A DNA stretch of 57,654 bases from an uncultured Candidatus Saccharibacteria bacterium (GTDB lineage: Bacteria; Patescibacteriota; Minisyncoccia; Phycocordibacterales; CAIZLB01). The stretch is from NCBI GenBank assembly GCA_964368945.1, contig CAYJDM010000007.1, forward strand, positions 1,365-59,018. The letters run 5' to 3'. The position numbers and the translations under genes were made by a program. Below are positions 1 to 57,654 of the stretch, piece after piece. The notes beneath the pieces are model-generated. The model saw nothing but the letters and a program-made list of their open reading frames with translations, was not told the origin of the DNA and ran no database searches. Every line of letters begins with the position of its first letter. Position 1 is the stretch's first letter.

Positions 1-26
1 CGGCGAAAGCTGCGAAACCAGCGAAA

Positions 27-737
27 ATGAAGTCGGCGAAAAGCCTCAAAAAACCTAAGAAGCTCAAAGGCCGAGTCATCGTCGTCGACGGAGTTGATGG
101 GGCAGGAAAGACTACGCAGACAGCGCTCCTCATCTCGGCTCTCGAGAAGCAGGGTAGAACGGTAAAGACATTGCGGTTCCCAGTATACAAAGGCAATTTC
201 TTCGGCGGCCTGATCCGCGAATGCCTCGATGGCAAGCATGGAGATTTCATCGCTCTCGATCCGCGCATCGCATCAGCTCTCTATGCTGCCGACAGATTCG
301 AATCATCAAAGCAGATTCGGGAATGGCTCGATAAGGGATATGTCGTCGTGCTCGATCGATATGTAAGCTCCAATCAGATTCATCAGGGCGGCAAATGCAA
401 GACTGCCAAGGAGCGTCGCGAATTCCTGACATGGATCGACACTATGGAGCATGAGATATTTGGCATCCCGCGACCGGACGTCATCATCTATCTCTCGCTT
501 CCTTTTGCGGACAGCATGCGGCTCATCGAGGAGCGAACGGCAAAGGGCGGCACGAAGGATCTCGCAGACAGCGATCCGAAATATCTCGAAGAATCACGCA
601 AGAGCGCTCTGGCCATCATCAAGGAGCGAAATAATTGGAAAATGATTCAATGCGGCAAAGGCGGCAAGGCTGGCGGCTTGAAAACCATCGATGAGATTCA
701 TGGAATGGTTATGGGCGAGGTGAAGGCGGTCTTATAG
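27..737 (+). CDS. tmk: dTMP (thymidylate) kinase
   Basis: P-loop VVDGVDGAGKTTQ and LDRYVSSNQIHQ motif are typical of Tmk. The frame stays open to the left window edge (K/A-rich codons upstream of the ATG), so the true start is uncertain. Confidence 0.85.
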   Translation: MKSAKSLKKPKKLKGRVIVVDGVDGAGKTTQTALLISALEKQGRTVKTLRFPVYKGNFFGGLIRECLDGKHGDFIALDPRIASALYAADRFESSKQIREWLDKGYVVVLDRYVSSNQIHQGGKCKTAKERREFLTWIDTMEHEIFGIPRPDVIIYLSLPFADSMRLIEERTAKGGTKDLADSDPKYLEESRKSALAIIKERNNWKMIQCGKGGKAGGLKTIDEIHGMVMGEVKAVL

Positions 738-780
738 ATTTTATTTATATTTTTAAAAAAACATACATACAAACAAATCT

Positions 781-1194
781 ATGAAAATTTACTTCGCAGG
801 TTCGATCAGAGGCGGGAGAGACGATCAGGAATTATATTTCGCCGTAATCGCGGAATTGCAGAAATATGGAACGGTGCTTACTGAACACATCGGCGATAAG
901 TCTCTGACCGGATTCGGAGAAGTGAAGCGAACTGACAAGGAAATATTCGACCGCGACATGGAATGGGTACGAGAGGCGGACCTTATTGTCGCAGAAGTCT
1001 CCACTCCAAGCCTCGGAGTCGGATATGAATTGGGCCAGGCCGAGGCGATGGGCAAGCCGGTATTGTGCCTCTATCGAGAAACTGAAGGGAAGCGACTATC
1101 GGCCATGGTCGCAGGCAATGGGTATTTTCCCATACATATATACAAGGATCTTGAGGATGTTTCAGCTATTTTAAAAAAGCATTTCTCAGCATAA
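781..1194 (+). CDS. 2'-deoxynucleoside 5'-phosphate N-hydrolase (DNPH1/Rcl-like, nucleoside 2-deoxyribosyltransferase superfamily)
   Basis: IYFAGSIRGGRDD...YGTVLTEH...AEVSTPSLGVGYELG...RLSAM aligns nearly motif-for-motif with animal DNPH1 as I remember it. Confidence 0.8.
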   Translation: MKIYFAGSIRGGRDDQELYFAVIAELQKYGTVLTEHIGDKSLTGFGEVKRTDKEIFDRDMEWVREADLIVAEVSTPSLGVGYELGQAEAMGKPVLCLYRETEGKRLSAMVAGNGYFPIHIYKDLEDVSAILKKHFSA

Positions 1195-1207
1195 GCATAT
1201 AGGCAGC

Positions 1208-1732
1208 TTAAGCGATCTCATAGTCCGCAAAAATGGTGCCGCTCTCTAGCTGCTCCATTTTTGTTAATTTCAATTTCATGTCGGCGTCCGGTGATTCGTT
1301 AAATAACCGAATGCCCGATCCGAATATGATCGGCTCGATCGACAGATAGATATGAGTGATTAAGCCTGCTTTCAAAAATTGCGTGTAAACATTTTCGCCG
1401 CCGCAGATTGTGATTTTCGTATAGCCTCGTTCGATGAGAGATTTGATCAAATCTTCAGGGGGCAGAGTGGTCGTCTCTACATTGCCATCGGGCCATTTGT
1501 CTTCGAATCGCTCGGATCGGGAATAGATGACATGGTGTCGGCCGGGAAGCGGTTTGGGGAAAGTCCTGAATGTAGTCGCTCCTATGACCATTACGCCCGC
1601 ATCTTTGGTAAGTGCGACGAATCGGGCTTTGTCTTCCTTGCTGGTCCAGGATGTAAGCTCATTCCTATGTCGCGCGATATACCCGTCCGCAGAAATTGCT
1701 GCGACTATCCAAACTTCAGCTTTGATTTTCAT
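1208..1732 (-). CDS. Dihydrofolate reductase family protein (RibD C-terminal domain-like)
   Basis: 174 aa. IVAAISADGYIA...W.S.ED...GATTF...ICGGENVY pattern of the RibD_C/DHFR fold. Starts 4 nt after the stop of the upstream ThyX-like gene, so likely the same operon. Confidence 0.6.
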   Translation of the reverse strand: MKIKAEVWIVAAISADGYIARHRNELTSWTSKEDKARFVALTKDAGVMVIGATTFRTFPKPLPGRHHVIYSRSERFEDKWPDGNVETTTLPPEDLIKSLIERGYTKITICGGENVYTQFLKAGLITHIYLSIEPIIFGSGIRLFNESPDADMKLKLTKMEQLESGTIFADYEIA

Positions 1733-1736
1733 GGGA

Positions 1737-3068
1737 TTATTCTGCTTTCTTTACGATGTCCTGCGCGCCTCTCTTAACTGTCCATTCATCTGGTGACATA
1801 TCGTGGTGGAGGGCCATATTCGGGATAGTCTCGCGTAGGTATTCTCCCATCTGCTGCGCTATGACTCTCAATGTGGGATGAACTGTTTGGCTGGCTCGCA
1901 GCTCAGATATATATACGATTGAAGGAAGGCCGCCTGTGAATTCGCATGCGACATTGAATCCAATTGCCGTATAGTATTGCTTCGTATATTCATCGCAAGG
2001 CAAATCGGCAATCTCTTTTGTAAGCGCAGCGATTTCCGCTTCAGCCGTAGCTTTCAAATCATCGGGCAATTGAGATAGATACCATGGATGAAAACCATGC
2101 TTCGTAGAAAGTAGGGGCATTTCGCATACGCCGCTTCTATGTCGCTGCAAGTCTCGGAATGATCCGAAGTCGAGAGGGAACTGGAATCGCATCTGGCCGT
2201 ACTTCTCGAATTTTGAAGGGAGCTCCGTCTTCATCGGACGAGTCGATAGCGTATCAGCATGATTCGAAAGGGCTTCGAGGTCGAGCGTCGATTTCACATC
2301 GAATGCTGGAATCGTATCAAGATCGAAATAAGAATACTTCGCTATGCATTTTGCGAGATATTCCTCAGTCGCAGGATATTCCTTATGGCTGAAGCTGCTC
2401 GGATATTTTGCCTTCAAAGAATCAAGCGTGCGCTTTGCCGTCACTTTCATTTCCTTTAGCGGGTGATGGAGCATTTCATGAAGGTGGTCATATGCCTGAC
2501 GCAGGTTTGTATGCCAGCTCGCATATGTGGTAACGCCGGCAGGGAGGAGGCCTCGGGCGATATCGAATGATTTCGCCTTGATAGCTTTTTCATATATGCC
2601 AGGAGCTTGTTCTGGCTGAATTGGAAATCTTTCCTTGAGAAAAGGTATCAATCCGTCAATCGTATTTCGATAAAGCTTCATCCAGCGCTCTAGGATCTCC
2701 TTGCCTTTTGCCTGACCCTCTTCTCCTTCGCATGGATTGATGAGGTCTTGGCCATTCATGTCCAGGTATCGAGTGCTTGCTTCCTGTCCATTATATAGTC
2801 GCCAGTCCTGCACTACTTTTGGCAAAAGAAGGCTGCCGTTTTCAAAGAAGATAGTGGTTGTACCGCAGTCTCCGATGCTTTTGTGGCCGTATCCCACATA
2901 GAATGTCGCCATAAACTTTTCATATCCTTTTTCCTTGATGACATCGAGGTGGGTGGTGACGCTGCGCGGGTCTCGTGAATAGAGGGCCTGTACCATGGCT
3001 ATTGCCTCAGGATGCTGGTCGTCGATAATGATAATGTCTGTCTTCGGCTCCTTGATGATGTCGGACAT
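1737..3068 (-). CDS. Long ThyX-like (Thy1 family) flavin-dependent thymidylate synthase homologue, divergent
   Basis: GHKSIGDCGTTTIFFE resembles the ThyX GHxSvlEH block, QEASTRY resembles the SxRY block, and an RHRS motif plus a C-terminal LRAS..HP..R..A block are present. At 443 aa it is about twice a canonical ThyX. Confidence 0.5.
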   Translation of the reverse strand: MSDIIKEPKTDIIIIDDQHPEAIAMVQALYSRDPRSVTTHLDVIKEKGYEKFMATFYVGYGHKSIGDCGTTTIFFENGSLLLPKVVQDWRLYNGQEASTRYLDMNGQDLINPCEGEEGQAKGKEILERWMKLYRNTIDGLIPFLKERFPIQPEQAPGIYEKAIKAKSFDIARGLLPAGVTTYASWHTNLRQAYDHLHEMLHHPLKEMKVTAKRTLDSLKAKYPSSFSHKEYPATEEYLAKCIAKYSYFDLDTIPAFDVKSTLDLEALSNHADTLSTRPMKTELPSKFEKYGQMRFQFPLDFGSFRDLQRHRSGVCEMPLLSTKHGFHPWYLSQLPDDLKATAEAEIAALTKEIADLPCDEYTKQYYTAIGFNVACEFTGGLPSIVYISELRASQTVHPTLRVIAQQMGEYLRETIPNMALHHDMSPDEWTVKRGAQDIVKKAE

Positions 3069-3277
3069 TTGCTTGTGGTGTAAAAGCTTGTAAGTGACCC
3101 AAGTATACTATATGTGTTAGAATCTCCGTAATAACCCAAACGCTCATATGATCTAGATTTTAAAACATACGGCACAGTCATAGAGGGAATATGTCAAGGG
3201 CTGCGCTTTGTTTTCTTTATCACTATTTCATCACTCGTTGATCGAAAGATTTTTACAAAAATAATCCATAAACTCCC

Positions 3278-4594
3278 ATGAAAGACATCGAAGTCAAAAA
3301 AATCATCGCAGCAGAAACGGCGCGACAGAAGAAAGTCATCAACCTCATCCCGTCTGAAAACTATGTATCGAATGATGTGAGGGAAGCGGTAGGTTCGGTT
3401 TTTGACAATAAATATTCAGAAGGCTATCCATTTGCGCGATACTATGGAGGCAATCAGCAGACGGATATAATCGAATCGCTTTGCCAGAAGCGCGCGCTCA
3501 AATTATTCGGCCTCAAGGATACTGAATGGCATGCGAATGTTCAGGCTTTGTCTGGCTCTCCTGCGAACCTCGCCGTATATATGGCGCTCGTTCAGCATGC
3601 GACTCGCAAATCTGCGGAAGGCGGCGTCGAGTCTGGCGATTTCAATGCTCCGGGCAAAATCATGGGCATGCTTCTCTCTGCAGGCGGACATCTGACTCAT
3701 GGACAAAAAGTTTCCGCTACCGGCAAGTTTTTCCAAGCGGTTAATTTCGGCGTAGATGTGAATACGGAAGTCATCGACTATATGGCTCTTCGCAAGCAGG
3801 CGATGAAGGAAAAGCCGGACATCATCGTCGCTGGCTTCACCGCATATCCTCGCATAGTTGATTGGGCGGAATTCCGATCGATTGCTGATGCATGCGGCGC
3901 GCTCCTCATGGTAGATATGTCGCATATCGCTGGACTCGTCGCGGGCAAGGCGTACCCTTCGCCATTTCCTTTCGCTGATGTCGTCACTACGACTACTCAC
4001 AAGACATTGCGTGGTCCGCGAGGCGCCTTGATTTTTGCCAAGAAGAATTTCCTGGATAAAAACGCCCGATTCGGCGAAAAAAATAGCGTAGTCGATCTCG
4101 GCAAGCGAGTAGACAAGGCCGTATTCCCAGGATTGCAGGGCGGTCCTCATATGTCGCATATTACCGGAATCGCCATCGCTCTCGGCGAAGCTGCAAAGCC
4201 CGAATTCAAGACATATGCCAAGCAGGTCATCAAGAATGCCCAGGCTTTCGGCAAGGAATTTACAAAGCTCGGCTGGCGCGTCATCTCTGGCGGAACTGAT
4301 TCGCATCTCCTCCTCATCGATACATGGATGAATGGTCAGATCACGCCGAAGGGCACTGGCGCAGTTCCAGGCAAGCTCGCTGAAGCAGCCCTCGAAGAAG
4401 CCGGAATCATCTGCAATAAGAATACGATTCCTGGCGAGGCGCGATCTCCATTCGATCCATCAGGCATCCGAGTCGGTACGCCAGCGGAAACAACGCGAGG
4501 CAAAAAGGAAGCGGACTTCCGAAAGATCGCGCAGAAGATCGATCAGGTTTTGCGAAAGGCGCGACAGAAGAATCAGCCAGAAGCGGCGAAATAG
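3278..4594 (+). CDS. glyA: Serine hydroxymethyltransferase
   Basis: LIPSENYVS, GYPFARYYGG and the PLP-lysine block TTTTHKTLRGPRG. Confidence 0.95.
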   Translation: MKDIEVKKIIAAETARQKKVINLIPSENYVSNDVREAVGSVFDNKYSEGYPFARYYGGNQQTDIIESLCQKRALKLFGLKDTEWHANVQALSGSPANLAVYMALVQHATRKSAEGGVESGDFNAPGKIMGMLLSAGGHLTHGQKVSATGKFFQAVNFGVDVNTEVIDYMALRKQAMKEKPDIIVAGFTAYPRIVDWAEFRSIADACGALLMVDMSHIAGLVAGKAYPSPFPFADVVTTTTHKTLRGPRGALIFAKKNFLDKNARFGEKNSVVDLGKRVDKAVFPGLQGGPHMSHITGIAIALGEAAKPEFKTYAKQVIKNAQAFGKEFTKLGWRVISGGTDSHLLLIDTWMNGQITPKGTGAVPGKLAEAALEEAGIICNKNTIPGEARSPFDPSGIRVGTPAETTRGKKEADFRKIAQKIDQVLRKARQKNQPEAAK

Positions 4595-4848
4595 ATTGTG
4601 CCTAAATAGAAAAAATGAGATTTTGAATTGACTCACTTACATCTTCGTTACCTATAGATGAAAAACCGCCGCCAATGTTGGCCGTGGTTTTTCTTTTCAC
4701 CAGATGCCTGTCAAATCTTGGAATAAATTGAGAAAAACTTCATCTTGCTTCTGTATACTGCCTTCGAATACGTAATGAGACGCTGTCGGATCCGCTTAGG
4801 ATTTGCGACGATGTGGATTTTTTATCATATATAAATAAGACAATTTCA

Positions 4849-5181
4849 ATGACTAAAAAAGCAAAGCAGAATGAGGCTGAAAATGAAGGGCCGCTTACAA
4901 AAGGGGATGTTCGCGAAATTGTTACGGAAATAGTCACGGACATAACCACTAAGCTGATAGTCGCTTCTGAAGATCGGATGATGAAGCGGATGGATGAGAA
5001 ATTCGAGATCGCCCATCAGGGGATGATGAGCGGATTCGAATTGGTGAATGAGAAGATCGACGCTGTATCTGATCGGCTCGACAAGCATGTGGGTCAGAAT
5101 GCCGTATTGCTGAACAAGATGGATGCCCGCATCGATGTGCTTGAGACAAAAATGGCGCGGTTCCGCCATCGCACTGCCTAG
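4849..5181 (+). CDS. Hypothetical coiled-coil protein
   Basis: ORF with an ATG at 4849 (the track ORF begins at a GTG at 4813). Heptad-like charged sequence. No recognisable family. Confidence 0.4.
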   Translation: MTKKAKQNEAENEGPLTKGDVREIVTEIVTDITTKLIVASEDRMMKRMDEKFEIAHQGMMSGFELVNEKIDAVSDRLDKHVGQNAVLLNKMDARIDVLETKMARFRHRTA

Positions 5182-5209
5182 CACTTTATGCTAGAGTATC
5201 CCTACATAT

Positions 5210-7081
5210 ATGGATCACAGCGGCATCGAAGTAAAAAAGGCAATTAAGGCAGCGGTAGAAGCCGCGGCGTATTCGCTCTATAGCGATCAATTCCTCGCGA
5301 AGCAATATGTGCCAGCAATCAATATTGATCGGCCTGCAGATTCTGCCAAAGGAGACTATTCGACGAATATCGCTCTCGCCGCGGCGAAGGTCGTGGGCAT
5401 CAAGCCTCTCGAGCTTGCCATCGCCATGGTTGCCATCCTCAATGCACCGGAGCAGATTGCCCTCGCTGGAACCATTCTGAAGATCGAGGTTGCAGGTCCC
5501 GGCTTCATCAATTTCTATCTCAAGCCCGAAGTGATTGCGGCTCAGATCAACATCGCCGCACAGGAAAAAAGCGCGACTGATGCGAAGGCTTATGGCCGCA
5601 TCGCAGTTAATGCTGGAAAAAAGATCGCATATGAATATACCGATCCGAATCCTTTCAAGGTTTTTCATATCGGACACCTCGTAGCGAATATGGTAGGGGA
5701 GACATTCTCGAGGCTTGGCGAATACTCCGGAGCGGAGATCAAGCGATTCTGCTATCAGGGAGATCTAGGACGACATGTTGCATTCTTTATTTATGGATTG
5801 CGATTGATGGACAAGCCTTTTCCGACCGAGGACGAAGGCCTCAAGATGTCGCTCGTCGATCGCATGTACTATATGGGCACGTCATATGCCAAGGGCGCTA
5901 CATATTTCAAGCAGAATGCAGAATCGAATCCGGAGCTCGAGACTGAAGTCCAGAATATAAATAAAAAACTCTATGAGCGAAGCGATGAAGAGATCAATGT
6001 CATCTATGATCTCGGCCTCGAATGGAGCCTCGAATATTTCGAGACATTATATGAATTGCTCGGAACGAAGTTCGATCAGTATTTCTTTGAGAGCAAATGC
6101 GTAGAGCCTGCTCGGGCGCTCATTGCCGAAGGCCAGGCTAAGGGAGTTTTTACAGAAAGCGACGGCGCAATTGTATTCGAAGGAGAAAAATTCCAGGATG
6201 AGAAAAGCGGCCCGCTCCATACGCGCGTCTTCATTACCAAATTCGGCCTTCCTACATACGATGCCAAGGAACTCGGTCTCGCCAAGCTCAAATACGATGC
6301 CTTCAATTATGATCGCGGCATCATCATCACTGCAAATGAGCAGGATCAGTATTTCAAGGTGAATCTCAAGGCTCAGGAATTGATGCTGCCACAGATCGTG
6401 GGCAAAAATTTCCATGCTTCTCATGGGATGATGAAGCTTCCTACTGGAAAGATGTCTTCTCGAACAGGCGATGTGGTCTCTGCAGAAGAGATGATTCAGT
6501 CGGCCAAGGATTATGTAATGGGCGTAATGAGGGATCGCGAGATGTCAGATGATGAGAAAAATAAAGCCGCAGGACAGATCGCGGTCGCAGGCATCAAATA
6601 TCTCGTGCTTCGCCAGGCGCCAGGAAAGGACATTGTCTACGATGCCAAAACCGCTCTAGCATTCGATGGCGACTCCGGTCCATATCTCCAGTATGCATGC
6701 GTCCGATCTCGCGCAGTAGTTGCCAAGGCGAAAGAGCAGGGAATTATGCCTGGCGATTTCACCGCAGCCACTATGACGGTTCAGTCTGCTGATCATGATG
6801 TGACGATGACGACGGCTGCGGATCTCGCGCGCAAGGTTTTCACATTTCCAGAAATAATCGAGCGAGCATATGCGGAAAACGGCCCGCATTTCGTGGCGAC
6901 ATATCTCATCGAGCTTGCCGGCATGTTCAATGCCTTTTATGCGAATCAGAAGATCGTGGATCTCACGGATGATGCGAGCAAGGCTTTGTCCGGAGCTTTC
7001 GTCACGCTCGCGGATGCAGTATCTCATACGCTCGCGAACGGGCTTTATGTTCTAGGAATCGAGGTACCGGAGAGGATGTAG
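5210..7081 (+). CDS. argS: Arginine--tRNA ligase
   Basis: N-terminal Arg_tRNA_synt_N-like region, HIGH-type motif FHIGHLV, MSSRTG in place of KMSKS, and a C-terminal anticodon-binding domain ending ...ERM. Confidence 0.9.
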   Translation: MDHSGIEVKKAIKAAVEAAAYSLYSDQFLAKQYVPAINIDRPADSAKGDYSTNIALAAAKVVGIKPLELAIAMVAILNAPEQIALAGTILKIEVAGPGFINFYLKPEVIAAQINIAAQEKSATDAKAYGRIAVNAGKKIAYEYTDPNPFKVFHIGHLVANMVGETFSRLGEYSGAEIKRFCYQGDLGRHVAFFIYGLRLMDKPFPTEDEGLKMSLVDRMYYMGTSYAKGATYFKQNAESNPELETEVQNINKKLYERSDEEINVIYDLGLEWSLEYFETLYELLGTKFDQYFFESKCVEPARALIAEGQAKGVFTESDGAIVFEGEKFQDEKSGPLHTRVFITKFGLPTYDAKELGLAKLKYDAFNYDRGIIITANEQDQYFKVNLKAQELMLPQIVGKNFHASHGMMKLPTGKMSSRTGDVVSAEEMIQSAKDYVMGVMRDREMSDDEKNKAAGQIAVAGIKYLVLRQAPGKDIVYDAKTALAFDGDSGPYLQYACVRSRAVVAKAKEQGIMPGDFTAATMTVQSADHDVTMTTAADLARKVFTFPEIIERAYAENGPHFVATYLIELAGMFNAFYANQKIVDLTDDASKALSGAFVTLADAVSHTLANGLYVLGIEVPERM

Positions 7082-7102
7082 GTCTGGCTTGTAGAAAATG
7101 AA

Positions 7103-7143
7103 AATGCCGCGTCCTTGAACAAGACGCGGCATTGATCGTTTTT
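7103..7143. terminator. Hairpin terminator between convergent argS and the 114-aa gene
   Basis: aatgccgcgtc / gacgcggcatt 11-bp stem followed by a T-run. Confidence 0.6.
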
Positions 7144-7157
7144 GACGGCAAGAGCGG

Positions 7158-7502
7158 TTACGCAAATGCGCAGCCTTCATTGGATTCCGGATGATCTGCG
7201 AACACTGACGGTTCTCCGCTTCGGTCTTCAGGCAGCTCGCGAAGATCCTCGCCATAGCATCTCTTCCATTTGATGTGTTCGTTGTTGCCGAACTGCCAAC
7301 CTGATCTAGGTTCGCTTGTGGCCCTTTGGAATTCCTCGACGCCCGCGCAGGTTGCTTTGTCGTAGGTTCCGTTTACTTCGATTCCGCTTGGATTGAAGAG
7401 GCGTTCTTTGAGCTTTTGTTGCAGGACTCTGACTGCGGGACCGGTAGATCCTTCGTAAAGAGCATAAGGAAAAAGTTTCCCTGGGATAGCTGAGTGGAGC
7501 AT
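7158..7502 (-). CDS. Small protein with a peptidoglycan-binding-like (PG_binding_1) segment
   Basis: GSTGPAVRVLQQKLK...GIEVNGTYDKATCAGVEEFQ resembles PG_binding_1. No signal peptide seen. Confidence 0.4.
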   Translation of the reverse strand: MLHSAIPGKLFPYALYEGSTGPAVRVLQQKLKERLFNPSGIEVNGTYDKATCAGVEEFQRATSEPRSGWQFGNNEHIKWKRCYGEDLRELPEDRSGEPSVFADHPESNEGCAFA

Positions 7503-7702
7503 AAACTGTATGACTGGATTAGTGGTTAGTACTGTATCGTTTCAAGGCGACGTTAAGAATACGGCTTTTATGCCCTGAGTCAATATTACGAGAGTGCATA
7601 CGTCGTCTGGTCAGGCTCAGGCCAATCTCTAGCCAATTTCCCATTTTTGCTATATAGTATCGCCATATTTGTCAGCTGATCTTGTAAATCAACAGACCCA
7701 AT

Positions 7703-8869
7703 ATGAATAAAAACCAAATACCAAACCAAGCCGGCGAGCAGCCGAAGGATTTTGCAGTCGTTATTGACGCGAATCCAGAGCCCGCCAACCGAGAAGAAAA
7801 AAGCGCATCAGCGCCGTCGAAGGAGCATACGATAATCCTTTTTTATAAATATACGCCGATCGCGAATCCGGCTGCTTTTGTCGCATGGCATAAGGAGGTC
7901 GGGCCAAAGCTCGGTCTGACCGGCCGCGTGCATATTGCGCATGAGGGAATCAATGCGACGCTCGAAGGCCTCAATGCCGACATCGAGACATATATGAATC
8001 TGATTCGCGGCAATGATTGTGGCGAATTCAAAGGCCAGTCTTTCGCTGATCTCAAGGATGTCGCCATCAAGACGAGCATCGGCATCGGAGATGCTTTTCC
8101 AAAATTCAAAGCCAAAGTAAAAGAAGAAATCGTCGCGCTCAAGCTCACTCGCGCTGATGGCGTCGAAGAAGATGTCGATCCGAATGAGATCACCGGCGTG
8201 CATCTCAAGCCTGAGGAATTGAAGTCATGGTATGACAATGGCGATGACTTTGTCATTCTCGATATGCGAAATGATTATGAATTCAAGGTCGGCCATTTCA
8301 AGAATTCGATCAATGTCGGGCTCAAGAATTTCCGCGACCTTCCGGAGGTTTTGCCCAAGCTCATCGAGAAGCATCCCGAGATCGCTGAGAAAAAAATCCT
8401 AACAGTCTGCACGGGCGGAGTGCGATGCGAAAAGGCGTCCGGTTTTCTCAAGAAGAAAGGCTTCGACGAGGTATATCAGCTCGATGGAGGCATGCATGTC
8501 TATATGGAAAAATTCCCCGGCAATGCATCGGAAGGCAAGCCTTGCGAATTCCGCGGAGCGCTCTATACATTCGATAATCGCATGACTATGGATTTCGTGG
8601 ACAATGATGCCGCTCCTGCGACAGGTGGCATTAATGCGCCGGCGGCTCGAGAAATCATAGGCCGATGCCAGGTCTGCGAAAATCCTACTGAGCGATATGG
8701 CCATTGCGCCAACGATATCTGTCATAAGCATCTCCTTATCTGCAAGGACTGCGCCCAGAACCATATATATGTATGGTGCTCGGCGGACTGCAAGGAGACG
8801 GGACGAGTAGGGGTTATCCATGCTGCAGATTTGGGCACGGAGGGCGTGATGATTTCGAGGGAGGAGTAG
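7703..8869 (+). CDS. trhO: Rhodanese-domain tRNA U34 hydroxylase (UPF0176/YceA family)
   Basis: ILFYKYTPI...GRVHIAHEGINATLEG N-domain, rhodanese loop CTGGVRCEKAS, and a Cys-rich C-terminal tail. Confidence 0.8.
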   Translation: MNKNQIPNQAGEQPKDFAVVIDANPEPANREEKSASAPSKEHTIILFYKYTPIANPAAFVAWHKEVGPKLGLTGRVHIAHEGINATLEGLNADIETYMNLIRGNDCGEFKGQSFADLKDVAIKTSIGIGDAFPKFKAKVKEEIVALKLTRADGVEEDVDPNEITGVHLKPEELKSWYDNGDDFVILDMRNDYEFKVGHFKNSINVGLKNFRDLPEVLPKLIEKHPEIAEKKILTVCTGGVRCEKASGFLKKKGFDEVYQLDGGMHVYMEKFPGNASEGKPCEFRGALYTFDNRMTMDFVDNDAAPATGGINAPAAREIIGRCQVCENPTERYGHCANDICHKHLLICKDCAQNHIYVWCSADCKETGRVGVIHAADLGTEGVMISREE

Positions 8870-8903
8870 GGGGGGGCTGGTCGAAATGAATTTTTGATAA
8901 AAA

Positions 8904-8931
8904 AACCGGGCCATTTTCGGCCTGGTTTTTT
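8904..8931. terminator. Bidirectional hairpin terminator after trhO
   Basis: aaccgggcc/ggcctggtt stem flanked by an A-run and a T-run. Confidence 0.6.
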
Positions 8932-9385
8932 GCCGTTCCTAACGCGCTTGACGGCCTGACTTTGCAGGCGTAGCATTTATATCCGGACCGCACATGCTCA
9001 GCCTGCCGTGAGGTCTATGTAAGTCAGTCAAACAAACCAACTCTGAATACCACATAGAAATAGTATGAGATCCTCAACTCTCGCTTCCGACGCTTCTAAC
9101 CGCGAGTATCCTCACATTCCGAGGGCGCTTTGGCCCTTCGTGTCCGACTCCAAGTCGTGGCCTCATTACCAGCAATTGGCATTGGCGTCTCGGCCTGAGA
9201 TCCCGGTCCCGGCCACCAAAGCCGCCACTCCGCGCCGCAAGCAGCGTCCCAGCAATCAGGTCCATCGCGATCATCGCCGCGCTCACAGCCGGCATTAGTC
9301 CTCGCTGCCAACACAGCCTTTAAAACCAACACAAATTCAGCCCGGCGCACCCTGTGAGGGAGCGCCGGGCTTCGATGTTATCGCT

Positions 9386-9727
9386 TTATGCCATATGCAG
9401 GGCTTCGGCGAAGACGGATTTGAATTCCGGATAGATCTGCCGTTTCGCTGCAGCGCGAACCCATTGGTTGGGGTCGTTTTCCAATTGTCTGAGTATGCGT
9501 GGCGGGGTATTGGGGTTTGCTGCCACGCATGAACGAACGACCTCATCGTCATCGCTGGCCATTCGTGCGAGCAAATGACGGCTGGCTTCTTTGCGTGATG
9601 CCACGAGGCTGCGCACCATGGCGCTTGGATGCTGCGCATTTGCGCGCAGCAGGAATTGGGTGCAATGACCGGAAAGGAGCTGGCGAATCAATGCATGATC
9701 GCCGCGCATAGGAGTAGGCGTTTGCAT
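9386..9727 (-). CDS. HEAT/LRV (leucine-rich repeat variant)-like repeat protein
   Basis: Repeated ...D..VR..VAANPNTPP.IL..L..D.N.WVRAAA pattern. Visibly GC-richer than its neighbours. Hairpin 9333-9366 lies downstream on the minus strand. Confidence 0.5.
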   Translation of the reverse strand: MQTPTPMRGDHALIRQLLSGHCTQFLLRANAQHPSAMVRSLVASRKEASRHLLARMASDDDEVVRSCVAANPNTPPRILRQLENDPNQWVRAAAKRQIYPEFKSVFAEALHMA

Positions 9728-9810
9728 GGATTTTGTTTGGGTTGAACTGACTTGACCATATGCTACGCCATTTATGTAAAATTCTCAATCCGTATGCTAG
9801 TATACGATCC

Positions 9811-12800
9811 ATGAAAACTAACCCAAACAATAACGCCAAGGATGCGGCGTTCGAGGACAAAGCAGCTTCAGAATCGCCAAAAAACGCGCCGGAATCAGTA
9901 GAGCAAAAATCTCCGGCAGCCATTCGCGAGGACGAGGTCTTGGCCTTCTGGGACAATGAGCGCATTTTTGAAAAATCGCTTGCCGCTACAAAGAACCCTT
10001 CTGGAGCTGATGGAAAGCCTGGCCAGCCGAGAAAGGATTTCGTCTTTTATGACGGTCCTCCATACGCGACAGGAACTCCGCATTTCGGCCATCTTTTGCC
10101 ATCGACGATCAAGGATGCGATTCCTCGATTCAAGACCATGCAGGGATATTATGTCTCTCGCCGATGGGGCTGGGATTGCCATGGCTTGCCGATCGAGAAC
10201 TTGATAGAAAAAGAACTGGGCCTCGAGGACAAGAAAGCCATCATCGATTATGGCATCGACAAATTCAATAAGGCGGCACGAGACAGCGTCTTTCGATATG
10301 ACCAGGAATGGAAAAAGGTAATTCACCGCGTCGGCCGATGGGTCGATATGGAAAATAATTATCAGACTATGGATTCGAGCTATACCGAATCCGTCTGGTG
10401 GTCTTTCGCGCAATTTTTCAATAAGGGCCTCGTCTACGAAGGATTCAAGACCATGCAGGTTTGTCCGCGATGCGAGACGACGCTCTCCAATTTCGAAGTA
10501 GGGCAGGGATATGCGGATGTGCAGGATATTTCCGTTTATGCGATGTTTCCGCTCAAGAATTCTGCGAATGGCGAGACTGATTACGCTCTCGCATGGACGA
10601 CTACTCCTTGGACTTTGCATGGCAATGCAGGATTGGCAGTTCATCCTGAGCTTTCTTATGTGAAGGTAAAATTGGTCAAAGCCGAGAACCCCGACAATAC
10701 CGGCAAGAATCTCATCCTCGCAGAATCTCGCTTGTCCGCGCTCAAGGAAACAGAAGGCGAGGATTATCAGATCGTAGACAAGTTTACCGGAGCGGAATTC
10801 GCAGAGCGATACTCTGATGGATATTCTCCAGTCTTTGATACATATGAGAAAAATAAATTCCCATTCGAATCGCAGGAAAAATTCCGCGACAATGCCTGGA
10901 AGGTCTGGACTGCTGATTTCGTTACGGCAGACACTGGAACGGGAATCGTGCATATAGCTCCTGCATTCGGAGACGATGACCGCAAGCTCGGAGAGGCCAA
11001 AGGCCTGCCGATGATCCATCATGTCGGCCTCAATGGACATGTCCGTGCGGAGCTCGGCGAGCCTTTTGCAAACAAGATGGTAAAGCCCAAAGACGATCCT
11101 CAGTCATATGATATCGAGGTTATCAAGGCGCTTGCTCATGCCGGCTTCCTGTATGCAAAGGAAAAAATCATTCACTCATATCCGCATTGCTGGAGATGCT
11201 CATATCCTCTCCTCAACTATGGAACATCGGGCTGGTTCATCGAGATGACCAAGCTTCAGCAGAAGATGCTCAGCGAGAATGCCGCAACGAAATGGGTTCC
11301 GGAAGAAATCGGCTCAGGCCGATTCGGCGCATGGCTCGAGAATATCCGCGATTGGAACCTCTCGCGATCCCGATTCTGGGGCGCTCCTTTGCCGGTATGG
11401 CGCGGCGTCGATACGGGCAAGATCCATGTCATCTCTTCGATCGCAGAGCTCAAGTCAAAGATCGAGAAAAGAAATTCATTTACCTTGATGCGGCATGGCG
11501 AAGCAGAATCGAATGTCCTCGGCATCATCAGCGCCAAGGATCTCACGATTCATGGCCTCACGGATCTCGGCCGCAAGCAGGTAGAGGAATCCGTCACCGC
11601 TCTCAAGGCTGCGAAGGAAGCGGCAGGAAAAAAGATAACGAAGATCTATTCTTCTGATTTCCGTCGAACGCGCGAGACTGCCGAAATGGCTGCGGATATG
11701 CTCGGAATACCTCGCGATCAGATCGTTTTTGATCATCGATTGGGCGAATGCGGCGGCGGCAAGCTCGAAGGAAAGAGCTGGGGAGAGCATTGGTCTCTTC
11801 TCTCGACGCCTCGCGATCGCATGTTTACTGCGCCGGAAGAAGCGGAGTGCGTCTTTGATGTGAAAAAGCGAGCGACCGAAGCCGTCTACGATATCGATGC
11901 GCAGAATGAGAACGAGGATATCCTCGTCGTCACTCATGGCCTGCCTTTGCGATTGATCAAATATGCATCGCTCGGACGAACCGCTCGCGATCTCTTGCGA
12001 ACGGGCTGGCAGGATATATCAGATCCGAATGCTTCATTGCATGAGCTCGATTGGAGAAATCTCCCGCATAATGAGACTTGGGAAATCGATATCCATCGAC
12101 CCTATGTCGATCATATCTCATGGGCTGATCCTGAGACAGGGGAGAAGATGGTCCGAATCCCAGAAGTATTCGATGTCTGGTACGATTCCGGCGCCATGCC
12201 TTTTGCCTCGAATCATTATCCATTCGAGCATGAGAATACCGACAATGTCAGCCCGAATACCGTATTCGAAGATACGATTGCCAATGCTCCTGCTTTGCCA
12301 GCTCAGTTCCCGGCGGACTTCATCGCCGAAGGGCTCGATCAGACTCGAGGCTGGTTCTATTCTTTGCTCGCGATCGGCGTGGGCTTATTCGATCAGTCTC
12401 CATACCGGAATGTCATGGTAAACGGCCTCATCCTCGCCGAGGATGGCCGCAAGATGTCCAAGCGCCTCAAGAACTATCCGGATATGTGGCCGACGATCGA
12501 GAAATATGGCGCAGACTCATTGCGATATTTCCTTGCAGCATCTCCATCCGTGCGCGGCGAAGAATTCGCATTCTCAGAAAAAGGCCTCGATGAAGTGAAT
12601 AAGAAGATCTTCAATCGAATCGACAATATGCATTCGTTCCTGATGATGTATGCCGTAGACGAAAAGGCAAAAGAAAAGGGAATGCTTCTCGATCGCGTCT
12701 CGAACAAATATTCCACAGCCGAAATAGATGGCATGCTCGCTGCGCTCAAGCACCCTCTGGATCTCTGGGTTTTGGCTCGGCTCAATCAGACTATCGAGCT

Positions 12801-13662
12801 CGTCACGACGAATCTCGAAGCATACCTTCTCGACAAGGCTACTCGTCCAATCGGCGATCTGATCGACGATGTTTCCACTTGGTATCTTCGACGATCCCGA
12901 GATCGATTCAAGGTTGATTCTCGCGCCGAGGATGCCGTATCTGCAACTGCTGATAGAGACGATGCAATCTTCACATTGCGATATGTTCTCGAGCGTTTGT
13001 CTCGAATCATGGCGCCCGTCACGCCTTTCATGGCTGAGCATCTGTATAAAAAAGTCCGCTTCGGCGATATCGAAAGCGTGCACCTCGAGTCATGGCCTGC
13101 TACTCCATCAATCGATGCTTCTATAATCGAAAGCATGGCGAAGGTTCGCGCATTGGTGGAGATCGGATTGGCAAAGCGCGCGGAAGCCAAGATCAAGGTC
13201 CGCCAGCCGCTCCAATCTTTTACTCATTCTTCTACGGAACTCACCCTTGAGCTCGAAGAAATCATCAAGGATGAATTGAATGTCAAAGAGATCAAGCGAG
13301 TCGAAGGAGGCGATGCCGCGAATGGCTCCGAATCTCTCGACATCGAAATCACTCCAGCCCTCCGCAAGGAAGGCGCCGTGCGAGACCTCATCCGCGCTAT
13401 CCAGCAGGAACGAAAGAATAAGGATCTCAATCCTCAGGACTCCATCGATTTGATCTGTGCGACTACGCCCGAAATCGAGGCCGTCATCAAGGATCATTCG
13501 CAGATGATCGAGCAGGCCGTGCAGGCAAAGGGCATTTCATTTGTCAGCGCAGATGCCGCCAAAGACGATGCGGAGATCTTGTCCGGAACAGCTGTCGACT
13601 TCTTCATGGATGCTGCATTCGATCCTACGACCGATACCGTCCGGTTCATAATCAAGGCATAA
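9811..13662 (+). CDS. ileS: Isoleucine--tRNA ligase with an embedded histidine-phosphatase domain
   Basis: HIGH (PHFGHLL), WDCHGLP, the editing CP1 region, NIRDWNLSRSRFWGAPLP and KMSKRLKN. The ATG at 9811 is preferred over the 9760 track start, which abuts the divergent gene. Confidence 0.9.
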   Translation: MKTNPNNNAKDAAFEDKAASESPKNAPESVEQKSPAAIREDEVLAFWDNERIFEKSLAATKNPSGADGKPGQPRKDFVFYDGPPYATGTPHFGHLLPSTIKDAIPRFKTMQGYYVSRRWGWDCHGLPIENLIEKELGLEDKKAIIDYGIDKFNKAARDSVFRYDQEWKKVIHRVGRWVDMENNYQTMDSSYTESVWWSFAQFFNKGLVYEGFKTMQVCPRCETTLSNFEVGQGYADVQDISVYAMFPLKNSANGETDYALAWTTTPWTLHGNAGLAVHPELSYVKVKLVKAENPDNTGKNLILAESRLSALKETEGEDYQIVDKFTGAEFAERYSDGYSPVFDTYEKNKFPFESQEKFRDNAWKVWTADFVTADTGTGIVHIAPAFGDDDRKLGEAKGLPMIHHVGLNGHVRAELGEPFANKMVKPKDDPQSYDIEVIKALAHAGFLYAKEKIIHSYPHCWRCSYPLLNYGTSGWFIEMTKLQQKMLSENAATKWVPEEIGSGRFGAWLENIRDWNLSRSRFWGAPLPVWRGVDTGKIHVISSIAELKSKIEKRNSFTLMRHGEAESNVLGIISAKDLTIHGLTDLGRKQVEESVTALKAAKEAAGKKITKIYSSDFRRTRETAEMAADMLGIPRDQIVFDHRLGECGGGKLEGKSWGEHWSLLSTPRDRMFTAPEEAECVFDVKKRATEAVYDIDAQNENEDILVVTHGLPLRLIKYASLGRTARDLLRTGWQDISDPNASLHELDWRNLPHNETWEIDIHRPYVDHISWADPETGEKMVRIPEVFDVWYDSGAMPFASNHYPFEHENTDNVSPNTVFEDTIANAPALPAQFPADFIAEGLDQTRGWFYSLLAIGVGLFDQSPYRNVMVNGLILAEDGRKMSKRLKNYPDMWPTIEKYGADSLRYFLAASPSVRGEEFAFSEKGLDEVNKKIFNRIDNMHSFLMMYAVDEKAKEKGMLLDRVSNKYSTAEIDGMLAALKHPLDLWVLARLNQTIELVTTNLEAYLLDKATRPIGDLIDDVSTWYLRRSRDRFKVDSRAEDAVSATADRDDAIFTLRYVLERLSRIMAPVTPFMAEHLYKKVRFGDIESVHLESWPATPSIDASIIESMAKVRALVEIGLAKRAEAKIKVRQPLQSFTHSSTELTLELEEIIKDELNVKEIKRVEGGDAANGSESLDIEITPALRKEGAVRDLIRAIQQERKNKDLNPQDSIDLICATTPEIEAVIKDHSQMIEQAVQAKGISFVSADAAKDDAEILSGTAVDFFMDAAFDPTTDTVRFIIKA
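11470..12085 (+). other. Histidine phosphatase superfamily (PGAM-like, branch 1) domain inserted in IleRS
   Basis: LMRHGEAESN (RHG), SSDFRRTRETA, GECGGGKLEGKSWGE and VVTHGLPLR lie in frame between IleRS blocks ...SSIAELKSKIEK and IDIHRPYVD. Confidence 0.7.
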
Positions 13663-13669
13663 TAGCCTC

Positions 13670-14338
13670 ATGTCATATCGCATATACACTTCGGATGCGT
13701 TCATACTTTCTGCCAAGCATTCAAAGGATGCGGATCTTTCGCTTTTCGTCTTTACGGAAAAGTTCGGCCTCCTGCATGCGACCGCCAAGTCCGCGCGCCA
13801 TATGAAATCCAAGCTGCGGTATTCGCTGCAGTCCATGACCTTCGGCAGCATCTCGCTCGTGAAGGGCAGGGAGATTTGGCGCGTCACGAGCGCAAAGAAG
13901 ATGATCAATCTCTATGATAAAAGAATTCCGGCCGCTTTGCGCACATTTCTCGCACGCATGCTTGTCATGGTTGAGCGCTTTTGTCCGCGCGAGCAGCCCG
14001 AGCCCGTCATCTTTGATATTCTGAAATCCATTTCGGGCTTCGTCTTCAAGGATCTGGCTGCCGCCGCGGCCGCTGTTGCTGTCTCTGATGGCTCTGCGCA
14101 AACTGCATTGCAGAATCCCGCACAGGATCTGGCGCAGAACCTGACGCGCTTCGAGCAGGTCTGCATGCTCAAGCTCATGTACGAGCTCGGCTATGTCGAG
14201 ATTAATCCGCAGATTCAGATTTTTATCCAGGAAAAAATCGATTCGGCCTTCATGAATATTCTCGACCTCATGACCGAAGGGCAGGAGAGGGCCGTCGCCG
14301 TCGCTGTCGATCGCGCGATTGTTCAGAGCCATTTGTAG
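13670..14338 (+). CDS. recO: DNA repair protein RecO
   Basis: The N-terminal OB-fold pattern (AFILS...D..L.VFT...G...ATAKSARHMKSKL) is typical of RecO. Confidence 0.6.
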   Translation: MSYRIYTSDAFILSAKHSKDADLSLFVFTEKFGLLHATAKSARHMKSKLRYSLQSMTFGSISLVKGREIWRVTSAKKMINLYDKRIPAALRTFLARMLVMVERFCPREQPEPVIFDILKSISGFVFKDLAAAAAAVAVSDGSAQTALQNPAQDLAQNLTRFEQVCMLKLMYELGYVEINPQIQIFIQEKIDSAFMNILDLMTEGQERAVAVAVDRAIVQSHL

Positions 14339-14370
14339 ATCGCTGATTCAATAGAACGGACCTCATTCAT

Positions 14371-14411
14371 GGTGTAACTAACTATCACGTTGCGTGATAG
14401 TTAGTTACACC
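14371..14411. repeat. Perfect 19-bp inverted repeat with a 3-nt loop
   Basis: ggtgtaactaactatcacg-ttg-cgtgatagttagttacacc. No T-run follows. Confidence 0.9.
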
Positions 14412-14428
14412 AACATCAAAGTCAAAGT

Positions 14429-14471
14429 GCGTAGAATAAACTAGGACGTAACGTCTAGGTTTCTTCTACGC
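14429..14471. repeat. Second, imperfect hairpin
   Basis: gcgtagaa...ttctacgc outer stem, with an inner ctagg/acgt-containing stem. Confidence 0.7.
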
Positions 14472-14528
14472 ATATGGATGTCGGCTTGATATCTGCATGC
14501 GCCATCTCGCATATGCTATACTTTTTCC

Positions 14529-16634
14529 ATGAATAGCGATCAGGACAAGATCGAGAACCTTAAAAAGCGCCTAGATTCGATATCGAATGCGCCATCTCAT
14601 TCGCTTCGCCCGAAATTGCATAGACATCCGTCTGCGATCGGCAATGCTTGGGCCGATGACGAGAGTGATTCTGACAATTATGGCCGCTCTGCTTCGAATC
14701 CGATCAATCCTCCCGCGCAAGGAGCACCAGGCGCACTTTCCAGCATTCCAGTCTTGCCCACAGATCCCGCTGCGGCAAATTCTGCCTATGGCATCGCCCA
14801 GGCTGCGACGAATAAGCCCGACCTGCTCGCCGGCTCACTCTATGGCAAGGATGCTCTATATAAGGATAAAAAAGACCGACGCGGCAAGACGCTCAAGCGC
14901 GTCCTGCTTGTTTCGGTTTTTGGCTTTTTGGCAGCATGCCTTTTCGCCTGGTACAACTATTCGACAGGCGGCAACTATATCTCAGGATCAAATATCGATA
15001 TAGCAGTAGTCGGTCCCGTCGCGGCCCCTTCCGGCGAAGTCCTGTCCATGGATGTGGACATCCATAATCGAAATGCCAGCGCGCTCGAAAATGTCGATCT
15101 CATAGTCCAGTACCCGGAAGGATCCCGAAAGGCTGAAGATGGCGTCACCACTGTCTTGAACGATCGAATTCCAATCGGCACGATGAAGCAGGGCGAGACG
15201 GTCCGACGCCGCGTGGACATAATCCTGTTCGGCGAGCAGGATACAAAGAAGGAATTCAAATTCACGGTCCAGTATCGCGTGCCTGGCTCGGTCATACTTT
15301 TCAATAAGGAAAAAACATATCCGATATTCATCGGCTCCGCGCCTATTTCCATCAATGTCTCATCGCTCAAGGAAGTGACGCCGAATCAGACCGCCACATT
15401 CAAGGCCGTTATCACTTCGAATTCGGCCAATGTCATCCGAAACCTCGTATTCAATGCCGCATATCCGACAGGTTTCGTCTTCGAAAAATCCACTCCTTCG
15501 ACATCATTCGGAAACAATGTCTGGACGATAGGGGATATGAAGCCTGGCGATACGCGAGAGATCACCATCTCCGGCAAGATCATCGGCGATGCATCAGTCG
15601 AGCGATATTTCACATTCACAGCCGGCACGGAGGATCCTATCGACAAGAGCCGCATCGCATCGCGACTCGTCGAAAGCAAGCAGAAGATCGAGATCAAGAA
15701 GCCTTTCTTCTCGGCTGATGTTTCCTTGAACAAATCAGGCGATGCCGTCTATGTCGGACGAGCCGGCGAGGAGATCCAGGGCGAAATCGTCTGGCAGAAT
15801 AATCTCGATGTTCCTTTGAATGATGCAATCATCGAGGCAAAAATACTCGGGCCAACATTGGAAAAGACGAGCGTCAGCGCTGAGCGCGGATTCTATAATT
15901 CGATCACCAATACGATCGTATGGGATAAGACCAATGTCGAAGACCTTGCCGAGCTTTCGCCTGGCAAATCTGGAGTGCTTCAATTCAGCTTCGCATCGAT
16001 GGTTCCGAATCAGCAAAATAATTCGAACCTTCGCCGACAGGAAATCTCCCTCGCGATCACCGTTCGCGCAAAGCGCCTAAGCGAAAGCCAGGTTCCTGAA
16101 GAGATGAAGTCGACGGCATCTCGCACGGTCAAGATCGCATCAAGCCTCGCTTTTACGTCAAAGGTGGTGCATAGCATCGGTCCGATAGAGAATAGCGGCC
16201 CGATTCCTCCGCGAGCTGAAGCAAAGACTACCTATACGGTCATGAATTCTGTCCGCAATTCATTTAATAATGTCAAAAACGTAACGTATACCGCGACGCT
16301 TCCATCGTATGTGACATGGACGAATAAGGTCTATCCAGAATCCGCGGCTCCGAATATCAAATACAATGCCGATACGCGCCAGATCACTTGGTCGCTCGGA
16401 GATATCGCGCCAGGCACCGGATACAATTCTTCTTCAAAGGATTTCGCTTTCCAGCTGGAGCTTTTGCCAAGCATCAGTCAGGTCGGCAATGCGCCCATCC
16501 TCGTGAATATCCAGCGATTGGCAGGAACGGATGCATTTACTGAAAGCATAGTTGAAACCACTTTGCCTGCCATCGATACGCGCATGGATGAGGATCCTCA
16601 ATTCCAGTTCGGCTTGGAAAAGGTTGTGAGATAA
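14529..16634 (+). CDS. Large membrane-anchored protein with beta-rich extracytoplasmic repeats (hypothetical)
   Basis: 701 aa. Disordered N-terminus, one TM helix (VLLVSVFGFLAACLFAWY), then a long beta-sandwich-like region. No catalytic motif recognised. Confidence 0.6.
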   Translation: MNSDQDKIENLKKRLDSISNAPSHSLRPKLHRHPSAIGNAWADDESDSDNYGRSASNPINPPAQGAPGALSSIPVLPTDPAAANSAYGIAQAATNKPDLLAGSLYGKDALYKDKKDRRGKTLKRVLLVSVFGFLAACLFAWYNYSTGGNYISGSNIDIAVVGPVAAPSGEVLSMDVDIHNRNASALENVDLIVQYPEGSRKAEDGVTTVLNDRIPIGTMKQGETVRRRVDIILFGEQDTKKEFKFTVQYRVPGSVILFNKEKTYPIFIGSAPISINVSSLKEVTPNQTATFKAVITSNSANVIRNLVFNAAYPTGFVFEKSTPSTSFGNNVWTIGDMKPGDTREITISGKIIGDASVERYFTFTAGTEDPIDKSRIASRLVESKQKIEIKKPFFSADVSLNKSGDAVYVGRAGEEIQGEIVWQNNLDVPLNDAIIEAKILGPTLEKTSVSAERGFYNSITNTIVWDKTNVEDLAELSPGKSGVLQFSFASMVPNQQNNSNLRRQEISLAITVRAKRLSESQVPEEMKSTASRTVKIASSLAFTSKVVHSIGPIENSGPIPPRAEAKTTYTVMNSVRNSFNNVKNVTYTATLPSYVTWTNKVYPESAAPNIKYNADTRQITWSLGDIAPGTGYNSSSKDFAFQLELLPSISQVGNAPILVNIQRLAGTDAFTESIVETTLPAIDTRMDEDPQFQFGLEKVVR

Positions 16635-16650
16635 ATGGAGAGATAGCCAT

Positions 16651-16678
16651 TTGACGAACCTGAAGGCGGGTGTATGAT
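16651..16678 (+). promoter_or_regulatory. Sigma70-like promoter (TTGACG-16 nt-TATGAT)
   Basis: -35 at 16651-16656 and -10 at 16673-16678, immediately after the stop of the 701-aa gene. Confidence 0.45.
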
Positions 16679-16684
16679 TATTTT

Positions 16685-17214
16685 GCGATCGGATACCCAT
16701 CCGGTCGTTTAGCTACCAATACAATCGTGGCAGTTGAAAGAAAAGCCCCGGTCTTGCGGAGTATCCCAACCTCCCGTATCCGCATGCCTCGGCTCACGAC
16801 TTGCTTTGGCTGGACAGTGGAACAGCAAAGCAGGGAGATAGAAATCGAAAGCCTCAAGCCGGCAATGTCCGGCAATCGGCAATCGAGGTGACCGCTCTGC
16901 GGCACTCCATAAGTACAAAAAGAAGCGCAATAGCCAATCAATTAGCTTAGCGCTCAAGCATGCTGACACTCAAAGCCTGAAGACGGCATGCTATCCGATA
17001 CCGCGACCAACCCATCCTCCGATCGCGCGGTAGAGGAAGTTTAACAATGATTCGGAGGGCCAATAATTCACGGCCGGCATTGAGGCTTGCGCCTCGCAGC
17101 CCGCCAGTACACTAATTGGTCAAAATCGGCACAATCCGTACGTTCCCTCGTCTGACACCCTGTTGGTGTTGGCACCGTCGCCGGTGAGAGGGGGCGTACG
17201 GCTCTTCTTTTTTC
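16685..17214 (+). ncRNA. Candidate structured non-coding RNA of unknown class
   Basis: About 530 nt between the promoter and a strong terminator. It has no convincing ORF and at least eight local hairpins: 16687-16706, a 16851-16889 stem enclosing three GGCAAT repeats, 16917-16949, 16958-16995, 17003-17032, 17058-17075, 17082-17095 and the terminator. Confidence 0.3.
17136..17214 (+). terminator. Long intrinsic terminator
   Basis: 14-bp stem ccgtacgttccctc / gagggggcgtacgg (two G-U pairs) with an internal sub-hairpin, followed by ctcttctttttt. Confidence 0.65.
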
Positions 17215-17218
17215 ACGC

Positions 17219-17248
17219 TTGACACCAGATTAATATGTACGCTATTAT
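17219..17248 (+). promoter_or_regulatory. Promoter/operator of the Phd-RelE operon (TTGACA-18 nt-TATTAT)
   Basis: The -10 ends 6 nt before the ATG at 17255, implying a leaderless mRNA. TGTAC-containing repeats (atatgtac / ttatgtacat) overlap the -10. Confidence 0.5.
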
Positions 17249-17254
17249 GTACAT

Positions 17255-17539
17255 ATGAGAATAAATGACATATTGTCAATCACCGAGGCAAGAAAGAACA
17301 TATTCGACATCGCTGAAGCGACTCAGAAAAAAGGTCGGCATTTCATGCTGACTGACAAGGGTCGACCGGCGGCAGTAATCATGTCGGCGGCTCAATACGA
17401 GTCATGGGCGGAAACGCTCGAGGTACTGTCTGATTTTCCCAATATCGAGGCAGATATTCGAAGCGCGCGCAATGATCTTGTCAAGAACAAATTCATGAGA
17501 CTCGATGAGGTTCGCAAGTCTTATGATAGAAAGAAATAA
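17255..17539 (+). CDS. Type II antitoxin, Phd/YefM family
   Basis: ITEARKNIFDIAE......MLTDKGRPAAVIMSAAQYESWAETLEVLSD. Confidence 0.85.
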   Translation: MRINDILSITEARKNIFDIAEATQKKGRHFMLTDKGRPAAVIMSAAQYESWAETLEVLSDFPNIEADIRSARNDLVKNKFMRLDEVRKSYDRKK

Positions 17540-17792
17540 AAAATACTCGGTATTGCTTTCGAGCAATGCTCGAAAAATGCTGGATCGAGTCGGGGAGGAT
17601 ATGCGATCCAAATTGATGGAATCCATGAAAAGCCTCGAGGAAGATCCGTTGTCTGGAAAAGCATTGGCAGGGCCCCTTAAAGGGTTTTATTCGATACGTG
17701 TGTGGCCCTTCAGAATCGTCTACCAGATCGCCAAGGGGCAGCTCATCGTATATGTCATTTCGATAGGGCATAGGAAGGAGGTGTATAAATAG
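17523..17792 (+). CDS. Type II toxin, RelE/ParE (StbE-like) family
   Basis: C-terminal ...FYSIRVWPFRIVYQI...LIVYVISIGHRKEVY. The ATG at 17523 overlaps the antitoxin stop by 17 nt. Confidence 0.8.
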   Translation: MIERNKKYSVLLSSNARKMLDRVGEDMRSKLMESMKSLEEDPLSGKALAGPLKGFYSIRVWPFRIVYQIAKGQLIVYVISIGHRKEVYK

Positions 17793-17888
17793 CCTGCCGA
17801 TTGCCGACGTTTGGCCCTTCCTTCTGTCTGTTTTTCGCTTTTGTTTTCCCCGATATAATCTGCTACCATGGCTGTAATACATACATAT

Positions 17889-19298
17889 ATGGAAAACATC
17901 ATCGCGCTCTGCAAACGAAAAGGCTTTATCTTCCCAGGATCTGAGATCTATGGAGGCCTTTCGGGCACATGGGATTACGGTCCGCTCGGAGTCGCTCTCA
18001 AGAACAATATCAAGAACCTATGGTGGAAGCGCTTCGTCACTGATCGCGAGGATATGTTCGGCGTCGATGCGGCGATCCTCATGAATCAGAATGTCTGGAA
18101 GGCGAGCGGGCATGTCGCGGGATTTTCTGATCCGCTCGTCGTCGATGCAAAGACGCAGAAGAGATATCGAGCTGATCATTTGCTTGAAGAGTCAGGTGTG
18201 GATGTAAAAGGCATGACGCTCGATGCCATGGATGCCAAGATAAAAGAGCTCGGACTCAAGAGCCCAGAAGGCAATCCGCTCGGCGATGTCCGACAATTCA
18301 ATATGATGTTCAAGACGCATATCGGTCCGGTCGCTGATGATGATTCCATTTCGTACTTGCGACCCGAGACTGCGCAGGGCATGTTCGTCAATTTCAAAAA
18401 CGTCCTCGACTCTATGCATCCAAAGATTCCATTCGGTCTCGCCCAGATCGGAAAGGCTTTTCGAAATGAGATCGCCCCTCGAGACTTTATCTTCCGCGAC
18501 CGGGAGCTCGAGCAGATGGAAATCGAATACTTCGTGCACCCCGATAACTGGAAGGAGACATTCGATGGTTTTTTCAATGAGCAAATGGAATTCGCCAAGG
18601 ATCTCGGCCTCGATATGTCGCATGTTCACAAGGTTGATATTGCTGCAGAAGATCGCGCGCATTATTCAAGCTGTTCAGTCGATACAGAATTTGATTTTCC
18701 TTTTGGCCAAAAAGAGCTCTTCGGCCTCGCATATCGAACCGACTATGACCTCAATAAGCATATCGAGCATTCCAAAGTCGATCTCAGCTATTTCGATGAC
18801 GAGACAAAGACGCGATATGTGCCGCATTGCATCGAGCCTACATTCGGCGTCGAGCGAACCATGCTTGCCGTCCTCAGCGATGCGTATACCGTAGACGAAC
18901 TCGGCGGAGAGAAGCGAGAATATCTCAAGCTTTCTCCAAAGATCGCGCCGGTCCTCGTATCCGTTTCGCCACTCCTCAAAAATAAGCCCGAGCTCGTCAG
19001 CATCGCCCGATCTCTCTATGCCGACCTCAAAAAGAAATTTGGCCGCGTCACATTCGACGACAATGGAAATATCGGCAAGCGATATCGACGACAGGATGAA
19101 ATCGGTACGCCATTCTGCGTAGTCATTGATTTCGAAACCATGGAAGGCGTCAAAGAGGCCGTTCATGCCAAGGACAGCTCTGCTGCAATCGCAGTCGGCG
19201 CAACTGATACCGTCACGATTCGATATCGAGATAGCGGAGAGCAGGAGAGGGTCGCTATTGCTGATTTGGCGAGCAAGATCGAGGGGTTGATCGCATAA
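17889..19298 (+). CDS. glyQS: Glycine--tRNA ligase (dimeric class II GlyQS type)
   Basis: IIALCKRKGFIFPGSEIYGGLSGTWDYGPLG, class II motifs (FRNEISPR-like FRNEIAPRD) and a C-terminal anticodon-binding domain. Confidence 0.9.
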   Translation: MENIIALCKRKGFIFPGSEIYGGLSGTWDYGPLGVALKNNIKNLWWKRFVTDREDMFGVDAAILMNQNVWKASGHVAGFSDPLVVDAKTQKRYRADHLLEESGVDVKGMTLDAMDAKIKELGLKSPEGNPLGDVRQFNMMFKTHIGPVADDDSISYLRPETAQGMFVNFKNVLDSMHPKIPFGLAQIGKAFRNEIAPRDFIFRDRELEQMEIEYFVHPDNWKETFDGFFNEQMEFAKDLGLDMSHVHKVDIAAEDRAHYSSCSVDTEFDFPFGQKELFGLAYRTDYDLNKHIEHSKVDLSYFDDETKTRYVPHCIEPTFGVERTMLAVLSDAYTVDELGGEKREYLKLSPKIAPVLVSVSPLLKNKPELVSIARSLYADLKKKFGRVTFDDNGNIGKRYRRQDEIGTPFCVVIDFETMEGVKEAVHAKDSSAAIAVGATDTVTIRYRDSGEQERVAIADLASKIEGLIA

Positions 19299-19469
19299 CC
19301 GCACTCATATATTTGGTAAAAGAAGATCGCGCATCTCTATTCGAGTAGCGCGGTCTTTTTTTGACAAAAAACTTCATCGGTATACCATTCCATCCGGGAA
19401 TAGTCCCGTACACCGCCCAATAAATTACCGGGCATAAAATAAACTCGAACAAAGAAAGACAAACACCAA

Positions 19470-20369
19470 ATGAGCACAAAAGCTCCTCCTCCTGCGTATT
19501 CCGATGAGGAATACGAATCCGCGCCTATCGTTACGAATAGTCCGCTTGTCATGCTGACGATCACCGACCGGCCGACCCGTTACTCAGGCTTTGGCTGGGA
19601 AGAATGGCTCAAGATCTGGGAAGGCACGCACTTGCTATCGGCAAGATCAGGAATGATTCACCGGATTTTTGATGATGTCGATCGCAGTGACTATGGCAAG
19701 GCCCTTCAATACTGCTTGCGGATGGCCAATGGCCACTACGAGAAAGTAAGATGCGTCGGAGGCTACAAGCATGACGTGCTTGCTGCCATGGCCTTTGGAT
19801 CCATTCTAAGGCTCTTCGCGCAGATTCAGCATAATCAATTTCCACCGTATCTTTACGACATTGTCACATTCAGGAGCCTGATGTGGTTCCTCGATCCTAA
19901 GGTGTGGGGCCACGGGAATATTGTTCATGTCGGGCAGGAAAGCAAAAAGACTTCCGTGCGCAAATTCCTGCAAACGTTTGCGGGTATGCATTGGGGTGCG
20001 GTGCAATTTACCGATCTCGACGAAGGTATGAAAAAGCGCGCTTGGGATATGCTTCAGGCTAATCGTGCCCGACTGATAGCGGTCTTGTACGGTACTGGTT
20101 ATTTGGATATCGTTGATCATTATGAACTCGACGAAGCATGCGTCAGGGTACTGGAACGGGCGGTGCTTCGTGATCCTGTTCCGAAACCGATTGATGCACC
20201 CGATCGCGATATGTCGAGGGTGAGTTACCCTTCGGACTTTCAAGATGCCATAACTCGAGGCCAACACGGTAGGCAGGGCTTGGCTGTCGCCGTATTGAGC
20301 AAAAACTGCCTGCGGCTCGGACTGCGGTTCGATCTCAAGGACGGAATCGCGCCTGCGGCTGCCGCTTAG
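19470..20369 (+). CDS. Hypothetical protein (orphan)
   Basis: 299-aa ORF with protein-like composition and no motif I recognise. GC-richer by eye. Confidence 0.45.
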   Translation: MSTKAPPPAYSDEEYESAPIVTNSPLVMLTITDRPTRYSGFGWEEWLKIWEGTHLLSARSGMIHRIFDDVDRSDYGKALQYCLRMANGHYEKVRCVGGYKHDVLAAMAFGSILRLFAQIQHNQFPPYLYDIVTFRSLMWFLDPKVWGHGNIVHVGQESKKTSVRKFLQTFAGMHWGAVQFTDLDEGMKKRAWDMLQANRARLIAVLYGTGYLDIVDHYELDEACVRVLERAVLRDPVPKPIDAPDRDMSRVSYPSDFQDAITRGQHGRQGLAVAVLSKNCLRLGLRFDLKDGIAPAAAA

Positions 20370-20535
20370 CATCATATTGATCAATCGGCTGCTTCAGTCG
20401 ACCTTTATCATTATTCATTCGAACCCCGGCCGGCGCCATGCCGTCCGGTGTTTTCTGCTGCTCCGGCCTTTTCTTTATTAAAATTTCATAACTCTGACAT
20501 TGTCCGCCTCGCGGCATTAATGCTATCCTTAGCTC

Positions 20536-21642
20536 ATGTCAGACAATTTCAGGGGCAATAATGCGGATTCGGCTATGAGCGGGCCTCGCCATAGCCAGAT
20601 GTTCAATATCAGCTTCAATGCGCTTTTCAAGATCGCCTTATTCGTGGGCGGGCTTTTCCTGCTATACGAATTGCGAAGCCTCGTCCTTGTCGTACTATCG
20701 GCAGTCGTGATCGCATCGGTATTGGAACCGGGCACGCGTTTTTTCATAAGGAAAAAAATCCCAAGAGCCATCTCTGTCATCCTGACCTATGCCATCGTCA
20801 TCGGGCTCATCGTGGCATTCATATCATTCGTCCTGCCTCCGCTCTTCAATGAAACCATCTCCGCGCTCAATGGCTTGCCGAGATCGATCAAGACGGCGGA
20901 TATCTTCAATGGCCTTCATGCCGGCGGATTCACAAGCGCCCGAACGATTTTCCCTGAATTGCCATCGACGGTTGCGGTGGGCGACCTCGTCGGGTATATC
21001 AGCAATTCATTGACGATCTTTACTGGCGGCACATTCAATGCGGTCTCTGGAATATTCGGAGGATTGGTCAGCTTCATACTGATGTTCGTGATCTCATTCT
21101 ATCTATCCGTGCGCGAAGACGGAGTAGGGGAATTCCTCGGCATCGTCACACCGGTCAAGCATGAGAAATATGTCCGAGAGCTTTGGATAAAGACTGAGCG
21201 CAAGATCGGCAAATGGATGCAAGGCCAATTGCTTCTCGGCCTAATCGTCGGAGTGCTTACGTATATAGCATTGCTCTTGCTTGGCGTCAGCCATCCTCTC
21301 TTGCTTGCGATGCTCGCAGCTGTATTCGAGCTCATCCCGGTCGTCGGCATGACCCTCTCTGCGATTCCTGCATTTTTCCTCGCCACTCTCGATGGAGGCT
21401 TCGGTCTCGGCCTGATCGTAGTCGCTGTATATATCATCATCCAGCAGATCGAGGCGCATTTCATTTATCCATTGGTTGTGAAAAAAGTAGTTGGAGTTCC
21501 GCCTCTCCTCGTCATCATCGCTCTCGTTGCCGGTGCAGAGATCGCAGGCTTTCTCGGCATCCTTCTCTCGGTTCCTATCTCGGTTGCGCTCGTCGAATTC
21601 ATGGATGATATGGATAGGAGAAAGAGGTTCGTGAATGAGTAG
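20536..21642 (+). CDS. AI-2E family transporter (PerM/UPF0118)
   Basis: Multi-TM protein with the characteristic ...KIGKWMQGQLLLGLIVGVL...ELIPVVG... core. Confidence 0.8.
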   Translation: MSDNFRGNNADSAMSGPRHSQMFNISFNALFKIALFVGGLFLLYELRSLVLVVLSAVVIASVLEPGTRFFIRKKIPRAISVILTYAIVIGLIVAFISFVLPPLFNETISALNGLPRSIKTADIFNGLHAGGFTSARTIFPELPSTVAVGDLVGYISNSLTIFTGGTFNAVSGIFGGLVSFILMFVISFYLSVREDGVGEFLGIVTPVKHEKYVRELWIKTERKIGKWMQGQLLLGLIVGVLTYIALLLLGVSHPLLLAMLAAVFELIPVVGMTLSAIPAFFLATLDGGFGLGLIVVAVYIIIQQIEAHFIYPLVVKKVVGVPPLLVIIALVAGAEIAGFLGILLSVPISVALVEFMDDMDRRKRFVNE

Positions 21643-21732
21643 CTTTAAAAAAGCCTTCTTTTGGGCTACTATATGCAATACGCAGCTGATCGCCGGCCAG
21701 GAGGAAAGGGTCGAAAATCATGCGCCATAACT

Positions 21733-23199
21733 ATGAAAAACAAACCTTTTTATATAACGACGACCCTGCCATACGTGAATGCGGAGGCGCATATGGGCCA
21801 TGCCTTGGAATTCATCCAGGCCGACTACATTGCGAGGCATAAGGCCATGCAGGGGCATGAGGTTTTTTTCAATACGGGAACTGACGAGCACGGCCTTAAG
21901 ATCTATCAGAAAGCGCTCGAAGCCGGACTTTCGCCGAAGGATTATGTCGATGGCTATGCGGAAAAATTCAAGGCATTGAAGCCGATCCTGAACTTGAGCT
22001 TTACGCATTTCATCCGGACAACTGATACAAATCATATCGAGGCTGCGCAGGAATTCTGGAAGCGATGCGCGCAGAATGTGGATGCGGACGGGAAGTCGGA
22101 TGTCTATAAGGGAGAATACGATGCGAAGTACTGCGTCGGCTGCGAACTGGAAAAGTCAGAGTCGGAGCTCGTCGATGGCAAATGCCCGATTCATCCGAAT
22201 AATGAGATCCAGATCATCAAGGAGGAAAATTATTTCTTCAGATGGTCTCGCTATCAGCAGGCTTTGCTCGATTTGTATCGCGATCGACCAGATTTCGTCG
22301 TACCTGAAGGCCGATTGAATGAGATCCGCACATTTGTCGAAGGCGGCTTGAGGGATTTCAGCATTTCGCGAAAGAAGGACAAGATGCCTTGGGGCGTTCC
22401 TGTTCCAGGCGATGATGAGCATGTCATGTATGTCTGGTTCGATGCTCTCGTGAATTATATTTCGACGACTGGCTGGCCGAACGAAGGAGCGGATTCTGAT
22501 TTCGCGAAATTCTGGCCAGGCATGCAGGTTGCGGGCAAGGACAATCTCCGACAGCAGTCAGCGATGTGGCAAGCGATGCTTATGTCAGCAAAGCTTCCTG
22601 CATCTTCGCAGATTTTCATCCACGGCTTCATTACGAGCGGAGGACAGAAGATGAGCAAATCGATCGGCAATGTCATCAATCCGCTCGATGTGGTCAATGA
22701 ATTCGGCATTGATGCCTTGCGATATTTCCTCGCTCATCAGCTTCCCGCATATGAGGATGGGGACTTTACGATGGAGCGGTTCAAGGAGGCATACAATACG
22801 CAGCTCGCTAATGGAATCGGAAATCTCACAAGCCGAATTCTCAAGATGGCGGTTTCGTATGAGGTTTCCTTCGAAGGAATTAATAGCGATCTTGCTGGGA
22901 AAGCGGAGCTTTTCAATAAGCTTGAGGCGCCTTTCGCGCGTTTCAATTTCGCCGAGGCGTCAGATGTGGTCTGGAAGAGGATCGGCGAGCTGGATGTTTT
23001 TATCCAAGAAAATGCTCCATTCAAGAAAATAAAAGTCGATGCCGATGCAGCCAAGAAAGACGTGCGATATCTGCTCGAAGAATTGTACAAGGTCGCATAT
23101 GCGCTCGCTCCATTCATGCCTGAGACTTCGGAGAAGGTGATTGCATTACTCGAGGCGGGGACATTCCCTGAGACGCCGCTTTTCTTGCGACGAGACTAA
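21733..23199 (+). CDS. metG: Methionine--tRNA ligase (short form)
   Basis: FYITTTLPYVNAEAHMGHA (HIGH), Zn-knuckle CVGCE...CPIH, and KMSKSIGN. The ATG at 21733 is preferred. Confidence 0.9.
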   Translation: MKNKPFYITTTLPYVNAEAHMGHALEFIQADYIARHKAMQGHEVFFNTGTDEHGLKIYQKALEAGLSPKDYVDGYAEKFKALKPILNLSFTHFIRTTDTNHIEAAQEFWKRCAQNVDADGKSDVYKGEYDAKYCVGCELEKSESELVDGKCPIHPNNEIQIIKEENYFFRWSRYQQALLDLYRDRPDFVVPEGRLNEIRTFVEGGLRDFSISRKKDKMPWGVPVPGDDEHVMYVWFDALVNYISTTGWPNEGADSDFAKFWPGMQVAGKDNLRQQSAMWQAMLMSAKLPASSQIFIHGFITSGGQKMSKSIGNVINPLDVVNEFGIDALRYFLAHQLPAYEDGDFTMERFKEAYNTQLANGIGNLTSRILKMAVSYEVSFEGINSDLAGKAELFNKLEAPFARFNFAEASDVVWKRIGELDVFIQENAPFKKIKVDADAAKKDVRYLLEELYKVAYALAPFMPETSEKVIALLEAGTFPETPLFLRRD

Positions 23200-23200
23200 T

Positions 23201-24094
23201 ATGGCCAAAAAAGAACTCCACCTTCACATGCCCGTCGAAATCAAATATATCGACACGCATGCGCATGCATATCCCGAATACTATAAGCTTGAATTGCCTG
23301 GCGTTATTGATCGTGCTCGCGACAAGGGCGTGGCCATCATCAATATCGGAACGAATATCGAGACATCTCGCGATTGTTTGCTGACGGCGGAGCGTTTCGC
23401 TGCGATTCATCCGCATATTTATTCGATTCCTGGAATCCATCCGAATGAATGGACGACGGATTGGCAGGCTGATCTCGAGGCTCTTGATGAGCTTGTTGAT
23501 AAGCATTTATATAAAAAAGGCGGGCGCGGCAAAGTGATAGGGATAGGGGAATGCGGCATTGATTTGTTCAGGATAGATGAGGACAAAAAAGCCGAGGTCT
23601 ATGCGCAGCAGCGTGACTTATTCCGAGGGCAAATAGAGATCGCTCTCAAATATGACTTGCCGCTCATGATCCATGCGCGAGAGAGCTATTCAGAAATTTT
23701 ATCCATTCTTGATGAGGATTTCATCGGGGATAAGGCAAGATTGCGGGGAAACGTGCATTTCTTCGCGGGGACGCCTGAGCAGGCTGCATCGTTTCTAGAC
23801 AAGGGCTTCACGCTTTCGTTTACCGGGGTCATTACCTTTGCTTCGTCATATGATGAGGTTATTCGGTCTGCCCCTCTCGAGTCCATCATGTCCGAAACAG
23901 ATTGCCCGTATGTGGCTCCTATGCCATTCAGGGGCAAGACAAATGAGCCTTCATATGTCACCTATGTCGTCGAGGCTTTGGCCAAAACCAGAGGCATGGA
24001 TCTAGAAGAATGCCGCTTGGCTATGCTTAGGAATGCCGAAAGGGCCTACTGTATTGATTTGGGCACTCAGAACGGCTCGTCAGTAGCAGTTTAG
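23201..24094 (+). CDS. tatD: TatD family metal-dependent hydrolase
   Basis: IDTHAH, GECGID, MIHARE, HFF and ETD motifs. The ATG at 23201 lies 2 nt after the metG stop. Confidence 0.85.
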   Translation: MAKKELHLHMPVEIKYIDTHAHAYPEYYKLELPGVIDRARDKGVAIINIGTNIETSRDCLLTAERFAAIHPHIYSIPGIHPNEWTTDWQADLEALDELVDKHLYKKGGRGKVIGIGECGIDLFRIDEDKKAEVYAQQRDLFRGQIEIALKYDLPLMIHARESYSEILSILDEDFIGDKARLRGNVHFFAGTPEQAASFLDKGFTLSFTGVITFASSYDEVIRSAPLESIMSETDCPYVAPMPFRGKTNEPSYVTYVVEALAKTRGMDLEECRLAMLRNAERAYCIDLGTQNGSSVAV

Positions 24095-24165
24095 CCTTAT
24101 TTTAAGCCGCAAAACTGGCATCAGGCGACTTGCATAAGTGAAGATCATGTGGTAACCTGGTCCCC

Positions 24166-24681
24166 ATGACCAAGGAACATAACAGAGATGTAGAACGAGA
24201 GGAACGACTCAAAGTATATGAGCTCGGTTTCCATTTTGTGCCTACTCTTTCGGAAGACGATGTAACTGTAAAGTTTTCTGAGCTCAAATCATTTGTTGAA
24301 AAGCTCGGGGGCGAGTTCATCTCTGAGGATGCTCCGAAGCCAATTAATCTCGCATATGACATCTCAAAGACTGTCAAAGCGGTTAAGAAGTGGTATAAGA
24401 ACGCTTATTTCGGATGGATCAAGTTCACTCTTGTTCCTGAAGATATCGAGGCGCTCGAGAAGCAGGTGAAGGAATACGAACCTGTTTTGCGATACCTACT
24501 CATCTCAACTGTGAGCGAGAGCACATTGGCCGAGGCTCCACGCGAAAGAAACGGTAAAAATGGCCGAACAGATACTTCTGACGAATCTTCAGAAGGAACG
24601 ACAGCAGAAGCCCTAGAAAAAACTGACGATGCAGCGGCTCCAGAAGCAGCAGCAGAAGTTAGCGAGAACCTAGAAGCTTAA
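24166..24681 (+). CDS. rpsF: 30S ribosomal protein bS6 with an acidic C-terminal extension
   Basis: YELGFHFVP... S6 fold pattern and conserved rpsF-ssb-rpsR order. Confidence 0.8.
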   Translation: MTKEHNRDVEREERLKVYELGFHFVPTLSEDDVTVKFSELKSFVEKLGGEFISEDAPKPINLAYDISKTVKAVKKWYKNAYFGWIKFTLVPEDIEALEKQVKEYEPVLRYLLISTVSESTLAEAPRERNGKNGRTDTSDESSEGTTAEALEKTDDAAAPEAAAEVSENLEA

Positions 24682-24695
24682 GCTATAATAGAAAT

Positions 24696-25178
24696 ATGTA
24701 TTTAAACAAAGTATTCATTATCGGAAACCTCACGCGAGATCCTGAACTAAAGGCTTTGCCTTCAGGAATCAACGTTTGCAGCTTCTCGATTGCCACTAAC
24801 CGAGTCTGGAAAGATAAGAACGGCGCTAAGCAGGAAAATACCGACTTCCACAATATCGTGGTCTTCGGGCGACAGGCTGATACGACCGCTGCTTATCTAA
24901 AGAAGGGCTCAATGGCATACGTAGAAGGACGGCTTACGACGCGATCTTGGGACGGTCCGGACGGAAAGAAGAATTATCGAACAGAAATCATCGCTGACAC
25001 TATCCAGTTCGGCCCTCGGGGCGGAGCTAGCGATGGAGGAAGCTATGGAGGCGGAGCAGCGAGCGGAGCATCAGCACCGCGAGCAGCCAGCAAGCCAGCG
25101 GATGACAATCCATTGGATACGCTCGATAGCGCTTCATACCCTAATGAGGAAATAAACCCAGAAGACATTCCATTCTAA
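24696..25178 (+). CDS. ssb: Single-stranded DNA-binding protein
   Basis: NKVFIIGNLTRDPEL OB fold, Gly-rich linker and acidic tail ending DIPF. Confidence 0.9.
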   Translation: MYLNKVFIIGNLTRDPELKALPSGINVCSFSIATNRVWKDKNGAKQENTDFHNIVVFGRQADTTAAYLKKGSMAYVEGRLTTRSWDGPDGKKNYRTEIIADTIQFGPRGGASDGGSYGGGAASGASAPRAASKPADDNPLDTLDSASYPNEEINPEDIPF

Positions 25179-25212
25179 ACATTATTAACCGCGAAGAATT
25201 TACAAAACAATT

Positions 25213-25416
25213 ATGACAAAGCAATGCTTTTTCGCTCAAAATAACATTCAGCATATCGACTACAAAGATACTGAAATTTTGAAGAAATTCTTGAATCCTC
25301 ATGCTCGACTCCTTTCGCGAAAGCGAACAGGCACGACTGCAAAGAGCCAGCGAAAGCTAGCCACTGCGGTAAAGCGAGCCCGATTCATGGCCCTCCTTCC
25401 ATTCGTAGCGAACTAG
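25213..25416 (+). CDS. rpsR: 30S ribosomal protein bS18
   Basis: IDYKD...LKKFL......R..TG..AK.QRKLA.AVKRAR.MALLPF. Confidence 0.9.
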
Positions 25417-25446
25417 TCGCAAGACCGGTCGAGACGAGAGAAAAAG

Positions 25447-25480
25447 AAAAGCCGCTCAGAGATGAGCGGCTTTTCTTTTT
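25447..25480. terminator. Bidirectional intrinsic terminator
   Basis: aaaagccgctca-gaga-tgagcggctttt with flanking A- and T-runs, between convergent genes. Confidence 0.8.
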
Positions 25481-25485
25481 CTCAG

Positions 25486-27009
25486 CTATTTATTGAGAAC
25501 GGCTCTGGTGCTCGGTCCAACATATCCTGCAGCCGTGAGGCCATTGGCCTTCTGCAATTTCTTTACTGCTGCTTCTGTATGAGAGCCGAATGTGCCGGTG
25601 ATTGGGCCAGAATAGAATTTCAGGGCAGTGAGCTTTTTCTGCAATTCGGTTACTTCCTTGCCAGTCGAGTCGAGCTCGAGGAATAGGGTGAAATTGTATC
25701 CTGCGCTTGCGCCGCTCGTCGTCGGTGATGGCTGCATCGGCACAGATGTAGTCGGGCCATGATTGAGCAAAGAGCGCGTCGCTGGTCCTACAGCGCCGAG
25801 CTGGGTGATGCCATAGGACTTCTGAAGGCTTTTGACCGCCTTGGTCGTGAGCGGTCCGAAATAGCCGGTTGCTGGGCCATTAAAGAATCCGAGCTTTGTA
25901 AGGGCTAGCTGCAATTGTTTTACCTCAGCGCTTGTCATTCCTTCGGAGAGATATGTGGTGAAAACCTCACCAGAGCTGGCAGACGGAATCGGCGTCGATA
26001 CGATGGGATTGCTTGGCGTTATTGCTGGCACTGACGGTATAACTGCGGCCGCCGCATCGTTGGTGACGGTGATATATTGCGTGGTGCTCGCTGCTTTGCT
26101 CGCATCGCTATTATTTGCCGTTATGGTGAGGATATGAAGTCCGACATCTCTCGCTGTCGATGTCCATGAGAAGTTTCCCGTATATTGATCTATATTGAAA
26201 ACGCCCGCCGTGCTATTTGGAAATGAATCCTTGAGCGAGAATGCTGCGCCTGGAATTCCTGAGGTTACCACATTGAATGTAACCGTTTGGCCAGCGGTGA
26301 TAGTCGAAGCGGAGAGCGACTGGATAGCAATATCTGGCGGGATTCCGACGGTGATCTGCTGCGATGCGGTATGAGTGATATTAGTCAAAGGGTCGCGGGC
26401 ATATACGGTTATATAGTGCAAACCGATATCCTGATACTTCGGAGTCCATTTGAAATTTCCATACATATCCATATTGGAATTCGTTATCGTCGTGCCGCTG
26501 AAATAGTCATTGACCGTGAAATACGGATTCCCGATGCCGCTAGTTGTGACGTTCCAGCTGAGGGTTTTGCCATAATGAATAGTAGTTGTGGCAGGCGACA
26601 TGGATTGAATCGATATGGAAGGGGAATTGTTGACGGTCAGGGTCTGTACGGTCGTGGCTCTGTTTCCGCTCGAATCAGTTATCGTAATCGTGAGGTTGTG
26701 GGTTCCGGCATCCTGGGCAGAAGGCGTCCAATTGAACTGCCCGCTGGCATTGATATTGCCGCTATTGATAGTGCTGCCGCTCATTGAGTCTGCGATGGCA
26801 TATGCAGGGCTCGAGAATCCTGATGTTGATAGGGCAAAGGAGATTGCGGTGCCGATCGATACCGTCGTGCTTGGGGAAAGCGATTGCACGGAGACGGACA
26901 GAACTGTCTGAGCTGACATCTCGCGCGGAATTGATATCGCGATACCAGAAGCCGCGATAATGGCGATTGCCAGCGAGGCGCAGAGCAGATTATTTTTTTG
27001 TTTTTTCAT
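25486..27009 (-). CDS. Secreted wall-associated protein: three Ig-like repeats plus two PG_binding_1 domains
   Basis: Signal/TM LLCASLAIAIIAASG. Three repeats of about 90 aa (..QS(L/M)SP.T....G........TSG........D...........G.F.WTP...D.G.H..T(I/V)...). C-terminal (L/V)..LQ..L..L......TG.FG..T..AVK.LQK..G twice. Confidence 0.7.
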   Translation of the reverse strand: MKKQKNNLLCASLAIAIIAASGIAISIPREMSAQTVLSVSVQSLSPSTTVSIGTAISFALSTSGFSSPAYAIADSMSGSTINSGNINASGQFNWTPSAQDAGTHNLTITITDSSGNRATTVQTLTVNNSPSISIQSMSPATTTIHYGKTLSWNVTTSGIGNPYFTVNDYFSGTTITNSNMDMYGNFKWTPKYQDIGLHYITVYARDPLTNITHTASQQITVGIPPDIAIQSLSASTITAGQTVTFNVVTSGIPGAAFSLKDSFPNSTAGVFNIDQYTGNFSWTSTARDVGLHILTITANNSDASKAASTTQYITVTNDAAAAVIPSVPAITPSNPIVSTPIPSASSGEVFTTYLSEGMTSAEVKQLQLALTKLGFFNGPATGYFGPLTTKAVKSLQKSYGITQLGAVGPATRSLLNHGPTTSVPMQPSPTTSGASAGYNFTLFLELDSTGKEVTELQKKLTALKFYSGPITGTFGSHTEAAVKKLQKANGLTAAGYVGPSTRAVLNK

Positions 27010-27125
27010 GAGCATAAATGTTTTATATATAAAATGTACCATAAAAAACGATCGGCCGTTTGCGCTTTCGGGTGTTGGCGTCGGGTTTGTAAAACCCTCT
27101 GAAAAGGGCTATAATCGCCCTAATT

Positions 27126-29141
27126 ATGGCCTCACAAGAAGAAATAAAAGAAGTGCGACTGGCAAAGCTCCAAAAGCTCGAATCTCTGGGCATAGAAGCC
27201 TATCCGATTTCCGTTCGCAAGGATTATGATTTCGTTGATTTGCGACAGAAATTCGATGAGCTTGAGCCTGCCGCCAAAGAGATTGCGGTTACCGGCCGAA
27301 TCATGTCATTGCGAGGGCAGGGCGGCTTGATCTTCTGCGACCTTTTCGATGGTACTGGCATGTTCCAGGCAATCATCAAGAAGGATGAGCCTTTGGTCTA
27401 TATTCAGAGCGCTCAGGATGGAGAAAAAGTTACGGGTCTCGATGAGACTATAGCGCATCCCAATGTGGCCGATGCTTTCGATCTATTCCAGGAAACTGCC
27501 GATATCGGAGATTTCTTGGAGGTTCGAGGCATGCTTATGAGGACAAAAAGAGGCGAGATGAGCATTTCGGCTTCTGCTTGGCGCATCATTACGAAGTCCA
27601 TGCGAGCCCTTCCGGAAAAATGGGCCGGCTTGCAGGATGTGGAAGAACGATATCGACGCCGATATCTCGATGTCCTTACGAATGAGGAGGTTCGAAACTC
27701 TTTTATCCTGCGAACAAAGACAGTCTCATTGATCCGCCGATTTTTCGATGATCATGGATATTTGGAGGTGGAATTGCCGATCTTGCAGGCCCTGGCCGGC
27801 GGAGCGACAGCTGCCGTATTCAAGACGCATCACAATGCGCTCGATCTTGATTTCAATCTTACGATCGCGCAGGAATTGTTTTTGAAAAAACTAGTTGTCG
27901 GCGGATTCAACAAGGTCTATGAAATGGGCCGACGCTTCCGAAATGAGGGAATCGATGTGACGCATAACCCTGAATTCACCATGCTTGAATCTCAGGAGGT
28001 ATATGCCGATGCGAAATCTCAGCGGCAATTCATTCAGGAACTCGTTCAGTTTTTAGTAAAAGAAATCTTCGGCAAGGATTCATTCGAATATAATGGCAAT
28101 ACTATCGACGTCTCGAAGCCATTCGAGGTAAAGCCTTTCCTCGAGCTCATCTCTGAGACGATCGGCGTGCAGAATCTGCGCGAATATTCACGAGAGGATC
28201 TCGTCGCTTTGGCTGAAAAGCATGGCGCTGATATCGAGGCTGCAGACGAATTCGAAAAGATCGTCGACAAGATTTATAAGAAAGCCATCCGACCGAATCT
28301 CATCCAGCCGGTTTTCCTCATCAATTATCCTGTAGAATTCAATCCTTTTGCCAAGCGTCGAGAGGATGACAAGATGCTCATTGACCGATTCCAGCTCGTC
28401 ATGGGCGGTCTCGAAGTGACGAATTGCTTTTCTGAGCTCAATAATCCCGTAGATCAGAAGCTTCGATATGAGGAGCAGGATCGCAAGAAGCGAAAGGGCG
28501 ATGGCGAAATCTCTCCAAGCGACCTCGACTATCTCGAAGCGATGGAATATGGCATGCCGCCTAATGGGGGAATCGGCATCGGCATCGACCGAATCATCAT
28601 GCTTTTCATGAATACAAAGAATATCAAGGATGCCATTCTTTTCCCTACGATGCGACCGGAGGACGGTTCTGCCGCGAATGCTGCTGGCAATTCGTCAGCG
28701 GGTGCTGCGAAATTGGCGAAAGAAAATCGCTATGCAGCAGTCATTCTCAATGGAGGTGCTGACATGCAGCAATGGCAAAAGCTCAATACGGTAGGGCACT
28801 TAACTGCCGCTTTCGGACATCGAACTGATCAGAAATTGTTTTATCAGGACAAAATCCATACTGCTGATGAGCAGGAAATCTTCCTCAATATCAAGCATGC
28901 CATCATGATAAAGGAAGCGAAAAGCAATGCGGAAATGAAGAAAATCATACATGCCGCATTGCTCGCCGGTCTCGAAGTCGCAGAATTCACTCGAGAAATG
29001 ATCGAGACGACGAATGATAAGAAAGTCATTGAGGCAACAAAGCAGAAGGGCTTTGCTGAGGTGGAGCATCTCGGCGTGCTTGTCTTCGGTCCAAAGAGCA
29101 AGGTTGATGAGGTTACGGAGGGAACGGAGCTGGCTGGTTGA
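27126..29141 (+). CDS. lysS: Lysine--tRNA ligase (class II) fused to a C-terminal DUF2000-like domain
   Basis: OB anticodon-binding N-domain, class II motifs (FRNEGID, GGIGIGIDRIIM) and the normal LysRS end ...LFPTMRPE, followed by a linker and about 140 extra residues. Confidence 0.9.
   Translation: MASQEEIKEVRLAKLQKLESLGIEAYPISVRKDYDFVDLRQKFDELEPAAKEIAVTGRIMSLRGQGGLIFCDLFDGTGMFQAIIKKDEPLVYIQSAQDGEKVTGLDETIAHPNVADAFDLFQETADIGDFLEVRGMLMRTKRGEMSISASAWRIITKSMRALPEKWAGLQDVEERYRRRYLDVLTNEEVRNSFILRTKTVSLIRRFFDDHGYLEVELPILQALAGGATAAVFKTHHNALDLDFNLTIAQELFLKKLVVGGFNKVYEMGRRFRNEGIDVTHNPEFTMLESQEVYADAKSQRQFIQELVQFLVKEIFGKDSFEYNGNTIDVSKPFEVKPFLELISETIGVQNLREYSREDLVALAEKHGADIEAADEFEKIVDKIYKKAIRPNLIQPVFLINYPVEFNPFAKRREDDKMLIDRFQLVMGGLEVTNCFSELNNPVDQKLRYEEQDRKKRKGDGEISPSDLDYLEAMEYGMPPNGGIGIGIDRIIMLFMNTKNIKDAILFPTMRPEDGSAANAAGNSSAGAAKLAKENRYAAVILNGGADMQQWQKLNTVGHLTAAFGHRTDQKLFYQDKIHTADEQEIFLNIKHAIMIKEAKSNAEMKKIIHAALLAGLEVAEFTREMIETTNDKKVIEATKQKGFAEVEHLGVLVFGPKSKVDEVTEGTELAG
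28728..29138 (+). other. DUF2000-like (PTH2-fold-like) C-terminal module of LysRS
   Basis: AAVILNGGADMQQWQKLNTVGHLTAAFG ... HLGVLVFGPKSKVDEVTEGTEL matches my memory of DUF2000 proteins (..AVWQKLNVTAFL.. / ..VGIAL.G..K.VDK.TKG..L). Confidence 0.55.
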
Positions 29142-29888
29142 TCATAGTCCCACTGTAGACCTTGATTCTTTTATCTTTGGAGGTAATATTTCGAATATCA
29201 GCTCGCCGATCATCGTATAAACAGTTTTGTCAAAGAATTTCTCAAGAATTTCTGTGCTGGTTGAAATTTCGAGTTTGATCTTTTTCCTGAGAGACCTTAA
29301 CTCATTCTCCTTCAATCGCGCCATCAGTTCAAATTCATCTGCGATAGAGCTTAGGGCGTGTATTTGATCCATTTTTGAGCTACTGAAACGCCGGTCATGA
29401 ACATGCGCTCCTCTGATTTTTACCATTGACTCGAGGGACTCATTTATGGCTTTTTTGGTGATAGCAACTATTTTTTCTTGTTCGTGAAGACTTTTTTTCC
29501 GACATTTACTCACGACAAAATCAAATAGCCGGTTTGTCCTGAGTTTAAAAATATAGAGTTCATTAAGATAATACTCATAGTGATATTTAATATAATCAAG
29601 CTCAGATATCTTCTTGGGTCCGTTCTTGTTTGAAATGAATTCGATGCAGAGCTTGAGCCTTGATAGGGACTCGTGTATTTCAACATATCGGTTGAATATG
29701 CAAAAAATATAATCTCTTCGTTGAGAGGGTCGATAGAGTGACCCTTCTTTGTCTGGCTTAGATTCTCCCATTAGTCCCGCAAATACTCTCTCTTGCAGTA
29801 ACTTGCGCTTCTTGGCATCTTTTGGGATTTTCATATAAGGTACGATCTCCTTATTCATTCTTTTTGAAAATGTATCAATTTTTTTCAT
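29142..29888 (-). CDS. AT-rich orphan, all-alpha protein with an HEPN-like Rx4H motif
   Basis: 248-aa ORF, markedly AT-rich by eye. KIRGAHVHDRRF is encoded at 29387-29420. TGA stop directly abuts the lysS TGA stop. Confidence 0.45.
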   Translation of the reverse strand: MKKIDTFSKRMNKEIVPYMKIPKDAKKRKLLQERVFAGLMGESKPDKEGSLYRPSQRRDYIFCIFNRYVEIHESLSRLKLCIEFISNKNGPKKISELDYIKYHYEYYLNELYIFKLRTNRLFDFVVSKCRKKSLHEQEKIVAITKKAINESLESMVKIRGAHVHDRRFSSSKMDQIHALSSIADEFELMARLKENELRSLRKKIKLEISTSTEILEKFFDKTVYTMIGELIFEILPPKIKESRSTVGL

Positions 29889-29930
29889 ATTAATTTTAAA
29901 CCCTTCTTTTTAAGAAGGGTTTAAAGCTTA

Positions 29931-30500
29931 TTAAGAAACTCGCTCTACGTATTCGCCAGTCTCAGTATTGATTCTAACGATATCGTCTGGGTTGATGAAC
30001 ATCGGAGCATTGATGGTCGCGCCAGTCTCGAGGGTGATGACCTTGTTGCCGCCCTTGGCTGTATCGCCGCGGACTGCGGGAGGGGCATCCGTCACCTTGA
30101 GCTCAACCTTGATAGGGATCTTGATTCCGATGATTTTCTCATCATAGATCATTGTCTCTACGAGGCTATTTGGCTTGATGAACTTGCGTCCATCGCCAAG
30201 AAGGTCTTCTGTGAGCTTGAATCGCTTGCTTGGGTCCTTTTCCTCGCAAAACCACCATTCGCTCTTGTTTGCGTACAAGAACTTCACCTTGCTCGACTGG
30301 AGGTCTGCCTCGTCGACTCGGTCTGTAGCATGGAAAGAATGCTCTACAATTCGGCCCGAAATCATATTTCGGAGCTTCGTCGCATTAACGGGCTTTCTCA
30401 TCTGCTTTCGGAAAACGTGTGATGCTAATACTTCGTACGGCTCGCCCTCAAAGACGATATACTTGCGTACTGTTACTTCGTTATAATCTAACATTGACAT
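29931..30500 (-). CDS. efp: Elongation factor P
   Basis: 189 aa with the three-domain EF-P pattern (...RKYIVFEGEPYEVL..HV..(K/R)). Confidence 0.9.
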   Translation of the reverse strand: MSMLDYNEVTVRKYIVFEGEPYEVLASHVFRKQMRKPVNATKLRNMISGRIVEHSFHATDRVDEADLQSSKVKFLYANKSEWWFCEEKDPSKRFKLTEDLLGDGRKFIKPNSLVETMIYDEKIIGIKIPIKVELKVTDAPPAVRGDTAKGGNKVITLETGATINAPMFINPDDIVRINTETGEYVERVS

Positions 30501-30623
30501 AGTGGGGCTATTCTAAGCCATTAGGAGGCAAATGTCTACATTGCATCCCTTGCTCGATTAAAGTAAAAACCGCCTATAGGGCGGTTTTTACCGGTCGAAA
30601 TAAGGCTGTGATAAGCCTCGTTC

Positions 30624-31742
30624 CTACATTTCCTTCAGCTTTGCCCTGATGAGCTTGAGTATTTCAGCTGATACCTTGCTGTTCTCTCGTAGGAACTGTC
30701 GAGTGGCATCGTAGCCACGCCCAAGCTTGATATCGCCATACGCATAGCTGGTGCCGGATTTCTGAATGATGCCCATCTTTTCTCCCAGAGCGATGATTTC
30801 GCCCTCCTTTGAGATTCCTTCGTTATACATGAGATCGAATTCGGTCTGCTTGAATGGGGCAGCGACCTTGTTCTTTACGACCTTTACTCTCGTTCGTCCT
30901 CCCATGATTTCTTCGCCCTTCTTGATCTGAGCGATTCTTCGGATATCGAGCCGGACCGATGTATAGAATTTGAGAGCCTTTCCTCCCGGAGTAGTCTCTG
31001 GATTTCCGAACATGACTCCGATCTGCATTCGAATCTGGTTGATGAAGATAACGATGGTCTTGGACTTCGCTACGATAGCCGTAAGCTTTCGCAATGCCTG
31101 CGACATCAATCGTGCCTGCTTTCCCATATGGCTTTGCCCCATATCTCCTTCGATTTCATCTCGAGGCGTGAGGGCTGCAACTGAGTCGATGACGATTACG
31201 TCCATCTTGCCTGATCGGACGAGGCTCTCTACGATTTCAAGGGCCTGTTCTCCCGTATCTGGCTGAGAGATGAGCAATTCGTCGATCTTTACGCCGAGTC
31301 GCTTTGCATATTCCGGATCCATCGCATGCTCTGCATCGATAAATGCGCAAATTCCTCCCATTTTCTGGGCTTCCGCGATTACATGGAGGGTAAGCGTCGT
31401 CTTTCCTGAAGATTCAGGTCCGAATACTTCGACGATTCTTCCTCGAGGAAGTCCTCCTACGCCAAGCGCCGCATCGAGTCCGATCGATCCGGTAGGGATG
31501 GCATCGACGCCTACTTTCGGCCGCTCGCCGAGCTTCATGATCGCATCATCGCCGAATTTCGTCTTGATCTGAGCGATCGTATCGGAAATAGAGGCATCGT
31601 TATTGTTTTTCTTGCCCTTCTTGTCAGTCTGCTCATCGTCCATGCCGATTATTTCATCAGCGACTTCCCCCTTGTCGTCAGCCGATAGGGCGGAAGAGTT
31701 CGGAGAAGGCTTTGTGCTTTTTATTGGTTTTTTGGGTGCCAT
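30624..31742 (-). CDS. recA: Recombinase RecA with a K/D-rich N-terminal extension
   Basis: Walker [28 protein letters not shown], and L1/L2 loops. Confidence 0.95.
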
Positions 31743-31923
31743 ATTTGTTTTTTACATTAGTGAAATCATTAATGCATAGAGCCATAGACTGATTTCTGCC
31801 AACGAGATTAATTTTTAAACGGCTGACAAGCAGACGAATGTCGCTTGTACTAATCTATTGTAAGGCCATCGTCGAATAGCTCCTAGCGATTACTGGCCAG
31901 GGGCTAGCAATCCATCAGAGGCA

Positions 31924-32283
31924 TTATGGCTGGTATGTAACTTCTACGAGTCGGGTCAGGGTCTTGCCGAATTTATCCTTGCCGAAAAGCTTTACGATAT
32001 TGTATCCAGGGTAGAGAAGCAGGTTTTCGCTAAAAGCGCCCTTTTCATCAATATATATAGGATTATCATTGAGCGATATAAAAGCTATATTTGAAGCCAC
32101 GCCTTGCAATTTGAGCATGCCGGCGCCCGTGATTACCGCCTGTTCAGGCAGATCTACTGCAATAGTCGGTCCAGTAACGATCTTGTGGACTTGGAATATC
32201 GAATAGCCTACAAGGACGCATACAAAGAGGGCGGTGATCAGGAACTTTAGCGCCGTCTTGCCATCTTGGTATCCTTTAATCAT
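31924..32283 (-). CDS. Hypothetical membrane-anchored protein
   Basis: One N-terminal TM helix followed by a beta-rich domain. No family recognised. Confidence 0.45.
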   Translation of the reverse strand: MIKGYQDGKTALKFLITALFVCVLVGYSIFQVHKIVTGPTIAVDLPEQAVITGAGMLKLQGVASNIAFISLNDNPIYIDEKGAFSENLLLYPGYNIVKLFGKDKFGKTLTRLVEVTYQP

Positions 32284-32346
32284 ATAGACGCGATATTAAG
32301 TTTTGATAAAGAAGGGATCAAAATCATGAAATTTTCGCGGATAGAT

Positions 32347-34797
32347 TTAAGCATTGTTATTCGATTCATCGCTTTCTGTCTCGTCTGCGCTCGCATCATC
32401 GTTTCCTCCAGAATATCCGAGGATTTCTCGAGGCTTCGATCCGTCCGCTGGCCCTATTACACCCTTGTCTTCGAGGATATCCATCAATCGAGCGGCTCGA
32501 GCATAGCCAACGCGAAGCTTTCTCTGTATATATGATGTGGATGCCTTGCCGGCCTTTGTCACGATGTCTTTTGCTTCCTCATACAGATCATCGTCCGCAT
32601 CATCGTCATTGCCGCCGCCGAAACCTCCGCTCATTCCGCCACCGCTTAGTCCGCTGCCAAGCCCATTGGCTCCTGATGCATTGAAGATAGGGTCGTTTAC
32701 CGCAGAATCTCCAGCCATCGCTCCGCCGCCGCTGAGCGCTATCTGATCCGTCGAGAGGCTGTCGGCATTATCCTTGAGGTGCTTAACGATTCTCTTGATT
32801 TCCGTTTCTGTAAGGAAGGCGGACTGCAGTCGCATAGGGCTGGACATATCGCTTCCAAGCCAGAGCATATCTCCGGCACCGAGCAATTCTTCCGCTCCTC
32901 TCATATCGAGAATGGTTCGGGAATCGATCTGCGAAGCCACCTGGAGAGCGATTCGAGAAGGAACGTTTGCCTTGATGAGGCCGGTGATTACATTCACTGA
33001 AGGTCGCTGAGTAGAAAGTATCAAGTGGATACCAACGGCTCGGCTCATCTGTGCGAGCCGAACGATGCCGGCCTCGAGCTCTCGAGGATATGCCTGCATG
33101 ATATCTGCCAATTCATCGATCATGATTACGATATATGGCATCGCATCGACGATATCGCTTTTCGCAGATGCTGCGCCAGCATCCTTTCCATCGATATTCG
33201 CAGAATCGTCTCCTTCGTTTACCTTGATCTCGCTCTTGCTCTTTTCGAGGGCTGGGACGAGGATGTTCTTGTGATATGAATCGATATCTCGAACGGAGTT
33301 CTTTTCCAAAACATCATATCGTCTATCCATTTCCTTTGCCGCCCATCTAAGAGACATGATGGCCTTCTTTGCATCGGTAATGACCGGAGTCAGAAGGTGG
33401 GGGATACCATTATATAGTGTGAGTTCCACACGCTTCGGATCGATCATGATGAATCGCAAATTTTCTGGCGAGTTTCGATAGAGCAGTGATGTGATCAATG
33501 CATGTGCAGTAACTGACTTTCCTGATCCGGTGGCACCGGCCAAAAGCAAGTGAGGCATCTTTGCCAAATTGCTGAAGTATGACTTTCCAGAGATTCCTTT
33601 TCCGAGCGCGACCATGAGAGGCTTGTCCGATTTCTGGAAATCTTCTTGCGCGAGCATGGTTCCGAGTCCGACGGTCGTCTTGACGCTATTCGGCATTTCA
33701 ATGCCTACCAAAGACTTGCCAGGGATGGGTGCTTCGATTCGAAGAGGGTGGGCGGCGAGTGCCAGCGAGAGGTTGTTCTGGAGTCCGAGAATCTTCGAAA
33801 GCTTCACGCCTTCAGCCGGCTTGAGGGCATATCGAGTAACTGAAGGACCGATCGAAACTTCGTCCATCTCCACATCGATTCCGAAATTCTGCAGAGTGCG
33901 CTTAATGATATTCGCATTCGCCTTGATGTCTCCGACGCCGGGCTTTCCTCTATCATTCTCCAATATAGATAGTGGCGGCGGAATGTATTTCTTGCCAAGG
34001 AGTGCTGTCTTTTTGGCAAAGAGGGGAATAAAGTTAGGATCGCTCTCTGGATTCTGAGCCTTATTCTGAGCCGTACCAGAAGACTTGTCCTTTAGAGTAT
34101 TAAGGACAGATCCTTTCTTCGCATCAGTGTCCTTTTCATCCTCGTCTGGCGTTTCTGCATCATCAGCATCGTCGCCGACCTGATTCTTGATATCTTTGCC
34201 CAGCTTCTTTTTCTCAGAATCGCTGAGTCCCATCGCTGTTTTCGTGGGGTTATCCACAGCCTCATTTTCTTCGCCCGCATTCTTCTTTCGTCTCCAGAAT
34301 AGAAGGTGCTCTCGCTTGAGGGTCGTATCCAAAATGATGAGCAGCGAGATGAGTACCCCTGCTATAAGGAAGATAAAGCTGATGGTGACATCGAACATAT
34401 TGATAAGAGGAAGCGTTACGATATAGCCCACGCTGCCTCCGCTATCCTTGCTGATGAGGTCAAAGATCCCCAGTCCAGACAGTATGAAGACGAGCGAGCC
34501 GATGCTTTTGGCTAGCGAGAACGTCCTGTCTCTGTCTCCGAAAAACGATGCCGATAGGATGAGCAGAAGGGTAGGGATGAGGTAATAGCCAATGCCAAGC
34601 AGATAGCCGAATTGCGTATATATGAAGTATCCGGTGCTGCCTCCCTTGCCGAAGGCTGCCAGTATGAAGAATAGGGAAAGGACAAAGAGGACGATTCCCC
34701 ATACGCTTTCTTTGGTGGAGTCTTTGAGATTTGATAGGGGGTTGAGGTTGAGCTTGGATTGTTCGTCCCGAGCTTTTTTACGTTCTTTCTTGGCCAT
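32347..34797 (-). CDS. ftsK: DNA translocase FtsK/SpoIIIE
   Basis: N-terminal multi-TM region, acidic linker, motor domain with AGATGSGKSV and the MIDELAD Walker B, and a C-terminal gamma wHTH domain. Confidence 0.9.
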   Translation of the reverse strand: MAKKERKKARDEQSKLNLNPLSNLKDSTKESVWGIVLFVLSLFFILAAFGKGGSTGYFIYTQFGYLLGIGYYLIPTLLLILSASFFGDRDRTFSLAKSIGSLVFILSGLGIFDLISKDSGGSVGYIVTLPLINMFDVTISFIFLIAGVLISLLIILDTTLKREHLLFWRRKKNAGEENEAVDNPTKTAMGLSDSEKKKLGKDIKNQVGDDADDAETPDEDEKDTDAKKGSVLNTLKDKSSGTAQNKAQNPESDPNFIPLFAKKTALLGKKYIPPPLSILENDRGKPGVGDIKANANIIKRTLQNFGIDVEMDEVSIGPSVTRYALKPAEGVKLSKILGLQNNLSLALAAHPLRIEAPIPGKSLVGIEMPNSVKTTVGLGTMLAQEDFQKSDKPLMVALGKGISGKSYFSNLAKMPHLLLAGATGSGKSVTAHALITSLLYRNSPENLRFIMIDPKRVELTLYNGIPHLLTPVITDAKKAIMSLRWAAKEMDRRYDVLEKNSVRDIDSYHKNILVPALEKSKSEIKVNEGDDSANIDGKDAGAASAKSDIVDAMPYIVIMIDELADIMQAYPRELEAGIVRLAQMSRAVGIHLILSTQRPSVNVITGLIKANVPSRIALQVASQIDSRTILDMRGAEELLGAGDMLWLGSDMSSPMRLQSAFLTETEIKRIVKHLKDNADSLSTDQIALSGGGAMAGDSAVNDPIFNASGANGLGSGLSGGGMSGGFGGGNDDDADDDLYEEAKDIVTKAGKASTSYIQRKLRVGYARAARLMDILEDKGVIGPADGSKPREILGYSGGNDDASADETESDESNNNA

Positions 34798-35054
34798 GGA
34801 ATTAGTTTAACACGCTGTCCTAATGGAAAAAAATAAGAAAAAATTTGCCATTTGGATTGTCTTATATATAATGCGACTTGAGAGACATTGTCCGTAATTT
34901 TTAGCATAAAAAAGTGAAGGACAAATGTCGGATCTTGGAATCAGATAAAGGACTGAATCGAGGCTGGAAAGATTGAATTCTTGTCCTATACAAGAATTCA
35001 AAAAACCGACAGGTTTATAAAGGTCAGACAATTACTAAATTACCAAAAGGACAA

Positions 35055-35906
35055 ATGACGCCAAAGAATGACACTTCGCTAAAGCAGATAAAGGGCCAAT
35101 ACGAGAATGTGGCTACGGCTCTATATTTGGTGACCAATCATCTAAAGGACACAGAGCCTCTCAAAAACAGGGTCCGAGAAATATGCCATGACATTCTGGA
35201 ACAGATGATTCACTTGTCCGATATATCATATGTGCATGTCGAGAATCATACGTCTCATCTGCAGTCGCTTTTGAAGATCGCTTCATCGGCCGGCTTGATC
35301 GCAGAACAGAATGCTGCCATCTTGAACTCGGCGCTGCAGAAGACTCTTAAAGACATGCAGCTATATATGAAATCGCTTACCAATATGTCGATCAGCCTCA
35401 GCGATCTCTTATATATAGAGCCTGCAGCCGAAGTCATCGAAGAGGTGCTTCGTCCTCATGATGATCAGCCTCATAGAGAAGCTCCGGCGAAGCATATTCA
35501 AGCTCCCTCTGTCGCTCACGATCGTCGAGACAATGATCAGCCTAGGCATCAGAATCCGCGGCAGCCTCAGCGGCCTGCGCCGCTGCATGTGGCCCCTGCC
35601 GGCAGCGCTCAGAAGATGTCTTTTAGCAATGTGGCATCGATGCACCAGGCATTCAATGCGATCAATAAGGATGCGCCAGGTCAGTCTGTCCCACAAGGGC
35701 GACAGGATGGCCAGCTCAGCGATCGTCAGCAGATCATCATAAAGGAGCTTCGAAATAAAGGACAGCTTACGGTTAAAGATCTCGCCGACAAGATAAAAGG
35801 GTGCAGCGAGAAGACGATTCAGCGAGAGCTGCTATCTCTGGTAGGGTCAGGTGTCCTGAAAAAGGAGGGGGAGAGACGCTGGAGCCGGTATTCGCTTCAG
35901 GACTAG
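35055..35906 (+). CDS. Hypothetical protein with a C-terminal winged-helix (DeoR-N-like) DNA-binding domain
   Basis: C-terminus QQIIIKELRNKGQLTVKDLADKIKGCSEKTIQRELLSLVGSGVLKKEG. Helical N-domain and a P/Q/R-rich linker. Confidence 0.5.
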   Translation: MTPKNDTSLKQIKGQYENVATALYLVTNHLKDTEPLKNRVREICHDILEQMIHLSDISYVHVENHTSHLQSLLKIASSAGLIAEQNAAILNSALQKTLKDMQLYMKSLTNMSISLSDLLYIEPAAEVIEEVLRPHDDQPHREAPAKHIQAPSVAHDRRDNDQPRHQNPRQPQRPAPLHVAPAGSAQKMSFSNVASMHQAFNAINKDAPGQSVPQGRQDGQLSDRQQIIIKELRNKGQLTVKDLADKIKGCSEKTIQRELLSLVGSGVLKKEGERRWSRYSLQD

Positions 35907-35943
35907 CTGGGTATTGTGACATTATTGCAATTAAGCCCTCAGA

Positions 35944-35972
35944 TTGACCTTCCGGGTCATTTTCTGTAATAT
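35944..35972 (+). promoter_or_regulatory. Candidate promoter (TTGACC-17 nt-TAATAT) giving a roughly 400-nt 5' UTR
   Basis: This is the only good sigma70-like match I see in the 470-nt ORF-free region upstream of the 627-aa surface protein gene. Confidence 0.4.
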
Positions 35973-36376
35973 ATATAGCCGTACATCGTCATAGATGGTA
36001 CACGGATTCCCAGACTGTTTTTCTGTCCCCTGATGAACGTTGAAAACTTAATAGCATCAACATTCGTTAATTAGTCAGTTTTCTGCCTATGCCGACAATT
36101 CAGTCTCGCGGATCTGTCTCCTTGTTTCCATTATGAACCCTACTGATCTCTTGTAGGCCCACATTAGTTGCCCGTCTCATCGAAATGCCGGTCTGAACTT
36201 TTTTATCTAATACATATATATAGATAATAAAAAACAGACCCGGCTCGAGAAGGGGTCCTGATGCGGGTCTGCAATAGTCAGTACATTAAAAACCCGAAGA
36301 TGGCTAATGCCTCACATTATTCGACTTTACAAATAATGAGGACTAACCCATCTTTAAACAAAAATATTAATATATT

Positions 36377-38260
36377 ATGAAGAAAATCACTTCAATCGTA
36401 CTTGCTCTTGCACTTGCGCTTACAGTTGTTGCTCCAGTAGCAGCATCTGCGCAGTCTGCAGGGTACGTATACTCTACAAACCTTACGGTTGGTAGCCGAG
36501 GAGCTGACGTAGTAGCACTACAGTCATTCCTAGTAGCTAAGGGAGTTCTTACAATGCCAGCTGGAACAGCCATGGGCTATTTCGGAGGTCTTACTAAGAG
36601 CGCTCTAGCTTCTTATCAGTCAATGAAGGGCATTACGCCTGCAGCTGGATACTTCGGTCCGATCACTCGAGCCGCTGTTATGGCTGACACTACTTCTGGA
36701 ACTCCAGCTACACCTGGATGCCCAGCAGGAGCTATGTTCAACGCTACAACAGGTCAGCCTTGCACAAGCACTCCAGTTACACCTGGATGCCCAGCAGGCG
36801 CTATGTACAACTCAATGACTGGTGCACCTTGCTCAACTCCTGCTAACCCAGGAATGAACAACACTGGCGTTGAAGGTTCACTTGATATCCGATTGGCTTC
36901 AAACCCAGCGGACAACTCAAACGTTCGAACACAGACTGATGTTCCAGTATACGGACTAGAATTCCGAGCCCGACTCGCTGATGTAGCGGTTCAGACTTTG
37001 GATCTCCAGTTCTCATCTACTCTTTCAGGATCTGCTGAAAACCCAGCTACTTTGATCAATACGATCAAGATCTGGGATGGATCTACAGTTCTAGCGACTG
37101 TTCCTGTATCTCTTACTTCTTTCACGAAGGACCAGAACCAGGTTTACTACGCTCGACTTTCAGGTCTTAACTTCGTAGTTCCTAAGGATGCTACAAAGAC
37201 ATTGACAGTTTCTGTTTCTTCGAACTCTATTGACTCTGACCGAGTTCTTACTATCGACGGATACAATACGTCTTCAGTACGAGCGGTCTCTGGAAATGGC
37301 GTAAACAGCTTCTACTCAATTGACGGTTCAGGTTACACTCGAATGCACACATTCAAGAAGCCTGGTTCATCAAGCTTGACTTTGTCTAACCCTGCTTCAA
37401 CTCTCCGATCACAGAACTACCGAGTAAACGGTAATGATGTTGTCAGCGGCGTTGTTCTCGCTTCATTCAACTTGAAGTCTGAGACAGGTGCTTCTACATT
37501 GTTGACTGTTAACTCAACTACAACTTCATCGGCTACAATGCCTTCGACTTTGTACTTGTACAACGGTTCTACATTGTTGAAGTCAATGTCAGTTCCTACT
37601 TCAGGAGTAGTTGCATTCAATAACCTTGATACAACTGCTGGAGCTACTATCGCTCAGAACGATACTCCAACTACATTCACTATCAAGGCTGACTTCCCAG
37701 CTAATACAACTAATGGTACGTACGCAAGCACTACTGTTGGAAATATTGCATTCCAGACACCTGCAGGAAACACTTCTACTGCTACACAGCCAGTAGCTGG
37801 AGTATCTAACGCAAACCAGTATGTATATACTAAGGCTGCGATCATCAAGCTCGCTGGTACTCCTACAATCGGAGTTTCAAACCAGTCAGTTGCTGGTGTA
37901 GGTACGACTACTATGACTGCTACGTTCCCTCTTTCTATCCAGGCTTTGGGTGGAAATGTAACTAAGCCAGTAGCTGCTGACTTCACAGTTGTGTTCTCTA
38001 ACGGAACATCTTACACTGCGACTTCTACAGCTGCAGGATCTGCAGTTAGCGTCGTAGTTATCCCTGATAACGATATCGCTGATGGATCTTCAGCTAACGT
38101 AACAGTTGCTGCTTCTATCAACGGTTCAGGAGCACTTACTAACGGCCTCTACAATGCTGCTCTTACGCAGATCAAGTGGAACGCTGGTAACGGTGTTGTC
38201 ACTCAGACTTACGGTCTAGAAGACTTCAAGACTTCTAACCCTGTTCAGTTCAACCGATAA
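36377..38260 (+). CDS. Abundant-looking secreted surface (S-layer-like) protein with a PG-binding domain
   Basis: Signal peptide ending AASAQS, PG_binding_1 domain, duplicated TPGCPAGAM(F/Y)N..TG.PC(T/S) motif, and a long S/T/N/V-rich beta region. Strongly biased codon choice (tct/act/gct/gtt/cga). Confidence 0.7.
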   Translation: MKKITSIVLALALALTVVAPVAASAQSAGYVYSTNLTVGSRGADVVALQSFLVAKGVLTMPAGTAMGYFGGLTKSALASYQSMKGITPAAGYFGPITRAAVMADTTSGTPATPGCPAGAMFNATTGQPCTSTPVTPGCPAGAMYNSMTGAPCSTPANPGMNNTGVEGSLDIRLASNPADNSNVRTQTDVPVYGLEFRARLADVAVQTLDLQFSSTLSGSAENPATLINTIKIWDGSTVLATVPVSLTSFTKDQNQVYYARLSGLNFVVPKDATKTLTVSVSSNSIDSDRVLTIDGYNTSSVRAVSGNGVNSFYSIDGSGYTRMHTFKKPGSSSLTLSNPASTLRSQNYRVNGNDVVSGVVLASFNLKSETGASTLLTVNSTTTSSATMPSTLYLYNGSTLLKSMSVPTSGVVAFNNLDTTAGATIAQNDTPTTFTIKADFPANTTNGTYASTTVGNIAFQTPAGNTSTATQPVAGVSNANQYVYTKAAIIKLAGTPTIGVSNQSVAGVGTTTMTATFPLSIQALGGNVTKPVAADFTVVFSNGTSYTATSTAAGSAVSVVVIPDNDIADGSSANVTVAASINGSGALTNGLYNAALTQIKWNAGNGVVTQTYGLEDFKTSNPVQFNR

Positions 38261-38312
38261 TACGGTTTAGCTGGTCTGCCTAGCTTCGGTTAAGCAGAAC
38301 TTCTGAAAACGA

Positions 38313-38341
38313 AAAACCACCCCTCACGGGGTGGTTTTTTG
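38313..38341 (+). terminator. Intrinsic terminator
   Basis: aaaaccacccc-tcac-ggggtggtttttt. Confidence 0.85.
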
Positions 38342-38385
38342 TTGTCTTGATCAAAACTTAATGTCCCGAATGCGATGATGCGCGC

Positions 38386-41300
38386 ATGTTAAAGAAAATA
38401 ATTTTCATCGCATGCATAGCTATGGGTGCCGGGTTTGCCAATAGGGCAGAGGCTGTTGATACCGTTTTGCACCCAGATGCGAGCGGCCGCATCCGGATAG
38501 ATAATCAGATATATGTGGGGCCCATGGACTCCTTGTCTATTCCTGCGGGAACAAAAGTGACGATAGGCGCAAATGGCTCCATCTTTGCTCAGGGCATAGT
38601 GAATATCGGACTCAATGGATTTCATTCAGGTTTGGCAGAAAACAATGCTGATATTCTGAGAGGGGTTACCATGACATACGAAGGCGATGGCGGGCGCTTC
38701 CCGATCAGCGGTCGCAATGCTGCGATAATGGTATTCAATGTCAATTTCTCAGGCCCTTCCTTCGCTTCCGCTTTCCAAGGATCTTCGCTCGTCATAGCAT
38801 CCTCGACTTTTTTGTCATCCATAAGCAGCAATCTTATATCCGTATATCAGAATGCATATCTGAGTTTGGATTCTTCGATAGTCAAAAACAAGCCGATTTT
38901 GGAATCAGAAAATCCCGTTCTCGCCCTGTTCGGGCCTCCTCCGATACGGATATATCAGGGATCAAATGCGACGGTCACAGCGACCAGGATCGATGTCCCG
39001 AGAAGCAATTATGCGATTCAGATATACGATCAAAGCAATCTCCAAATCGACGATTCGATCCTGTCTCATTGCATGGTCGGCATCCTCGCATATAACCAGG
39101 CCCGCGTGGCAGGGATGGGGAATTCGATCAGCTGTGCCACTTCTGAATATCAGGCATATAATGATTCGACCGTAAAATTGACCCCGAGAATCCTGAGGCA
39201 GTGCTGCTCGCAGGTGATATTCATACCAGGAATAAAAGGCAGCCGATTGTACAAGCATGGTTTCGGCTTGCTGCGCCAAAATCAATTGTGGGAACCGAAT
39301 GTTCGCGAAGATGTGAAGAAGCTTTTCCTCGACCATGATGGCAGGTCTATATTGAGCGGCATTTACACCAGAGACATAATAGAAAAGACGAATATTGCAG
39401 GGTCGCTCTTCTCGACATCGATCTATGGCGGATTTATCGCATATCTGAAGAAGCTGAAGACTGACAAGGCCATCGCTGGCTATTCCGTATTTCCATATGA
39501 TTGGAGATATGCGACGGAGGGAGCGGGCGTCGTGAATTTGGTTACGAAGATTGAAGAGGCAGCAAGTGAATCCTCAAATGGTCAGGTCGTGCTCATCGCC
39601 CATAGCTATGGAGGGTTTTTGGCGAAAGAGGCATTGCGCGTTCTCGATGGATTGGGTAAAAAGGATTTGGTGCGGTCCATTACATATGCTGCCGTGCCGG
39701 AAACGGGTGCTCCTCAGGCGATATTTGCAGCATTGCATGGAGATGAACAGGCGATATTGGCCAGCTGGATTCTGGATCCAGATACGTCCATCGATTTCGC
39801 TGCCAATATGCCTTCCGCGCACCTATTGACCCCTTCGGAATATTTTGCAGGGCCTCTCAGCTTGGATTTCAAGGATAAAAAAACCGGGTCGACATCCTCG
39901 TATATAACTGGCATAGCATCCGCAACGGGTTACTCGCTGCCGGGAATGTATGGATGGCTTAGGAATTCAATGAAATCGGCTGATAACCGGGCAGGCCAAT
40001 CAAAAGACAGCCCGAGCATCGATCGCATGCATCCGGCTCCCAGCCTTGCGGTGGCACTGAAGGCGCAGAGCGAGAAGGATTTTATCTATAGCGCGAGCTC
40101 TCATCTAGAAGATAGATTCAGATCATATTCCATAATAGGGGTCGGAATTCCTACACCGGCAGGCATGACATATGAATACGTCCCATGCATTCCTTTTCCG
40201 AAAAAAATCCTGGCCGAATCAAAGCCATGCTCCAATCTTTCTGGACTGACGAGGCGGACTGCATATTCGGTAAAAGGCGATGGCACGGTCATATTCGACG
40301 GCAAAGACCGTCGCAGCGGCCGGGATATTTTGCTATCGCTAGCCGAATACAATAAAAGCAATAAGCAATCGATAAGCCATGTCAATTTCATGGAATCGAA
40401 GGATGTTCAAAGGGTGATCGGAGAAATAATCGCTGCCACGTCTACCGCTCTGGTTTCTGATGAGGAAAACGCCTCTGGATCAGGAATACCTATATTGAAT
40501 CCAGACAATCCTTGGCTCAATACAGAAAAGGTGCATAGCGTTGCGATCAAGGGCTTTGTCGAAGGCCTGATTGAAGTACATGCGTCTTCGGCCTCATCAA
40601 CGTCATTCAGAATCGTTACCGTTGATCAAAAAAACAATATCCAAAAAATCGAAGGGGATCCGCAAGCGCTCGCGATCACAAATGTCACGCATTCGTCAGA
40701 CGGCTGGTCTTTTGGCAGTCTAGGAACATATGACGATGTATCATTGCGCAGCCTTTCAGATCAGAATATATCGATCGAATTCAGCGATCAGAATATCGAT
40801 TCTGAAAATGGTCACGTAGTCTCAACCGAGCATTTTGACAATGTGCCTATTGGATATGGATCGGTGGCCGCGATCGATATGCAATACGTGACGCCTGTGC
40901 CTTCTCGAATATTGATTTTGGATATTGATGCCGATGGGACAGGAGATATGGTTATCGCAGCACAGACGGACGGTTCGGCAAGCTCGTCGCAGTCCGCCAT
41001 TCCGCCGCATATTCCGACATTCGATGAAAAGAAGATACGAGCTCTAGAATCCATGAATGCCGCGAAGGCAGCAATATCCCAACTGGAAATATATTCATTG
41101 AGACAAATGAATGATGCGGCCATCGCTCAGGCGGAACGATATGTGCGCAATGGAAATCCGACCATGGCCTTGCTGGTCATCATAAAAAAGCAAAATTGGC
41201 TTGCCGGCCTGAGTCGGCAATATGCGACCCGCTTGGACAGGCTGCAGAATGGCTTGGCCACGCGCATCCTCTCCGGATTCAGGACCGAAAAGGAGAGACA

Positions 41301-41409
41301 GAAGAAGCTGGCTGAAATAGCCAAAATCCAGGCATTTCTCAGGGATCTGGCCCGTCTCAAGATCATCCTGGACAGGGTGCAGGGCGAGGCTGTTGATTTA
41401 TTGGCGTAA
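38386..41409 (+). CDS. Secreted multidomain protein: right-handed beta-helix region + LCAT/PGAP1-like alpha/beta-hydrolase + C-terminal coiled coil
   Basis: Signal peptide ...GFANRAEA. VIFIPGIKGSRLY...LWEP lies at about 39213, and the nucleophile elbow LIAHSYGG is at 39598-39615. Confidence 0.6.
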   Translation: MLKKIIFIACIAMGAGFANRAEAVDTVLHPDASGRIRIDNQIYVGPMDSLSIPAGTKVTIGANGSIFAQGIVNIGLNGFHSGLAENNADILRGVTMTYEGDGGRFPISGRNAAIMVFNVNFSGPSFASAFQGSSLVIASSTFLSSISSNLISVYQNAYLSLDSSIVKNKPILESENPVLALFGPPPIRIYQGSNATVTATRIDVPRSNYAIQIYDQSNLQIDDSILSHCMVGILAYNQARVAGMGNSISCATSEYQAYNDSTVKLTPRILRQCCSQVIFIPGIKGSRLYKHGFGLLRQNQLWEPNVREDVKKLFLDHDGRSILSGIYTRDIIEKTNIAGSLFSTSIYGGFIAYLKKLKTDKAIAGYSVFPYDWRYATEGAGVVNLVTKIEEAASESSNGQVVLIAHSYGGFLAKEALRVLDGLGKKDLVRSITYAAVPETGAPQAIFAALHGDEQAILASWILDPDTSIDFAANMPSAHLLTPSEYFAGPLSLDFKDKKTGSTSSYITGIASATGYSLPGMYGWLRNSMKSADNRAGQSKDSPSIDRMHPAPSLAVALKAQSEKDFIYSASSHLEDRFRSYSIIGVGIPTPAGMTYEYVPCIPFPKKILAESKPCSNLSGLTRRTAYSVKGDGTVIFDGKDRRSGRDILLSLAEYNKSNKQSISHVNFMESKDVQRVIGEIIAATSTALVSDEENASGSGIPILNPDNPWLNTEKVHSVAIKGFVEGLIEVHASSASSTSFRIVTVDQKNNIQKIEGDPQALAITNVTHSSDGWSFGSLGTYDDVSLRSLSDQNISIEFSDQNIDSENGHVVSTEHFDNVPIGYGSVAAIDMQYVTPVPSRILILDIDADGTGDMVIAAQTDGSASSSQSAIPPHIPTFDEKKIRALESMNAAKAAISQLEIYSLRQMNDAAIAQAERYVRNGNPTMALLVIIKKQNWLAGLSRQYATRLDRLQNGLATRILSGFRTEKERQKKLAEIAKIQAFLRDLARLKIILDRVQGEAVDLLA

Positions 41410-41677
41410 TATGGTATTCTCATACCCGAAAGGCTTCAAAGACCATAGGCTGAGCGCAAGCTCGATAAGCCCTATGCAGAAGTCGTCAGGTCCCAGGATC
41501 GTCCCGTACAGCCCCTCAAGGGCATATATGAGACAGTCTGAAGATCTGGCTACTCTCTCCTTTGAAGCATCGGCGCAAGCCGGTGTTTTTCAATGGCCAG
41601 ATTTGCCCCACTGCATTACGCAGATCGGCAAATCAGGCCAACCTTTCAGGTTCTTATAAAAACCAATTATAAAAAGT
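41410..41677 (+). promoter_or_regulatory. rplJ leader with an attenuator-type terminator hairpin
   Basis: 268-nt ORF-free leader. The gcatcggc-gcaa-gccggtgt hairpin plus T-run at 41567-41591 lies about 90 nt upstream of the rplJ ATG. Confidence 0.45.
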
Positions 41678-42172
41678 ATGGCAATTTCAAAATCAAAAAA
41701 GCAGGATATAGTTGCCCGAGTATCTGACATCCTCAAAGGCGCAAAGTCTGCTGTCTTCGTGAATTTTCACAAAGTTACAGTAGGGGATATGACAGGTGTT
41801 CGAAAGCAGCTTCGAAGCGAAGGTGTTGGGTTGTATGTAGCAAAGAAGACCCTCATCAAGCGAGCTTTAGGTGATGCCAATGTAGCGGGCGATATGCCTG
41901 ATCTACAGGGAGAAGTCGCTCTTGTGTATGCAGATGATCTTTTGGCTCCGGCTCGAGAGATCCATGCATTCCAGAAGAGCCTCGATGGACGAGTGTCTAT
42001 CCTCGGAGGAATCTTCGAAGGGACATACAAGGACAAGGCGGGCATGGAAGTGATAGCATCAATTCCTTCTCGACAGACTTTGTACGCTCAGTTCGTCAAT
42101 CTCATCAATTCTCCAATCCAAGGCTTGGTATTGGGCTTGAATGCAATCGCTGAAAAGAAATCACAGCAATAA
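41678..42172 (+). CDS. rplJ: 50S ribosomal protein uL10
   Basis: 164 aa with an L10 pattern, located immediately upstream of L7/L12. Confidence 0.9.
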   Translation: MAISKSKKQDIVARVSDILKGAKSAVFVNFHKVTVGDMTGVRKQLRSEGVGLYVAKKTLIKRALGDANVAGDMPDLQGEVALVYADDLLAPAREIHAFQKSLDGRVSILGGIFEGTYKDKAGMEVIASIPSRQTLYAQFVNLINSPIQGLVLGLNAIAEKKSQQ

Positions 42173-42229
42173 AAGATCCGCTCCGGCAGATTTTTTACCT
42201 AAAAATTAATCAATCAATAAAACAATATT

Positions 42230-42634
42230 ATGTCAGAAAACGAAAATGTTGCAGCAGAGGTTGTAGAAACTCCTGCACAGTTCAAGACGGTAGTAGATGC
42301 CATCGAAAAGATGTCAGTAATCGAACTTCACGAGCTCGTTAAGTTCCTAGAAAAGAAATTCGGAGTATCAGCGGCTGCAGTAGCAGTAGCTGGTCCTGCG
42401 GCTGGACCTGCAGCTGAAGAGAAATCTTCATTCAACTTGCAGCTAGCTGATGCCGGCGCTCAGAAGATCGCCGTTATCAAGGTTGTTAAGGAAGCTCTCG
42501 GACTTGGCCTCAAGGAAGCTAAGGACCTCGTAGACGCTGCTCCTTCAATGCTCAAGGAAGGCATGAAGAAGGAAGACGCTGATGCTCTCAAGAAGGCTCT
42601 TGAAGACGCTGGCGCGAAGGTAGAGTTGAAATAA
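42230..42634 (+). CDS. rplL: 50S ribosomal protein bL12 (L7/L12)
   Basis: Ala-rich hinge and a C-terminal domain [24 protein letters not shown]...[18 protein letters not shown]. Confidence 0.95.
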
Positions 42635-42660
42635 TACCGCCTAGGCGAAAGCCAAAAACA

Positions 42661-42700
42661 AAAGCCGGGCACCGAAAGGTGTCCGGCTTTTGATTTTTTG
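42661..42700. terminator. Intrinsic terminator after rplL
   Basis: aaagccgggcacc-gaaa-ggtgtccggcttt plus a T-run. Confidence 0.85.
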
Positions 42701-42707
42701 CTTGGAA

Positions 42708-43385
42708 TCAGATTATCGTACCTAGGTTTTTCCATTTTGAATAAAAAATCGCCAGGCTCTCTCTGATTTTTTCGGAGTGATCTTTTTGAATTGCCAAAAG
42801 ATAAACTGAATGTTTGCCTCTGAGCGACAGTACGTCAGCGCCAAGCTTTTCTTTTAAGTTTGCAAGTTTTTCTCGAATGAAATTTTCTCTATTTGATCGT
42901 GAAAAATGCTGATAGATCATTATGGATTTTCCAGAATCGAATGCCGCTGTCATTTCCTTCCATAGGACATACTTATGCACATTCTTTCTATTCGTCGAAG
43001 CGACCTCAATCCCGTTATCTGGATCAAAGAATACTAATTGGCATTTAGGATCAGATAGTATCGAGTGCATCAGGGATTCTCGATCGAGGAGGTCTTCAAT
43101 ATAAGAATTCTTAAAAGTTATATCTCTGCAGAAATGACTGTTTTCAATGTGCGCCAAAGTTCTGCGGCCAGTAGAAAATCTATCCTTCAGGTAGTCATAA
43201 ACTTCAGGGTCGTAATCCCGCCAAAGGGAAGGGGCTTCCAGATAGACGATATGCTTTCCATCTGTGCTCGCATCATCTCGAGTTTTAAGCCAGTGGACCA
43301 CAATATTCAGATCCTGGTTTCGCAAGATGTGGAGAAGCGACAGCTTTTGATAGTCTCCAAAATCCCCAAAATACTGGTCTTTCAT
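42708..43385 (-). CDS. AT-rich orphan with RlmJ-like sequence landmarks (function unknown)
   Basis: The ATG at 43385 is preferred. N-terminal FGDFGDYQKLSLLHIL, central LVFFDPDNGIE, then IMIYQHF. This is the same order as RlmJ's HAGN.ADVLKH / LILIDPPYE / YALWYP, but without DPPY. TGA stop. Confidence 0.4.
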   Translation of the reverse strand: MKDQYFGDFGDYQKLSLLHILRNQDLNIVVHWLKTRDDASTDGKHIVYLEAPSLWRDYDPEVYDYLKDRFSTGRRTLAHIENSHFCRDITFKNSYIEDLLDRESLMHSILSDPKCQLVFFDPDNGIEVASTNRKNVHKYVLWKEMTAAFDSGKSIMIYQHFSRSNRENFIREKLANLKEKLGADVLSLRGKHSVYLLAIQKDHSEKIRESLAIFYSKWKNLGTII

Positions 43386-43467
43386 GCCTTGAGTATAGCA
43401 AATAGGGTCATATAAATGGCTTTTTGGCCGCCCTGCAAACCCCCTCAAAATATGCTACATTTAATCC

Positions 43468-44046
43468 ATGTCAGACATCCTCGAAAAACTAATGGGCGGC
43501 AATTCAAGAATCAAATTGATGCGTCTTTTTCTCTTTAATCCCCAAACTTCTTTCCTCCACCTGGAGATCGCAGAGCGAGCCAAGATAACAAGCGAGAAGC
43601 TCAAGAAGGAGCTGTCATTTCTACACGGCGCGCGCATGATCAAAAAAGCCAAGAAGGCCGGCGGCAAGAATGCATGGTCGCTCAATGACAAGTTTCCTTT
43701 CCTTGTAGAATTCCAGCGACTTCTTCTCGAGACGAGCCTGCTCAACCGAACGGAATTGGTAAAGAAGATTTCAAAAGCGGGTCGCATCAAGACATTGATT
43801 CTCACGGGGTTGTTTACGGAGATATGGGAAGCCCAGATTGATATGCTCATCATCGCAGACGGAGTCAAAGCGGGAGCGCTTGATTCTGCGGTAAAGGCAA
43901 TCGAAGCCGAAGTCGGACGAGAGATCCGATATTGCGCCCTCGATACTGCAGACTTCAAATATAGGCTGGGAGTAGGGGACAGGCTCATACGAGATGTGCT
44001 CGATTACCCGCATGAGATCGTTCTGGATAGGATCGGCGCGTTTTAA
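43468..44046 (+). CDS. Hypothetical protein with an N-terminal winged-helix domain
   Basis: SRIKLMRLFLFNPQTSFLHLEIAERAKITSEKLKKELSFLHGARMI resembles an ArsR/MarR-like wHTH. Divergent from the orphan at 42708-43385. Confidence 0.45.
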   Translation: MSDILEKLMGGNSRIKLMRLFLFNPQTSFLHLEIAERAKITSEKLKKELSFLHGARMIKKAKKAGGKNAWSLNDKFPFLVEFQRLLLETSLLNRTELVKKISKAGRIKTLILTGLFTEIWEAQIDMLIIADGVKAGALDSAVKAIEAEVGREIRYCALDTADFKYRLGVGDRLIRDVLDYPHEIVLDRIGAF

Positions 44047-44121
44047 ACATATCCAAGCCCCTTGCACATAGGCCTTGTATTTGCGGTATAATATAACCGT
44101 TACCAGATAATACAATTATTT

Positions 44122-44820
44122 ATGTTTCAAACATGGGGATCTGCGCTCAATAGCGCGTATTACGGAGTAGGGCCTGCCTTCATTCAGTTCGGCCTTCGGT
44201 TTATTTTCTCAATTATCATTTTCATCGCTGGCTGGGCTGCTGGCGTGCTTGTAGGAAAGCTTATCGAAAAAGTCTTTCAGACAGTCAAAGTCGATCACTT
44301 CATGCGACAGATCGGCCTTGAGGATGCGCTCAAGCGGGGCGGATTTACGCTCAATACCGGTGCGGTAGTAGGCGGCATCATAAAGTGGTTCATCATCGTG
44401 CTCTTCCTTATCGCCGCATTCGACGTTCTCGGATTGCAGACGGTTACGATGTTCTTGCAGTCAATCGTCGTGCAGTATTTGCCACAGGTCATTATCGCTG
44501 CTCTTATCCTTCTCGTGGCTGCCGTTATCGCTGACGTGCTCCAGAGAGTGGTTATCGGCGCTGCTGCTGCGGCTCATGTTAAGCAGGCTCGGGCGCTCGG
44601 TCGGATTACGAAGTGGGCTGTGCTCATCTTTGCTTTCTTGGCAGCTCTCGTTCAGCTCGGCATTGCGTCTTCGCTTGTCCAGACGCTCTTTATGGGCGTG
44701 GTAGTAGCCCTCTCGCTTGCCTTCGGCCTTTCATTCGGTCTAGGAGGAAAGGATACGGCTGGTCAGATCGTTGCTCGGATTGCCAGGGATTTTGGCCACA
44801 ATGATGGCCATTCTAAGTAG
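44122..44820 (+). CDS. Membrane protein with conserved-TM-helix repeats (MscS-N-terminal-like)
   Basis: Four to five TM helices with repeated ...(I/L)(L/I)..(A/F)........V(L/I)... segments. Confidence 0.5.
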   Translation: MFQTWGSALNSAYYGVGPAFIQFGLRFIFSIIIFIAGWAAGVLVGKLIEKVFQTVKVDHFMRQIGLEDALKRGGFTLNTGAVVGGIIKWFIIVLFLIAAFDVLGLQTVTMFLQSIVVQYLPQVIIAALILLVAAVIADVLQRVVIGAAAAAHVKQARALGRITKWAVLIFAFLAALVQLGIASSLVQTLFMGVVVALSLAFGLSFGLGGKDTAGQIVARIARDFGHNDGHSK

Positions 44821-44921
44821 GCTTTGCGCATAGGGAAGGGCTTCTGATCAAAATGGTCAGAAAACCTTTCAAAAATCTCGCAAAACCTTCGCAAAACATT
44901 GCGAAAAAGTGAATAAAAAAT

Positions 44922-44954
44922 AAAAGCCCGGCCGCCTTTGGCGGCCGGGCTTTT
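44922..44954 (+). terminator. Intrinsic terminator
   Basis: aaaagcccggccgc-cttt-gcggccgggctttt. Confidence 0.85.
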
Positions 44955-45052
44955 ATCGTGTCAAGACCGATTTTGGATATAGCCTTATATATAGCCCTAT
45001 GGCGCTGGTCCGGAGTGCGTTTGGGGATCGTAATAATCTCTGGAAATCGCAG

Positions 45053-45080
45053 TTGACAATGGTTTCGCGATGCGTATAAT
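45053..45080 (+). promoter_or_regulatory. Consensus promoter of the 23S-5S unit (TTGACA-16 nt-TATAAT)
   Basis: Perfect -35 and -10 hexamers about 410 nt upstream of the 23S. Nearly the same sequence recurs upstream of the 16S at 57243-57270. Confidence 0.6.
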
Positions 45081-46028
45081 GGCGTCTATTCCGAATACAT
45101 TATGCGAACTAACTCAAGAAAGCGGTCATCTTAAATGAAGCCTCTCAAGGTTGCATATTAAGAAGACCGCTCGAAAGGCGGCATCTTTTTTTCCAAAAAG
45201 ATAACGCTGAGAAAAGCGCAGAGTCCGAGTTCGGAGATTCCTTGAAATCAAAAACCTGTCCTGACATTTCAGTGAAGCGATTCATGTCGAAAGATATGAG
45301 TTGTTTGTATCTGGGTCTTTAGTCGGAGGCAGAGTCATTAGATTGGGCGAGAAGCCGAGCGAGAACTTCAACTGTCACAAGGTTGAGAGGTCGAGCATCT
45401 AATGACAAGCCACCGTATTCCTTCAAGTAAAAATACGGTGGTGCAGGTAACAAATAAAAGTGATTGTGGTCTTTATATTTCCTAATGGGATTTATAAGGG
45501 CATATGGTGGATGCCTTGGCATAACACAGCGATGAAGGACGTAGCATGGCGACGATATGCTTCGGGGAGGTGCCTAGCAACCTTTGATCCGAAGATTTCC
45601 GAATGGGGAAACCCCAGGGACATGAGCCCTGATCTAGTTTCATCTAGATGCGAACCCGGAGAAGTAAAACATTTCAGTAACCGGAGGAAAAGAAAACAAG
45701 CACGCAAGTGCACAATTCTCTAAGTAGCGGCGAGCGAAAAGGGAAGAGCCCAAACCAAGCTTTCCTATGGACGGTGACAATGGCTACGCAAGTAGCTGAT
45801 GTTTCTGTCTATTGGGTAGCTTGGGGTTGTAGGATAGAAACTGGACATTTATGTTCAAAGAGTTACAAAATGCTTCGTTAGCAGAATAAGCTGGAAAGCT
45901 TAACCCAAGACGGTGATAGTCCCGTAAGCGAAAACGAAGTATCTCTTGTTTCTACTCCTGAGTACCCCGAGACATGAATAGCTCGGGGGAATCCAGCAGT
46001 ACTAACTGCTAAGGCTAAATATGTGTTA

Positions 46029-46069
<41 letters not shown>

Positions 46070-47468
46070 AAGTCCGGTGAGGACAGTGAAATAGACCTGA
46101 AACCATATGCCTACAAGGAGTCGGAGCGGTAATTTATTACCGTCACGGCGTGCCTATTGAAGAATGAGCCAACGAGTTAATGAATACTGCGCGGCTAAGC
46201 CCGAGAGGGTGGAGCCATAGGGAAACCGAGTGCGAATAGCGCGTTTGTAGTATGCATTAGACCCGAAGCCAATGCGAGCTTACCATGAGCAGGGTGAACT
46301 ATGTCGAAAGATGTAGGGAGGCCCGAACCCGTTAGTCGTTCAACTCTTTGGGATGACTTGTGGTAAGAAGTGAAAAGCTAATCGAGCTTGGTAATAGCTG
46401 GTTCTCTCCGAAATAGCTTTTGGGTTAGCGTCACGTGTTCCCTCTGGGGGTAGAGCACTGGAAGGACTTGACAGGGAGAAATCTCGCAAGTCCTATCAAA
46501 CTCCGAATACCAGAGGTCAAGAACGTGGCAGTTAGACCGTGGGGGCGAAGCTCCACTGGTCAAAAGGGAAACAGCCCTTGATCCCAATTTAAGGTCCCTA
46601 AATTCATGCTAAGTGCAAAAGAAGGTGGTGGAATTTCATAGACAATGAGGAGGTTTGCTTAGAAGCAGCAATCCTTGAAAGATAGCGTAACAGCTCACTC
46701 ATCAAGAGACTTCGCGCCACAAATGATCGGGGCTCAAGCATAGTACCGAAATTTGGGATTTATATATTCTTCGGAATATATGAGTGGTAGGAGAGTGTTT
46801 GCATCGCGTTGAAGGGAAAGGGGTGACCCATCCTGGAGCATTGCAAAGCAAGAATGTTGGCACAAGTAACCACAATCGATGTGAAAAACATCGACGCCGA
46901 AAGATCAAGGTTTCCTCAGCTACGATTGTCGACTGAGGGTTAGTCAGGCCTAAGGGGATGGAGAGATCCGAACCCGATGGACACATGGTTAATATTCCAT
47001 GACTTTCGTATAGAATGATGGAGTGACGGAGTGGAGTATGTAGAACAGGTTATTGAATTCCTGTTTGTGTAGAGAGATAGTTGACTAGGCAAATCCGGTC
47101 ACTGACTTTAATGTCGATATCTGATTCTATATGACGTGAGTCTACAAAGCACGCTTCCGAGAAAACCTTCTAAGTTTATCTATACGAAAACTGTACCGCA
47201 AACCGACACAGGTGATCAGGTCGAGCAGACCAAGGCGAACGAGTGAGAGGTCTTCAAGGAACTCGGCAAAAAAGCAACCGTAACTTAGGGATAAGGTTCG
47301 CCCACAGCAATGTGGGTCTCAGCAAAAGTTTCTCTGGCGACTGTTTATCAAAAACACAGCTCCCTGCGAAGTCGCAAGACGATGTATAGGGGGTGACACC
47401 TGACCAATGCCAGAAGGTTAAATATCGGCGTTCTTATAGCAATATAAGGGTGACTGATATATGCCCTG

Positions 47469-47503
<35 letters not shown>

Positions 47504-47739
47504 TCAGCACTCATCGCAAGATGATTGCTGACGGACTAGGACTGTCATAGTAGTGTTTTGAGAAAACTAAAGAGTCGAATCGTAAAGATTTAAATTACAC
47601 ATTAAGTAGCTACCTACTGTGCAGTAATGCATCAGTTAGTCCAATATGGTTAGCGAGAGACCAACGCCATACATCCCAACTTTGCGATCGCAAGATCATG
47701 AAGAGGATGAAGATAGAGTCCTTCTGAGAGGAATAGAAG
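47504..47739 (+). other. 236-nt ORF-less intron-like insertion at the 23S site equivalent to E. coli U1931
   Basis: Interrupts ...ACGGTCCTAAGGT | AGCGAAATTCCTTGTC.... It follows a U and ends in G. It has GNRA-capped hairpins and AAGATAGAGTCC near its 3' end. Confidence 0.6.
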
Positions 47740-48402
47740 AGCGAAATTCCTTGTCTGGTAAGTTCAGACGCGCACGAATGGTGTAACGAGTTGGGAACTG
47801 TCTCGGAGACTTGCCCGGTGAAAATGCAATGGAGGTGAAGATGCCTCCTACCTGCAGCTAGACGAAAAGACCCCAGAAGCTTCACTGCAACCTGATATTG
47901 AGTGTATGTTTTTGCTGCGTAGCATAGATGGGAGAGGTTGAGATTTCGGTTTCGGCTGAAATGGACTCGTCAGTGAAATACCATTCTTCAAAAATATACA
48001 TTCTAACCTCGACGGCATAAAAACGTCGAGAAACAGTGTCTGGTGGGCAGTTTTAGTGGGGCGCTATCCTCCCAAAAAGTAACGGAGGAGTTTAAAGGTC
48101 AGCTAGGTGCGAATGGAAACCGTACCGATAGCGCAATGGCATAAGCTGGCTTAACTGTGAGACGTCAATGTCAAACAGACGCGAAAGCGGAACATAGTGA
48201 ACCGACCATACGCATTAGATGCGGTGGAAGATTATCTGATAAAAGCTACTCTGGGGATAACAGGCTGGTTGTATCTAAGAGTCCATATCGACGATACAGT
48301 TCGGCACCTCGATGTCGGCTCGACTTATCCTGGGGCTGTAGAAGGTCCCAAGGGTTTGGCTGTTCGCCAATTAAAAAGTCACGCGAGCTGGGTTCAGACC
48401 GT

Positions 48403-48762
48403 GTAGTAGTTAATCGCAAGATTTACTTCTACACAGTCTGAATCCTCGAGAGATTCATAAGTTTACAAGTCTAAGTAAACAAAAGATGTTAGACGAAAAC
48501 CAAATTCGATTCTTGTCCGAGTAGGACTAAGAACATACGAATATTCACGGCGGTCATTTGGAGAAATCCATTTTGATCAAGTTAACTAATTTCGGTAAAA
48601 TCCCAATGCCTCTGCGCGAGTACGCATGGACAATACCGAGGGAAGTTCAGGCGAAAGCATGAACGCCCGTAGAGACTACACGTTAACTATCTTCATTCAT
48701 GATTCAAATTATGAAAAAGATAATGATATAGTCCATTCCATGCAGTAATGCATGAAAAGAAG
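48403..48762 (+). other. 360-nt ORF-less group-I-like intron at the 23S site equivalent to E. coli U2593
   Basis: Interrupts ...GGGTTCAGACCGT | CGTGAGACAGGTTGG.... It follows a U and ends in G. It carries an R-like element GTAGAGACTACA (48669-48680) and an S-like element GATATAGTCC (48725-48734). Confidence 0.65.
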
Positions 48763-49167
48763 CGTGAGACAGGTTGGTCTCCTATCTGCTGCAGGCGTTG
48801 ATACTTGAGAAGATTTGCCCTTAGTACGAGAGGACCGGGGTGAACTAACCTCTGGTGTACCAGTTGTCATGCCAATGGCATTGCTGGGTAGCTATGTTGG
48901 GAATGGATAAGCTCTGAAAGCATCTAAGAGCGAAGCCAGCTTCAAGATTAGGTATCGTTTGAGGCCCGTGAGAGATGATCACGTTGATAGGCACCAAGTG
49001 TAAGCGCAGTAATGCGTTGAGCTGAGGTGTACTAATGCGCCGATTCCTATTAGGAAATATATTGATGACGATCACTTTTATTTGTTACGTGCATGATTAA
49101 AATACTTGAATCAAATCGCTGTAAAAGGCTTATTTGATATAAAAAAGACCAACCGAATTGACTCTTC

Positions 49168-49280
49168 TGTTCTGGTGACTTGTCGATGGGGAAACACCTG
49201 ATCTCATTCCGAACTCAGAAGTTAAGCCCATCAGAGGCGATGATACTCATTTATGGGGAAAGTAGCTCGTCGCCAGTACA
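49168..49280 (+). rRNA. rrf: 5S rRNA
   Basis: ...CCTGATCTCATTCCGAACTCAGAAGTTAAGCCCATCAG...GTAGCTCGTCGCCAG. Ends are approximate. Confidence 0.85.
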
Positions 49281-49294
49281 GAGTAGTCAAACAC

Positions 49295-49330
49295 AAAAGC
49301 CGCGTTCAGCAATGAATGCGGCTTTTGTCT
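49295..49330 (+). terminator. Terminator after the 5S
   Basis: aaaagccgc...gcggctttt hairpin followed by a T-rich tail. Confidence 0.7.
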
Positions 49331-49354
49331 TTGGTTTCTGATATAATTCACCGC

Positions 49355-50125
49355 ATGATATCTTGGTCAGCTCGTCGTCAGCTCGCATATGGAATGGCTT
49401 TTATCGTGCTTATTCTTCTCGTCGTCGGAGTGCCGATCTATCTTCATTTTTTCAATAAGGCGCCGACATGCATGGATCTGAAGCAGAATCAGAATGAGAC
49501 TGGCATCGATTGCGGTGGCATATGCGCACGCGCTTGCATCCAGGACGTCTTGCCAGAACCGATTCAGCTTTGGGCTCGCGCATTCAAAGTCTCAGGCGGA
49601 GTCCATAATCTCGTCGCATATGTGCAGAATGCCAATGTTAATTATGTGGCAAATCCTGCAGAATACGTGTTCAAGGTTTTCGATAAGGACAATGTGCTCA
49701 TCGGCCTGCGAATCGGCAAATCTGCAGTTCCTCCTGTAAAATCCTTTCCAATATTCGAGCAATCATTCGATGCCGGATTCAGAGAAGTGGGGAAGGTGAC
49801 ATTCGAATTCACTGAGCCTCTCGTATGGAATCGCTCGACTTCAGTGCGACCGGAGCTAATGGTCTCCGATCAACAGCTCGTCAACGCTTCAACGTCTCCT
49901 CGCCTCACAGCCAAGGTCATAAACAATACGCTTGCGCGATATGAATCGGTCGAAGTCGTCGCTATCGTATATGGTCAAAGCGAGAATGCCATCGCATCTT
50001 CTCGCACGATAGTGCCGCTCATCACGAGCAATTCTTCCATCGACGTAGTCTTTACATGGCCTGAAAAATTCAGCGAGCCGGTCGCAAAGGTGGATATAAT
50101 CCCTAAATTGCCAATCGAGCGCTAA
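49355..50125 (+). CDS. Hypothetical membrane-anchored protein with a Cys-rich juxtamembrane segment
   Basis: The ATG at 49355 is preferred because the 49316 track start lies inside the 5S terminator. One TM helix, then CMDL...GIDCGGICARAC. Confidence 0.5.
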   Translation: MISWSARRQLAYGMAFIVLILLVVGVPIYLHFFNKAPTCMDLKQNQNETGIDCGGICARACIQDVLPEPIQLWARAFKVSGGVHNLVAYVQNANVNYVANPAEYVFKVFDKDNVLIGLRIGKSAVPPVKSFPIFEQSFDAGFREVGKVTFEFTEPLVWNRSTSVRPELMVSDQQLVNASTSPRLTAKVINNTLARYESVEVVAIVYGQSENAIASSRTIVPLITSNSSIDVVFTWPEKFSEPVAKVDIIPKLPIER

Positions 50126-50153
50126 TCGCCTGCGCCGAGCATAGACATACGAT

Positions 50154-51374
50154 ATGAATAGATTTTTCGCAAAGGCACTAGAAAGAGGCGGCGGCACCAT
50201 GGGTTCTGCAATCGGCGGCGCCGGCAATGGCGGGGGCTTGTCCGGCAATGCCGGCGGCCGCCAGAAATCCAAAGTGGACTGGTGGCTTTTTGCGGCCGTC
50301 ATCCCGATCATGGGGGCTGGCATGGTTGCTATGAATTCCTTCTTCGGCAATGAGCATTTCTTTGGGCGACAGCTTATCTGGGTATGCGTAGGCTTGCTCA
50401 TCATGCTCGTGGCATCCCGCATCGACTTCAGGTTTCTGCGCCGCTCAGGGGTCGTCATAAGCGTCTATGCGGCATCTATCGCCATGCTTCTGGCGGTATT
50501 CGTTTTCGGATATGCGGCGAAAGGTGCGAAGAGCTGGATCTCATTCGGAGGTTTTTCCATACAGCCTGCTGACTTCGCAAAGATCGCGCTCATAATTCTT
50601 TTGGCAAAATATTTCTCGAGGCGCCATGTGGAGATCAGGCATATACGTCATATCCTCGTTTCAGCGATATATGCGCTTGTGCCATTCGTGCTCGTGGCAT
50701 TGCAGCCGGACTTCGGTTCCGCGATCACCATCTTTTTGATATGGTTCGGCATGGTGGCAGTATCGGGAATATCCAAAAAGCATCTCGCCCTCGTCATATT
50801 CACCGGCTTGGCAGCATTCGTGCTCCTCTGGAACTTCGGCTTCAAGGAATATCAAAAGCATCGAATCATCAATTTCGTGCACCCTTTGGCCGATATCCGC
50901 GGCACCGGATACAATGCATATCAATCCGTTATCGCTGTCGGATCTGGGGGCATCCTAGGGAAAGGGGTCGGATATGGAACGCAATCGCGACTCAGCTTCC
51001 TGCCAGAGTATGAGACTGACTTCATCTTCGCGGCATTTGCCGAGGAATGGGGATTCATTGGCGTTATAATCCTGCTCGTTCTATTCGGCATCGTTTTTTC
51101 CCGCATATTCAATGTGGCGAGGAAAGGGGAGACCAATTTCGAAATCCTGTTTGCTCTCGGAGTGGCGATTCTATTCATGACCCATCTGACGGTGAATATA
51201 GGCATGAATATTGGCTTGATGCCGGTGACCGGAATTCCCGTGCCATTCATGAGCTATGGAGGATCGCATCTTTTGGCTGAAAGCATCGCTGTGGGATTGC
51301 TAATGGGCATGCGCGGCTATGGCAGGCCTATTCATAGGGATGGGATCAAGAATGAATTCCTTGGAGTCGAATAG
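50154..51374 (+). CDS. SEDS-family peptidoglycan glycosyltransferase (RodA/FtsW)
   Basis: About 10 TM helices, with QPDFGSA, GYG.Q and PFMSYGGSHLL motifs. Confidence 0.85.
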   Translation: MNRFFAKALERGGGTMGSAIGGAGNGGGLSGNAGGRQKSKVDWWLFAAVIPIMGAGMVAMNSFFGNEHFFGRQLIWVCVGLLIMLVASRIDFRFLRRSGVVISVYAASIAMLLAVFVFGYAAKGAKSWISFGGFSIQPADFAKIALIILLAKYFSRRHVEIRHIRHILVSAIYALVPFVLVALQPDFGSAITIFLIWFGMVAVSGISKKHLALVIFTGLAAFVLLWNFGFKEYQKHRIINFVHPLADIRGTGYNAYQSVIAVGSGGILGKGVGYGTQSRLSFLPEYETDFIFAAFAEEWGFIGVIILLVLFGIVFSRIFNVARKGETNFEILFALGVAILFMTHLTVNIGMNIGLMPVTGIPVPFMSYGGSHLLAESIAVGLLMGMRGYGRPIHRDGIKNEFLGVE

Positions 51375-51401
51375 ACGCCTTGCGTCCATTCGACTCCAAG
51401 G
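51359..51401. terminator. Long hairpin overlapping the RodA/FtsW stop
   Basis: ccttggagtcgaat / attcgactccaagg 14-bp arms with an inner gacgc/gcgtc stem. No strong T-run. Confidence 0.45.
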
Positions 51402-51419
51402 AATATAAAATTGCTGGGT

Positions 51420-51443
51420 GTATTTGTATTTGTATTTGTATTT
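51420..51443. repeat. Hexanucleotide tandem repeat (gtattt) x4
   Basis: Read directly from the sequence. Lies between convergent genes. Confidence 0.9.
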
Positions 51444-51451
51444 TACTTTTC

Positions 51452-52678
51452 CTAAATCTCTCCATTCATCAGCTGCAGCAATCTCTGATACTGCTTCTCG
51501 AAATCATATTCAGCGCGAACTTTTTCATATAAAAGCTCAGCATATTGCCGCTCCTCGCCTCGATGGTCGTCTATATAGCAGAGCGTATTCTTGATTTCCT
51601 GAGCCCTCTTCGGCTTGATGAGGAAGCCCGTTCGCAGATTCTCGATTACCTCCGAGATGCCGCCGACATTCGTCGCGATAATGGGCACTTTTGCGAAGCC
51701 TGCTTCAATAATCGTATATGGCAAGCCTTCCTTGACCGAGCTGAGGAGAAGCAGATCGAATGCCAACATATATGTGCGAGCATCGACGACATATCCCGCG
51801 AAGGTCACATCTTCCTGAAGGCCGAGCTGCTTGGCCAGATTCATAAGGTTCTGCTTTTCTTCGCCTTCGCTGACGATGATCATGTGAGTATTCATATTCG
51901 AGCCGAGCACATCTTTGTATTGCTTCAGTCCCTCGAGTGCATAGGTAATTCCCTTATTCTTGTGGAGCTCGGCATTGATTCCGATAATGCGAGCATCGCG
52001 CTTGGCGAGGTCTATGAATTTTTCCTCGCATGACATTGCACTCATATTGTCGGTTGGATTGGCGCAGAGCAGCTTCTCCAGGGCCTCGGCTTCGGGGAGG
52101 AGAGGGAATTCATGGATTCCATTCTTGATTATGGTCAGCTTATTTTTGGTAAAAGGCCAATCCTTAACCATATCGTATTCCTTCTGCGTGAGGACGATCA
52201 CCTTATGCGCGAACATGATCGTAAGCCAAGAGAAAAATTTTATCAAAATAACCTGCCATATAGGCCTATCCTCCAGGAAAGGCCAGCCATGATTCGTATA
52301 TATGACATGCTTGACTCCAAAGACTCGTCCGATGACTGAGCCCAATCCTCCGAGCTTCGGGCTGTTCACATGCATGATGTCGGGCCGGATCTTTTTTACT
52401 ATCTTGCCCAATTGGATCAGCGTAGAAAATTCCTTGAAAAGATTCATATCCCTCTGCGCATTGTCGAGAGAATGGATAGGGATGCCGGCTTGTTCAAGCT
52501 TGGTTCTCATCATGCCATTGCCTCCGCAGGCAACATGCACTTCGAAAGCCTCGCTGCCATTCTGACTTTTCTGCTCCTTGCTCCGAATCGCCAGCTCGTA
52601 TACGTACTTCTGAGCGCCGCCAAAATTGGACTTCGTGATGGCGTAGAGAATTTTCTTCATTGTGATATTATAGGCCAA
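51452..52678 (-). CDS. Glycosyltransferase family 4 (GT-B, group 1)
   Basis: C-terminal EGLPYTIIEAGFAKVPIIATNVGGISEVI (E-x7-E) motif. Confidence 0.8.
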   Translation of the reverse strand: MAYNITMKKILYAITKSNFGGAQKYVYELAIRSKEQKSQNGSEAFEVHVACGGNGMMRTKLEQAGIPIHSLDNAQRDMNLFKEFSTLIQLGKIVKKIRPDIMHVNSPKLGGLGSVIGRVFGVKHVIYTNHGWPFLEDRPIWQVILIKFFSWLTIMFAHKVIVLTQKEYDMVKDWPFTKNKLTIIKNGIHEFPLLPEAEALEKLLCANPTDNMSAMSCEEKFIDLAKRDARIIGINAELHKNKGITYALEGLKQYKDVLGSNMNTHMIIVSEGEEKQNLMNLAKQLGLQEDVTFAGYVVDARTYMLAFDLLLLSSVKEGLPYTIIEAGFAKVPIIATNVGGISEVIENLRTGFLIKPKRAQEIKNTLCYIDDHRGEERQYAELLYEKVRAEYDFEKQYQRLLQLMNGEI

Positions 52679-52681
52679 TAT

Positions 52682-54052
52682 ATGAGAAGCGTATATAGGT
52701 ATGAATCAGCCTCCATGGCATTCGGAGACATTGCGATTTTCGTGCTGTCCCTTTGGCTTACCTTATCTATTCGATACTTGGAATTCCCAGATATGGCTCT
52801 ATTTAAGGGTCATTTGCAAGCTTTCGCGCCTGTCTTCATTCTCTGGCTCTGCTTATATGTCCTCGGCGGCCTCTATGATCGGCATCTTCGATTCGCCAAA
52901 GCCAAGCTTTTCGGCAAGCTCTGGATGGCGCAGACTATCAATGTCGCTTTGGCTTTCGTCTACTTTTTCTCCCTCAAGACATCGACGATTGCCGGAGGAA
53001 TCACGCCGAAGACGATCCTTCTCCTCTATCTCATCATCTCCGGCCTGCTCATAACATTCTGGCGCGTTTATATATATGCAAAAATTACCGAGCTTCACCC
53101 TCTCAAGGTGCTCTGCGTAGGGCAGGGTGCCGACTTCGAAAGGCTCGTCAATGCGAAGGAGAAATTGCGGCAGTCAGGCATCGAAATCATCCCAGCCCGA
53201 AGCGCTGAGGAGTTCGACGCATTGATAGCCCGCGAGGATGCCAGCGAGAAAGATAAGAAAAACAGGGCAATGAATGATTCGCGCATCGATGTCATCGTAT
53301 CGAATGGCTTCGACCCCGCCTTCAAGGATCTGACGGTTCGGATCTATGACTCTCTTTTCAATGGCAAGGTATATGTCGATTTCTCCGATTTCTATGAGGA
53401 GGTTTTCGAAATGATCCCGCTGCAGGCAATAGATGAGAGCTGGTTTCTCAAATACGTTTCGGTAAAGCGCCGATACATTTACGATATCCTGAAGCGGATG
53501 ATGGACATGGTATTGGCTTTTCCGATATTGCTGATCTCTACGATCTACTATCCATTCGTGATTTTGGCGCGAAAGATCGAGAATCTCGGTCCGATCTGGG
53601 CGATCCAGACTCGAATAGGCGAGAATGGCAAGCCGATTCAGATTTTCAAATTCGCAAGCATGACCGTCAGCGATGCGGGCAAGGCTATCGTGAAGAACGA
53701 TAATCGGATCACTCCCGTCGGAGCCTTTATCCGCAAGACTCGTCTCGATGAATTTCCTCAGCTTTGGAGCGTTGTGAGAGGGGATCAGTCCCTCATCGGC
53801 CCTCGCCCTGAGATGCCCAACCTCGTAGAGTTTTATAAAAAAGAAATACCTCACTACAATATGCGCCATATCATCAAGCCGGGACTATCCGGCTGGGCGC
53901 AAATCCATCATGATGTGCCGCCTCAGACCGTCGAGGCTACAAAGGTCAAGCTTGCCTATGACTTGTATTACATCAAGAATCGCAGCCTCTGGCTCGACCT
54001 CCATATCGCGTTTTCTACCATAAAGACTCTCTTGTCACGGACTGGATTATAG
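52682..54052 (+). CDS. Polyprenyl-phosphate sugar phosphotransferase (WbaP/bacterial sugar transferase family)
   Basis: N-terminal TM helices and a C-terminal ...RLDEFPQLWSVVRGDQSLIGPRPEMP... core. A start at 52682 (or 52715) is chosen because the 52370 track start overlaps the opposite-strand GT4 gene. Confidence 0.8.
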   Translation: MRSVYRYESASMAFGDIAIFVLSLWLTLSIRYLEFPDMALFKGHLQAFAPVFILWLCLYVLGGLYDRHLRFAKAKLFGKLWMAQTINVALAFVYFFSLKTSTIAGGITPKTILLLYLIISGLLITFWRVYIYAKITELHPLKVLCVGQGADFERLVNAKEKLRQSGIEIIPARSAEEFDALIAREDASEKDKKNRAMNDSRIDVIVSNGFDPAFKDLTVRIYDSLFNGKVYVDFSDFYEEVFEMIPLQAIDESWFLKYVSVKRRYIYDILKRMMDMVLAFPILLISTIYYPFVILARKIENLGPIWAIQTRIGENGKPIQIFKFASMTVSDAGKAIVKNDNRITPVGAFIRKTRLDEFPQLWSVVRGDQSLIGPRPEMPNLVEFYKKEIPHYNMRHIIKPGLSGWAQIHHDVPPQTVEATKVKLAYDLYYIKNRSLWLDLHIAFSTIKTLLSRTGL

Positions 54053-54067
54053 CTATAATGGCCGGAT

Positions 54068-55471
54068 ATGGTCACAAATTCATCTATGCCTTCGTCTTCG
54101 CAGCCGAAGTCCCGCACGCCTCATTCAGTCGTCAAGAAAAGAATCTCAGCATTCTTTATCCTTGTAATCGGTCTGCTTTTCGGCGCATTCATTCATTATT
54201 CACAGTCCGCAACAGGAGGATTCTTGTCGAAATTCCCATTCAAGCTTGGCCTTGACCTCAACGGAGGAACTCATCTCGTTTACAAGGCGGATACTTCAAA
54301 GATCGCAGCAGCAGAAGTCGCGGATGCCATGCAGAGCTTGCGAGACGTCATCAATGCCCGAATCAATGGGCTCGGAGTTTCTGAGCCTATTATCCAGACG
54401 GAAAAGACCACTATCGATGGCGTAGAAGTTCAGAAGCTCATCGTCGAGCTGCCTGGCGTTACCGATGTGAAGCAGGCTGTCGATACGATCGGCCAGACGC
54501 CAGTACTCGAATTCAAGAGATTGAACCCGAATGCCGCAGCGCTTACCGCATCGTCGACCCCTGAGGACGTTGCAAATAACTTCCTTGCGACAGAATTGAC
54601 TGGCCGATATCTCCAGACTGCGACAGTTCAGACGGATACGCAGACGAATCGACCGATCGTTTCGCTTGAATTCAATGAGCAGGGCAAGGAACTCTTCGCA
54701 AAGCTTACAAAGGAAGAGATCGGCAAGCCTATCGCCATCTTCCTCGATGGCCAGATCATCTCTGCACCGACCGTGCAGGATGAGATCCGAGACGGAAAGG
54801 CCGTCATCACGGGAAGCTATAGCATTACCGAGGCTCGAGACTTGGCACGAAGCCTCCGATATGGGGCGCTGCCTGTTCCTGTCGAGCTGATCGGAACGCA
54901 GACTATCGGTGCATCACTCGGCGCTGACGCTATCGCTGCCAGCATCAATGCGGGTATCTGGGGCTTGATCGCGATCTCGATCTTCCTCATCATCTGGTAC
55001 CGAGTGCCGGGACTGATCGCTGTAGTCGCTTTGATCCTATACGTCATCATCAACTTTACATTATTCAAACTCCTCGGAGTCGTGCTTACATCAGCTGGCT
55101 TGGCCGCATTCATCATCTCGCTCGGCATGGCGGTGGACGGAAATATCCTCATCTTCGAGCGAATGAGAGAGGAATTCGAAAAGGGAGAAGGCAAGAATCA
55201 GTCTTTGGAAGCAGGCATCAGGGAAGGCTTTGCGCGAGCTTGGCTTTCAATCCGAGACAGCAACCTTTCGAGCATTATCACGGGCGCCATCCTCTTCTTC
55301 ACGGCGACATCCGCCTTGGTCAAGGGATTCGCATTCGTATTCATCATCGGCGTCCTCGTATCCGCATTCACGGCGATTACGATTTCTCGAACATTCCTCT
55401 TGGCTCTAAGCAAGGGCACATATTCTGGTCGACGAAAGATATTGTTTGGGCATGGCATCAAGTTCAAATAA
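54068..55471 (+). CDS. secD: Protein translocase subunit SecD
   Basis: Periplasmic P1 domain and a C-terminal 6-TM block (...LGMAVDGNILIFERMREE...). Confidence 0.9.
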   Translation: MVTNSSMPSSSQPKSRTPHSVVKKRISAFFILVIGLLFGAFIHYSQSATGGFLSKFPFKLGLDLNGGTHLVYKADTSKIAAAEVADAMQSLRDVINARINGLGVSEPIIQTEKTTIDGVEVQKLIVELPGVTDVKQAVDTIGQTPVLEFKRLNPNAAALTASSTPEDVANNFLATELTGRYLQTATVQTDTQTNRPIVSLEFNEQGKELFAKLTKEEIGKPIAIFLDGQIISAPTVQDEIRDGKAVITGSYSITEARDLARSLRYGALPVPVELIGTQTIGASLGADAIAASINAGIWGLIAISIFLIIWYRVPGLIAVVALILYVIINFTLFKLLGVVLTSAGLAAFIISLGMAVDGNILIFERMREEFEKGEGKNQSLEAGIREGFARAWLSIRDSNLSSIITGAILFFTATSALVKGFAFVFIIGVLVSAFTAITISRTFLLALSKGTYSGRRKILFGHGIKFK

Positions 55472-55509
55472 TTATAAAAAGAACCTAATAACCAACTAAC
55501 CTTACAATC

Positions 55510-56427
55510 ATGTTCGTAGTCACATACAGAAAAATATTTTACGCGATCTCAGTAGTCCTTATCGCATTCTCGATCTTTGCCATCTCATTCTGGGGATTGA
55601 ATCTAGGTATCGACTTCAAGGGAGGCTCCATCCTTGAGGCTGAATTCCCAGCAGGCACGACAGTTACGGATGCGGCTGTCCATGAGGCATTGGATAATGC
55701 CGGACAGAAAGACGCATTGGTTCGAACGACGAGCGTGGGTGACAAGTCAGGATATATCGTACGAACGCATTCGCTCACTGAACCGGAACGGCAGAGCGTT
55801 TCAGCGGCATTCACAGGCTTGGGCGGCGAGGTAAAGCGGCTCGACACCGTCGGTCCTATCCTCGGTCAGGAACTTCAGAAGAAGGCGGTTTCATCGATCA
55901 TCTTCGTGCTCATCGCGATCATGCTCTTCATCACATATGCTTTCCGACATGTATCATTGCCGGTATCTTCATGGAAATATGCATCGGTCGCACTCATCGC
56001 ATTGGCGCATGATGTAATCGTTCCGCTCGGAGTATTCTCTTTCCTTGGACGAAACGGGGGATTCGAGATCGATGCGCTTTTCATCACTGCTCTCTTGGTA
56101 ATCCTAGGATTCTCGATCCATGACACCATCGTGGTATTCGACCGAACGAGAGAAAACCTCAAGAATGGGGAATTGAAGCGACGCTCATTCGAGCATGTCG
56201 TGGGCATGAGCGTTCAGGAGACATTCTCTCGATCGATCAATACGTCATTGACGACGATCATCGCATTGGTAGTGCTCTGGTTCCTCGGCCCGATGACTGT
56301 CAAGAACTTCTCTCTGGCACTCATCATCGGAATCGTCGTCGGTACATATTCATCCATCTTCATCGGCTCGCCGCTTCTCGTCACATTGCAGAAATGGCAG
56401 GCGAAACGCGCGAATAAGAGCTCGTAA
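55510..56427 (+). CDS. secF: Protein translocase subunit SecF
   Basis: LGIDFKGGS...HDVIVPLG...GFSIHDTIVVFDR.REN. Confidence 0.9.
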   Translation: MFVVTYRKIFYAISVVLIAFSIFAISFWGLNLGIDFKGGSILEAEFPAGTTVTDAAVHEALDNAGQKDALVRTTSVGDKSGYIVRTHSLTEPERQSVSAAFTGLGGEVKRLDTVGPILGQELQKKAVSSIIFVLIAIMLFITYAFRHVSLPVSSWKYASVALIALAHDVIVPLGVFSFLGRNGGFEIDALFITALLVILGFSIHDTIVVFDRTRENLKNGELKRRSFEHVVGMSVQETFSRSINTSLTTIIALVVLWFLGPMTVKNFSLALIIGIVVGTYSSIFIGSPLLVTLQKWQAKRANKSS

Positions 56428-56577
56428 AATATCTGCGCAGAAGAAGATTCTTGGATCCATACGAAAACCGCTACCGACTTATCGACAGCGGTTTTCTACT
56501 TTTATCATCCAATAGATGGTTTAATGTAAGGTATATCACGGTTTTGTGAGAAATGCATTAATAATTTTTTTAAAAAA

Positions 56578-57114
56578 ATGAATCAAAACGACAAGGAGAT
56601 GGCAGAACAGATATCAGCAAGGAATGCAGTCCCGATGAAGCCGATCAAGAGAAAGAAAAGCTTCCTCAGATTTCTATTGCTCGTCGTCTCATATGCTATC
56701 GTCGCGGTCATTGTCTGGCAGGTTGCCGCCAAGCAGGCGGACGTTGACCAGGTGAAGCAGCAAGAGCGAGCGCAGCAGGAGATCAAGGAGACAGTAGAAA
56801 AGGTTGGCAAGCTCATGATCCTTCCTTCTGTCGAGACGGAATTGCCGCAGATAATTCCAATCATCGATGCCGCTGGCCTTTCAAAGACTCGGCCATTCTT
56901 TGCTGATGTGAAGAATGGCGATCAGGTCCTTATCTATCTCAAGGCCCAGAAAGCGATCATCTATCGCGCTTCAGAAAACAAGATCGTAAATGTCGGTCCG
57001 GTAATCGCGGATAATTCTACTTCTGCAGCGACAGGATCGAATGCGAAGGCCTCAGCGCCTGCGGCTTCGCAGCCTTCAACATCGTCTAGTTCATCAAGCG
57101 CGTCTTCTAGATAG
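56578..57114 (+). CDS. Hypothetical membrane-anchored protein with a Ser/Ala-rich tail
   Basis: One TM helix (FLLLVVSYAIVAVIVW). No family recognised. Confidence 0.45.
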   Translation: MNQNDKEMAEQISARNAVPMKPIKRKKSFLRFLLLVVSYAIVAVIVWQVAAKQADVDQVKQQERAQQEIKETVEKVGKLMILPSVETELPQIIPIIDAAGLSKTRPFFADVKNGDQVLIYLKAQKAIIYRASENKIVNVGPVIADNSTSAATGSNAKASAPAASQPSTSSSSSSASSR

Positions 57115-57242
57115 GCATTTTGCTTCAATAAGTTAGATGGTGGATAAAAGATCCCGCTGCCAAAAATAGGCATCAGGATCTTTTTCAATATATGGCTATA
57201 AATAAGGCTAAAAAGACCAATATGGAGTCCTTGATATCGATG

Positions 57243-57270
57243 TTGACAAGGTTATTGATCTGCGTATAAT
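57243..57270 (+). promoter_or_regulatory. Consensus promoter upstream of the 16S (TTGACA-16 nt-TATAAT)
   Basis: ttgacaaggttattgatctgcgtataat here, compared with ttgacaatggtttcgcgatgcgtataat at 45053. Confidence 0.55.
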
Positions 57271-57594
57271 AGCCCTTACACCTGAAGAGGGTGTTTTAAG
57301 TTAGCTTCAAAACCCGATCTGAAATAGCAGTAGAAAAGCCCAAAAAGCCGATCTTCTGAATTTTAAAAAAGGAGACGTTGCGTTGACAATTTCATACGTA
57401 AAATGCCGGACATTCCCAAGCCACAAGACTTGGAGATGTCCGGCAGCAGAAAGCATCAAATTAAATATAATTCACAAAAAAGTCCTTATTGATCGAACGG
57501 CTCGGCCGGGCTCAATAAGGCATGTATCATTCTATTCTTTTTGTTCTGCTCGAGTTTGAATATCGACGGTTGCAGCAATGCATCAAGAGATATT

Positions 57595-57654
57595 TATAAT
57601 TAGAGTTTGATCCTAGCTCAGGATGAACGCTGGCGGCGTGGATAAGGCATGCAA
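57595..57654 (+). rRNA. rrs: 16S rRNA, 5' end only (runs off the window)
   Basis: AGAGTTTGATCCTAGCTCAGGATGAACGCTGGCGGCGTG. Confidence 0.85.

Follow-up and report, generated by a model that had tools for sequence, protein, structure and literature searches.

Aminoacyl-tRNA synthetases (aaRSs) are among the best-studied enzymes, and new aaRS domains have repeatedly revealed new biology (editing, signalling, resistance). The ProRS INS/YbaK-type insertion is an editing domain carried within an aaRS chain, and NCBI curators already model an IleRS family that carries an acetyltransferase (NF040702, 'ileS_w_GNAT'). Type-2 IleRSs, represented by 8C8V (Priestia megaterium), 1ILE (Thermus thermophilus), yeast 7D5C/8WND and MupA/MupB, share the domain order Rossmann, CP core, CP1 editing, CP2, CP3, anticodon-binding and C-terminal domains. 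Outside the aaRSs, phosphatases are also found in enzymes that act on RNA ends: T4 Pnkp combines a P-loop kinase with a HAD phosphatase, and the E. coli CCA-adding enzyme has an HD phosphatase domain.

We analysed a stretch of 57,654 nucleotides (hereafter, the window) from an uncultured Candidatus Saccharibacteria bacterium (GCA_964368945.1 CAYJDM010000007.1:1365-59018). The ileS product of this CPR bacterium, taken to be Paceibacteria-type, has the signature motifs and the domain order of type-2 IleRSs but differs from them by about 200 extra residues, a histidine phosphatase domain inside CP3. Thus, as in ProRS INS and NF040702, an extra catalytic domain sits in an aaRS, but it is a phosphatase and not an editing domain or an acetyltransferase. 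The preliminary description of this DNA knew of no aaRS of such design; our full-text literature search likewise found no description of an IleRS-phosphatase architecture, which is apparently undescribed before. A predicted phosphatase within IleRS suggests an unrecognised phosphate-removing step that accompanies isoleucine charging in CPR bacteria.

The ileS gene and its type-2 IleRS scaffold

The ORF at 9760..13662 (plus strand) is a single unbroken frame of 1300 aa for a type-2 IleRS (IleRS2/MupA-like, eukaryote/archaeon-like). The public gene call begins instead at a second ATG (9811), for a product of 1283 aa, in agreement with the uninterrupted frame of about 1280 aa noticed earlier. All peptides on which that observation was based were located in the ORF (PLPVWRG, ISSIAELKSKIEK, LMRHGEAESN, SSDFRRTRETA, GECGGGKLEGKSWGE, VVTHGLPLR, IDIHRPYVDHI and RIPEVFDVWYDSG). 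The features of the scaffold are as follows (fractions are counts among the 120 closest homologs):

9760..13662, plus strand: ileS, type-2 IleRS with nested phosphatase (ORF, Pfam, NCBIfam, public gene call)
10078..10092, plus strand: HIGH-type signature P-H-F-G-H, aa 107-111, Rossmann fold (P, H108 and G 120/120; H111 117/120)
10594..10614, plus strand: CP1 editing motif WTTTPWT, aa 279-285 (119-120/120)
10936..10980, plus strand: CP1 editing motif GTGIVHIAPAFGDDD, aa 393-407 (G393, G395, H398, A400, G404 and D407 120/120)
11344..11382, plus strand: CP2-CP3 linker IRDWNLSRSRFWG, aa 529-541, counterpart of yeast 453-ARDWNVSRNRYWG-465
11383..11472, plus strand: N-terminal part of CP3, aa 542-571 (in 32/120, 549/552 hold the first two Cys of a Cys4 knuckle)
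11473..12063, plus strand: nested His_Phos_1 domain, PhoE/PspA-like, aa 572-768 (197 residues), hot spot A (Pfam, alignment, fold model, HMM)
12064..12192, plus strand: C-terminal part of CP3, aa 769-811, from HRPYVD to FDVWYDSG, leading back into the Rossmann fold
12451..12462, plus strand: KMSK signature, aa 898-901 (K, M and K 120/120)
12760..13215, plus strand: anticodon-binding domain PF08264, aa 1001-1152 (Pfam)
13336..13560, plus strand: C-terminal DUF5915 region, aa 1193-1267 (Pfam)

The whole protein scores 805.3 bits with the TIGR00392 ileS model (cut-off 621.4), which makes it a member of this family. Its best solved sequence match is P. megaterium IleRS2 (8C8V, E 1.8e-184), and 1ILE and 7D5C are matched as well. 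Type 2 is nearer than type 1 both by sequence (619 bits for 8C8V versus 239 bits for 1FFY) and by fold (Foldseek E 1.6e-77 versus 2.5e-47), and superposition of the full-length model gives target-normalised TM values of 0.77-0.83 for 8C8U, 7D5C and 1ILE, and of 0.73-0.83 for type-2 IleRSs in general. About 120/120 homologs retain the HIGH, KMSK and editing motifs together with the Zn1 cysteines. Judging from these residues, the synthetic and editing sites of the scaffold are complete and intact. MupB and MupA models score far under their cut-off on the window protein (661 and 637 bits, respectively, versus 1900); hence, it is not a resistance enzyme of the MupA/MupB type. Membership in NF040702 was also rejected (279 bits versus a cut-off of 1999, no GNAT domain), as it was for the CPR IleRSs that do carry a GNAT domain (245-296 bits versus 1999). 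No credible T-box or other leader RNA was found upstream of ileS, in 8800-9900.

The insertion is sharply delimited. The alignment to 8C8V breaks at query positions 549/766, which correspond to chain residues 459/476; hence, the window protein has about 217 residues where 8C8V has 17. With an HMM derived from 62 uninserted CPR IleRSs, a 203-aa insertion is placed at aa 571-773. Both results put the insertion point where the preliminary description had it (11470-12085, which is aa 571-775), and its estimate that the two flanking blocks normally lie about 10-20 aa apart holds, with about 17 residues in uninserted relatives. The segment between WGxP and DVW[FY]DSG spans about 250 aa in fused IleRSs versus 55-79 aa in uninserted ones, and this excess of length is far beyond chance. 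The phosphatase fold begins 5 residues past the junction, and the junction residues are N572/S573 and N771/E772.

In the nomenclature of published IleRS descriptions, which we follow here, the phosphatase is nested in CP3, at the tip of the Cys4 zinc knuckle that some relatives possess. Window positions 549 and 552 are Gly and Thr, replacing the Cys pair of the knuckle. The window's subgroup thus differs from other type-2 IleRSs in having lost the CP3 zinc knuckle: 88/120 relatives are without it, and 32/120 keep it together with the insert. GC content and skew are unchanged across the insert, and a recent horizontal insertion was rejected on this ground. An intein or other self-splicing insertion was rejected too: the Pfam scan found no Hint/intein family, and the phosphatase fold fills the insert.

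The histidine phosphatase module

PF00300 (His_Phos_1) matches aa 575-766 of the protein (E 1e-27, 97.5 bits versus a gathering cut-off of 21.7), and the insert alone matches with E 2.2e-29 and 103 bits. The match spans positions 2 to 182 of the 194 in the profile. The tRNA-synt_1 match in Pfam is divided in two by the insert. The predicted catalytic residues are the following (counts as above):

11491..11499, plus strand: R578-H579-G580, RHG motif, with H579 the predicted phospho-accepting nucleophile (120/120; H579 in 206/206 site-A domains)
11512..11514, plus strand: N585 of RHGxxxxN (120/120)
11665..11667, plus strand: R636, second phosphate-binding Arg, SxxxR[TA] motif (120/120)
11746..11748, plus strand: E663, predicted proton donor, D-x-R-L-x-E motif (119/120)
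11869..11871, plus strand: R704, invariant Arg (120/120)
11935..11937, plus strand: H726, second catalytic His, T-H-G (120/120)

The same catalytic residues are kept in the copies at two other insertion sites (sites B and C, see below) and in tandem copies, save three single substitutions. The AlphaFold (AF2) model of the insert alone has a pLDDT of 91.1 and a pTM of 0.87, and Foldseek relates it to PhoE, PspA and Rv2419c (probability 1.00) and to HFP (target-normalised TM 0.70-0.76 over the four). A family profile of the insert matches PspA (4IJ5) with E 1.2e-23 and PhoE with 4.6e-23. In the full-length model (pLDDT 86.3, pTM 0.78) both insert junctions reach at least 90, and the module, as modelled, sits on CP3 through two short ordered connectors. 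The reading of the insert as an intact branch-1 histidine phosphatase with all landmarks is therefore borne out by the significant PF00300 match, by the catalytic residues (119-120/120 homologs) and by the model, in which the insert folds independently into a compact PhoE/PspA-like domain. Going by its residues, the module is complete and apparently active.

The insert has a median net charge of -3 and a pI of 6.1, and a PhoE-type cap is present. The cap and the slightly acidic charge are more in keeping with a small-molecule phosphatase than with one that binds tRNA. Because IleRS is acidic too, the charge of the insert is a weak indicator of tRNA binding. More specific assignments failed. 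A dPGM identity was rejected (dPGM_arch 67 bits versus a cut-off of 225; a domain of about 195 aa versus the long form of about 250 aa), and the insert superposes best on phosphatases of about 200 aa, whereas dPGMs give a poorer rmsd. Membership in the PspA, CobC and SixA families was rejected by score as well (39.5 versus 350, 57.6 versus 162.9 and 25.2 versus 74.5 bits, respectively). None of the PADLOC anti-phage defence families gave a match to the insert at E up to 0.01.

Insertion hot spots and cargo in CPR IleRSs

The insert is present in all 120 closest homologs of the window protein. Phosphatase-bearing IleRSs are encoded, always in one ORF, in at least 263 GTDB species genomes, so the survey of related CPR genomes suggested in the preliminary description recovered the same insertion widely. 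One ORF is found at 80/80 independent GTDB loci, and proteins of this architecture from NCBI, JGI, ENA and Logan form hundreds of clusters. A word-indexed search with the insert alone returned 8 free-standing proteins; it missed the fused family and is therefore unfit for counting. When close relatives are compared, insert and core are equally conserved (0.81 versus 0.80). Some fused IleRSs have an uninserted one as nearest neighbour, with 61-66% core identity, and the core tree contains about 29 changes between the inserted and the uninserted state. Hence, the phosphatase module is dispensable for IleRS function.

Large insertions in CPR IleRSs fall into discrete hot spots: A, in CP3; B, after HYPFE; and C, at the start of the anticodon-binding domain. 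Inserts were placed by flank mapping combined with an HMM of uninserted IleRSs, since gapped pairwise alignment had fragmented them. In the window protein, only short loops are present at the two latter sites:

12247..12300, plus strand: hot spot B loop, aa 830-847, 18 aa in the window (flank mapping, HMM)
12691..12738, plus strand: hot spot C loop, aa 978-993, 16 aa in the window, occupied by a phosphatase in other CPR lineages

His_Phos_1 makes up 240/247 large insertions at A, 26/42 at B and 70/73 at C, in total about 336 of about 370. Each hot spot has its own old phosphatase clade. Proteins with two or three copies are found in the combinations A+A, A+B, A+C, B+C and A+B+C. Hot spot B, where the full-length model of the window protein is least confident, accommodates a domain of the phosphatase, GNAT, kinase, HAD or hydrolase type in IleRSs of the Gracilibacteria/Peregrinibacteria type. 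Overall, a HAD phosphatase, Pnkp1-like kinases, GNATs, Nudix and a hydrolase are rarer cargo than His_Phos_1. In P0344, site B is taken by a HAD_2 phosphatase. P0341, P0372 and P0382 combine the phosphatase with AAA_33-type kinases, P0198 combines it with a kinase insert at site B, and P0232 contains an embedded Nudix domain. Among solved structures, the kinase cargo is most closely matched by Pnkp1 (4XRP, E 1.7e-5). The module in the window is thus one case of a wider pattern that comprises three hot spots, multiple copies, other cargo and repeated loss.

Three, possibly five, permissive insertion loops are thereby defined in class Ia synthetases, which may be of use in engineering. Current NCBI labels for these proteins are loose ('class I tRNA ligase family protein', 'hypothetical protein' and even 'GNAT family N-acetyltransferase'), and a dedicated architecture model would mend the naming.

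The genomic context was also searched for functional hints, and the ileS neighbourhoods hold housekeeping genes alone. The order argS-ileS-recO-(DUF11 protein)-glyS is conserved, with glyA upstream of ileS in 32/80 loci and in the window. The window's ArgRS, GlyRS, MetRS and LysRS are without a phosphatase module, as are the argS and glyS genes at the 80 loci. The 23S rRNA of the window contains a group I intron.

Possible roles of the module and known systems

We put at about even the chances that the gene encodes a bifunctional enzyme in which the phosphatase is an active accessory third activity, functionally tied to IleRS, likely by proximity. From the chemistry of its family, the module would be a metal-independent phosphomonoesterase acting via a phospho-H579 intermediate, with the phosphate held by R578, R636, R704 and H726 and the leaving group protonated by E663. 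Comparative data suggest that the phosphatase is tied to IleRS function and would not be a random passenger, because the same family has long been kept in three loops, in some proteins with two or three copies; because a HAD phosphatase replaces His_Phos_1 in one protein, P0344; because the phosphatase sometimes adjoins a polynucleotide-kinase-like or Nudix domain; and because the module is missing from the window's other four aaRS genes. As the domain is found in three loops and is not always retained, its coupling would most likely consist in proximity to IleRS substrates, with no fixed channel to the synthetic site. Our best guess for the candidate substrate is a ribose 2'/3'-phosphate on adenosine, which might be presented by a tRNA-Ile with a blocked 3' end, or might belong to an adenine nucleotide in free form or a ligand resembling an adenylate. 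The preliminary description had named tRNA 3' ends, AppppA-type by-products and a nucleotide alarmone as speculative targets; our comparative data lend circumstantial support to a link with IleRS substrates, but the domain itself resembles a small-molecule phosphatase. In the published IleRS-tRNA descriptions examined, no contact between CP3 and tRNA is reported.

More broadly, CPR IleRSs might be modular, 'armoured' synthetases, whose interchangeable catalytic loop cargo protects or repairs the isoleucylation step; we regard this as a rather unlikely extension. The cargo would comprise His or HAD phosphatases, Pnkp-like kinases, GNATs, Nudix domains and a serine hydrolase. It could free the tRNA-Ile 3' end of a 2'/3'-(pyro)phosphate or a cyclic phosphate that blocks it, or it could inactivate adenylate-mimicking inhibitors at their target. 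If true, this would amount to a novel class of enzyme for repair or defence that resides within its own target.

Alternatively, the module could be an autonomous housekeeping phosphatase for a small-molecule step in the reduced metabolism of CPR bacteria, with for example phosphoserine, a sugar phosphate or a nucleotide as substrate, that was captured in a permissive loop, with co-expression as the sole result of the fusion. Such an origin is possible, if on the unlikely side. The closest relatives of the insert are small-molecule phosphatases (PhoE, PspA, Rv2419c, CobC, riboflavin HFP), it has the cap and an acidic to neutral charge, and it is losable while IleRS stays. Moreover, the hot spots take many unrelated enzymes, and glyA upstream (32/80 loci and the window) is loosely compatible with serine supply. 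However, chance capture is hard to square with about 336 of about 370 large insertions being of one family, in three loops and in separate old clades. The intact active sites kept in two- and three-copy proteins, the unrelated HAD phosphatase fold in the same hot spot and the lack of the module in the other aaRSs of the window and the loci also argue against it. In a non-catalytic role, the domain would be a phospho-ligand sensor regulating IleRS, or a structural or dimerisation module replacing the CP3 zinc knuckle. Binding or scaffolding would not need the nucleophile His and the proton-donor Glu, yet essentially all copies, whatever their site, retain both residues. The insert does sit at the tip of a knuckle that the window's subgroup has lost (88/120 without), its connectors are rigid in the model, and many His_Phos_1 enzymes are dimers. 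Nevertheless, 32/120 relatives hold knuckle and insert both, and the domain is placed in three different loops; we judge a non-catalytic role improbable.

Selfish elements deserve separate consideration. In-frame DUF559 endonuclease-like and IS200-type (Y1) transposase domains occur in the same IleRS scaffolds, showing that fixation of neutral or selfish insertions does happen in ileS. The phosphatase might likewise be a remnant of cargo from a mobile element homing into conserved parts of ileS, tolerated in permissive loops and fixed by drift in small symbiont populations. Highly conserved motifs flank the hot spots, and essential genes of CPR bacteria carry self-splicing elements, including the intron in the window's 23S rRNA. 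We nonetheless hold this origin to be quite improbable: the catalytic residues are kept over class- to phylum-level divergence, close relatives conserve the insert like the core, Pfam reveals no intein/Hint signatures while the phosphatase fold fills the whole insert, and composition is unshifted. An artefact of assembly or gene calling that fused two genes, a concern of the preliminary description, has a virtually nil probability, and nothing was found in its favour. Mis-assembly and frameshift are ruled out by the single ORF in 80/80 independent assemblies and hundreds of clusters, and IleRS sequence runs on both sides of the insert.

An active phosphatase tied to IleRS can be compared with three groups of described enzymes. 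PhoE of Geobacillus stearothermophilus (1EBB/1H2E) and PspA of Hydrogenobacter thermophilus (4IJ5) are the best sequence and fold matches to the insert, with which they share the compact branch-1 fold of about 200 aa, the cap and the R-H-G...N...R...E...R...H set. Unlike the insert, they are free-standing and have known small-molecule substrates; identity is 22-30%. The RNase H/acid phosphatase (PRK07238, mycobacterial Rv2228c/RnhC type), which ranks second among NCBIfam models of the insert (62 bits versus a cut-off of 326), resembles the window protein in uniting a nucleic-acid enzyme and His_Phos_1 in one polypeptide. It is, however, an end-to-end fusion with a different partner enzyme, whereas the window domain is nested in a loop. 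The Rv2228c/RnhC-type phosphatase is not known to have an assigned physiological substrate. Finally, in RNA end-healing enzymes (T4 Pnkp, Pnkp1, the HD domain of the CCA enzyme) a phosphatase is joined to an enzyme of RNA or tRNA ends, as here, although we know of no His_Phos_1 fold among those that heal RNA ends. The window protein was rejected as a Pnkp-type enzyme, having no kinase domain in Pfam, and no ligase partner was seen. Some CPR IleRSs do resemble Pnkp, either by combining a phosphatase with a Pnkp1-like kinase (P0341, P0372, P0382, P0198) or by carrying a HAD phosphatase (P0344).

The ileS product and its phosphatase insert

The synthetase is encoded by a single gene:

9760..13662, + strand: ileS, single long ORF, 1300 aa

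In the public gene call, translation begins from the second ATG (9811), for a product of 1283 aa. Pfam recognizes tRNA-synt_1 in two stretches, plus Anticodon_1 and DUF5915; between the two tRNA-synt_1 stretches lies a His_Phos_1 domain (PF00300, aa 575-766, E 1e-27, 97.5 bits versus a cut-off of 21.7), and the insert scanned alone scores 103 bits. The protein passes the curated ileS equivalog (805 bits, cut-off 621). P. megaterium IleRS2 (8C8V) is the solved structure closest to it, and the alignment of the two halts at residue 549 and restarts at 766; 8C8V chain residues 459 and 476 match these break points, leaving ~217 residues in the window IleRS versus 17 in 8C8V. An HMM of 62 uninserted CPR IleRSs reveals a 203-residue insertion at aa 571-773. 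Together with the 8C8V break, it therefore bears out the span of aa 571-775 that the preliminary description gave for a histidine phosphatase inside IleRS. The PF00300 match agrees with that family assignment, and all peptide blocks quoted there are present in the ORF. Base composition is constant across the insert.

The best 120 homologs, of 1144-1357 aa and ranging from 100% to 46–47% identity, all contain both PF00133 and PF00300; their source names point to Paceibacterota, Parcubacteria and Taylorbacteria. Scanning GTDB with one genome per species, we found the insertion in at least 263 confirmed relatives, which supplies the survey of CPR genomes proposed in the preliminary description. 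The titles of the best 80 of these loci name Paceibacterota, Parcubacteria, Nomura-, Taylor- or Zambryskibacteria, Minisyncoccia, or give generic 'Saccharibacteria' MAG labels. In 80 of 80, the insert occupies the same position within one uninterrupted ORF, which excludes mis-assembly or a frameshift, the artefacts considered at the outset. The window is clearly CPR DNA.

At the level of sequence, one chain comprises two intact enzymes. Phosphatase residues R578, H579, G580, N585, R636, R704 and H726 are invariant in 120 of 120 homologs and E663 is kept in 119; the phosphatase active site has been under long-term purifying selection. Essentially all 120 also conserve the IleRS motifs P-H-x-G-H (aa 107-111) and K-M-S-K (aa 898-901), the editing motifs WTTTPWT and GTG-VH-AP-G-DD, and the first zinc site (C235, C238, C477, C480). 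The insert equals the rest of the protein in identity among close relatives (0.81 versus 0.80) but is somewhat less conserved among distant ones (0.42 versus 0.54).

Fold of the module and its position in CP3

By sequence, the nearest solved relative of the module is the broad-specificity phosphatase PhoE (1EBB/1H2E). A family-profile search points to the metal-independent phosphoserine phosphatase PspA (4IJ5, 1.2e–23), followed by TIGAR, a small S. pombe mutase and CobC. We rejected identity with dPGM, PspA, CobC, SixA and RNase H/acid phosphatase, as all curated equivalog cut-offs are missed by a wide margin; therefore, the module belongs to the superfamily but lies outside every characterised subfamily. 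The AlphaFold model of the insert (33-sequence alignment) has pLDDT 91.1 and pTM 0.87, consistent with the independent folding that the preliminary description proposed to check. Foldseek matches it to phosphatases of ~200 residues (6S2Q, 4IJ5, 1H2E, 4PZ9, 9MMH; target-normalised TM 0.70-0.76), and longer mutases superpose worse. A near-full-length model (aa 47-1246; pLDDT 86.3, pTM 0.78) has a body that superposes on type-2 IleRS structures; structure comparison with this model found no PDB entry spanning both parts. In this model, pLDDT is 88-97 across the phosphatase and no lower than 90 at either junction, which suggests a rigid attachment of the module to CP3.

In published IleRS structures, CP3 is the stretch following the 'CP2-3 linker', yeast ARDWNVSRNRYWG (PMC7955072). 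The window counterpart of this linker is IRDWNLSRSRFWG (aa 529-541). CP3 topology varies among IleRSs, and T. thermophilus CP3 has a zinc motif (PMC7191050). Cysteines at 549, 552, 790 and nearby coexist with the insert in 32 of 120 relatives; the window's subgroup has lost these cysteines. The CP3 hairpin whose tip bears the phosphatase was therefore once a zinc knuckle. The published IleRS-tRNA descriptions examined report no CP3-tRNA contacts.

Hot spots, cargo and genomic setting

In an exhaustive search over 1.84 billion cluster representatives, the hits ranked by similarity to the query were a mixture of three protein types: fused IleRSs, uninserted IleRSs (CP3 segment of 55-79 aa), and IleRSs in which CP3 is normal but the same phosphatase is inserted elsewhere. 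Three sites emerged once the flanks of all phosphatase domains were mapped onto the window protein:

Site A: CP3, ~aa 571/769
Site B: between HYPFE (~822) and FPADFIAEG (~850)
Site C: ~965 to ~997, start of the anticodon-binding domain

When 379 IleRSs were aligned to the uninserted HMM, insertions of at least 60 aa were confined to a few discrete hot spots.

Large insertions (at least 60 aa) in 379 IleRSs
Hot spot A: 247, phosphatase in 240
Hot spot B: 42, phosphatase in 26
Hot spot C: 73, phosphatase in 70
Two minor editing-domain spots: 4 each, phosphatase in 0
Spot at ~aa 1186 (short, ~60 aa): 20, phosphatase in 0

The phosphatase thus recurs in IleRS at three loops. Among the architectures are A (219), C (39), B+C (16), B (6), tandem A+A (4), A+C (3) and A+B+C (2), with three copies each in relatives P0285 and P0286; the catalytic set is kept in every copy bar three single substitutions. 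In the window protein, B and C are mere loops of 18 and 16 residues. Site B and C proteins originate from Gracilibacteria and Peregrinibacteria (e.g. P0161, PCI25629.1). A rough NJ tree of phosphatase domains has one clade of site-C domains (65/70), another of site-B domains (24/26) and a third of Paceibacteria site-A domains; each site therefore represents an old lineage, inherited separately. The free-standing phosphatases closest to them, with no more than 38% identity, branch among these clades.

In IleRSs of Gracilibacteria and Peregrinibacteria, the same hot spots accept other cargo: GNAT acetyltransferases, a Nudix domain (P0232), a serine hydrolase (P0225), and DUF559 endonuclease-like and IS200-type transposase domains. 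P-loop kinases adjoin the phosphatase in P0341, P0372, P0382 and P0198, their best solved relative being the RNA-repair kinase Pnkp1 (4XRP, E 1.7e–5). In P0344 alone, a singleton, a tandem HAD_2 phosphatase replaces His_Phos_1; at its single locus (L081, 4880-10515) a PemK/MazF toxin gene ends 73 bp upstream, a PRK-family kinase gene is also directly upstream, and the gene for a CCA-adding enzyme is found another 2 kb away in that direction. The in-frame DUF559 and IS200-type Y1 domains occur in the editing domain (~window aa 267 and 304) and CP3 of Gracilibacteria/Peregrinibacteria-type proteins (P0372, P0382, P0226, P0300-P0302, P0364) and look like mobile-element domains fixed in an essential enzyme. 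A further recurrent cargo domain of ~200 aa (...YLSNKLYAKIRNWW..GH....SDF.FLP.LL..) occupies hot spots A, B and E1 in P0323, P0334, P0378, P0385 and P0276; it has weak matches only to MuF_C (2e–6 in P0334) and PADLOC PDC-M04B (7e–4), and a Pfam scan of the domain alone gave no family.

In the window, 1737-19298 reads thyX(–), glyA, argS, a trhO-like rhodanese gene (UPF0176), ileS, recO, a DUF11 protein gene and glyS; the core argS-ileS-recO-(640-aa protein)-glyS recurs in the majority of the 80 GTDB loci. MetRS (21661..23199) and then TatD follow glyS, with five aaRS genes within 25 kb. The 890-bp rhodanese-ileS gap (8870-9760) has raised GC (0.58) and a minus-strand 113-aa ORF (9386..9727) in which visual inspection suggests HEAT/LRV-like repeats; the gap yielded no RNA family and hence no T-box. 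A 1007-aa protein (38386-41409, +) has an LCAT-like alpha/beta-hydrolase core (PF02450, E 1.9e–11), its remainder without assigned family. A group I intron (48504..48755, 62.6 bits) splits the 23S rRNA gene (45481..49056), after which comes 5S (49171..49278). The 16S gene starts at 57595; protein genes and ~8 kb separate it from the 23S-5S pair, and the rRNA genes are therefore unlinked and unusually ordered. No tRNA genes were found in the 57.6-kb window.

Dispensability, function and known systems

The nearest core neighbours of fused IleRSs are uninserted ones (61–66% identity), and module presence changes ~29 times on the core tree versus 41.6 with shuffled labels. The module has thus undergone repeated loss or gain and is dispensable for IleRS. 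Among the five aaRSs encoded in the window, ArgRS, GlyRS and MetRS are plain. LysRS (27126-29141, +; PRK00484, 552 bits, aa 6-512) is the second with an appended domain, a C-terminal DUF2000 (PF09391, aa 539-669, E 8.9e–19), not a phosphatase. The phosphatase HMM matched none of 57 argS and 51 glyS copies in the 80 loci. Its only other match there is a distant free-standing paralogue, a 277-aa protein (L055, 1580-2410; motif RHPES) upstream of fused ileS in a Taylorbacteria genome; with 24–29% identity to the embedded domains, it was rejected as a fission product.

We suggest, at roughly even odds, that the insert is an active phosphatase with an accessory role linked functionally to IleRS. 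Phosphomonoesters would be hydrolysed via phospho-H579 with E663 as the acid, by family chemistry. Comparative data suggest coupling by proximity rather than a fixed channel, because the module operates from three different loops and is dispensable. Its dispensability also fits a possible but less favoured reading, an autonomous passenger enzyme, but the recurrence at three loops of IleRS speaks against this. A sensor, scaffold or selfish remnant is unlikely, and the conserved catalytic set speaks against it. For the accessory phosphatase, a nucleotide or tRNA-end substrate may be suggested by analogy from the IleRS host, the HAD substitute, and the Pnkp1-like kinase and Nudix companions. Precedents are fusions of RNase H with an acid phosphatase, toxSAS toxins, which attach pyrophosphate to the CCA end of tRNA, and the HD phosphatase of the CCA-adding enzyme in E. 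coli. Three points speak against tRNA as the substrate: the cap resembles that of PhoE, the charge is slightly acidic, and no CP3 contacts with tRNA are reported in the descriptions examined.

Full-text searches found no paper joining IleRS with a histidine phosphatase or describing such CPR synthetases, in line with the earlier statement that no such aaRS had been described. Fused IleRSs are already in public databases, loosely named; one JGI record reads 'isoleucyl-tRNA synthetase/phosphohistidine phosphatase SixA/...GNAT'. An NCBIfam exception model exists for IleRS with a GNAT domain, but the fused and GNAT-bearing CPR IleRSs fall outside it. The IleRS-histidine phosphatase design, for which we found no published description, belongs to a familiar type, aaRSs that carry an additional catalytic domain.

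Follow-up and report, generated by a model that had tools for sequence, protein, structure and literature searches.

The gene at positions 27126..29141 (+ strand) of the window, which here means the whole stretch of 57,654 nucleotides that was analysed, encodes one polypeptide in which a class II lysyl-tRNA synthetase (LysRS) is joined through a disordered stretch of about 24 aa to a DUF2000 domain that folds independently. We infer that the tethered domain is a putative hydrolase that would clear wrong esters from tRNA(Lys) in cis, acting in editing or in peptidyl-tRNA(Lys) rescue, a reading that is held tentatively, at a probability of roughly 0.4.

The gene is a single ORF of 671 aa plus stop, in which the Pfam families tRNA_anti-codon, tRNA-synt_2 and DUF2000 were recognized and which matches the NCBIfam lysS equivalog. 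The OB-fold anticodon-binding domain (aa 54-155; 27285..27590, + strand; PF01336, 40 bits) occupies 102 aa for a 75-position profile and carries an insertion of ~27 aa (roughly aa 88-113) in comparison with most relatives, which align as query residues 1-87 plus 114-512. It is followed by the class II catalytic domain (aa 172-512; 27639..28661, + strand), matched by PF00152 with 256 bits over aa 172-509 and ending in FPTMRPE, in whose translation motif 2 (FRNEG...HNPEFT) and motif 3 (GIGIGIDR) can be read, the matching columns being invariant in alignment A3. The NCBIfam lysS models TIGR00499 (496.3 bits against a trusted cut-off of 427.6; aa 5-512 covering model positions 3-495 of 496) and NF001756 (551.9 bits against 468; starting at aa 5/6 and ending at aa 512) match end to end and, therefore, the LysRS part ends at E512 (nt 28661). 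This is the normal position, ...ILFPTMRPE, that the sequence-only reading had given; the region that it described from there also stands, except that its start at 28640 misses the reading frame by one base, since the codon of F506 begins at 28641. Judged by its sequence, the LysRS part is apparently a complete class II enzyme and is predicted to be functional.

The linker DGSAANAAGNSSAGAAKLAKENRY (aa 513-536; 28662..28733, + strand) is flexible, since residues 511-532 have pLDDT <50 in the full-length structure model, where they sit between two well-folded modules. In the query it is 24 aa long and A/G/S-rich, as had been described together with several peptide strings that are all present in the ORF, whereas in 79 relatives it measures 11-34 aa (median 15) and is K/E/S/G-rich. 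The DUF2000 domain itself (aa 537-671; 28734..29138, + strand) adopts a PTH2-like alpha/beta fold according to PF09391, the AF2 model and Foldseek. Covalent association with the synthetase, a mark of aaRS post-transfer editing domains, is thus found here in the form of a single ORF with a flexible tether.

Such an extension could also arise if a sequencing or assembly error had merged lysS with a separate gene, or if the contig were chimeric, and some database fragments bearing DUF2000 pieces do look chimeric. However, single uninterrupted ORFs encode the fusion in nearly all of the 80 species-level loci examined, which come from different studies, the exceptions being contig-truncated genes, readers of code 25 and two anomalous loci (L026 and L059). 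Additionally, the identical 671-aa protein was obtained from two independently assembled runs, the linker is in frame and variable in all single-ORF loci, and the protein sequence of the domain is conserved. The separate ORF created by an error at the junction, against which the sequence-only reading had cautioned, is ruled out by the single-ORF loci and by the identity between the two runs, and an artefact of any of these kinds has a negligible probability. The chimeric-looking fragments, P0034 with MutL/LigA pieces and P0035 with a DEAD helicase, are short contigs and were left out as architectures. Five genes of the fused type that seemed to stand alone (P0040, P0042, P0046, P0050 and P0052) were rejected as truncated gene calls, because their start is the Met of the LysRS 'FP.M(K/R)P' tail, and P0061 was likewise rejected as a free gene, since its upstream frame includes a linker-like peptide and stays open as far as the end of the contig.

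The fusion was matched in 99 GTDB species representatives, distributed among Patescibacteria and some DPANN archaea; the host of the query is itself an ultra-small (CPR) bacterium. In nearly all the fusions observed, DUF2000 is joined specifically to LysRS. Among the 120 nearest LysRS, 32 carry the fusion and 88 are devoid of the domain, including proteins 76-81% identical in the core, and neither a DUF2000 remnant nor a split gene downstream of lysS was detected in domain-less close relatives. The closest stand-alone relatives that are true genes (P0081, P0088, P0099 and P0100) have no lysS nearby, so that the separate DUF2000 gene next to lysS whose search had been proposed was encountered neither near domain-less relatives nor near stand-alone genes. 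When loci were picked by LysRS-core similarity, pairwise identity was 73% in the core, 58% in the domain, 57% in the anticodon domain and 35% in the linker. An initial comparison in which the domain appeared more conserved than the catalytic core (54.7% versus 46.5%) was withdrawn, because those loci had been selected through motifs in the domain. The architecture is optional, yet purifying selection maintains it in many Patescibacteria and in some DPANN archaea.

The identification of the C-terminal domain as DUF2000, previously proposed from the letters alone, was confirmed by PF09391, which matched aa 539-669 over profile positions 5-131 of 133 with 68.2-71.3 bits (cut-off 25; E = 9e-19 to 9.5e-20), a score far above chance level. 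In addition, profiles of the fused and stand-alone DUF2000 sequences aligned in hhalign with a probability of 100% (E = 6e-39). A DUF2000 structure has been solved since 2006, although we know of no DUF2000 protein with an established activity. The AF2 model of the domain (pLDDT 88.7, pTM 0.80) had this structure, 2GAX, as its top Foldseek match (E = 1e-11, TM 0.79-0.81, rmsd 3.0) at a sequence identity of only ~20%; phmmer with the domain against the PDB yielded no significant match, and the 2GAX sequence was reached by the domain profile only (E = 1.7e-4).

Across the fused and 38 stand-alone sequences, the residues N554, H558, F621, M625, D631, G650, G655, T664 and L669 are kept family-wide, and the fused subfamily adds W550, D581, L587-N588, A592, E624 and K641 as invariant positions. 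Conservation tables and hhalign place them largely in three segments. In the helix alpha-1 motif WQKLNTVGHL (aa 550-559; 28773..28802, + strand), N554 and H558 are shared by DUF2000 as a whole and W550 is specific to the fused type. The motif FTREMIETTNDKKV (aa 621-634; 28986..29027, + strand), which occupies the position of the catalytic DAGxT loop of PTH2, contains the family-wide F621, M625 and D631 together with E624 of the fused type. Finally, in the strand-helix-strand segment LGVLVFG...VDEVT....L (aa 649-669; 29070..29132, + strand), delimited by family-wide conservation and hhalign columns, G650, G655, T664 and L669 are common to the C-terminal 'G.GP...D..TG.LKL' region of PTH2.

The structural relation between DUF2000 and PTH2, proposed in the sequence-only reading, holds. 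After 2GAX, the 12 other significant Foldseek matches in the PDB are all PTH2 chains (E = 1.3e-5 to 3.5e-4; target-normalised TM 0.63-0.76), and matches ranked lower are noise. Moreover, hhalign aligned DUF2000 with PTH2 over the full length with a probability of 92-93% (E = 1e-7 to 5e-7), a result stable across settings, and this profile comparison supports DUF2000 as a probable remote homologue of PTH2. On the other hand, the suggested check against the PTH2 family model itself was negative, since PF01981 gave no match at E <= 1, whether the query was the full protein or the domain by itself. In the enzyme of S. solfataricus the catalytic residues reportedly comprise K18 of the GKGK motif and D86 and T90 of DAGxT (Fromant and colleagues, 2005). 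These correspond in hhalign to Q551, T628 and K632, respectively, an assignment stable in three modes; although the gap placement near FTREM is uncertain, an Asp stands opposite D86 under no placement. The helix-alpha-1 His, H25, which aligns with H558, is the only PTH2 feature kept in this comparison of catalytic residues. The basic, tRNA-binding character of PTH2 is not found either, as the fused domains are acidic to neutral, with a median pI of 6.4 (5.87 in the query) against 9.3 for five PTH2 structures. Going by sequence, then, the fused domain is not a member of the PTH2 family, because it lacks a PF01981 match, has the reported catalytic residues replaced and is acidic where PTH2 is basic.

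In the preferred hydrolase reading, the tethered domain would act on the acceptor 3' end of the tRNA(Lys) held by the synthetase, either in cis or from one LysRS subunit of the dimer to the other. The tRNA would be recruited by the LysRS body and not by the DUF2000 domain, because the latter is acidic. Candidate substrates are non-cognate aminoacyl groups, which would amount to post-transfer editing, or N-blocked and peptidyl groups, in which case the tRNA(Lys) would be rescued and then recharged at once. Catalysis would proceed without the Lys/Asp/Thr of PTH2, by another conserved polar set predicted at the same topological site, namely N554 and H558 of helix alpha-1 together with E624/M625 and D631, which lie in the loop that follows strand 4. 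Class II LysRS forms homodimers, like PTH2. PTH2 is described as a homodimer whose enzymes act on tRNA esters, and a diacetyl-Lys-tRNA(Lys) assay for the hydrolysis of N-blocked aminoacyl-tRNA has been described (PMC11994314). According to a review (PMC7373986), class II LysRS performs pre-transfer editing only, in its active site, and the Ser- or Thr-mischarged tRNA that it produces is cleared elsewhere by trans factors; for LysRS that review describes only these two routes and no class II post-transfer editing domain. As for rescue, the title of Heurgue-Hamard 1996, as cited in PMC9973355, indicates that starvation for Lys-tRNA(Lys) is the limiting factor in Pth-deficient E. coli. A search for Pth1 with an E. 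coli Pth probe found nothing in the window and the 80 locus flanks that it covered.

Other modules occur on the same LysRS C-terminus in relatives of the query. One of them (P0057) bears an AlaX-M-like editing domain in which the HxxxH/CxxxH motifs are intact, another (P0097) a PheRS-type B3/4 editing domain, present on 55-kb and 281-kb contigs, and others an HD domain, in a recurrent LysRS-DUF2000-HD arrangement, whose best solved relatives are YqeK-type Ap4A hydrolases. The modules added in relatives are all hydrolases of synthetase products. The sharing of this C-terminus by AlaX-M-like and B3/4 editing modules speaks in favour of a tRNA role. Within the window, it was also borne out that a second synthetase carries a hydrolase-type add-on: in the IleRS-like ORF at 9760..13662, aa 575-766 form an inserted His_Phos_1 domain.

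Genomic context points in another direction for the classical stand-alone DUF2000 genes. In seven plasmid or megaplasmid loci, AraC regulators adjoin the gene in five and LysE/DMT/MFS transporters in four, with no adjoining translation genes; in some of these cassettes an amidase or aminotransferase is a neighbour, and one classical DUF2000 (P0147) is fused to a fatty-acid desaturase. Their occurrence in AraC/exporter cassettes weakens a tRNA role for the family as a whole. It would suit a non-catalytic module, in which a PTH2-like fold devoid of its chemistry serves as a binding or regulatory domain, as regulators and exporters fit ligand binding; the replacement of the reported catalytic Lys, Asp and Thr of PTH2, the absence of a PF01981 signal and the optional nature of the domain agree with this. 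The roles named for such a module are holding the acceptor end, modulating LysRS by sensing an amino acid or a small ligand, and dimer or partner contacts. However, N554, H558, E624, D631, K641, N588 and D581 are polar residues that stay invariant over very deep divergence, as would be expected of a catalytic or specific binding site more than of a scaffold. Since the acidic surface also speaks against unspecific RNA binding and the co-fused modules of relatives are all hydrolases, this possibility is considered doubtful. The same cassettes, including those with an amidase or aminotransferase, would also fit a hydrolase acting on a non-tRNA substrate tied to the chemistry of lysine or LysRS, the family handling small molecules and LysRS being their local source. 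Candidates are an adenylate or dinucleotide by-product and a lysine-like or toxic amino-acid analogue in ester or amide form. The desaturase fusion, the kinship of the recurrent HD part to YqeK Ap4A hydrolases and the acidic domain surface argue for it, but PTH2, the sole characterised homologues, act on tRNA esters (PMC11994314), the partner is LysRS specifically in nearly all observed fusions, and the AlaX-M and B3/4 co-fusions point to tRNA substrates; this alternative is considered unlikely.

An aminoacyl-tRNA-dependent transferase, passing lysine from fresh Lys-tRNA(Lys) to a lipid, cell-wall precursor or peptide, would follow the logic of LysX, in which LysRS is fused to MprF, a consumer of Lys-tRNA. 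This precedent, the presence of the NCBIfam LysX model among the query's matches, the membrane-enzyme fusion of a classical DUF2000 (P0147) and the notion that aminolysis could gain over hydrolysis once the catalytic residues of a PTH2-like pocket have changed lend it some ground. Against it, the protein has neither transferase homology nor a membrane segment, no conserved acceptor-pathway neighbour occurs in the window or loci, and we know of no transferase with a PTH2-like fold; it is regarded as very improbable. Only slightly better odds are given to the wider proposal of a PTH2-fold enzyme that either performs transfer chemistry from Lys-tRNA(Lys), in lipid, cell-wall or peptide lysylation, or rescues peptidyl-tRNA(Lys) with a novel Asn/His/Asp set, coupling recycling to recharging. 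If true, it would provide the first function for DUF2000 and a translation-linked activity common to CPR bacteria and DPANN archaea.

For hydrolysis of wrong esters on tRNA(Lys), the points in favour are the PTH2-like fold, the homology to PTH2, the invariant polar residues, the flexible tether and the hydrolase co-fusions; those against are the missing PF01981 match, the replaced catalytic residues, the acidity of the domain, its dispensability, and the non-translational contexts of stand-alone DUF2000 genes, away from lysS. Should this reading prove correct, the conserved PTH2-superfamily module would give LysRS, in many episymbiotic bacteria and archaea, either its first editing domain or a built-in device for tRNA(Lys) rescue, and growth of Pth-deficient E. 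coli is, as far as the title mentioned above tells, limited by the sequestration of tRNA(Lys) as peptidyl-tRNA. In addition, the fusion offers a testable hypothesis for DUF2000, with tRNA(Lys) as the substrate and N554, H558, E624 and D631 as the residues. Furthermore, because relatives added AlaX-M-like, B3/4 and HD modules at the same LysRS C-terminus, the data suggest that organisms with reduced genomes consolidate translation quality control on synthetases. A literature search on DUF2000 (PF09391, Atu0240, IPR018988) found no paper naming the family, and one on aaRS editing in CPR found no paper describing the LysRS-DUF2000 fusion.

Compared with known systems, the fused domain shares its fold and the family-wide residues with the Atu0240 family (PF09391; 2GAX, Agrobacterium tumefaciens), although Atu0240 itself has F in place of H558 and the members of that family are free proteins of about 135-145 aa in AraC/exporter cassettes, whereas the query domain is fused to LysRS. 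PTH2 (human Bit1 1Q7S, S. solfataricus 1XTY, M. jannaschii 2ZV3) is the only solved family besides DUF2000 that matches the fold, and its helix alpha-1 His and C-terminal Gly/Thr/Leu pattern recur in the fused domain. However, the GKGK and DAGxT motifs of PTH2 are missing from the latter, which also contains a beta-hairpin (aa about 574-588) and a helix (aa 631-639) that PTH2 lacks; in addition, PTH2 is a free and basic enzyme, while the DUF2000 domain here is acidic and tethered to a synthetase.

The logic of the aaRS editing modules, whether attached to the synthetase or free (AlaX/AlaRS-ThrRS, PheRS B3/4, ProRS INS/YbaK/ProXp and DTD), in which a hydrolase is tethered beside the synthetase active site, is the same, as are their patchy distribution and dispensability, but the DUF2000 fold is unrelated to any of theirs; AlaX-M-like and B3/4 modules nevertheless occupy this very LysRS C-terminus in relatives of the query. 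LysX resembles the query in joining a class II LysRS to a second module that would use or act on its tRNA product, and the LysX model NF002821 aligns to the LysRS part of the query with 454 bits against a cut-off of 742. In LysX, however, the partner is an N-terminal membrane transferase, whereas in the query it is a soluble, C-terminal domain with a PTH2-like fold.

A single ORF on the forward strand (27126..29141) was found to encode a protein of 671 aa, whose residues 1-512 constitute a complete class II lysyl-tRNA synthetase (LysRS). Pfam recognized an OB-fold anticodon domain at aa 54-155 and a class II catalytic domain at aa 172-509, and the NCBIfam lysS models covered the LysRS end to end, with 496 bits for TIGR00499 (trusted cut-off 427.6) and 552 bits for NF001756 (trusted cut-off 468). 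These alignments stop at aa 512, in agreement with the sequence-only reading, which had placed the LysRS end at ...ILFPTMRPE (E512, nt 28661); the start coordinate that it proposed for the region, 28640, is off by one base from the frame, since the F506 codon starts at 28641. The linker that follows (aa 513-536, DGSAANAAGNSSAGAAKLAKENRY) corresponds, in 79 relatives, to unconserved K/E/S/G-rich segments of 11-34 aa (median 15). Modelled at full length, LysRS and DUF2000 were each well folded, and the low pLDDT of residues 511-532 (32-39), together with an overall pTM of 0.68, indicates a flexible tether, with no confident docking of DUF2000 on LysRS predicted. Additionally, the OB-fold is enlarged by about 27 inserted residues (EPLVYIQSAQDGEKVTGLDETIAHPNV..., approximately aa 88-114, window 27387..27467) that are missing from most relatives, whose alignments comprise query residues 1-87 plus 114-512.

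The identical 671-aa protein was recovered on contigs assembled independently from runs ERR4405439 and ERR4405440. With each GTDB species represented by a single genome, the domain was detected in 99 species, and LysRS and DUF2000 shared one unbroken frame at almost all of the 80 loci fetched, the exceptions being genes cut by contig ends, code-25 Gracilibacteria/Peribacteria genes and the anomalous loci L026 and L059. Therefore, a sequencing error at the junction was ruled out, and the view that the extension is an artefact or chimera, not genuinely part of lysS, was rejected, its probability being practically nil. Internal stretches of the fused-type DUF2000 also turned up in two short metagenomic proteins (P0034 and P0035), surrounded by MutL/LigA-BRCT or DEAD-helicase sequence; both are probably assembly chimeras, which could be mistaken for new architectures.

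The assignment of the C-terminal region to DUF2000 was borne out by PF09391, which matched about 135 aa with 68-71 bits (cut-off 25, E of about 1e-19), spanning profile positions 5-131 of 133. The AlphaFold2 model of aa 533-671 (pLDDT 88.7, pTM 0.80) had as its best PDB match 2GAX, the only solved DUF2000 protein (E = 1e-11, TM of about 0.8). The likeness to the peptidyl-tRNA hydrolase 2 (PTH2) fold, also anticipated from the sequence, held as well, since after 2GAX only PTH2 entries matched the model (2ZV3, 1Q7S, 1RLK, 1WN2, 3ERJ and 1XTY; E = 1.3e-5 to 3.5e-4, target-normalised TM 0.63-0.76), followed by weak PTH2 chains and then noise. In fact, a DUF2000 profile built from fused and stand-alone members aligned over its full length, and identically across three alignment modes, with a profile of five PTH2 structures (about 92% probability, E = 1e-7 to 5e-7), and common to PTH2 and DUF2000 are the helix alpha-1 His (H558), a pair of Gly in the last central strand and a "..T....L" pattern at the C-terminus. 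These profiles indicate that DUF2000 and PTH2 are homologous, beyond mere fold likeness. However, PF01981 (PTH2) itself gave no match to the fusion protein or its domain, even at E <= 1. K18, D86 and T90 are reportedly catalytic in S. solfataricus Pth2, a numbering that agrees with the 1XTY sequence, and in the profile alignment they stand opposite Q551, T628 and K632 of the fused domain. Fused domains also differ from PTH2 enzymes in charge: the former are acidic to neutral, with a median pI of 6.4 (5.9 for the domain in the window), and the latter are basic, with a median of 9.3. The domain is thus a DUF2000 member of the PTH2-like superfamily and not a PTH2 enzyme.

Residues N554, H558, F621, M625, D631, G650, G655, T664 and L669 are conserved across DUF2000 proteins, whether fused or free, and W550, D581, L587-N588, A592, E624 and K641 are additionally invariant in the fused subfamily. 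By topology, the conserved polar residues lie in helix alpha-1 and in the loop/helix after strand 4, where the PTH2 active site forms. An initial impression that DUF2000 is more conserved than the catalytic core was dropped, because the first loci had been picked via the domain's own motifs. When sequences were chosen by LysRS-core similarity, mean pairwise identity was 73% for the core, 57% for the anticodon domain, 58% for DUF2000 and 35% for the linker; purifying selection on DUF2000 is thus comparable to, and not above, that on a functional LysRS domain.

When 1.84 billion representative proteins were searched exhaustively with a profile, only 256 DUF2000 proteins were returned, and nearly all of the long ones were LysRS fusions. 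The fusion occurs in Patescibacteria (Paceibacterota, Doudna-, Nomura-, Wolfe-, Gracili-, Peri- and Dojkabacteria, among others) and in MAGs labelled as DPANN (Nanoarchaeota, Aenigmarchaeota and Woesearchaeota; L020, L038, L060, L062, L065, L076 and L077). At least two of the latter have archaeal-looking flanks, with a Rad51/RadB-type recombinase gene at L060 and a TrmY-type methyltransferase gene (PF04013) at L038, which suggests that the fusion was transferred between CPR bacteria and DPANN archaea. The appendage is optional, being present in 32 of the 120 nearest LysRS-core relatives (632-696 aa) and absent in the other 88 (480-542 aa). LysRS proteins 76-81% identical to the window core end a few residues past FPTMKPE, with no DUF2000 remnant in the DNA downstream, and no separate DUF2000 gene was found near lysS in these domain-less close relatives. 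P0081 is a true stand-alone gene related to the fused type, with in-frame stops upstream; neither lysS nor a recurrent translation gene lies close by at its locus or at those of P0088, P0099 and P0100.

Some related LysRS carry further modules (P0057, P0097, P0037, P0038 and P0056; loci L026, L028, L031 and L072). In P0057, DUF2000 is followed by an AlaX-M-like editing domain whose zinc motifs are intact (NCBIfam AlaXM, E = 3e-36). P0097 (locus L084), whose architecture was seen on 55-kb and 281-kb contigs, places an editing domain of the PheRS B3/4 type between LysRS and DUF2000, and others end in roughly 200 aa that include an HD/HDIG domain (motif GLLHD[IL]D[WY]), the nearest solved relatives of which are YqeK-type Ap4A hydrolases (E = 3.7e-5). 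All three add-ons are hydrolases of synthetase products.

The data demonstrate the architecture, fold, homology, distribution and constraint; for substrate and chemistry we infer as the likeliest reading, with a probability of about 0.4, that wrong esters at the tRNA(Lys) 3' end are the target of the tethered domain while LysRS holds this tRNA. Mischarged amino acids or N-blocked/peptidyl groups would be removed by a catalytic set other than that of PTH2, and tRNA recruitment would be left to LysRS, on which the domain would depend. Such a role is supported by the fusion partner, which is specifically LysRS in nearly every case, and by the fact that PTH2 enzymes, the only characterised homologues, hydrolyse the ester that links an N-blocked aminoacyl group to tRNA. 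Class II LysRS is a homodimer. PTH2 is likewise active as a homodimer (PMC11994314), so the fusion would unite two copies of the domain. Class II LysRS edits only pre-transfer, in its active site, and other bacteria rely on trans factors to clear the Ser/Thr-mischarged tRNAs that it produces (PMC7373986). According to the title of Heurgue-Hamard 1996, as cited in PMC9973355, E. coli Pth deficiency is limited by Lys-tRNA(Lys) starvation, and a peptidyl-tRNA(Lys) rescue activity on LysRS would make physiological sense.

On the other hand, the loss of the PTH2 catalytic residues, the acidic surface and the dispensability of the domain argue against a tRNA-ester hydrolase; a non-catalytic binding or regulatory module, itself unlikely, would be the foremost alternative, although the invariant polar residues speak against it. 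The classical, stand-alone DUF2000 genes also point away from tRNA. Among seven plasmid or megaplasmid loci (L085-L088 and L094-L096, from Ralstonia, Pantoea, Vibrio, Streptomyces, Thioclava, Paracoccus and Alteromonas), an AraC-type regulator lies directly before or beside DUF2000 in five, a LysE, DMT or MFS transporter adjoins it in four, an amidase or aminotransferase does so sometimes, and a translation gene in none. Such surroundings would fit the handling of amino acids or their analogues, without requiring tRNA. A hydrolase of a non-tRNA small molecule tied to lysine or LysRS chemistry, which we regard as slightly less probable still, would have to accommodate the near-exclusive pairing with LysRS. 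P0147 (568 aa), the only non-LysRS architecture not looking chimeric, joins a fatty-acid desaturase (PF00487) to a classical-type domain (110 bits) and weighs in the same direction. A Lys-tRNA-dependent transferase is very improbable. The AraC/transporter/DUF2000 arrangement is, in itself, a recurrent cassette in Proteobacteria and Streptomyces.

The window contains five aminoacyl-tRNA synthetase genes in 57 kb, including ArgRS (5210..7081), a class IIa synthetase with an HGTP anticodon domain (17868..19298) and MetRS (21661..23199). The suggestion that a second synthetase carries a hydrolase-type add-on proved correct: an IleRS-like class I ORF (9760..13662, forward strand, 1300 aa; tRNA-synt_1, Anticodon_1 and a DUF5915 tail) has a histidine phosphatase, PF00300 His_Phos_1 (97.5 bits), inserted within its catalytic-domain region (approximately 11482..12057, forward strand, aa 575-766), with the "RHGE" and "THG" catalytic motifs retained. 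A 248-aa ORF without Pfam match (29142..29888, reverse strand) converges on lysS, their stop codons abutting with zero intergenic bases, and the pair is kept on independent contigs (L092 and L093), where efp and recA come next. ARAGORN found no tRNA genes in the window. The 23S rRNA gene (45481..49056; 3576 nt versus a 2925-nt model) contains a group I intron (48504..48755; RF00028, 62.6 bits) and is followed by 5S rRNA (49171..49278); the 16S rRNA gene begins only at the end of the window (57595..57654), some 8 kb downstream from the 5S, so the rRNA genes are unlinked and their order is unusual.

In databases, these proteins go under "lysine--tRNA ligase" or "DUF2000 family protein", and our literature search found neither a paper naming DUF2000, PF09391 or Atu0240 nor a description of a LysRS-DUF2000 fusion. 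The observation is solid and would be unexpected for aminoacyl-tRNA synthetase specialists; the function is predicted, with some evidence pointing away from tRNA, and the fusion offers a testable substrate for an uncharacterised family. Appending a hydrolase-like module to a synthetase is an already known kind of arrangement, and what is new here is that the module belongs to the PTH2 superfamily, sits on LysRS and is conserved in both CPR and DPANN.

Follow-up and report, generated by a model that had tools for sequence, protein, structure and literature searches.

The window analysed here, a stretch of DNA of 57,654 nucleotides, comes from a CPR bacterium whose assembly has 1.08 Mb and is 95.75% complete, the genomes of its relatives ranging between 0.5 and 1.0 Mb. 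According to Rfam, the window contains a bacterial 23S rRNA gene (45481-49056), a 5S rRNA gene (49171-49278) and the start of a 16S rRNA gene (57595). These are found on one strand in the order 23S, 5S, about 8.3 kb of protein-coding frames and 16S start (45481-57654), thus the rRNA genes depart from the usual 16S-23S-5S operon order. No tRNA genes were found in the whole 57.6-kb window.

Alignment of the 23S gene to the Rfam LSU model shows GGGUUCAGACCGU, then 366 unaligned bases against 6 in the model, and then ACAGGUUGGUC, which places an insert of 360 nt at 48403-48762, between U48402 and C48763. The U preceding the insert corresponds to base 2594 of the annotated 2905-nt E. coli 23S copy; since this copy exceeds the standard numbering, which we take to be of 2904 nt, by one base, the insertion site is U2593. 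An original prediction, made from the sequence alone, had described a 360-nt insert after U2593 that ends in G and bears no open reading frame, and all three points hold: the LSU alignment and the E. coli copy give the same site, the last base is G48762, and the longest stop-to-stop frame within the insert does not exceed 49 codons. The same prediction had remarked that the 5' exon reads GACCGU; C2590 of this string faces G2604 in helix 93, where the bacterial consensus in the LSU alignment is A-U. A contig of 434 nt from a DNA run spans 48350-48783 with zero differences. A single copy each of the intron and of the 3' exon is present in the assembly (95.75% complete), and with only one 23S gene all ribosomes depend on the intron-split gene. 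In relation to E. coli, the 23S gene also shows a 104-nt insert at 45770-45873, near position 287, and two deletions of 26 nt (1745-1770) and 17 nt (2789-2805).

The features of the locus are as follows:

48390-48402, plus strand: 5' exon strand GGGUUCAGACCGU, 23S G2581-U2593 (LSU alignment and E. coli position)
48403-48762, plus strand: group I intron, 360 nt, ORF-less (RF00028, LSU alignment, frame check, helix counts)
48403-48432, plus strand: hairpin H1, starting at intron base 1, with a GCAA cap at 48416-19 (MFE fold, covariation)
48433-48435, plus strand: spacer ACA; A48433/C48434 can pair with U2593/G2592 in a closed hairpin
48436-48445, plus strand: putative distal exon-binding strand (a), GUCUGAAUCC, complementary to exon G2581-C2590; matches three exon variants, 74 of 75 homologs
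48446-48543, plus strand: variable linker domain; local hairpins (48461-48480, 48504-48542); semi-conserved motif UUAGAC (48489-94)
48544-48549, plus strand: P10 guide UUCACG, pairing with 3' exon CGUGAG; tracks four 3'-exon variants
48550-48555, plus strand: P1 guide (IGS) GCGGUC, pairing with exon GACCGU; G48550 forms a wobble with U2593 (U48402)
48556-48573, plus strand: P2 hairpin with GAAA loop; 7 of 7 pairs change on both sides
48581-48586, plus strand: P3 5' strand (partner 48682-48687); 100% paired, with both-sided changes in 4 of 6 pairs
48592-48639, plus strand: P4 (48592-97 with 48634-39) around P5 (48601-03 with 48628-30) and a variable extension (helix counts)
48640-48668, plus strand: P6 (48640-42 with 48666-68) and P6a hairpin with GAAA loop (helix count, fold)
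48672-48678, plus strand: P7 5' strand, in the R element (partner 48729-48734); 6 of 6 pairs invariant, 100% paired
48682-48687, plus strand: P3 3' strand, 2-3 nt after P7
48688-48722, plus strand: P8 hairpin; 5 of 6 pairs change on both sides
48729-48734, plus strand: P7 3' strand, S element (helix count)
48736-48761, plus strand: P9.0 (UUC 48736-38 with GAA 48759-61) around P9 (48739-44 with 48749-54, GUAA loop) (helix counts)
48762, plus strand: terminal G (omega G); 75 of 75 homologs end in G
48763-48768, plus strand: first six bases of the 3' exon, CGUGAG (C2594-G2599), partner of the P10 guide (LSU alignment, covariation)

DNA similarity to the intron extends to 28 of 60 relatives and to 29 of the 49 other species of the family, with 0 of 7 in one genus; at seven loci examined in relatives the site is uninterrupted, so that intron-less alleles exist in the same family. 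The first 26 homologs extracted are located at the same site and range between 297 and 598 nt, and further fetches extended the set to 37. A pattern scan of one genome per species gave at least 120 loci: among the matches listed, 45 were L2593 introns, seven of them already in the set, and 75 loci were other introns or chance matches, the 15-letter pattern being too short for the 596 Gb searched. The total sample contains 75 distinct L2593 introns of 245-840 nt and is biased by the scan pattern. A class-level search by DNA similarity found the intron in three of 400 genomes, a figure which understates its spread because the pattern scan finds members in many CPR lineages; among the matches listed, records with members of the intron family are titled Parcubacteria, Paceibacterota, Nomurabacteria and similar. 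Three of the 75 sampled members (L101, L076 and L128) show ORFs of 143-173 amino acids with a LAGLIDADG_1 domain, located downstream of the guide. As the few ORF-bearing members encode LAGLIDADG proteins, the window copy is either an endonuclease-less derivative or never had such a gene. One of the LAGLIDADG_1-bearing members lies on a contig whose title names an archaeon, and a different member of the family lies on one titled Gammaproteobacteria; these placements may reflect binning errors or transfer.

The insert matches RF00028 at 48504-48755 with a score of 62.6 bits (cut-off 50) and an E value of 1.5e-13, and its fold has a z-score of −4.86, with 0 of 100 shuffles folding equally well. 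The 48403-48762 insert is a group I intron, which bears out the original proposal of a group I-like intron and of this covariance search as its check. An RNase III-type intervening sequence, which is a simple extended stem-loop replacing a helix tip, with no catalytic core, does not match this insert, which has a full group I core. Rfam places its first helix at 48508-48556; this helix was set aside, since comparison of the homologs gives a local hairpin at 48504-42 and the guide at 48544-55.

Core helices P10, P2-P9 and P9.0 were drawn on the window sequence and scored on an alignment of 29 of the 37 homologs, the eight with the longest cores being left out. In these 29 homologs, 95.7% of the 1473 cells of P2-P10 are paired, against 30-46% with slid partners, and 29 of the 51 core pairs show changes on both sides. 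None of 500 shuffles attains these values. Helices P3, P4, P5, P6 and P8 are 92-100% paired, with compensatory changes, and the nested helices reappear when the intron by itself is folded thermodynamically. The UUC/GAA of P9.0 alternates among homologs with AUG/CAU. P7 and P1 are invariant, so covariation neither supports nor contradicts either helix. The P3/P7 pseudoknot, on whose existence the original prediction had made its proposal depend, and the P4-P6 domain can both be built, with P3 covarying and P7 invariant. Several strings singled out in that prediction fall into place within the same fold: the R- and S-like strings are GUAGAGACUACA at 48669-48680 and GAUAUAGUCC at 48725-48734, their GACUA (48674-78) and UAGUC (48729-33) can pair in P7, and the GNRA-capped hairpins aauc-GCAA-gauu and ugca-GUAA-ugca are located at 48412-48423 and 48741-48752, respectively. 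Additional GAAA loops are found at 48563-66 and 48653-56. The gap between P7 and P3' has only 2 nt in the window, with identical spacing in 75 of 75 homologs, and a gap of 2-3 nt leaves no room for P7.1/P7.2. The site is the classical L2593 of the original prediction, while the type of intron differs from the one that this name implies.

The string UUCACG-GCGGUC (48544-48555) directly precedes P2, which is the position expected of a guide. Its second half was correctly noted in advance as complementary to exon GACCGU through a terminal G-U, and it is the P1 guide. Conservation is what supports P1, a pair that never varies: the motif YGGCGG is present in 74 of 75 homologs, and 17 of 75 show GCGGC, with which P1 spans 2590-2593 only. 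In P10, the central pairs both change on both sides and none is unpaired in the 29 homologs. Across the 75 introns, the guide reads CACG opposite 3' exon CGUGAG in 52, UGCG opposite CGCAAG in 13, UACG opposite CGUAAG in four and CGCG opposite CGCGAG in two; the remaining four comprise two with one G.U for a Watson-Crick pair, one with a wobble and a mismatch, and one mis-assignment of the script. A P10 guide which follows the changes of the 3' exon makes sense only where selection acts on exon ligation.

An interval of 141 nt separates the guide from the 5' splice site. This domain opens with hairpin H1, whose first five nucleotides are paired in at least four of five positions in 74 of 74 homologs, and it ends with a linker that ranges from 15 to 278 nt across homologs. 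Between them, after the spacer, lies a second strand complementary to the 5' exon, which in this gene forms part of the peptidyl-transferase loop and helix 93 and is complementary to two intron segments. The original prediction had noticed both complementarities, and both are real, although they differ in kind: GCGGUC is the P1 guide and GUCUGAAUCC is a separate strand, here named (a). The string GUCUGAA reported for the latter is located at 48436-48442 and not at 48434-48440, and the complementarity extends to 48445, over 10 nt.

Strand (a) changes together with the exon. Exons with UUCAGAC face UCUGA(A/G) in 51 of 51 homologs, those with UUCAAAC face UUUG.. in 19 of 20, and those with UUUAGAC face UCUAAA in four of four. 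Nine of the nine positions opposite exon 2581-2589 are paired in 70 of 75 introns. In a count of 37 sequences, 88.4% of cells are paired, against 21-51% with slid partners, and column pair 8/181 shows 33 GC, four AU and no unpaired combination. The complementarity of (a) in single introns is weak, with 14 of 75 introns beating 99% of shuffles; a control region 3' of the guide commonly pairs with the exon at seven to eight of nine positions and reaches nine of nine in three of 75. The exon state changes 12 times on the best intron tree, with one independent contrast on well-supported branches, the tree being poorly resolved and the homologs being kin, so that independent events are not countable. 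One member, L076, shows no strand (a), and its guide is located at base 27, which is the ordinary layout. UUAGAC at 48489-94 was also considered as a partner of (a) and found unsupported: it is 88.1% paired with 0 both-sided changes, 252 of 500 shuffles reach this share, and more than 10 homologs either lack the motif or show another sequence in its place.

Removal of this intron from the only 23S transcript is predicted with high probability for an ORF-less group I intron with an IC3-like core, a guide and the extra (a)/H1 domain. As (a) matches all three 5'-exon variants (74 of 75) and is separate from the P1 guide, we read the guide as split and permuted. A further-reaching interpretation, which we place at about one in two (roughly 0.5), is that this intron family recognises the 5' exon by such a guide, made of a distal strand of 9-10 nt and a proximal strand of 4-6 nt. 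At the same even odds, the distal strand would sit in the P1 loop domain after H1 and the proximal guide beside P2, and together with P10 they would read about 19 contiguous bases of the peptidyl-transferase centre.

The course of splicing may then be pictured as follows. H1 and (a), transcribed first, would catch the peptidyl-transferase strand in a long hairpin. The guide would subsequently claim the final 4-6 bases of the exon, thereby forming P1, with (a) still holding 2581-2588/9, and an external guanosine bound in P7 would cut after U2593. Finally, G48762, placed by P9.0 and P10, would replace the guanosine, the exons would be joined, and helix 93 could form. Strand (a) would be an anchor next to a short P1, a role played in tRNA introns by the anticodon stem.

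The possible alternative that survives best is that the (a):exon helix is an inhibitory conformer and not a co-existing anchor: a hairpin closed by U2593-A48433 would hide the splice site until the guide displaces (a), in the manner of the competing 5'-exon hairpin of Tetrahymena pre-rRNA. Such a conformer could even be a timing or checkpoint device which keeps the peptidyl-transferase strand out of the ribosome fold. Several features speak for this alternative, which we consider tentative. In the window intron three exon bases (2588-2590) are shared by the (a) helix and P1, so that (a) and the guide compete for them and the two helices may alternate and not co-exist. In competition with P1, the spacer can pair with G2592 in all 37 sequences (GC in 36, GU in one) and with U2593 in 31 of 37 (UA in 30, UG in one), and the spacer ACG found in five of 74 members makes a perfect 13-bp helix with the exon. 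In addition, the MFE fold yields the closed exon:(a) and H1 hairpin with a z-score of −5.77. On the other hand, P1 is confined to 2590-2593 in 17 of the 75 introns and (a) stops short of C2590 in at least 15, and in the wider family the (a) helix and P1 are then adjacent and do not overlap, as co-existence predicts, and persistence in 74 of 75 members is unexpected for a purely inhibitory element.

A need of the splicing reaction for a protein helper supplied in trans, on the view that the intron is A+U-rich and has lost its own endonuclease or maturase, is improbable. It would accord with the ORF-less sequence, with the existence of relatives bearing LAGLIDADG ORFs and with the statement in PMC11270868 that homing endonucleases may also promote splicing; however, 72 of the 75 sampled members show no ORF of a known family and yet keep the whole fold.

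That the intron is splicing-dead, either retained in the mature 23S or excised without ligation to give an RNase III-like fragmented 23S, is very unlikely. The exact joint of 48402 with 48763 is present in contigs from RNA libraries of two studies and gives a weak hint of splicing, the shorter side measuring 18-22 nt and possibly coming from relatives, so that these contigs are not attributable to this organism; the contigs of three RNA-library runs gave no cover inside the intron, which counts as no finding. In favour of a dead intron, the same 23S gene carries other inserts of 104 and 236 nt, and a title in the reference list of PMC11270868 concerns an unspliced group I intron in a Chlamydiales 23S gene; the text of the same paper, citing Brown et al., indicates that such inserts are removed from CPR rRNA transcripts. 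Against a dead intron stand the compensatory changes which keep the core helices, the P10 guide tracking the 3' exon, the terminal G in 75 of 75 members with the covarying P9.0, and the location of the insert in the helix 93 loop of the only 23S gene.

Lastly, a complementarity of (a) to the exon with no RNA role, for example a leftover of insertion kept by descent, draws on the weak per-intron significance and on the few supported contrasts among related homologs, but can hardly be credited, given that differences at paired positions keep the pair with one exception in 74, that C becomes U only where the exon has A2588, G becomes A where it has U2586, and A/G or U/C changes are confined to positions facing U or G, and that the position right after H1 is fixed while the surrounding sequence varies freely.

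A second insert in the same 23S gene, of 236 nt, is located at 47504-47739 after ...CCUAAGGU, at E. coli U1931, and also ends in G. Its RF00028 score is only 15.7 bits; the Rfam model under-calls small introns in these genes. Homologs of 200-365 nt occupy this position in 12 of 60 relatives, with 0 of four genomes of the same genus. All of these inserts open with a covarying hairpin at base 1, which is followed by a strand complementary to exon −10 to −5 (GGACUAGGAC). Further on, a conserved GCUACCU complements exon −4 to −1 and the first three bases of the 3' exon, with a U-A and not a U.G at the splice site, and the 3' end covaries like P9.0 (UUC/GAA versus AAC/GUU). The U1931 insert probably represents a divergent group I intron of very small size that shares the split layout.

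The genome also has a second intron matching RF00028, at L002:1494-1722 on the minus strand, with 53.8 bits when the locus was searched alone. Judged by eye, it interrupts a tRNA-like gene behind the second base of the anticodon; the loop would read CUGUCAC, which is Asp/GUC-like, and the acceptor and anticodon stems pair. ARAGORN called no tRNA at this locus. We know of no group I intron in a tRNA-Asp gene.

Group I introns of CPR rRNA genes are already catalogued, and the presence of the window intron adds little to them. What merits attention is the conserved second exon-binding strand beside a very short P1, changing together with the exon, which is a testable structural idea. If true, it would add to the means by which group I ribozymes are known to choose and retain a splice site, and could explain how members with a P1 of 4 bp hold the cut exon, as well as the site specificity of endonuclease-less copies, for example in reverse splicing. 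Engineered ribozymes would then have a natural model for guides of greater length and specificity and, given the likeness of the U1931 insert, the split layout may be a general design of small rRNA introns.

The closest known systems are the CPR introns themselves. According to Tsurumaki et al. 2024 (PMC11270868), group I introns are frequent in CPR 23S genes, including at site 2593, and often bear LAGLIDADG_1. The window intron shares with them the host group, as judged by small genome size and by the titles of the records with homologs, the site, the Rfam model and, in some members of its family, LAGLIDADG_1 ORFs; the text of that paper catalogues sites and endonucleases, whereas the window copy is ORF-less. 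The term 'guide sequence' occurs 0 times in its main text, and its supplements may list this intron family. A search of the open-access literature, supplements excluded, found no description of a natural split or extended group I guide. Group I introns at CPR 23S position 2593 are thus already published, and the split-guide arrangement is the new element.

Like the window intron and its family, classical L2593 introns, one of which encodes I-CreI in the Chlamydomonas chloroplast, are inserted after U2593 and are associated with LAGLIDADG endonucleases. In cyanobacteria, L2593 introns have a P7.1/P7.2 extension of about 65 nt (Haugen et al. 2007, PMC1995217), and those of DPANN archaea were found with the IA3 model and none by RF00028 (Nawrocki et al. 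2018, PMC6125680). In contrast to these IA-type introns, the window intron shows no P7.1/P7.2 and scores above the RF00028 cut-off. Two structurally different intron lineages at U2593 fit an endonuclease-driven reuse of a hot spot.

Introns of subgroup IC3 combine a compact core with a P2 and a short P5, bear GNRA loops on P2 and P9, and lack P5abc and P7.1/P7.2. The window intron resembles the small IC3 introns of tRNA anticodon loops in its compact core of about 210 nt, its GNRA-capped P2 and P9, its short P5, its P9.0 and its lack of P7.1/P7.2; examples of that subgroup are the Azoarcus and cyanobacterial tRNA introns (named in PMC3984707). It also has core strings in common with the 229-nt intron of the tRNA-like gene of the same genome, with a score of 128.5 against 86 ± 7 for shuffles. 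By the criteria above and by this likeness, the core looks IC3-like. It differs from tRNA introns in being located in rRNA, with a 141-nt domain between splice site and guide, and in that the helix beside P1 would be made with an intron strand instead of the other half of an anticodon stem.

Two further systems resemble the proposed arrangement. Group II introns pair EBS1 and EBS2 with IBS1 and IBS2, so that two intron segments bind adjacent stretches of the 5' exon, and the split guide would be their natural group I counterpart, by analogy only, as the two ribozyme classes are unrelated. In engineered trans-splicing group I ribozymes with extended guides, pairing beyond P1 likewise holds the substrate; those guides are man-made, and the part of the substrate that they bind lies across the splice site.
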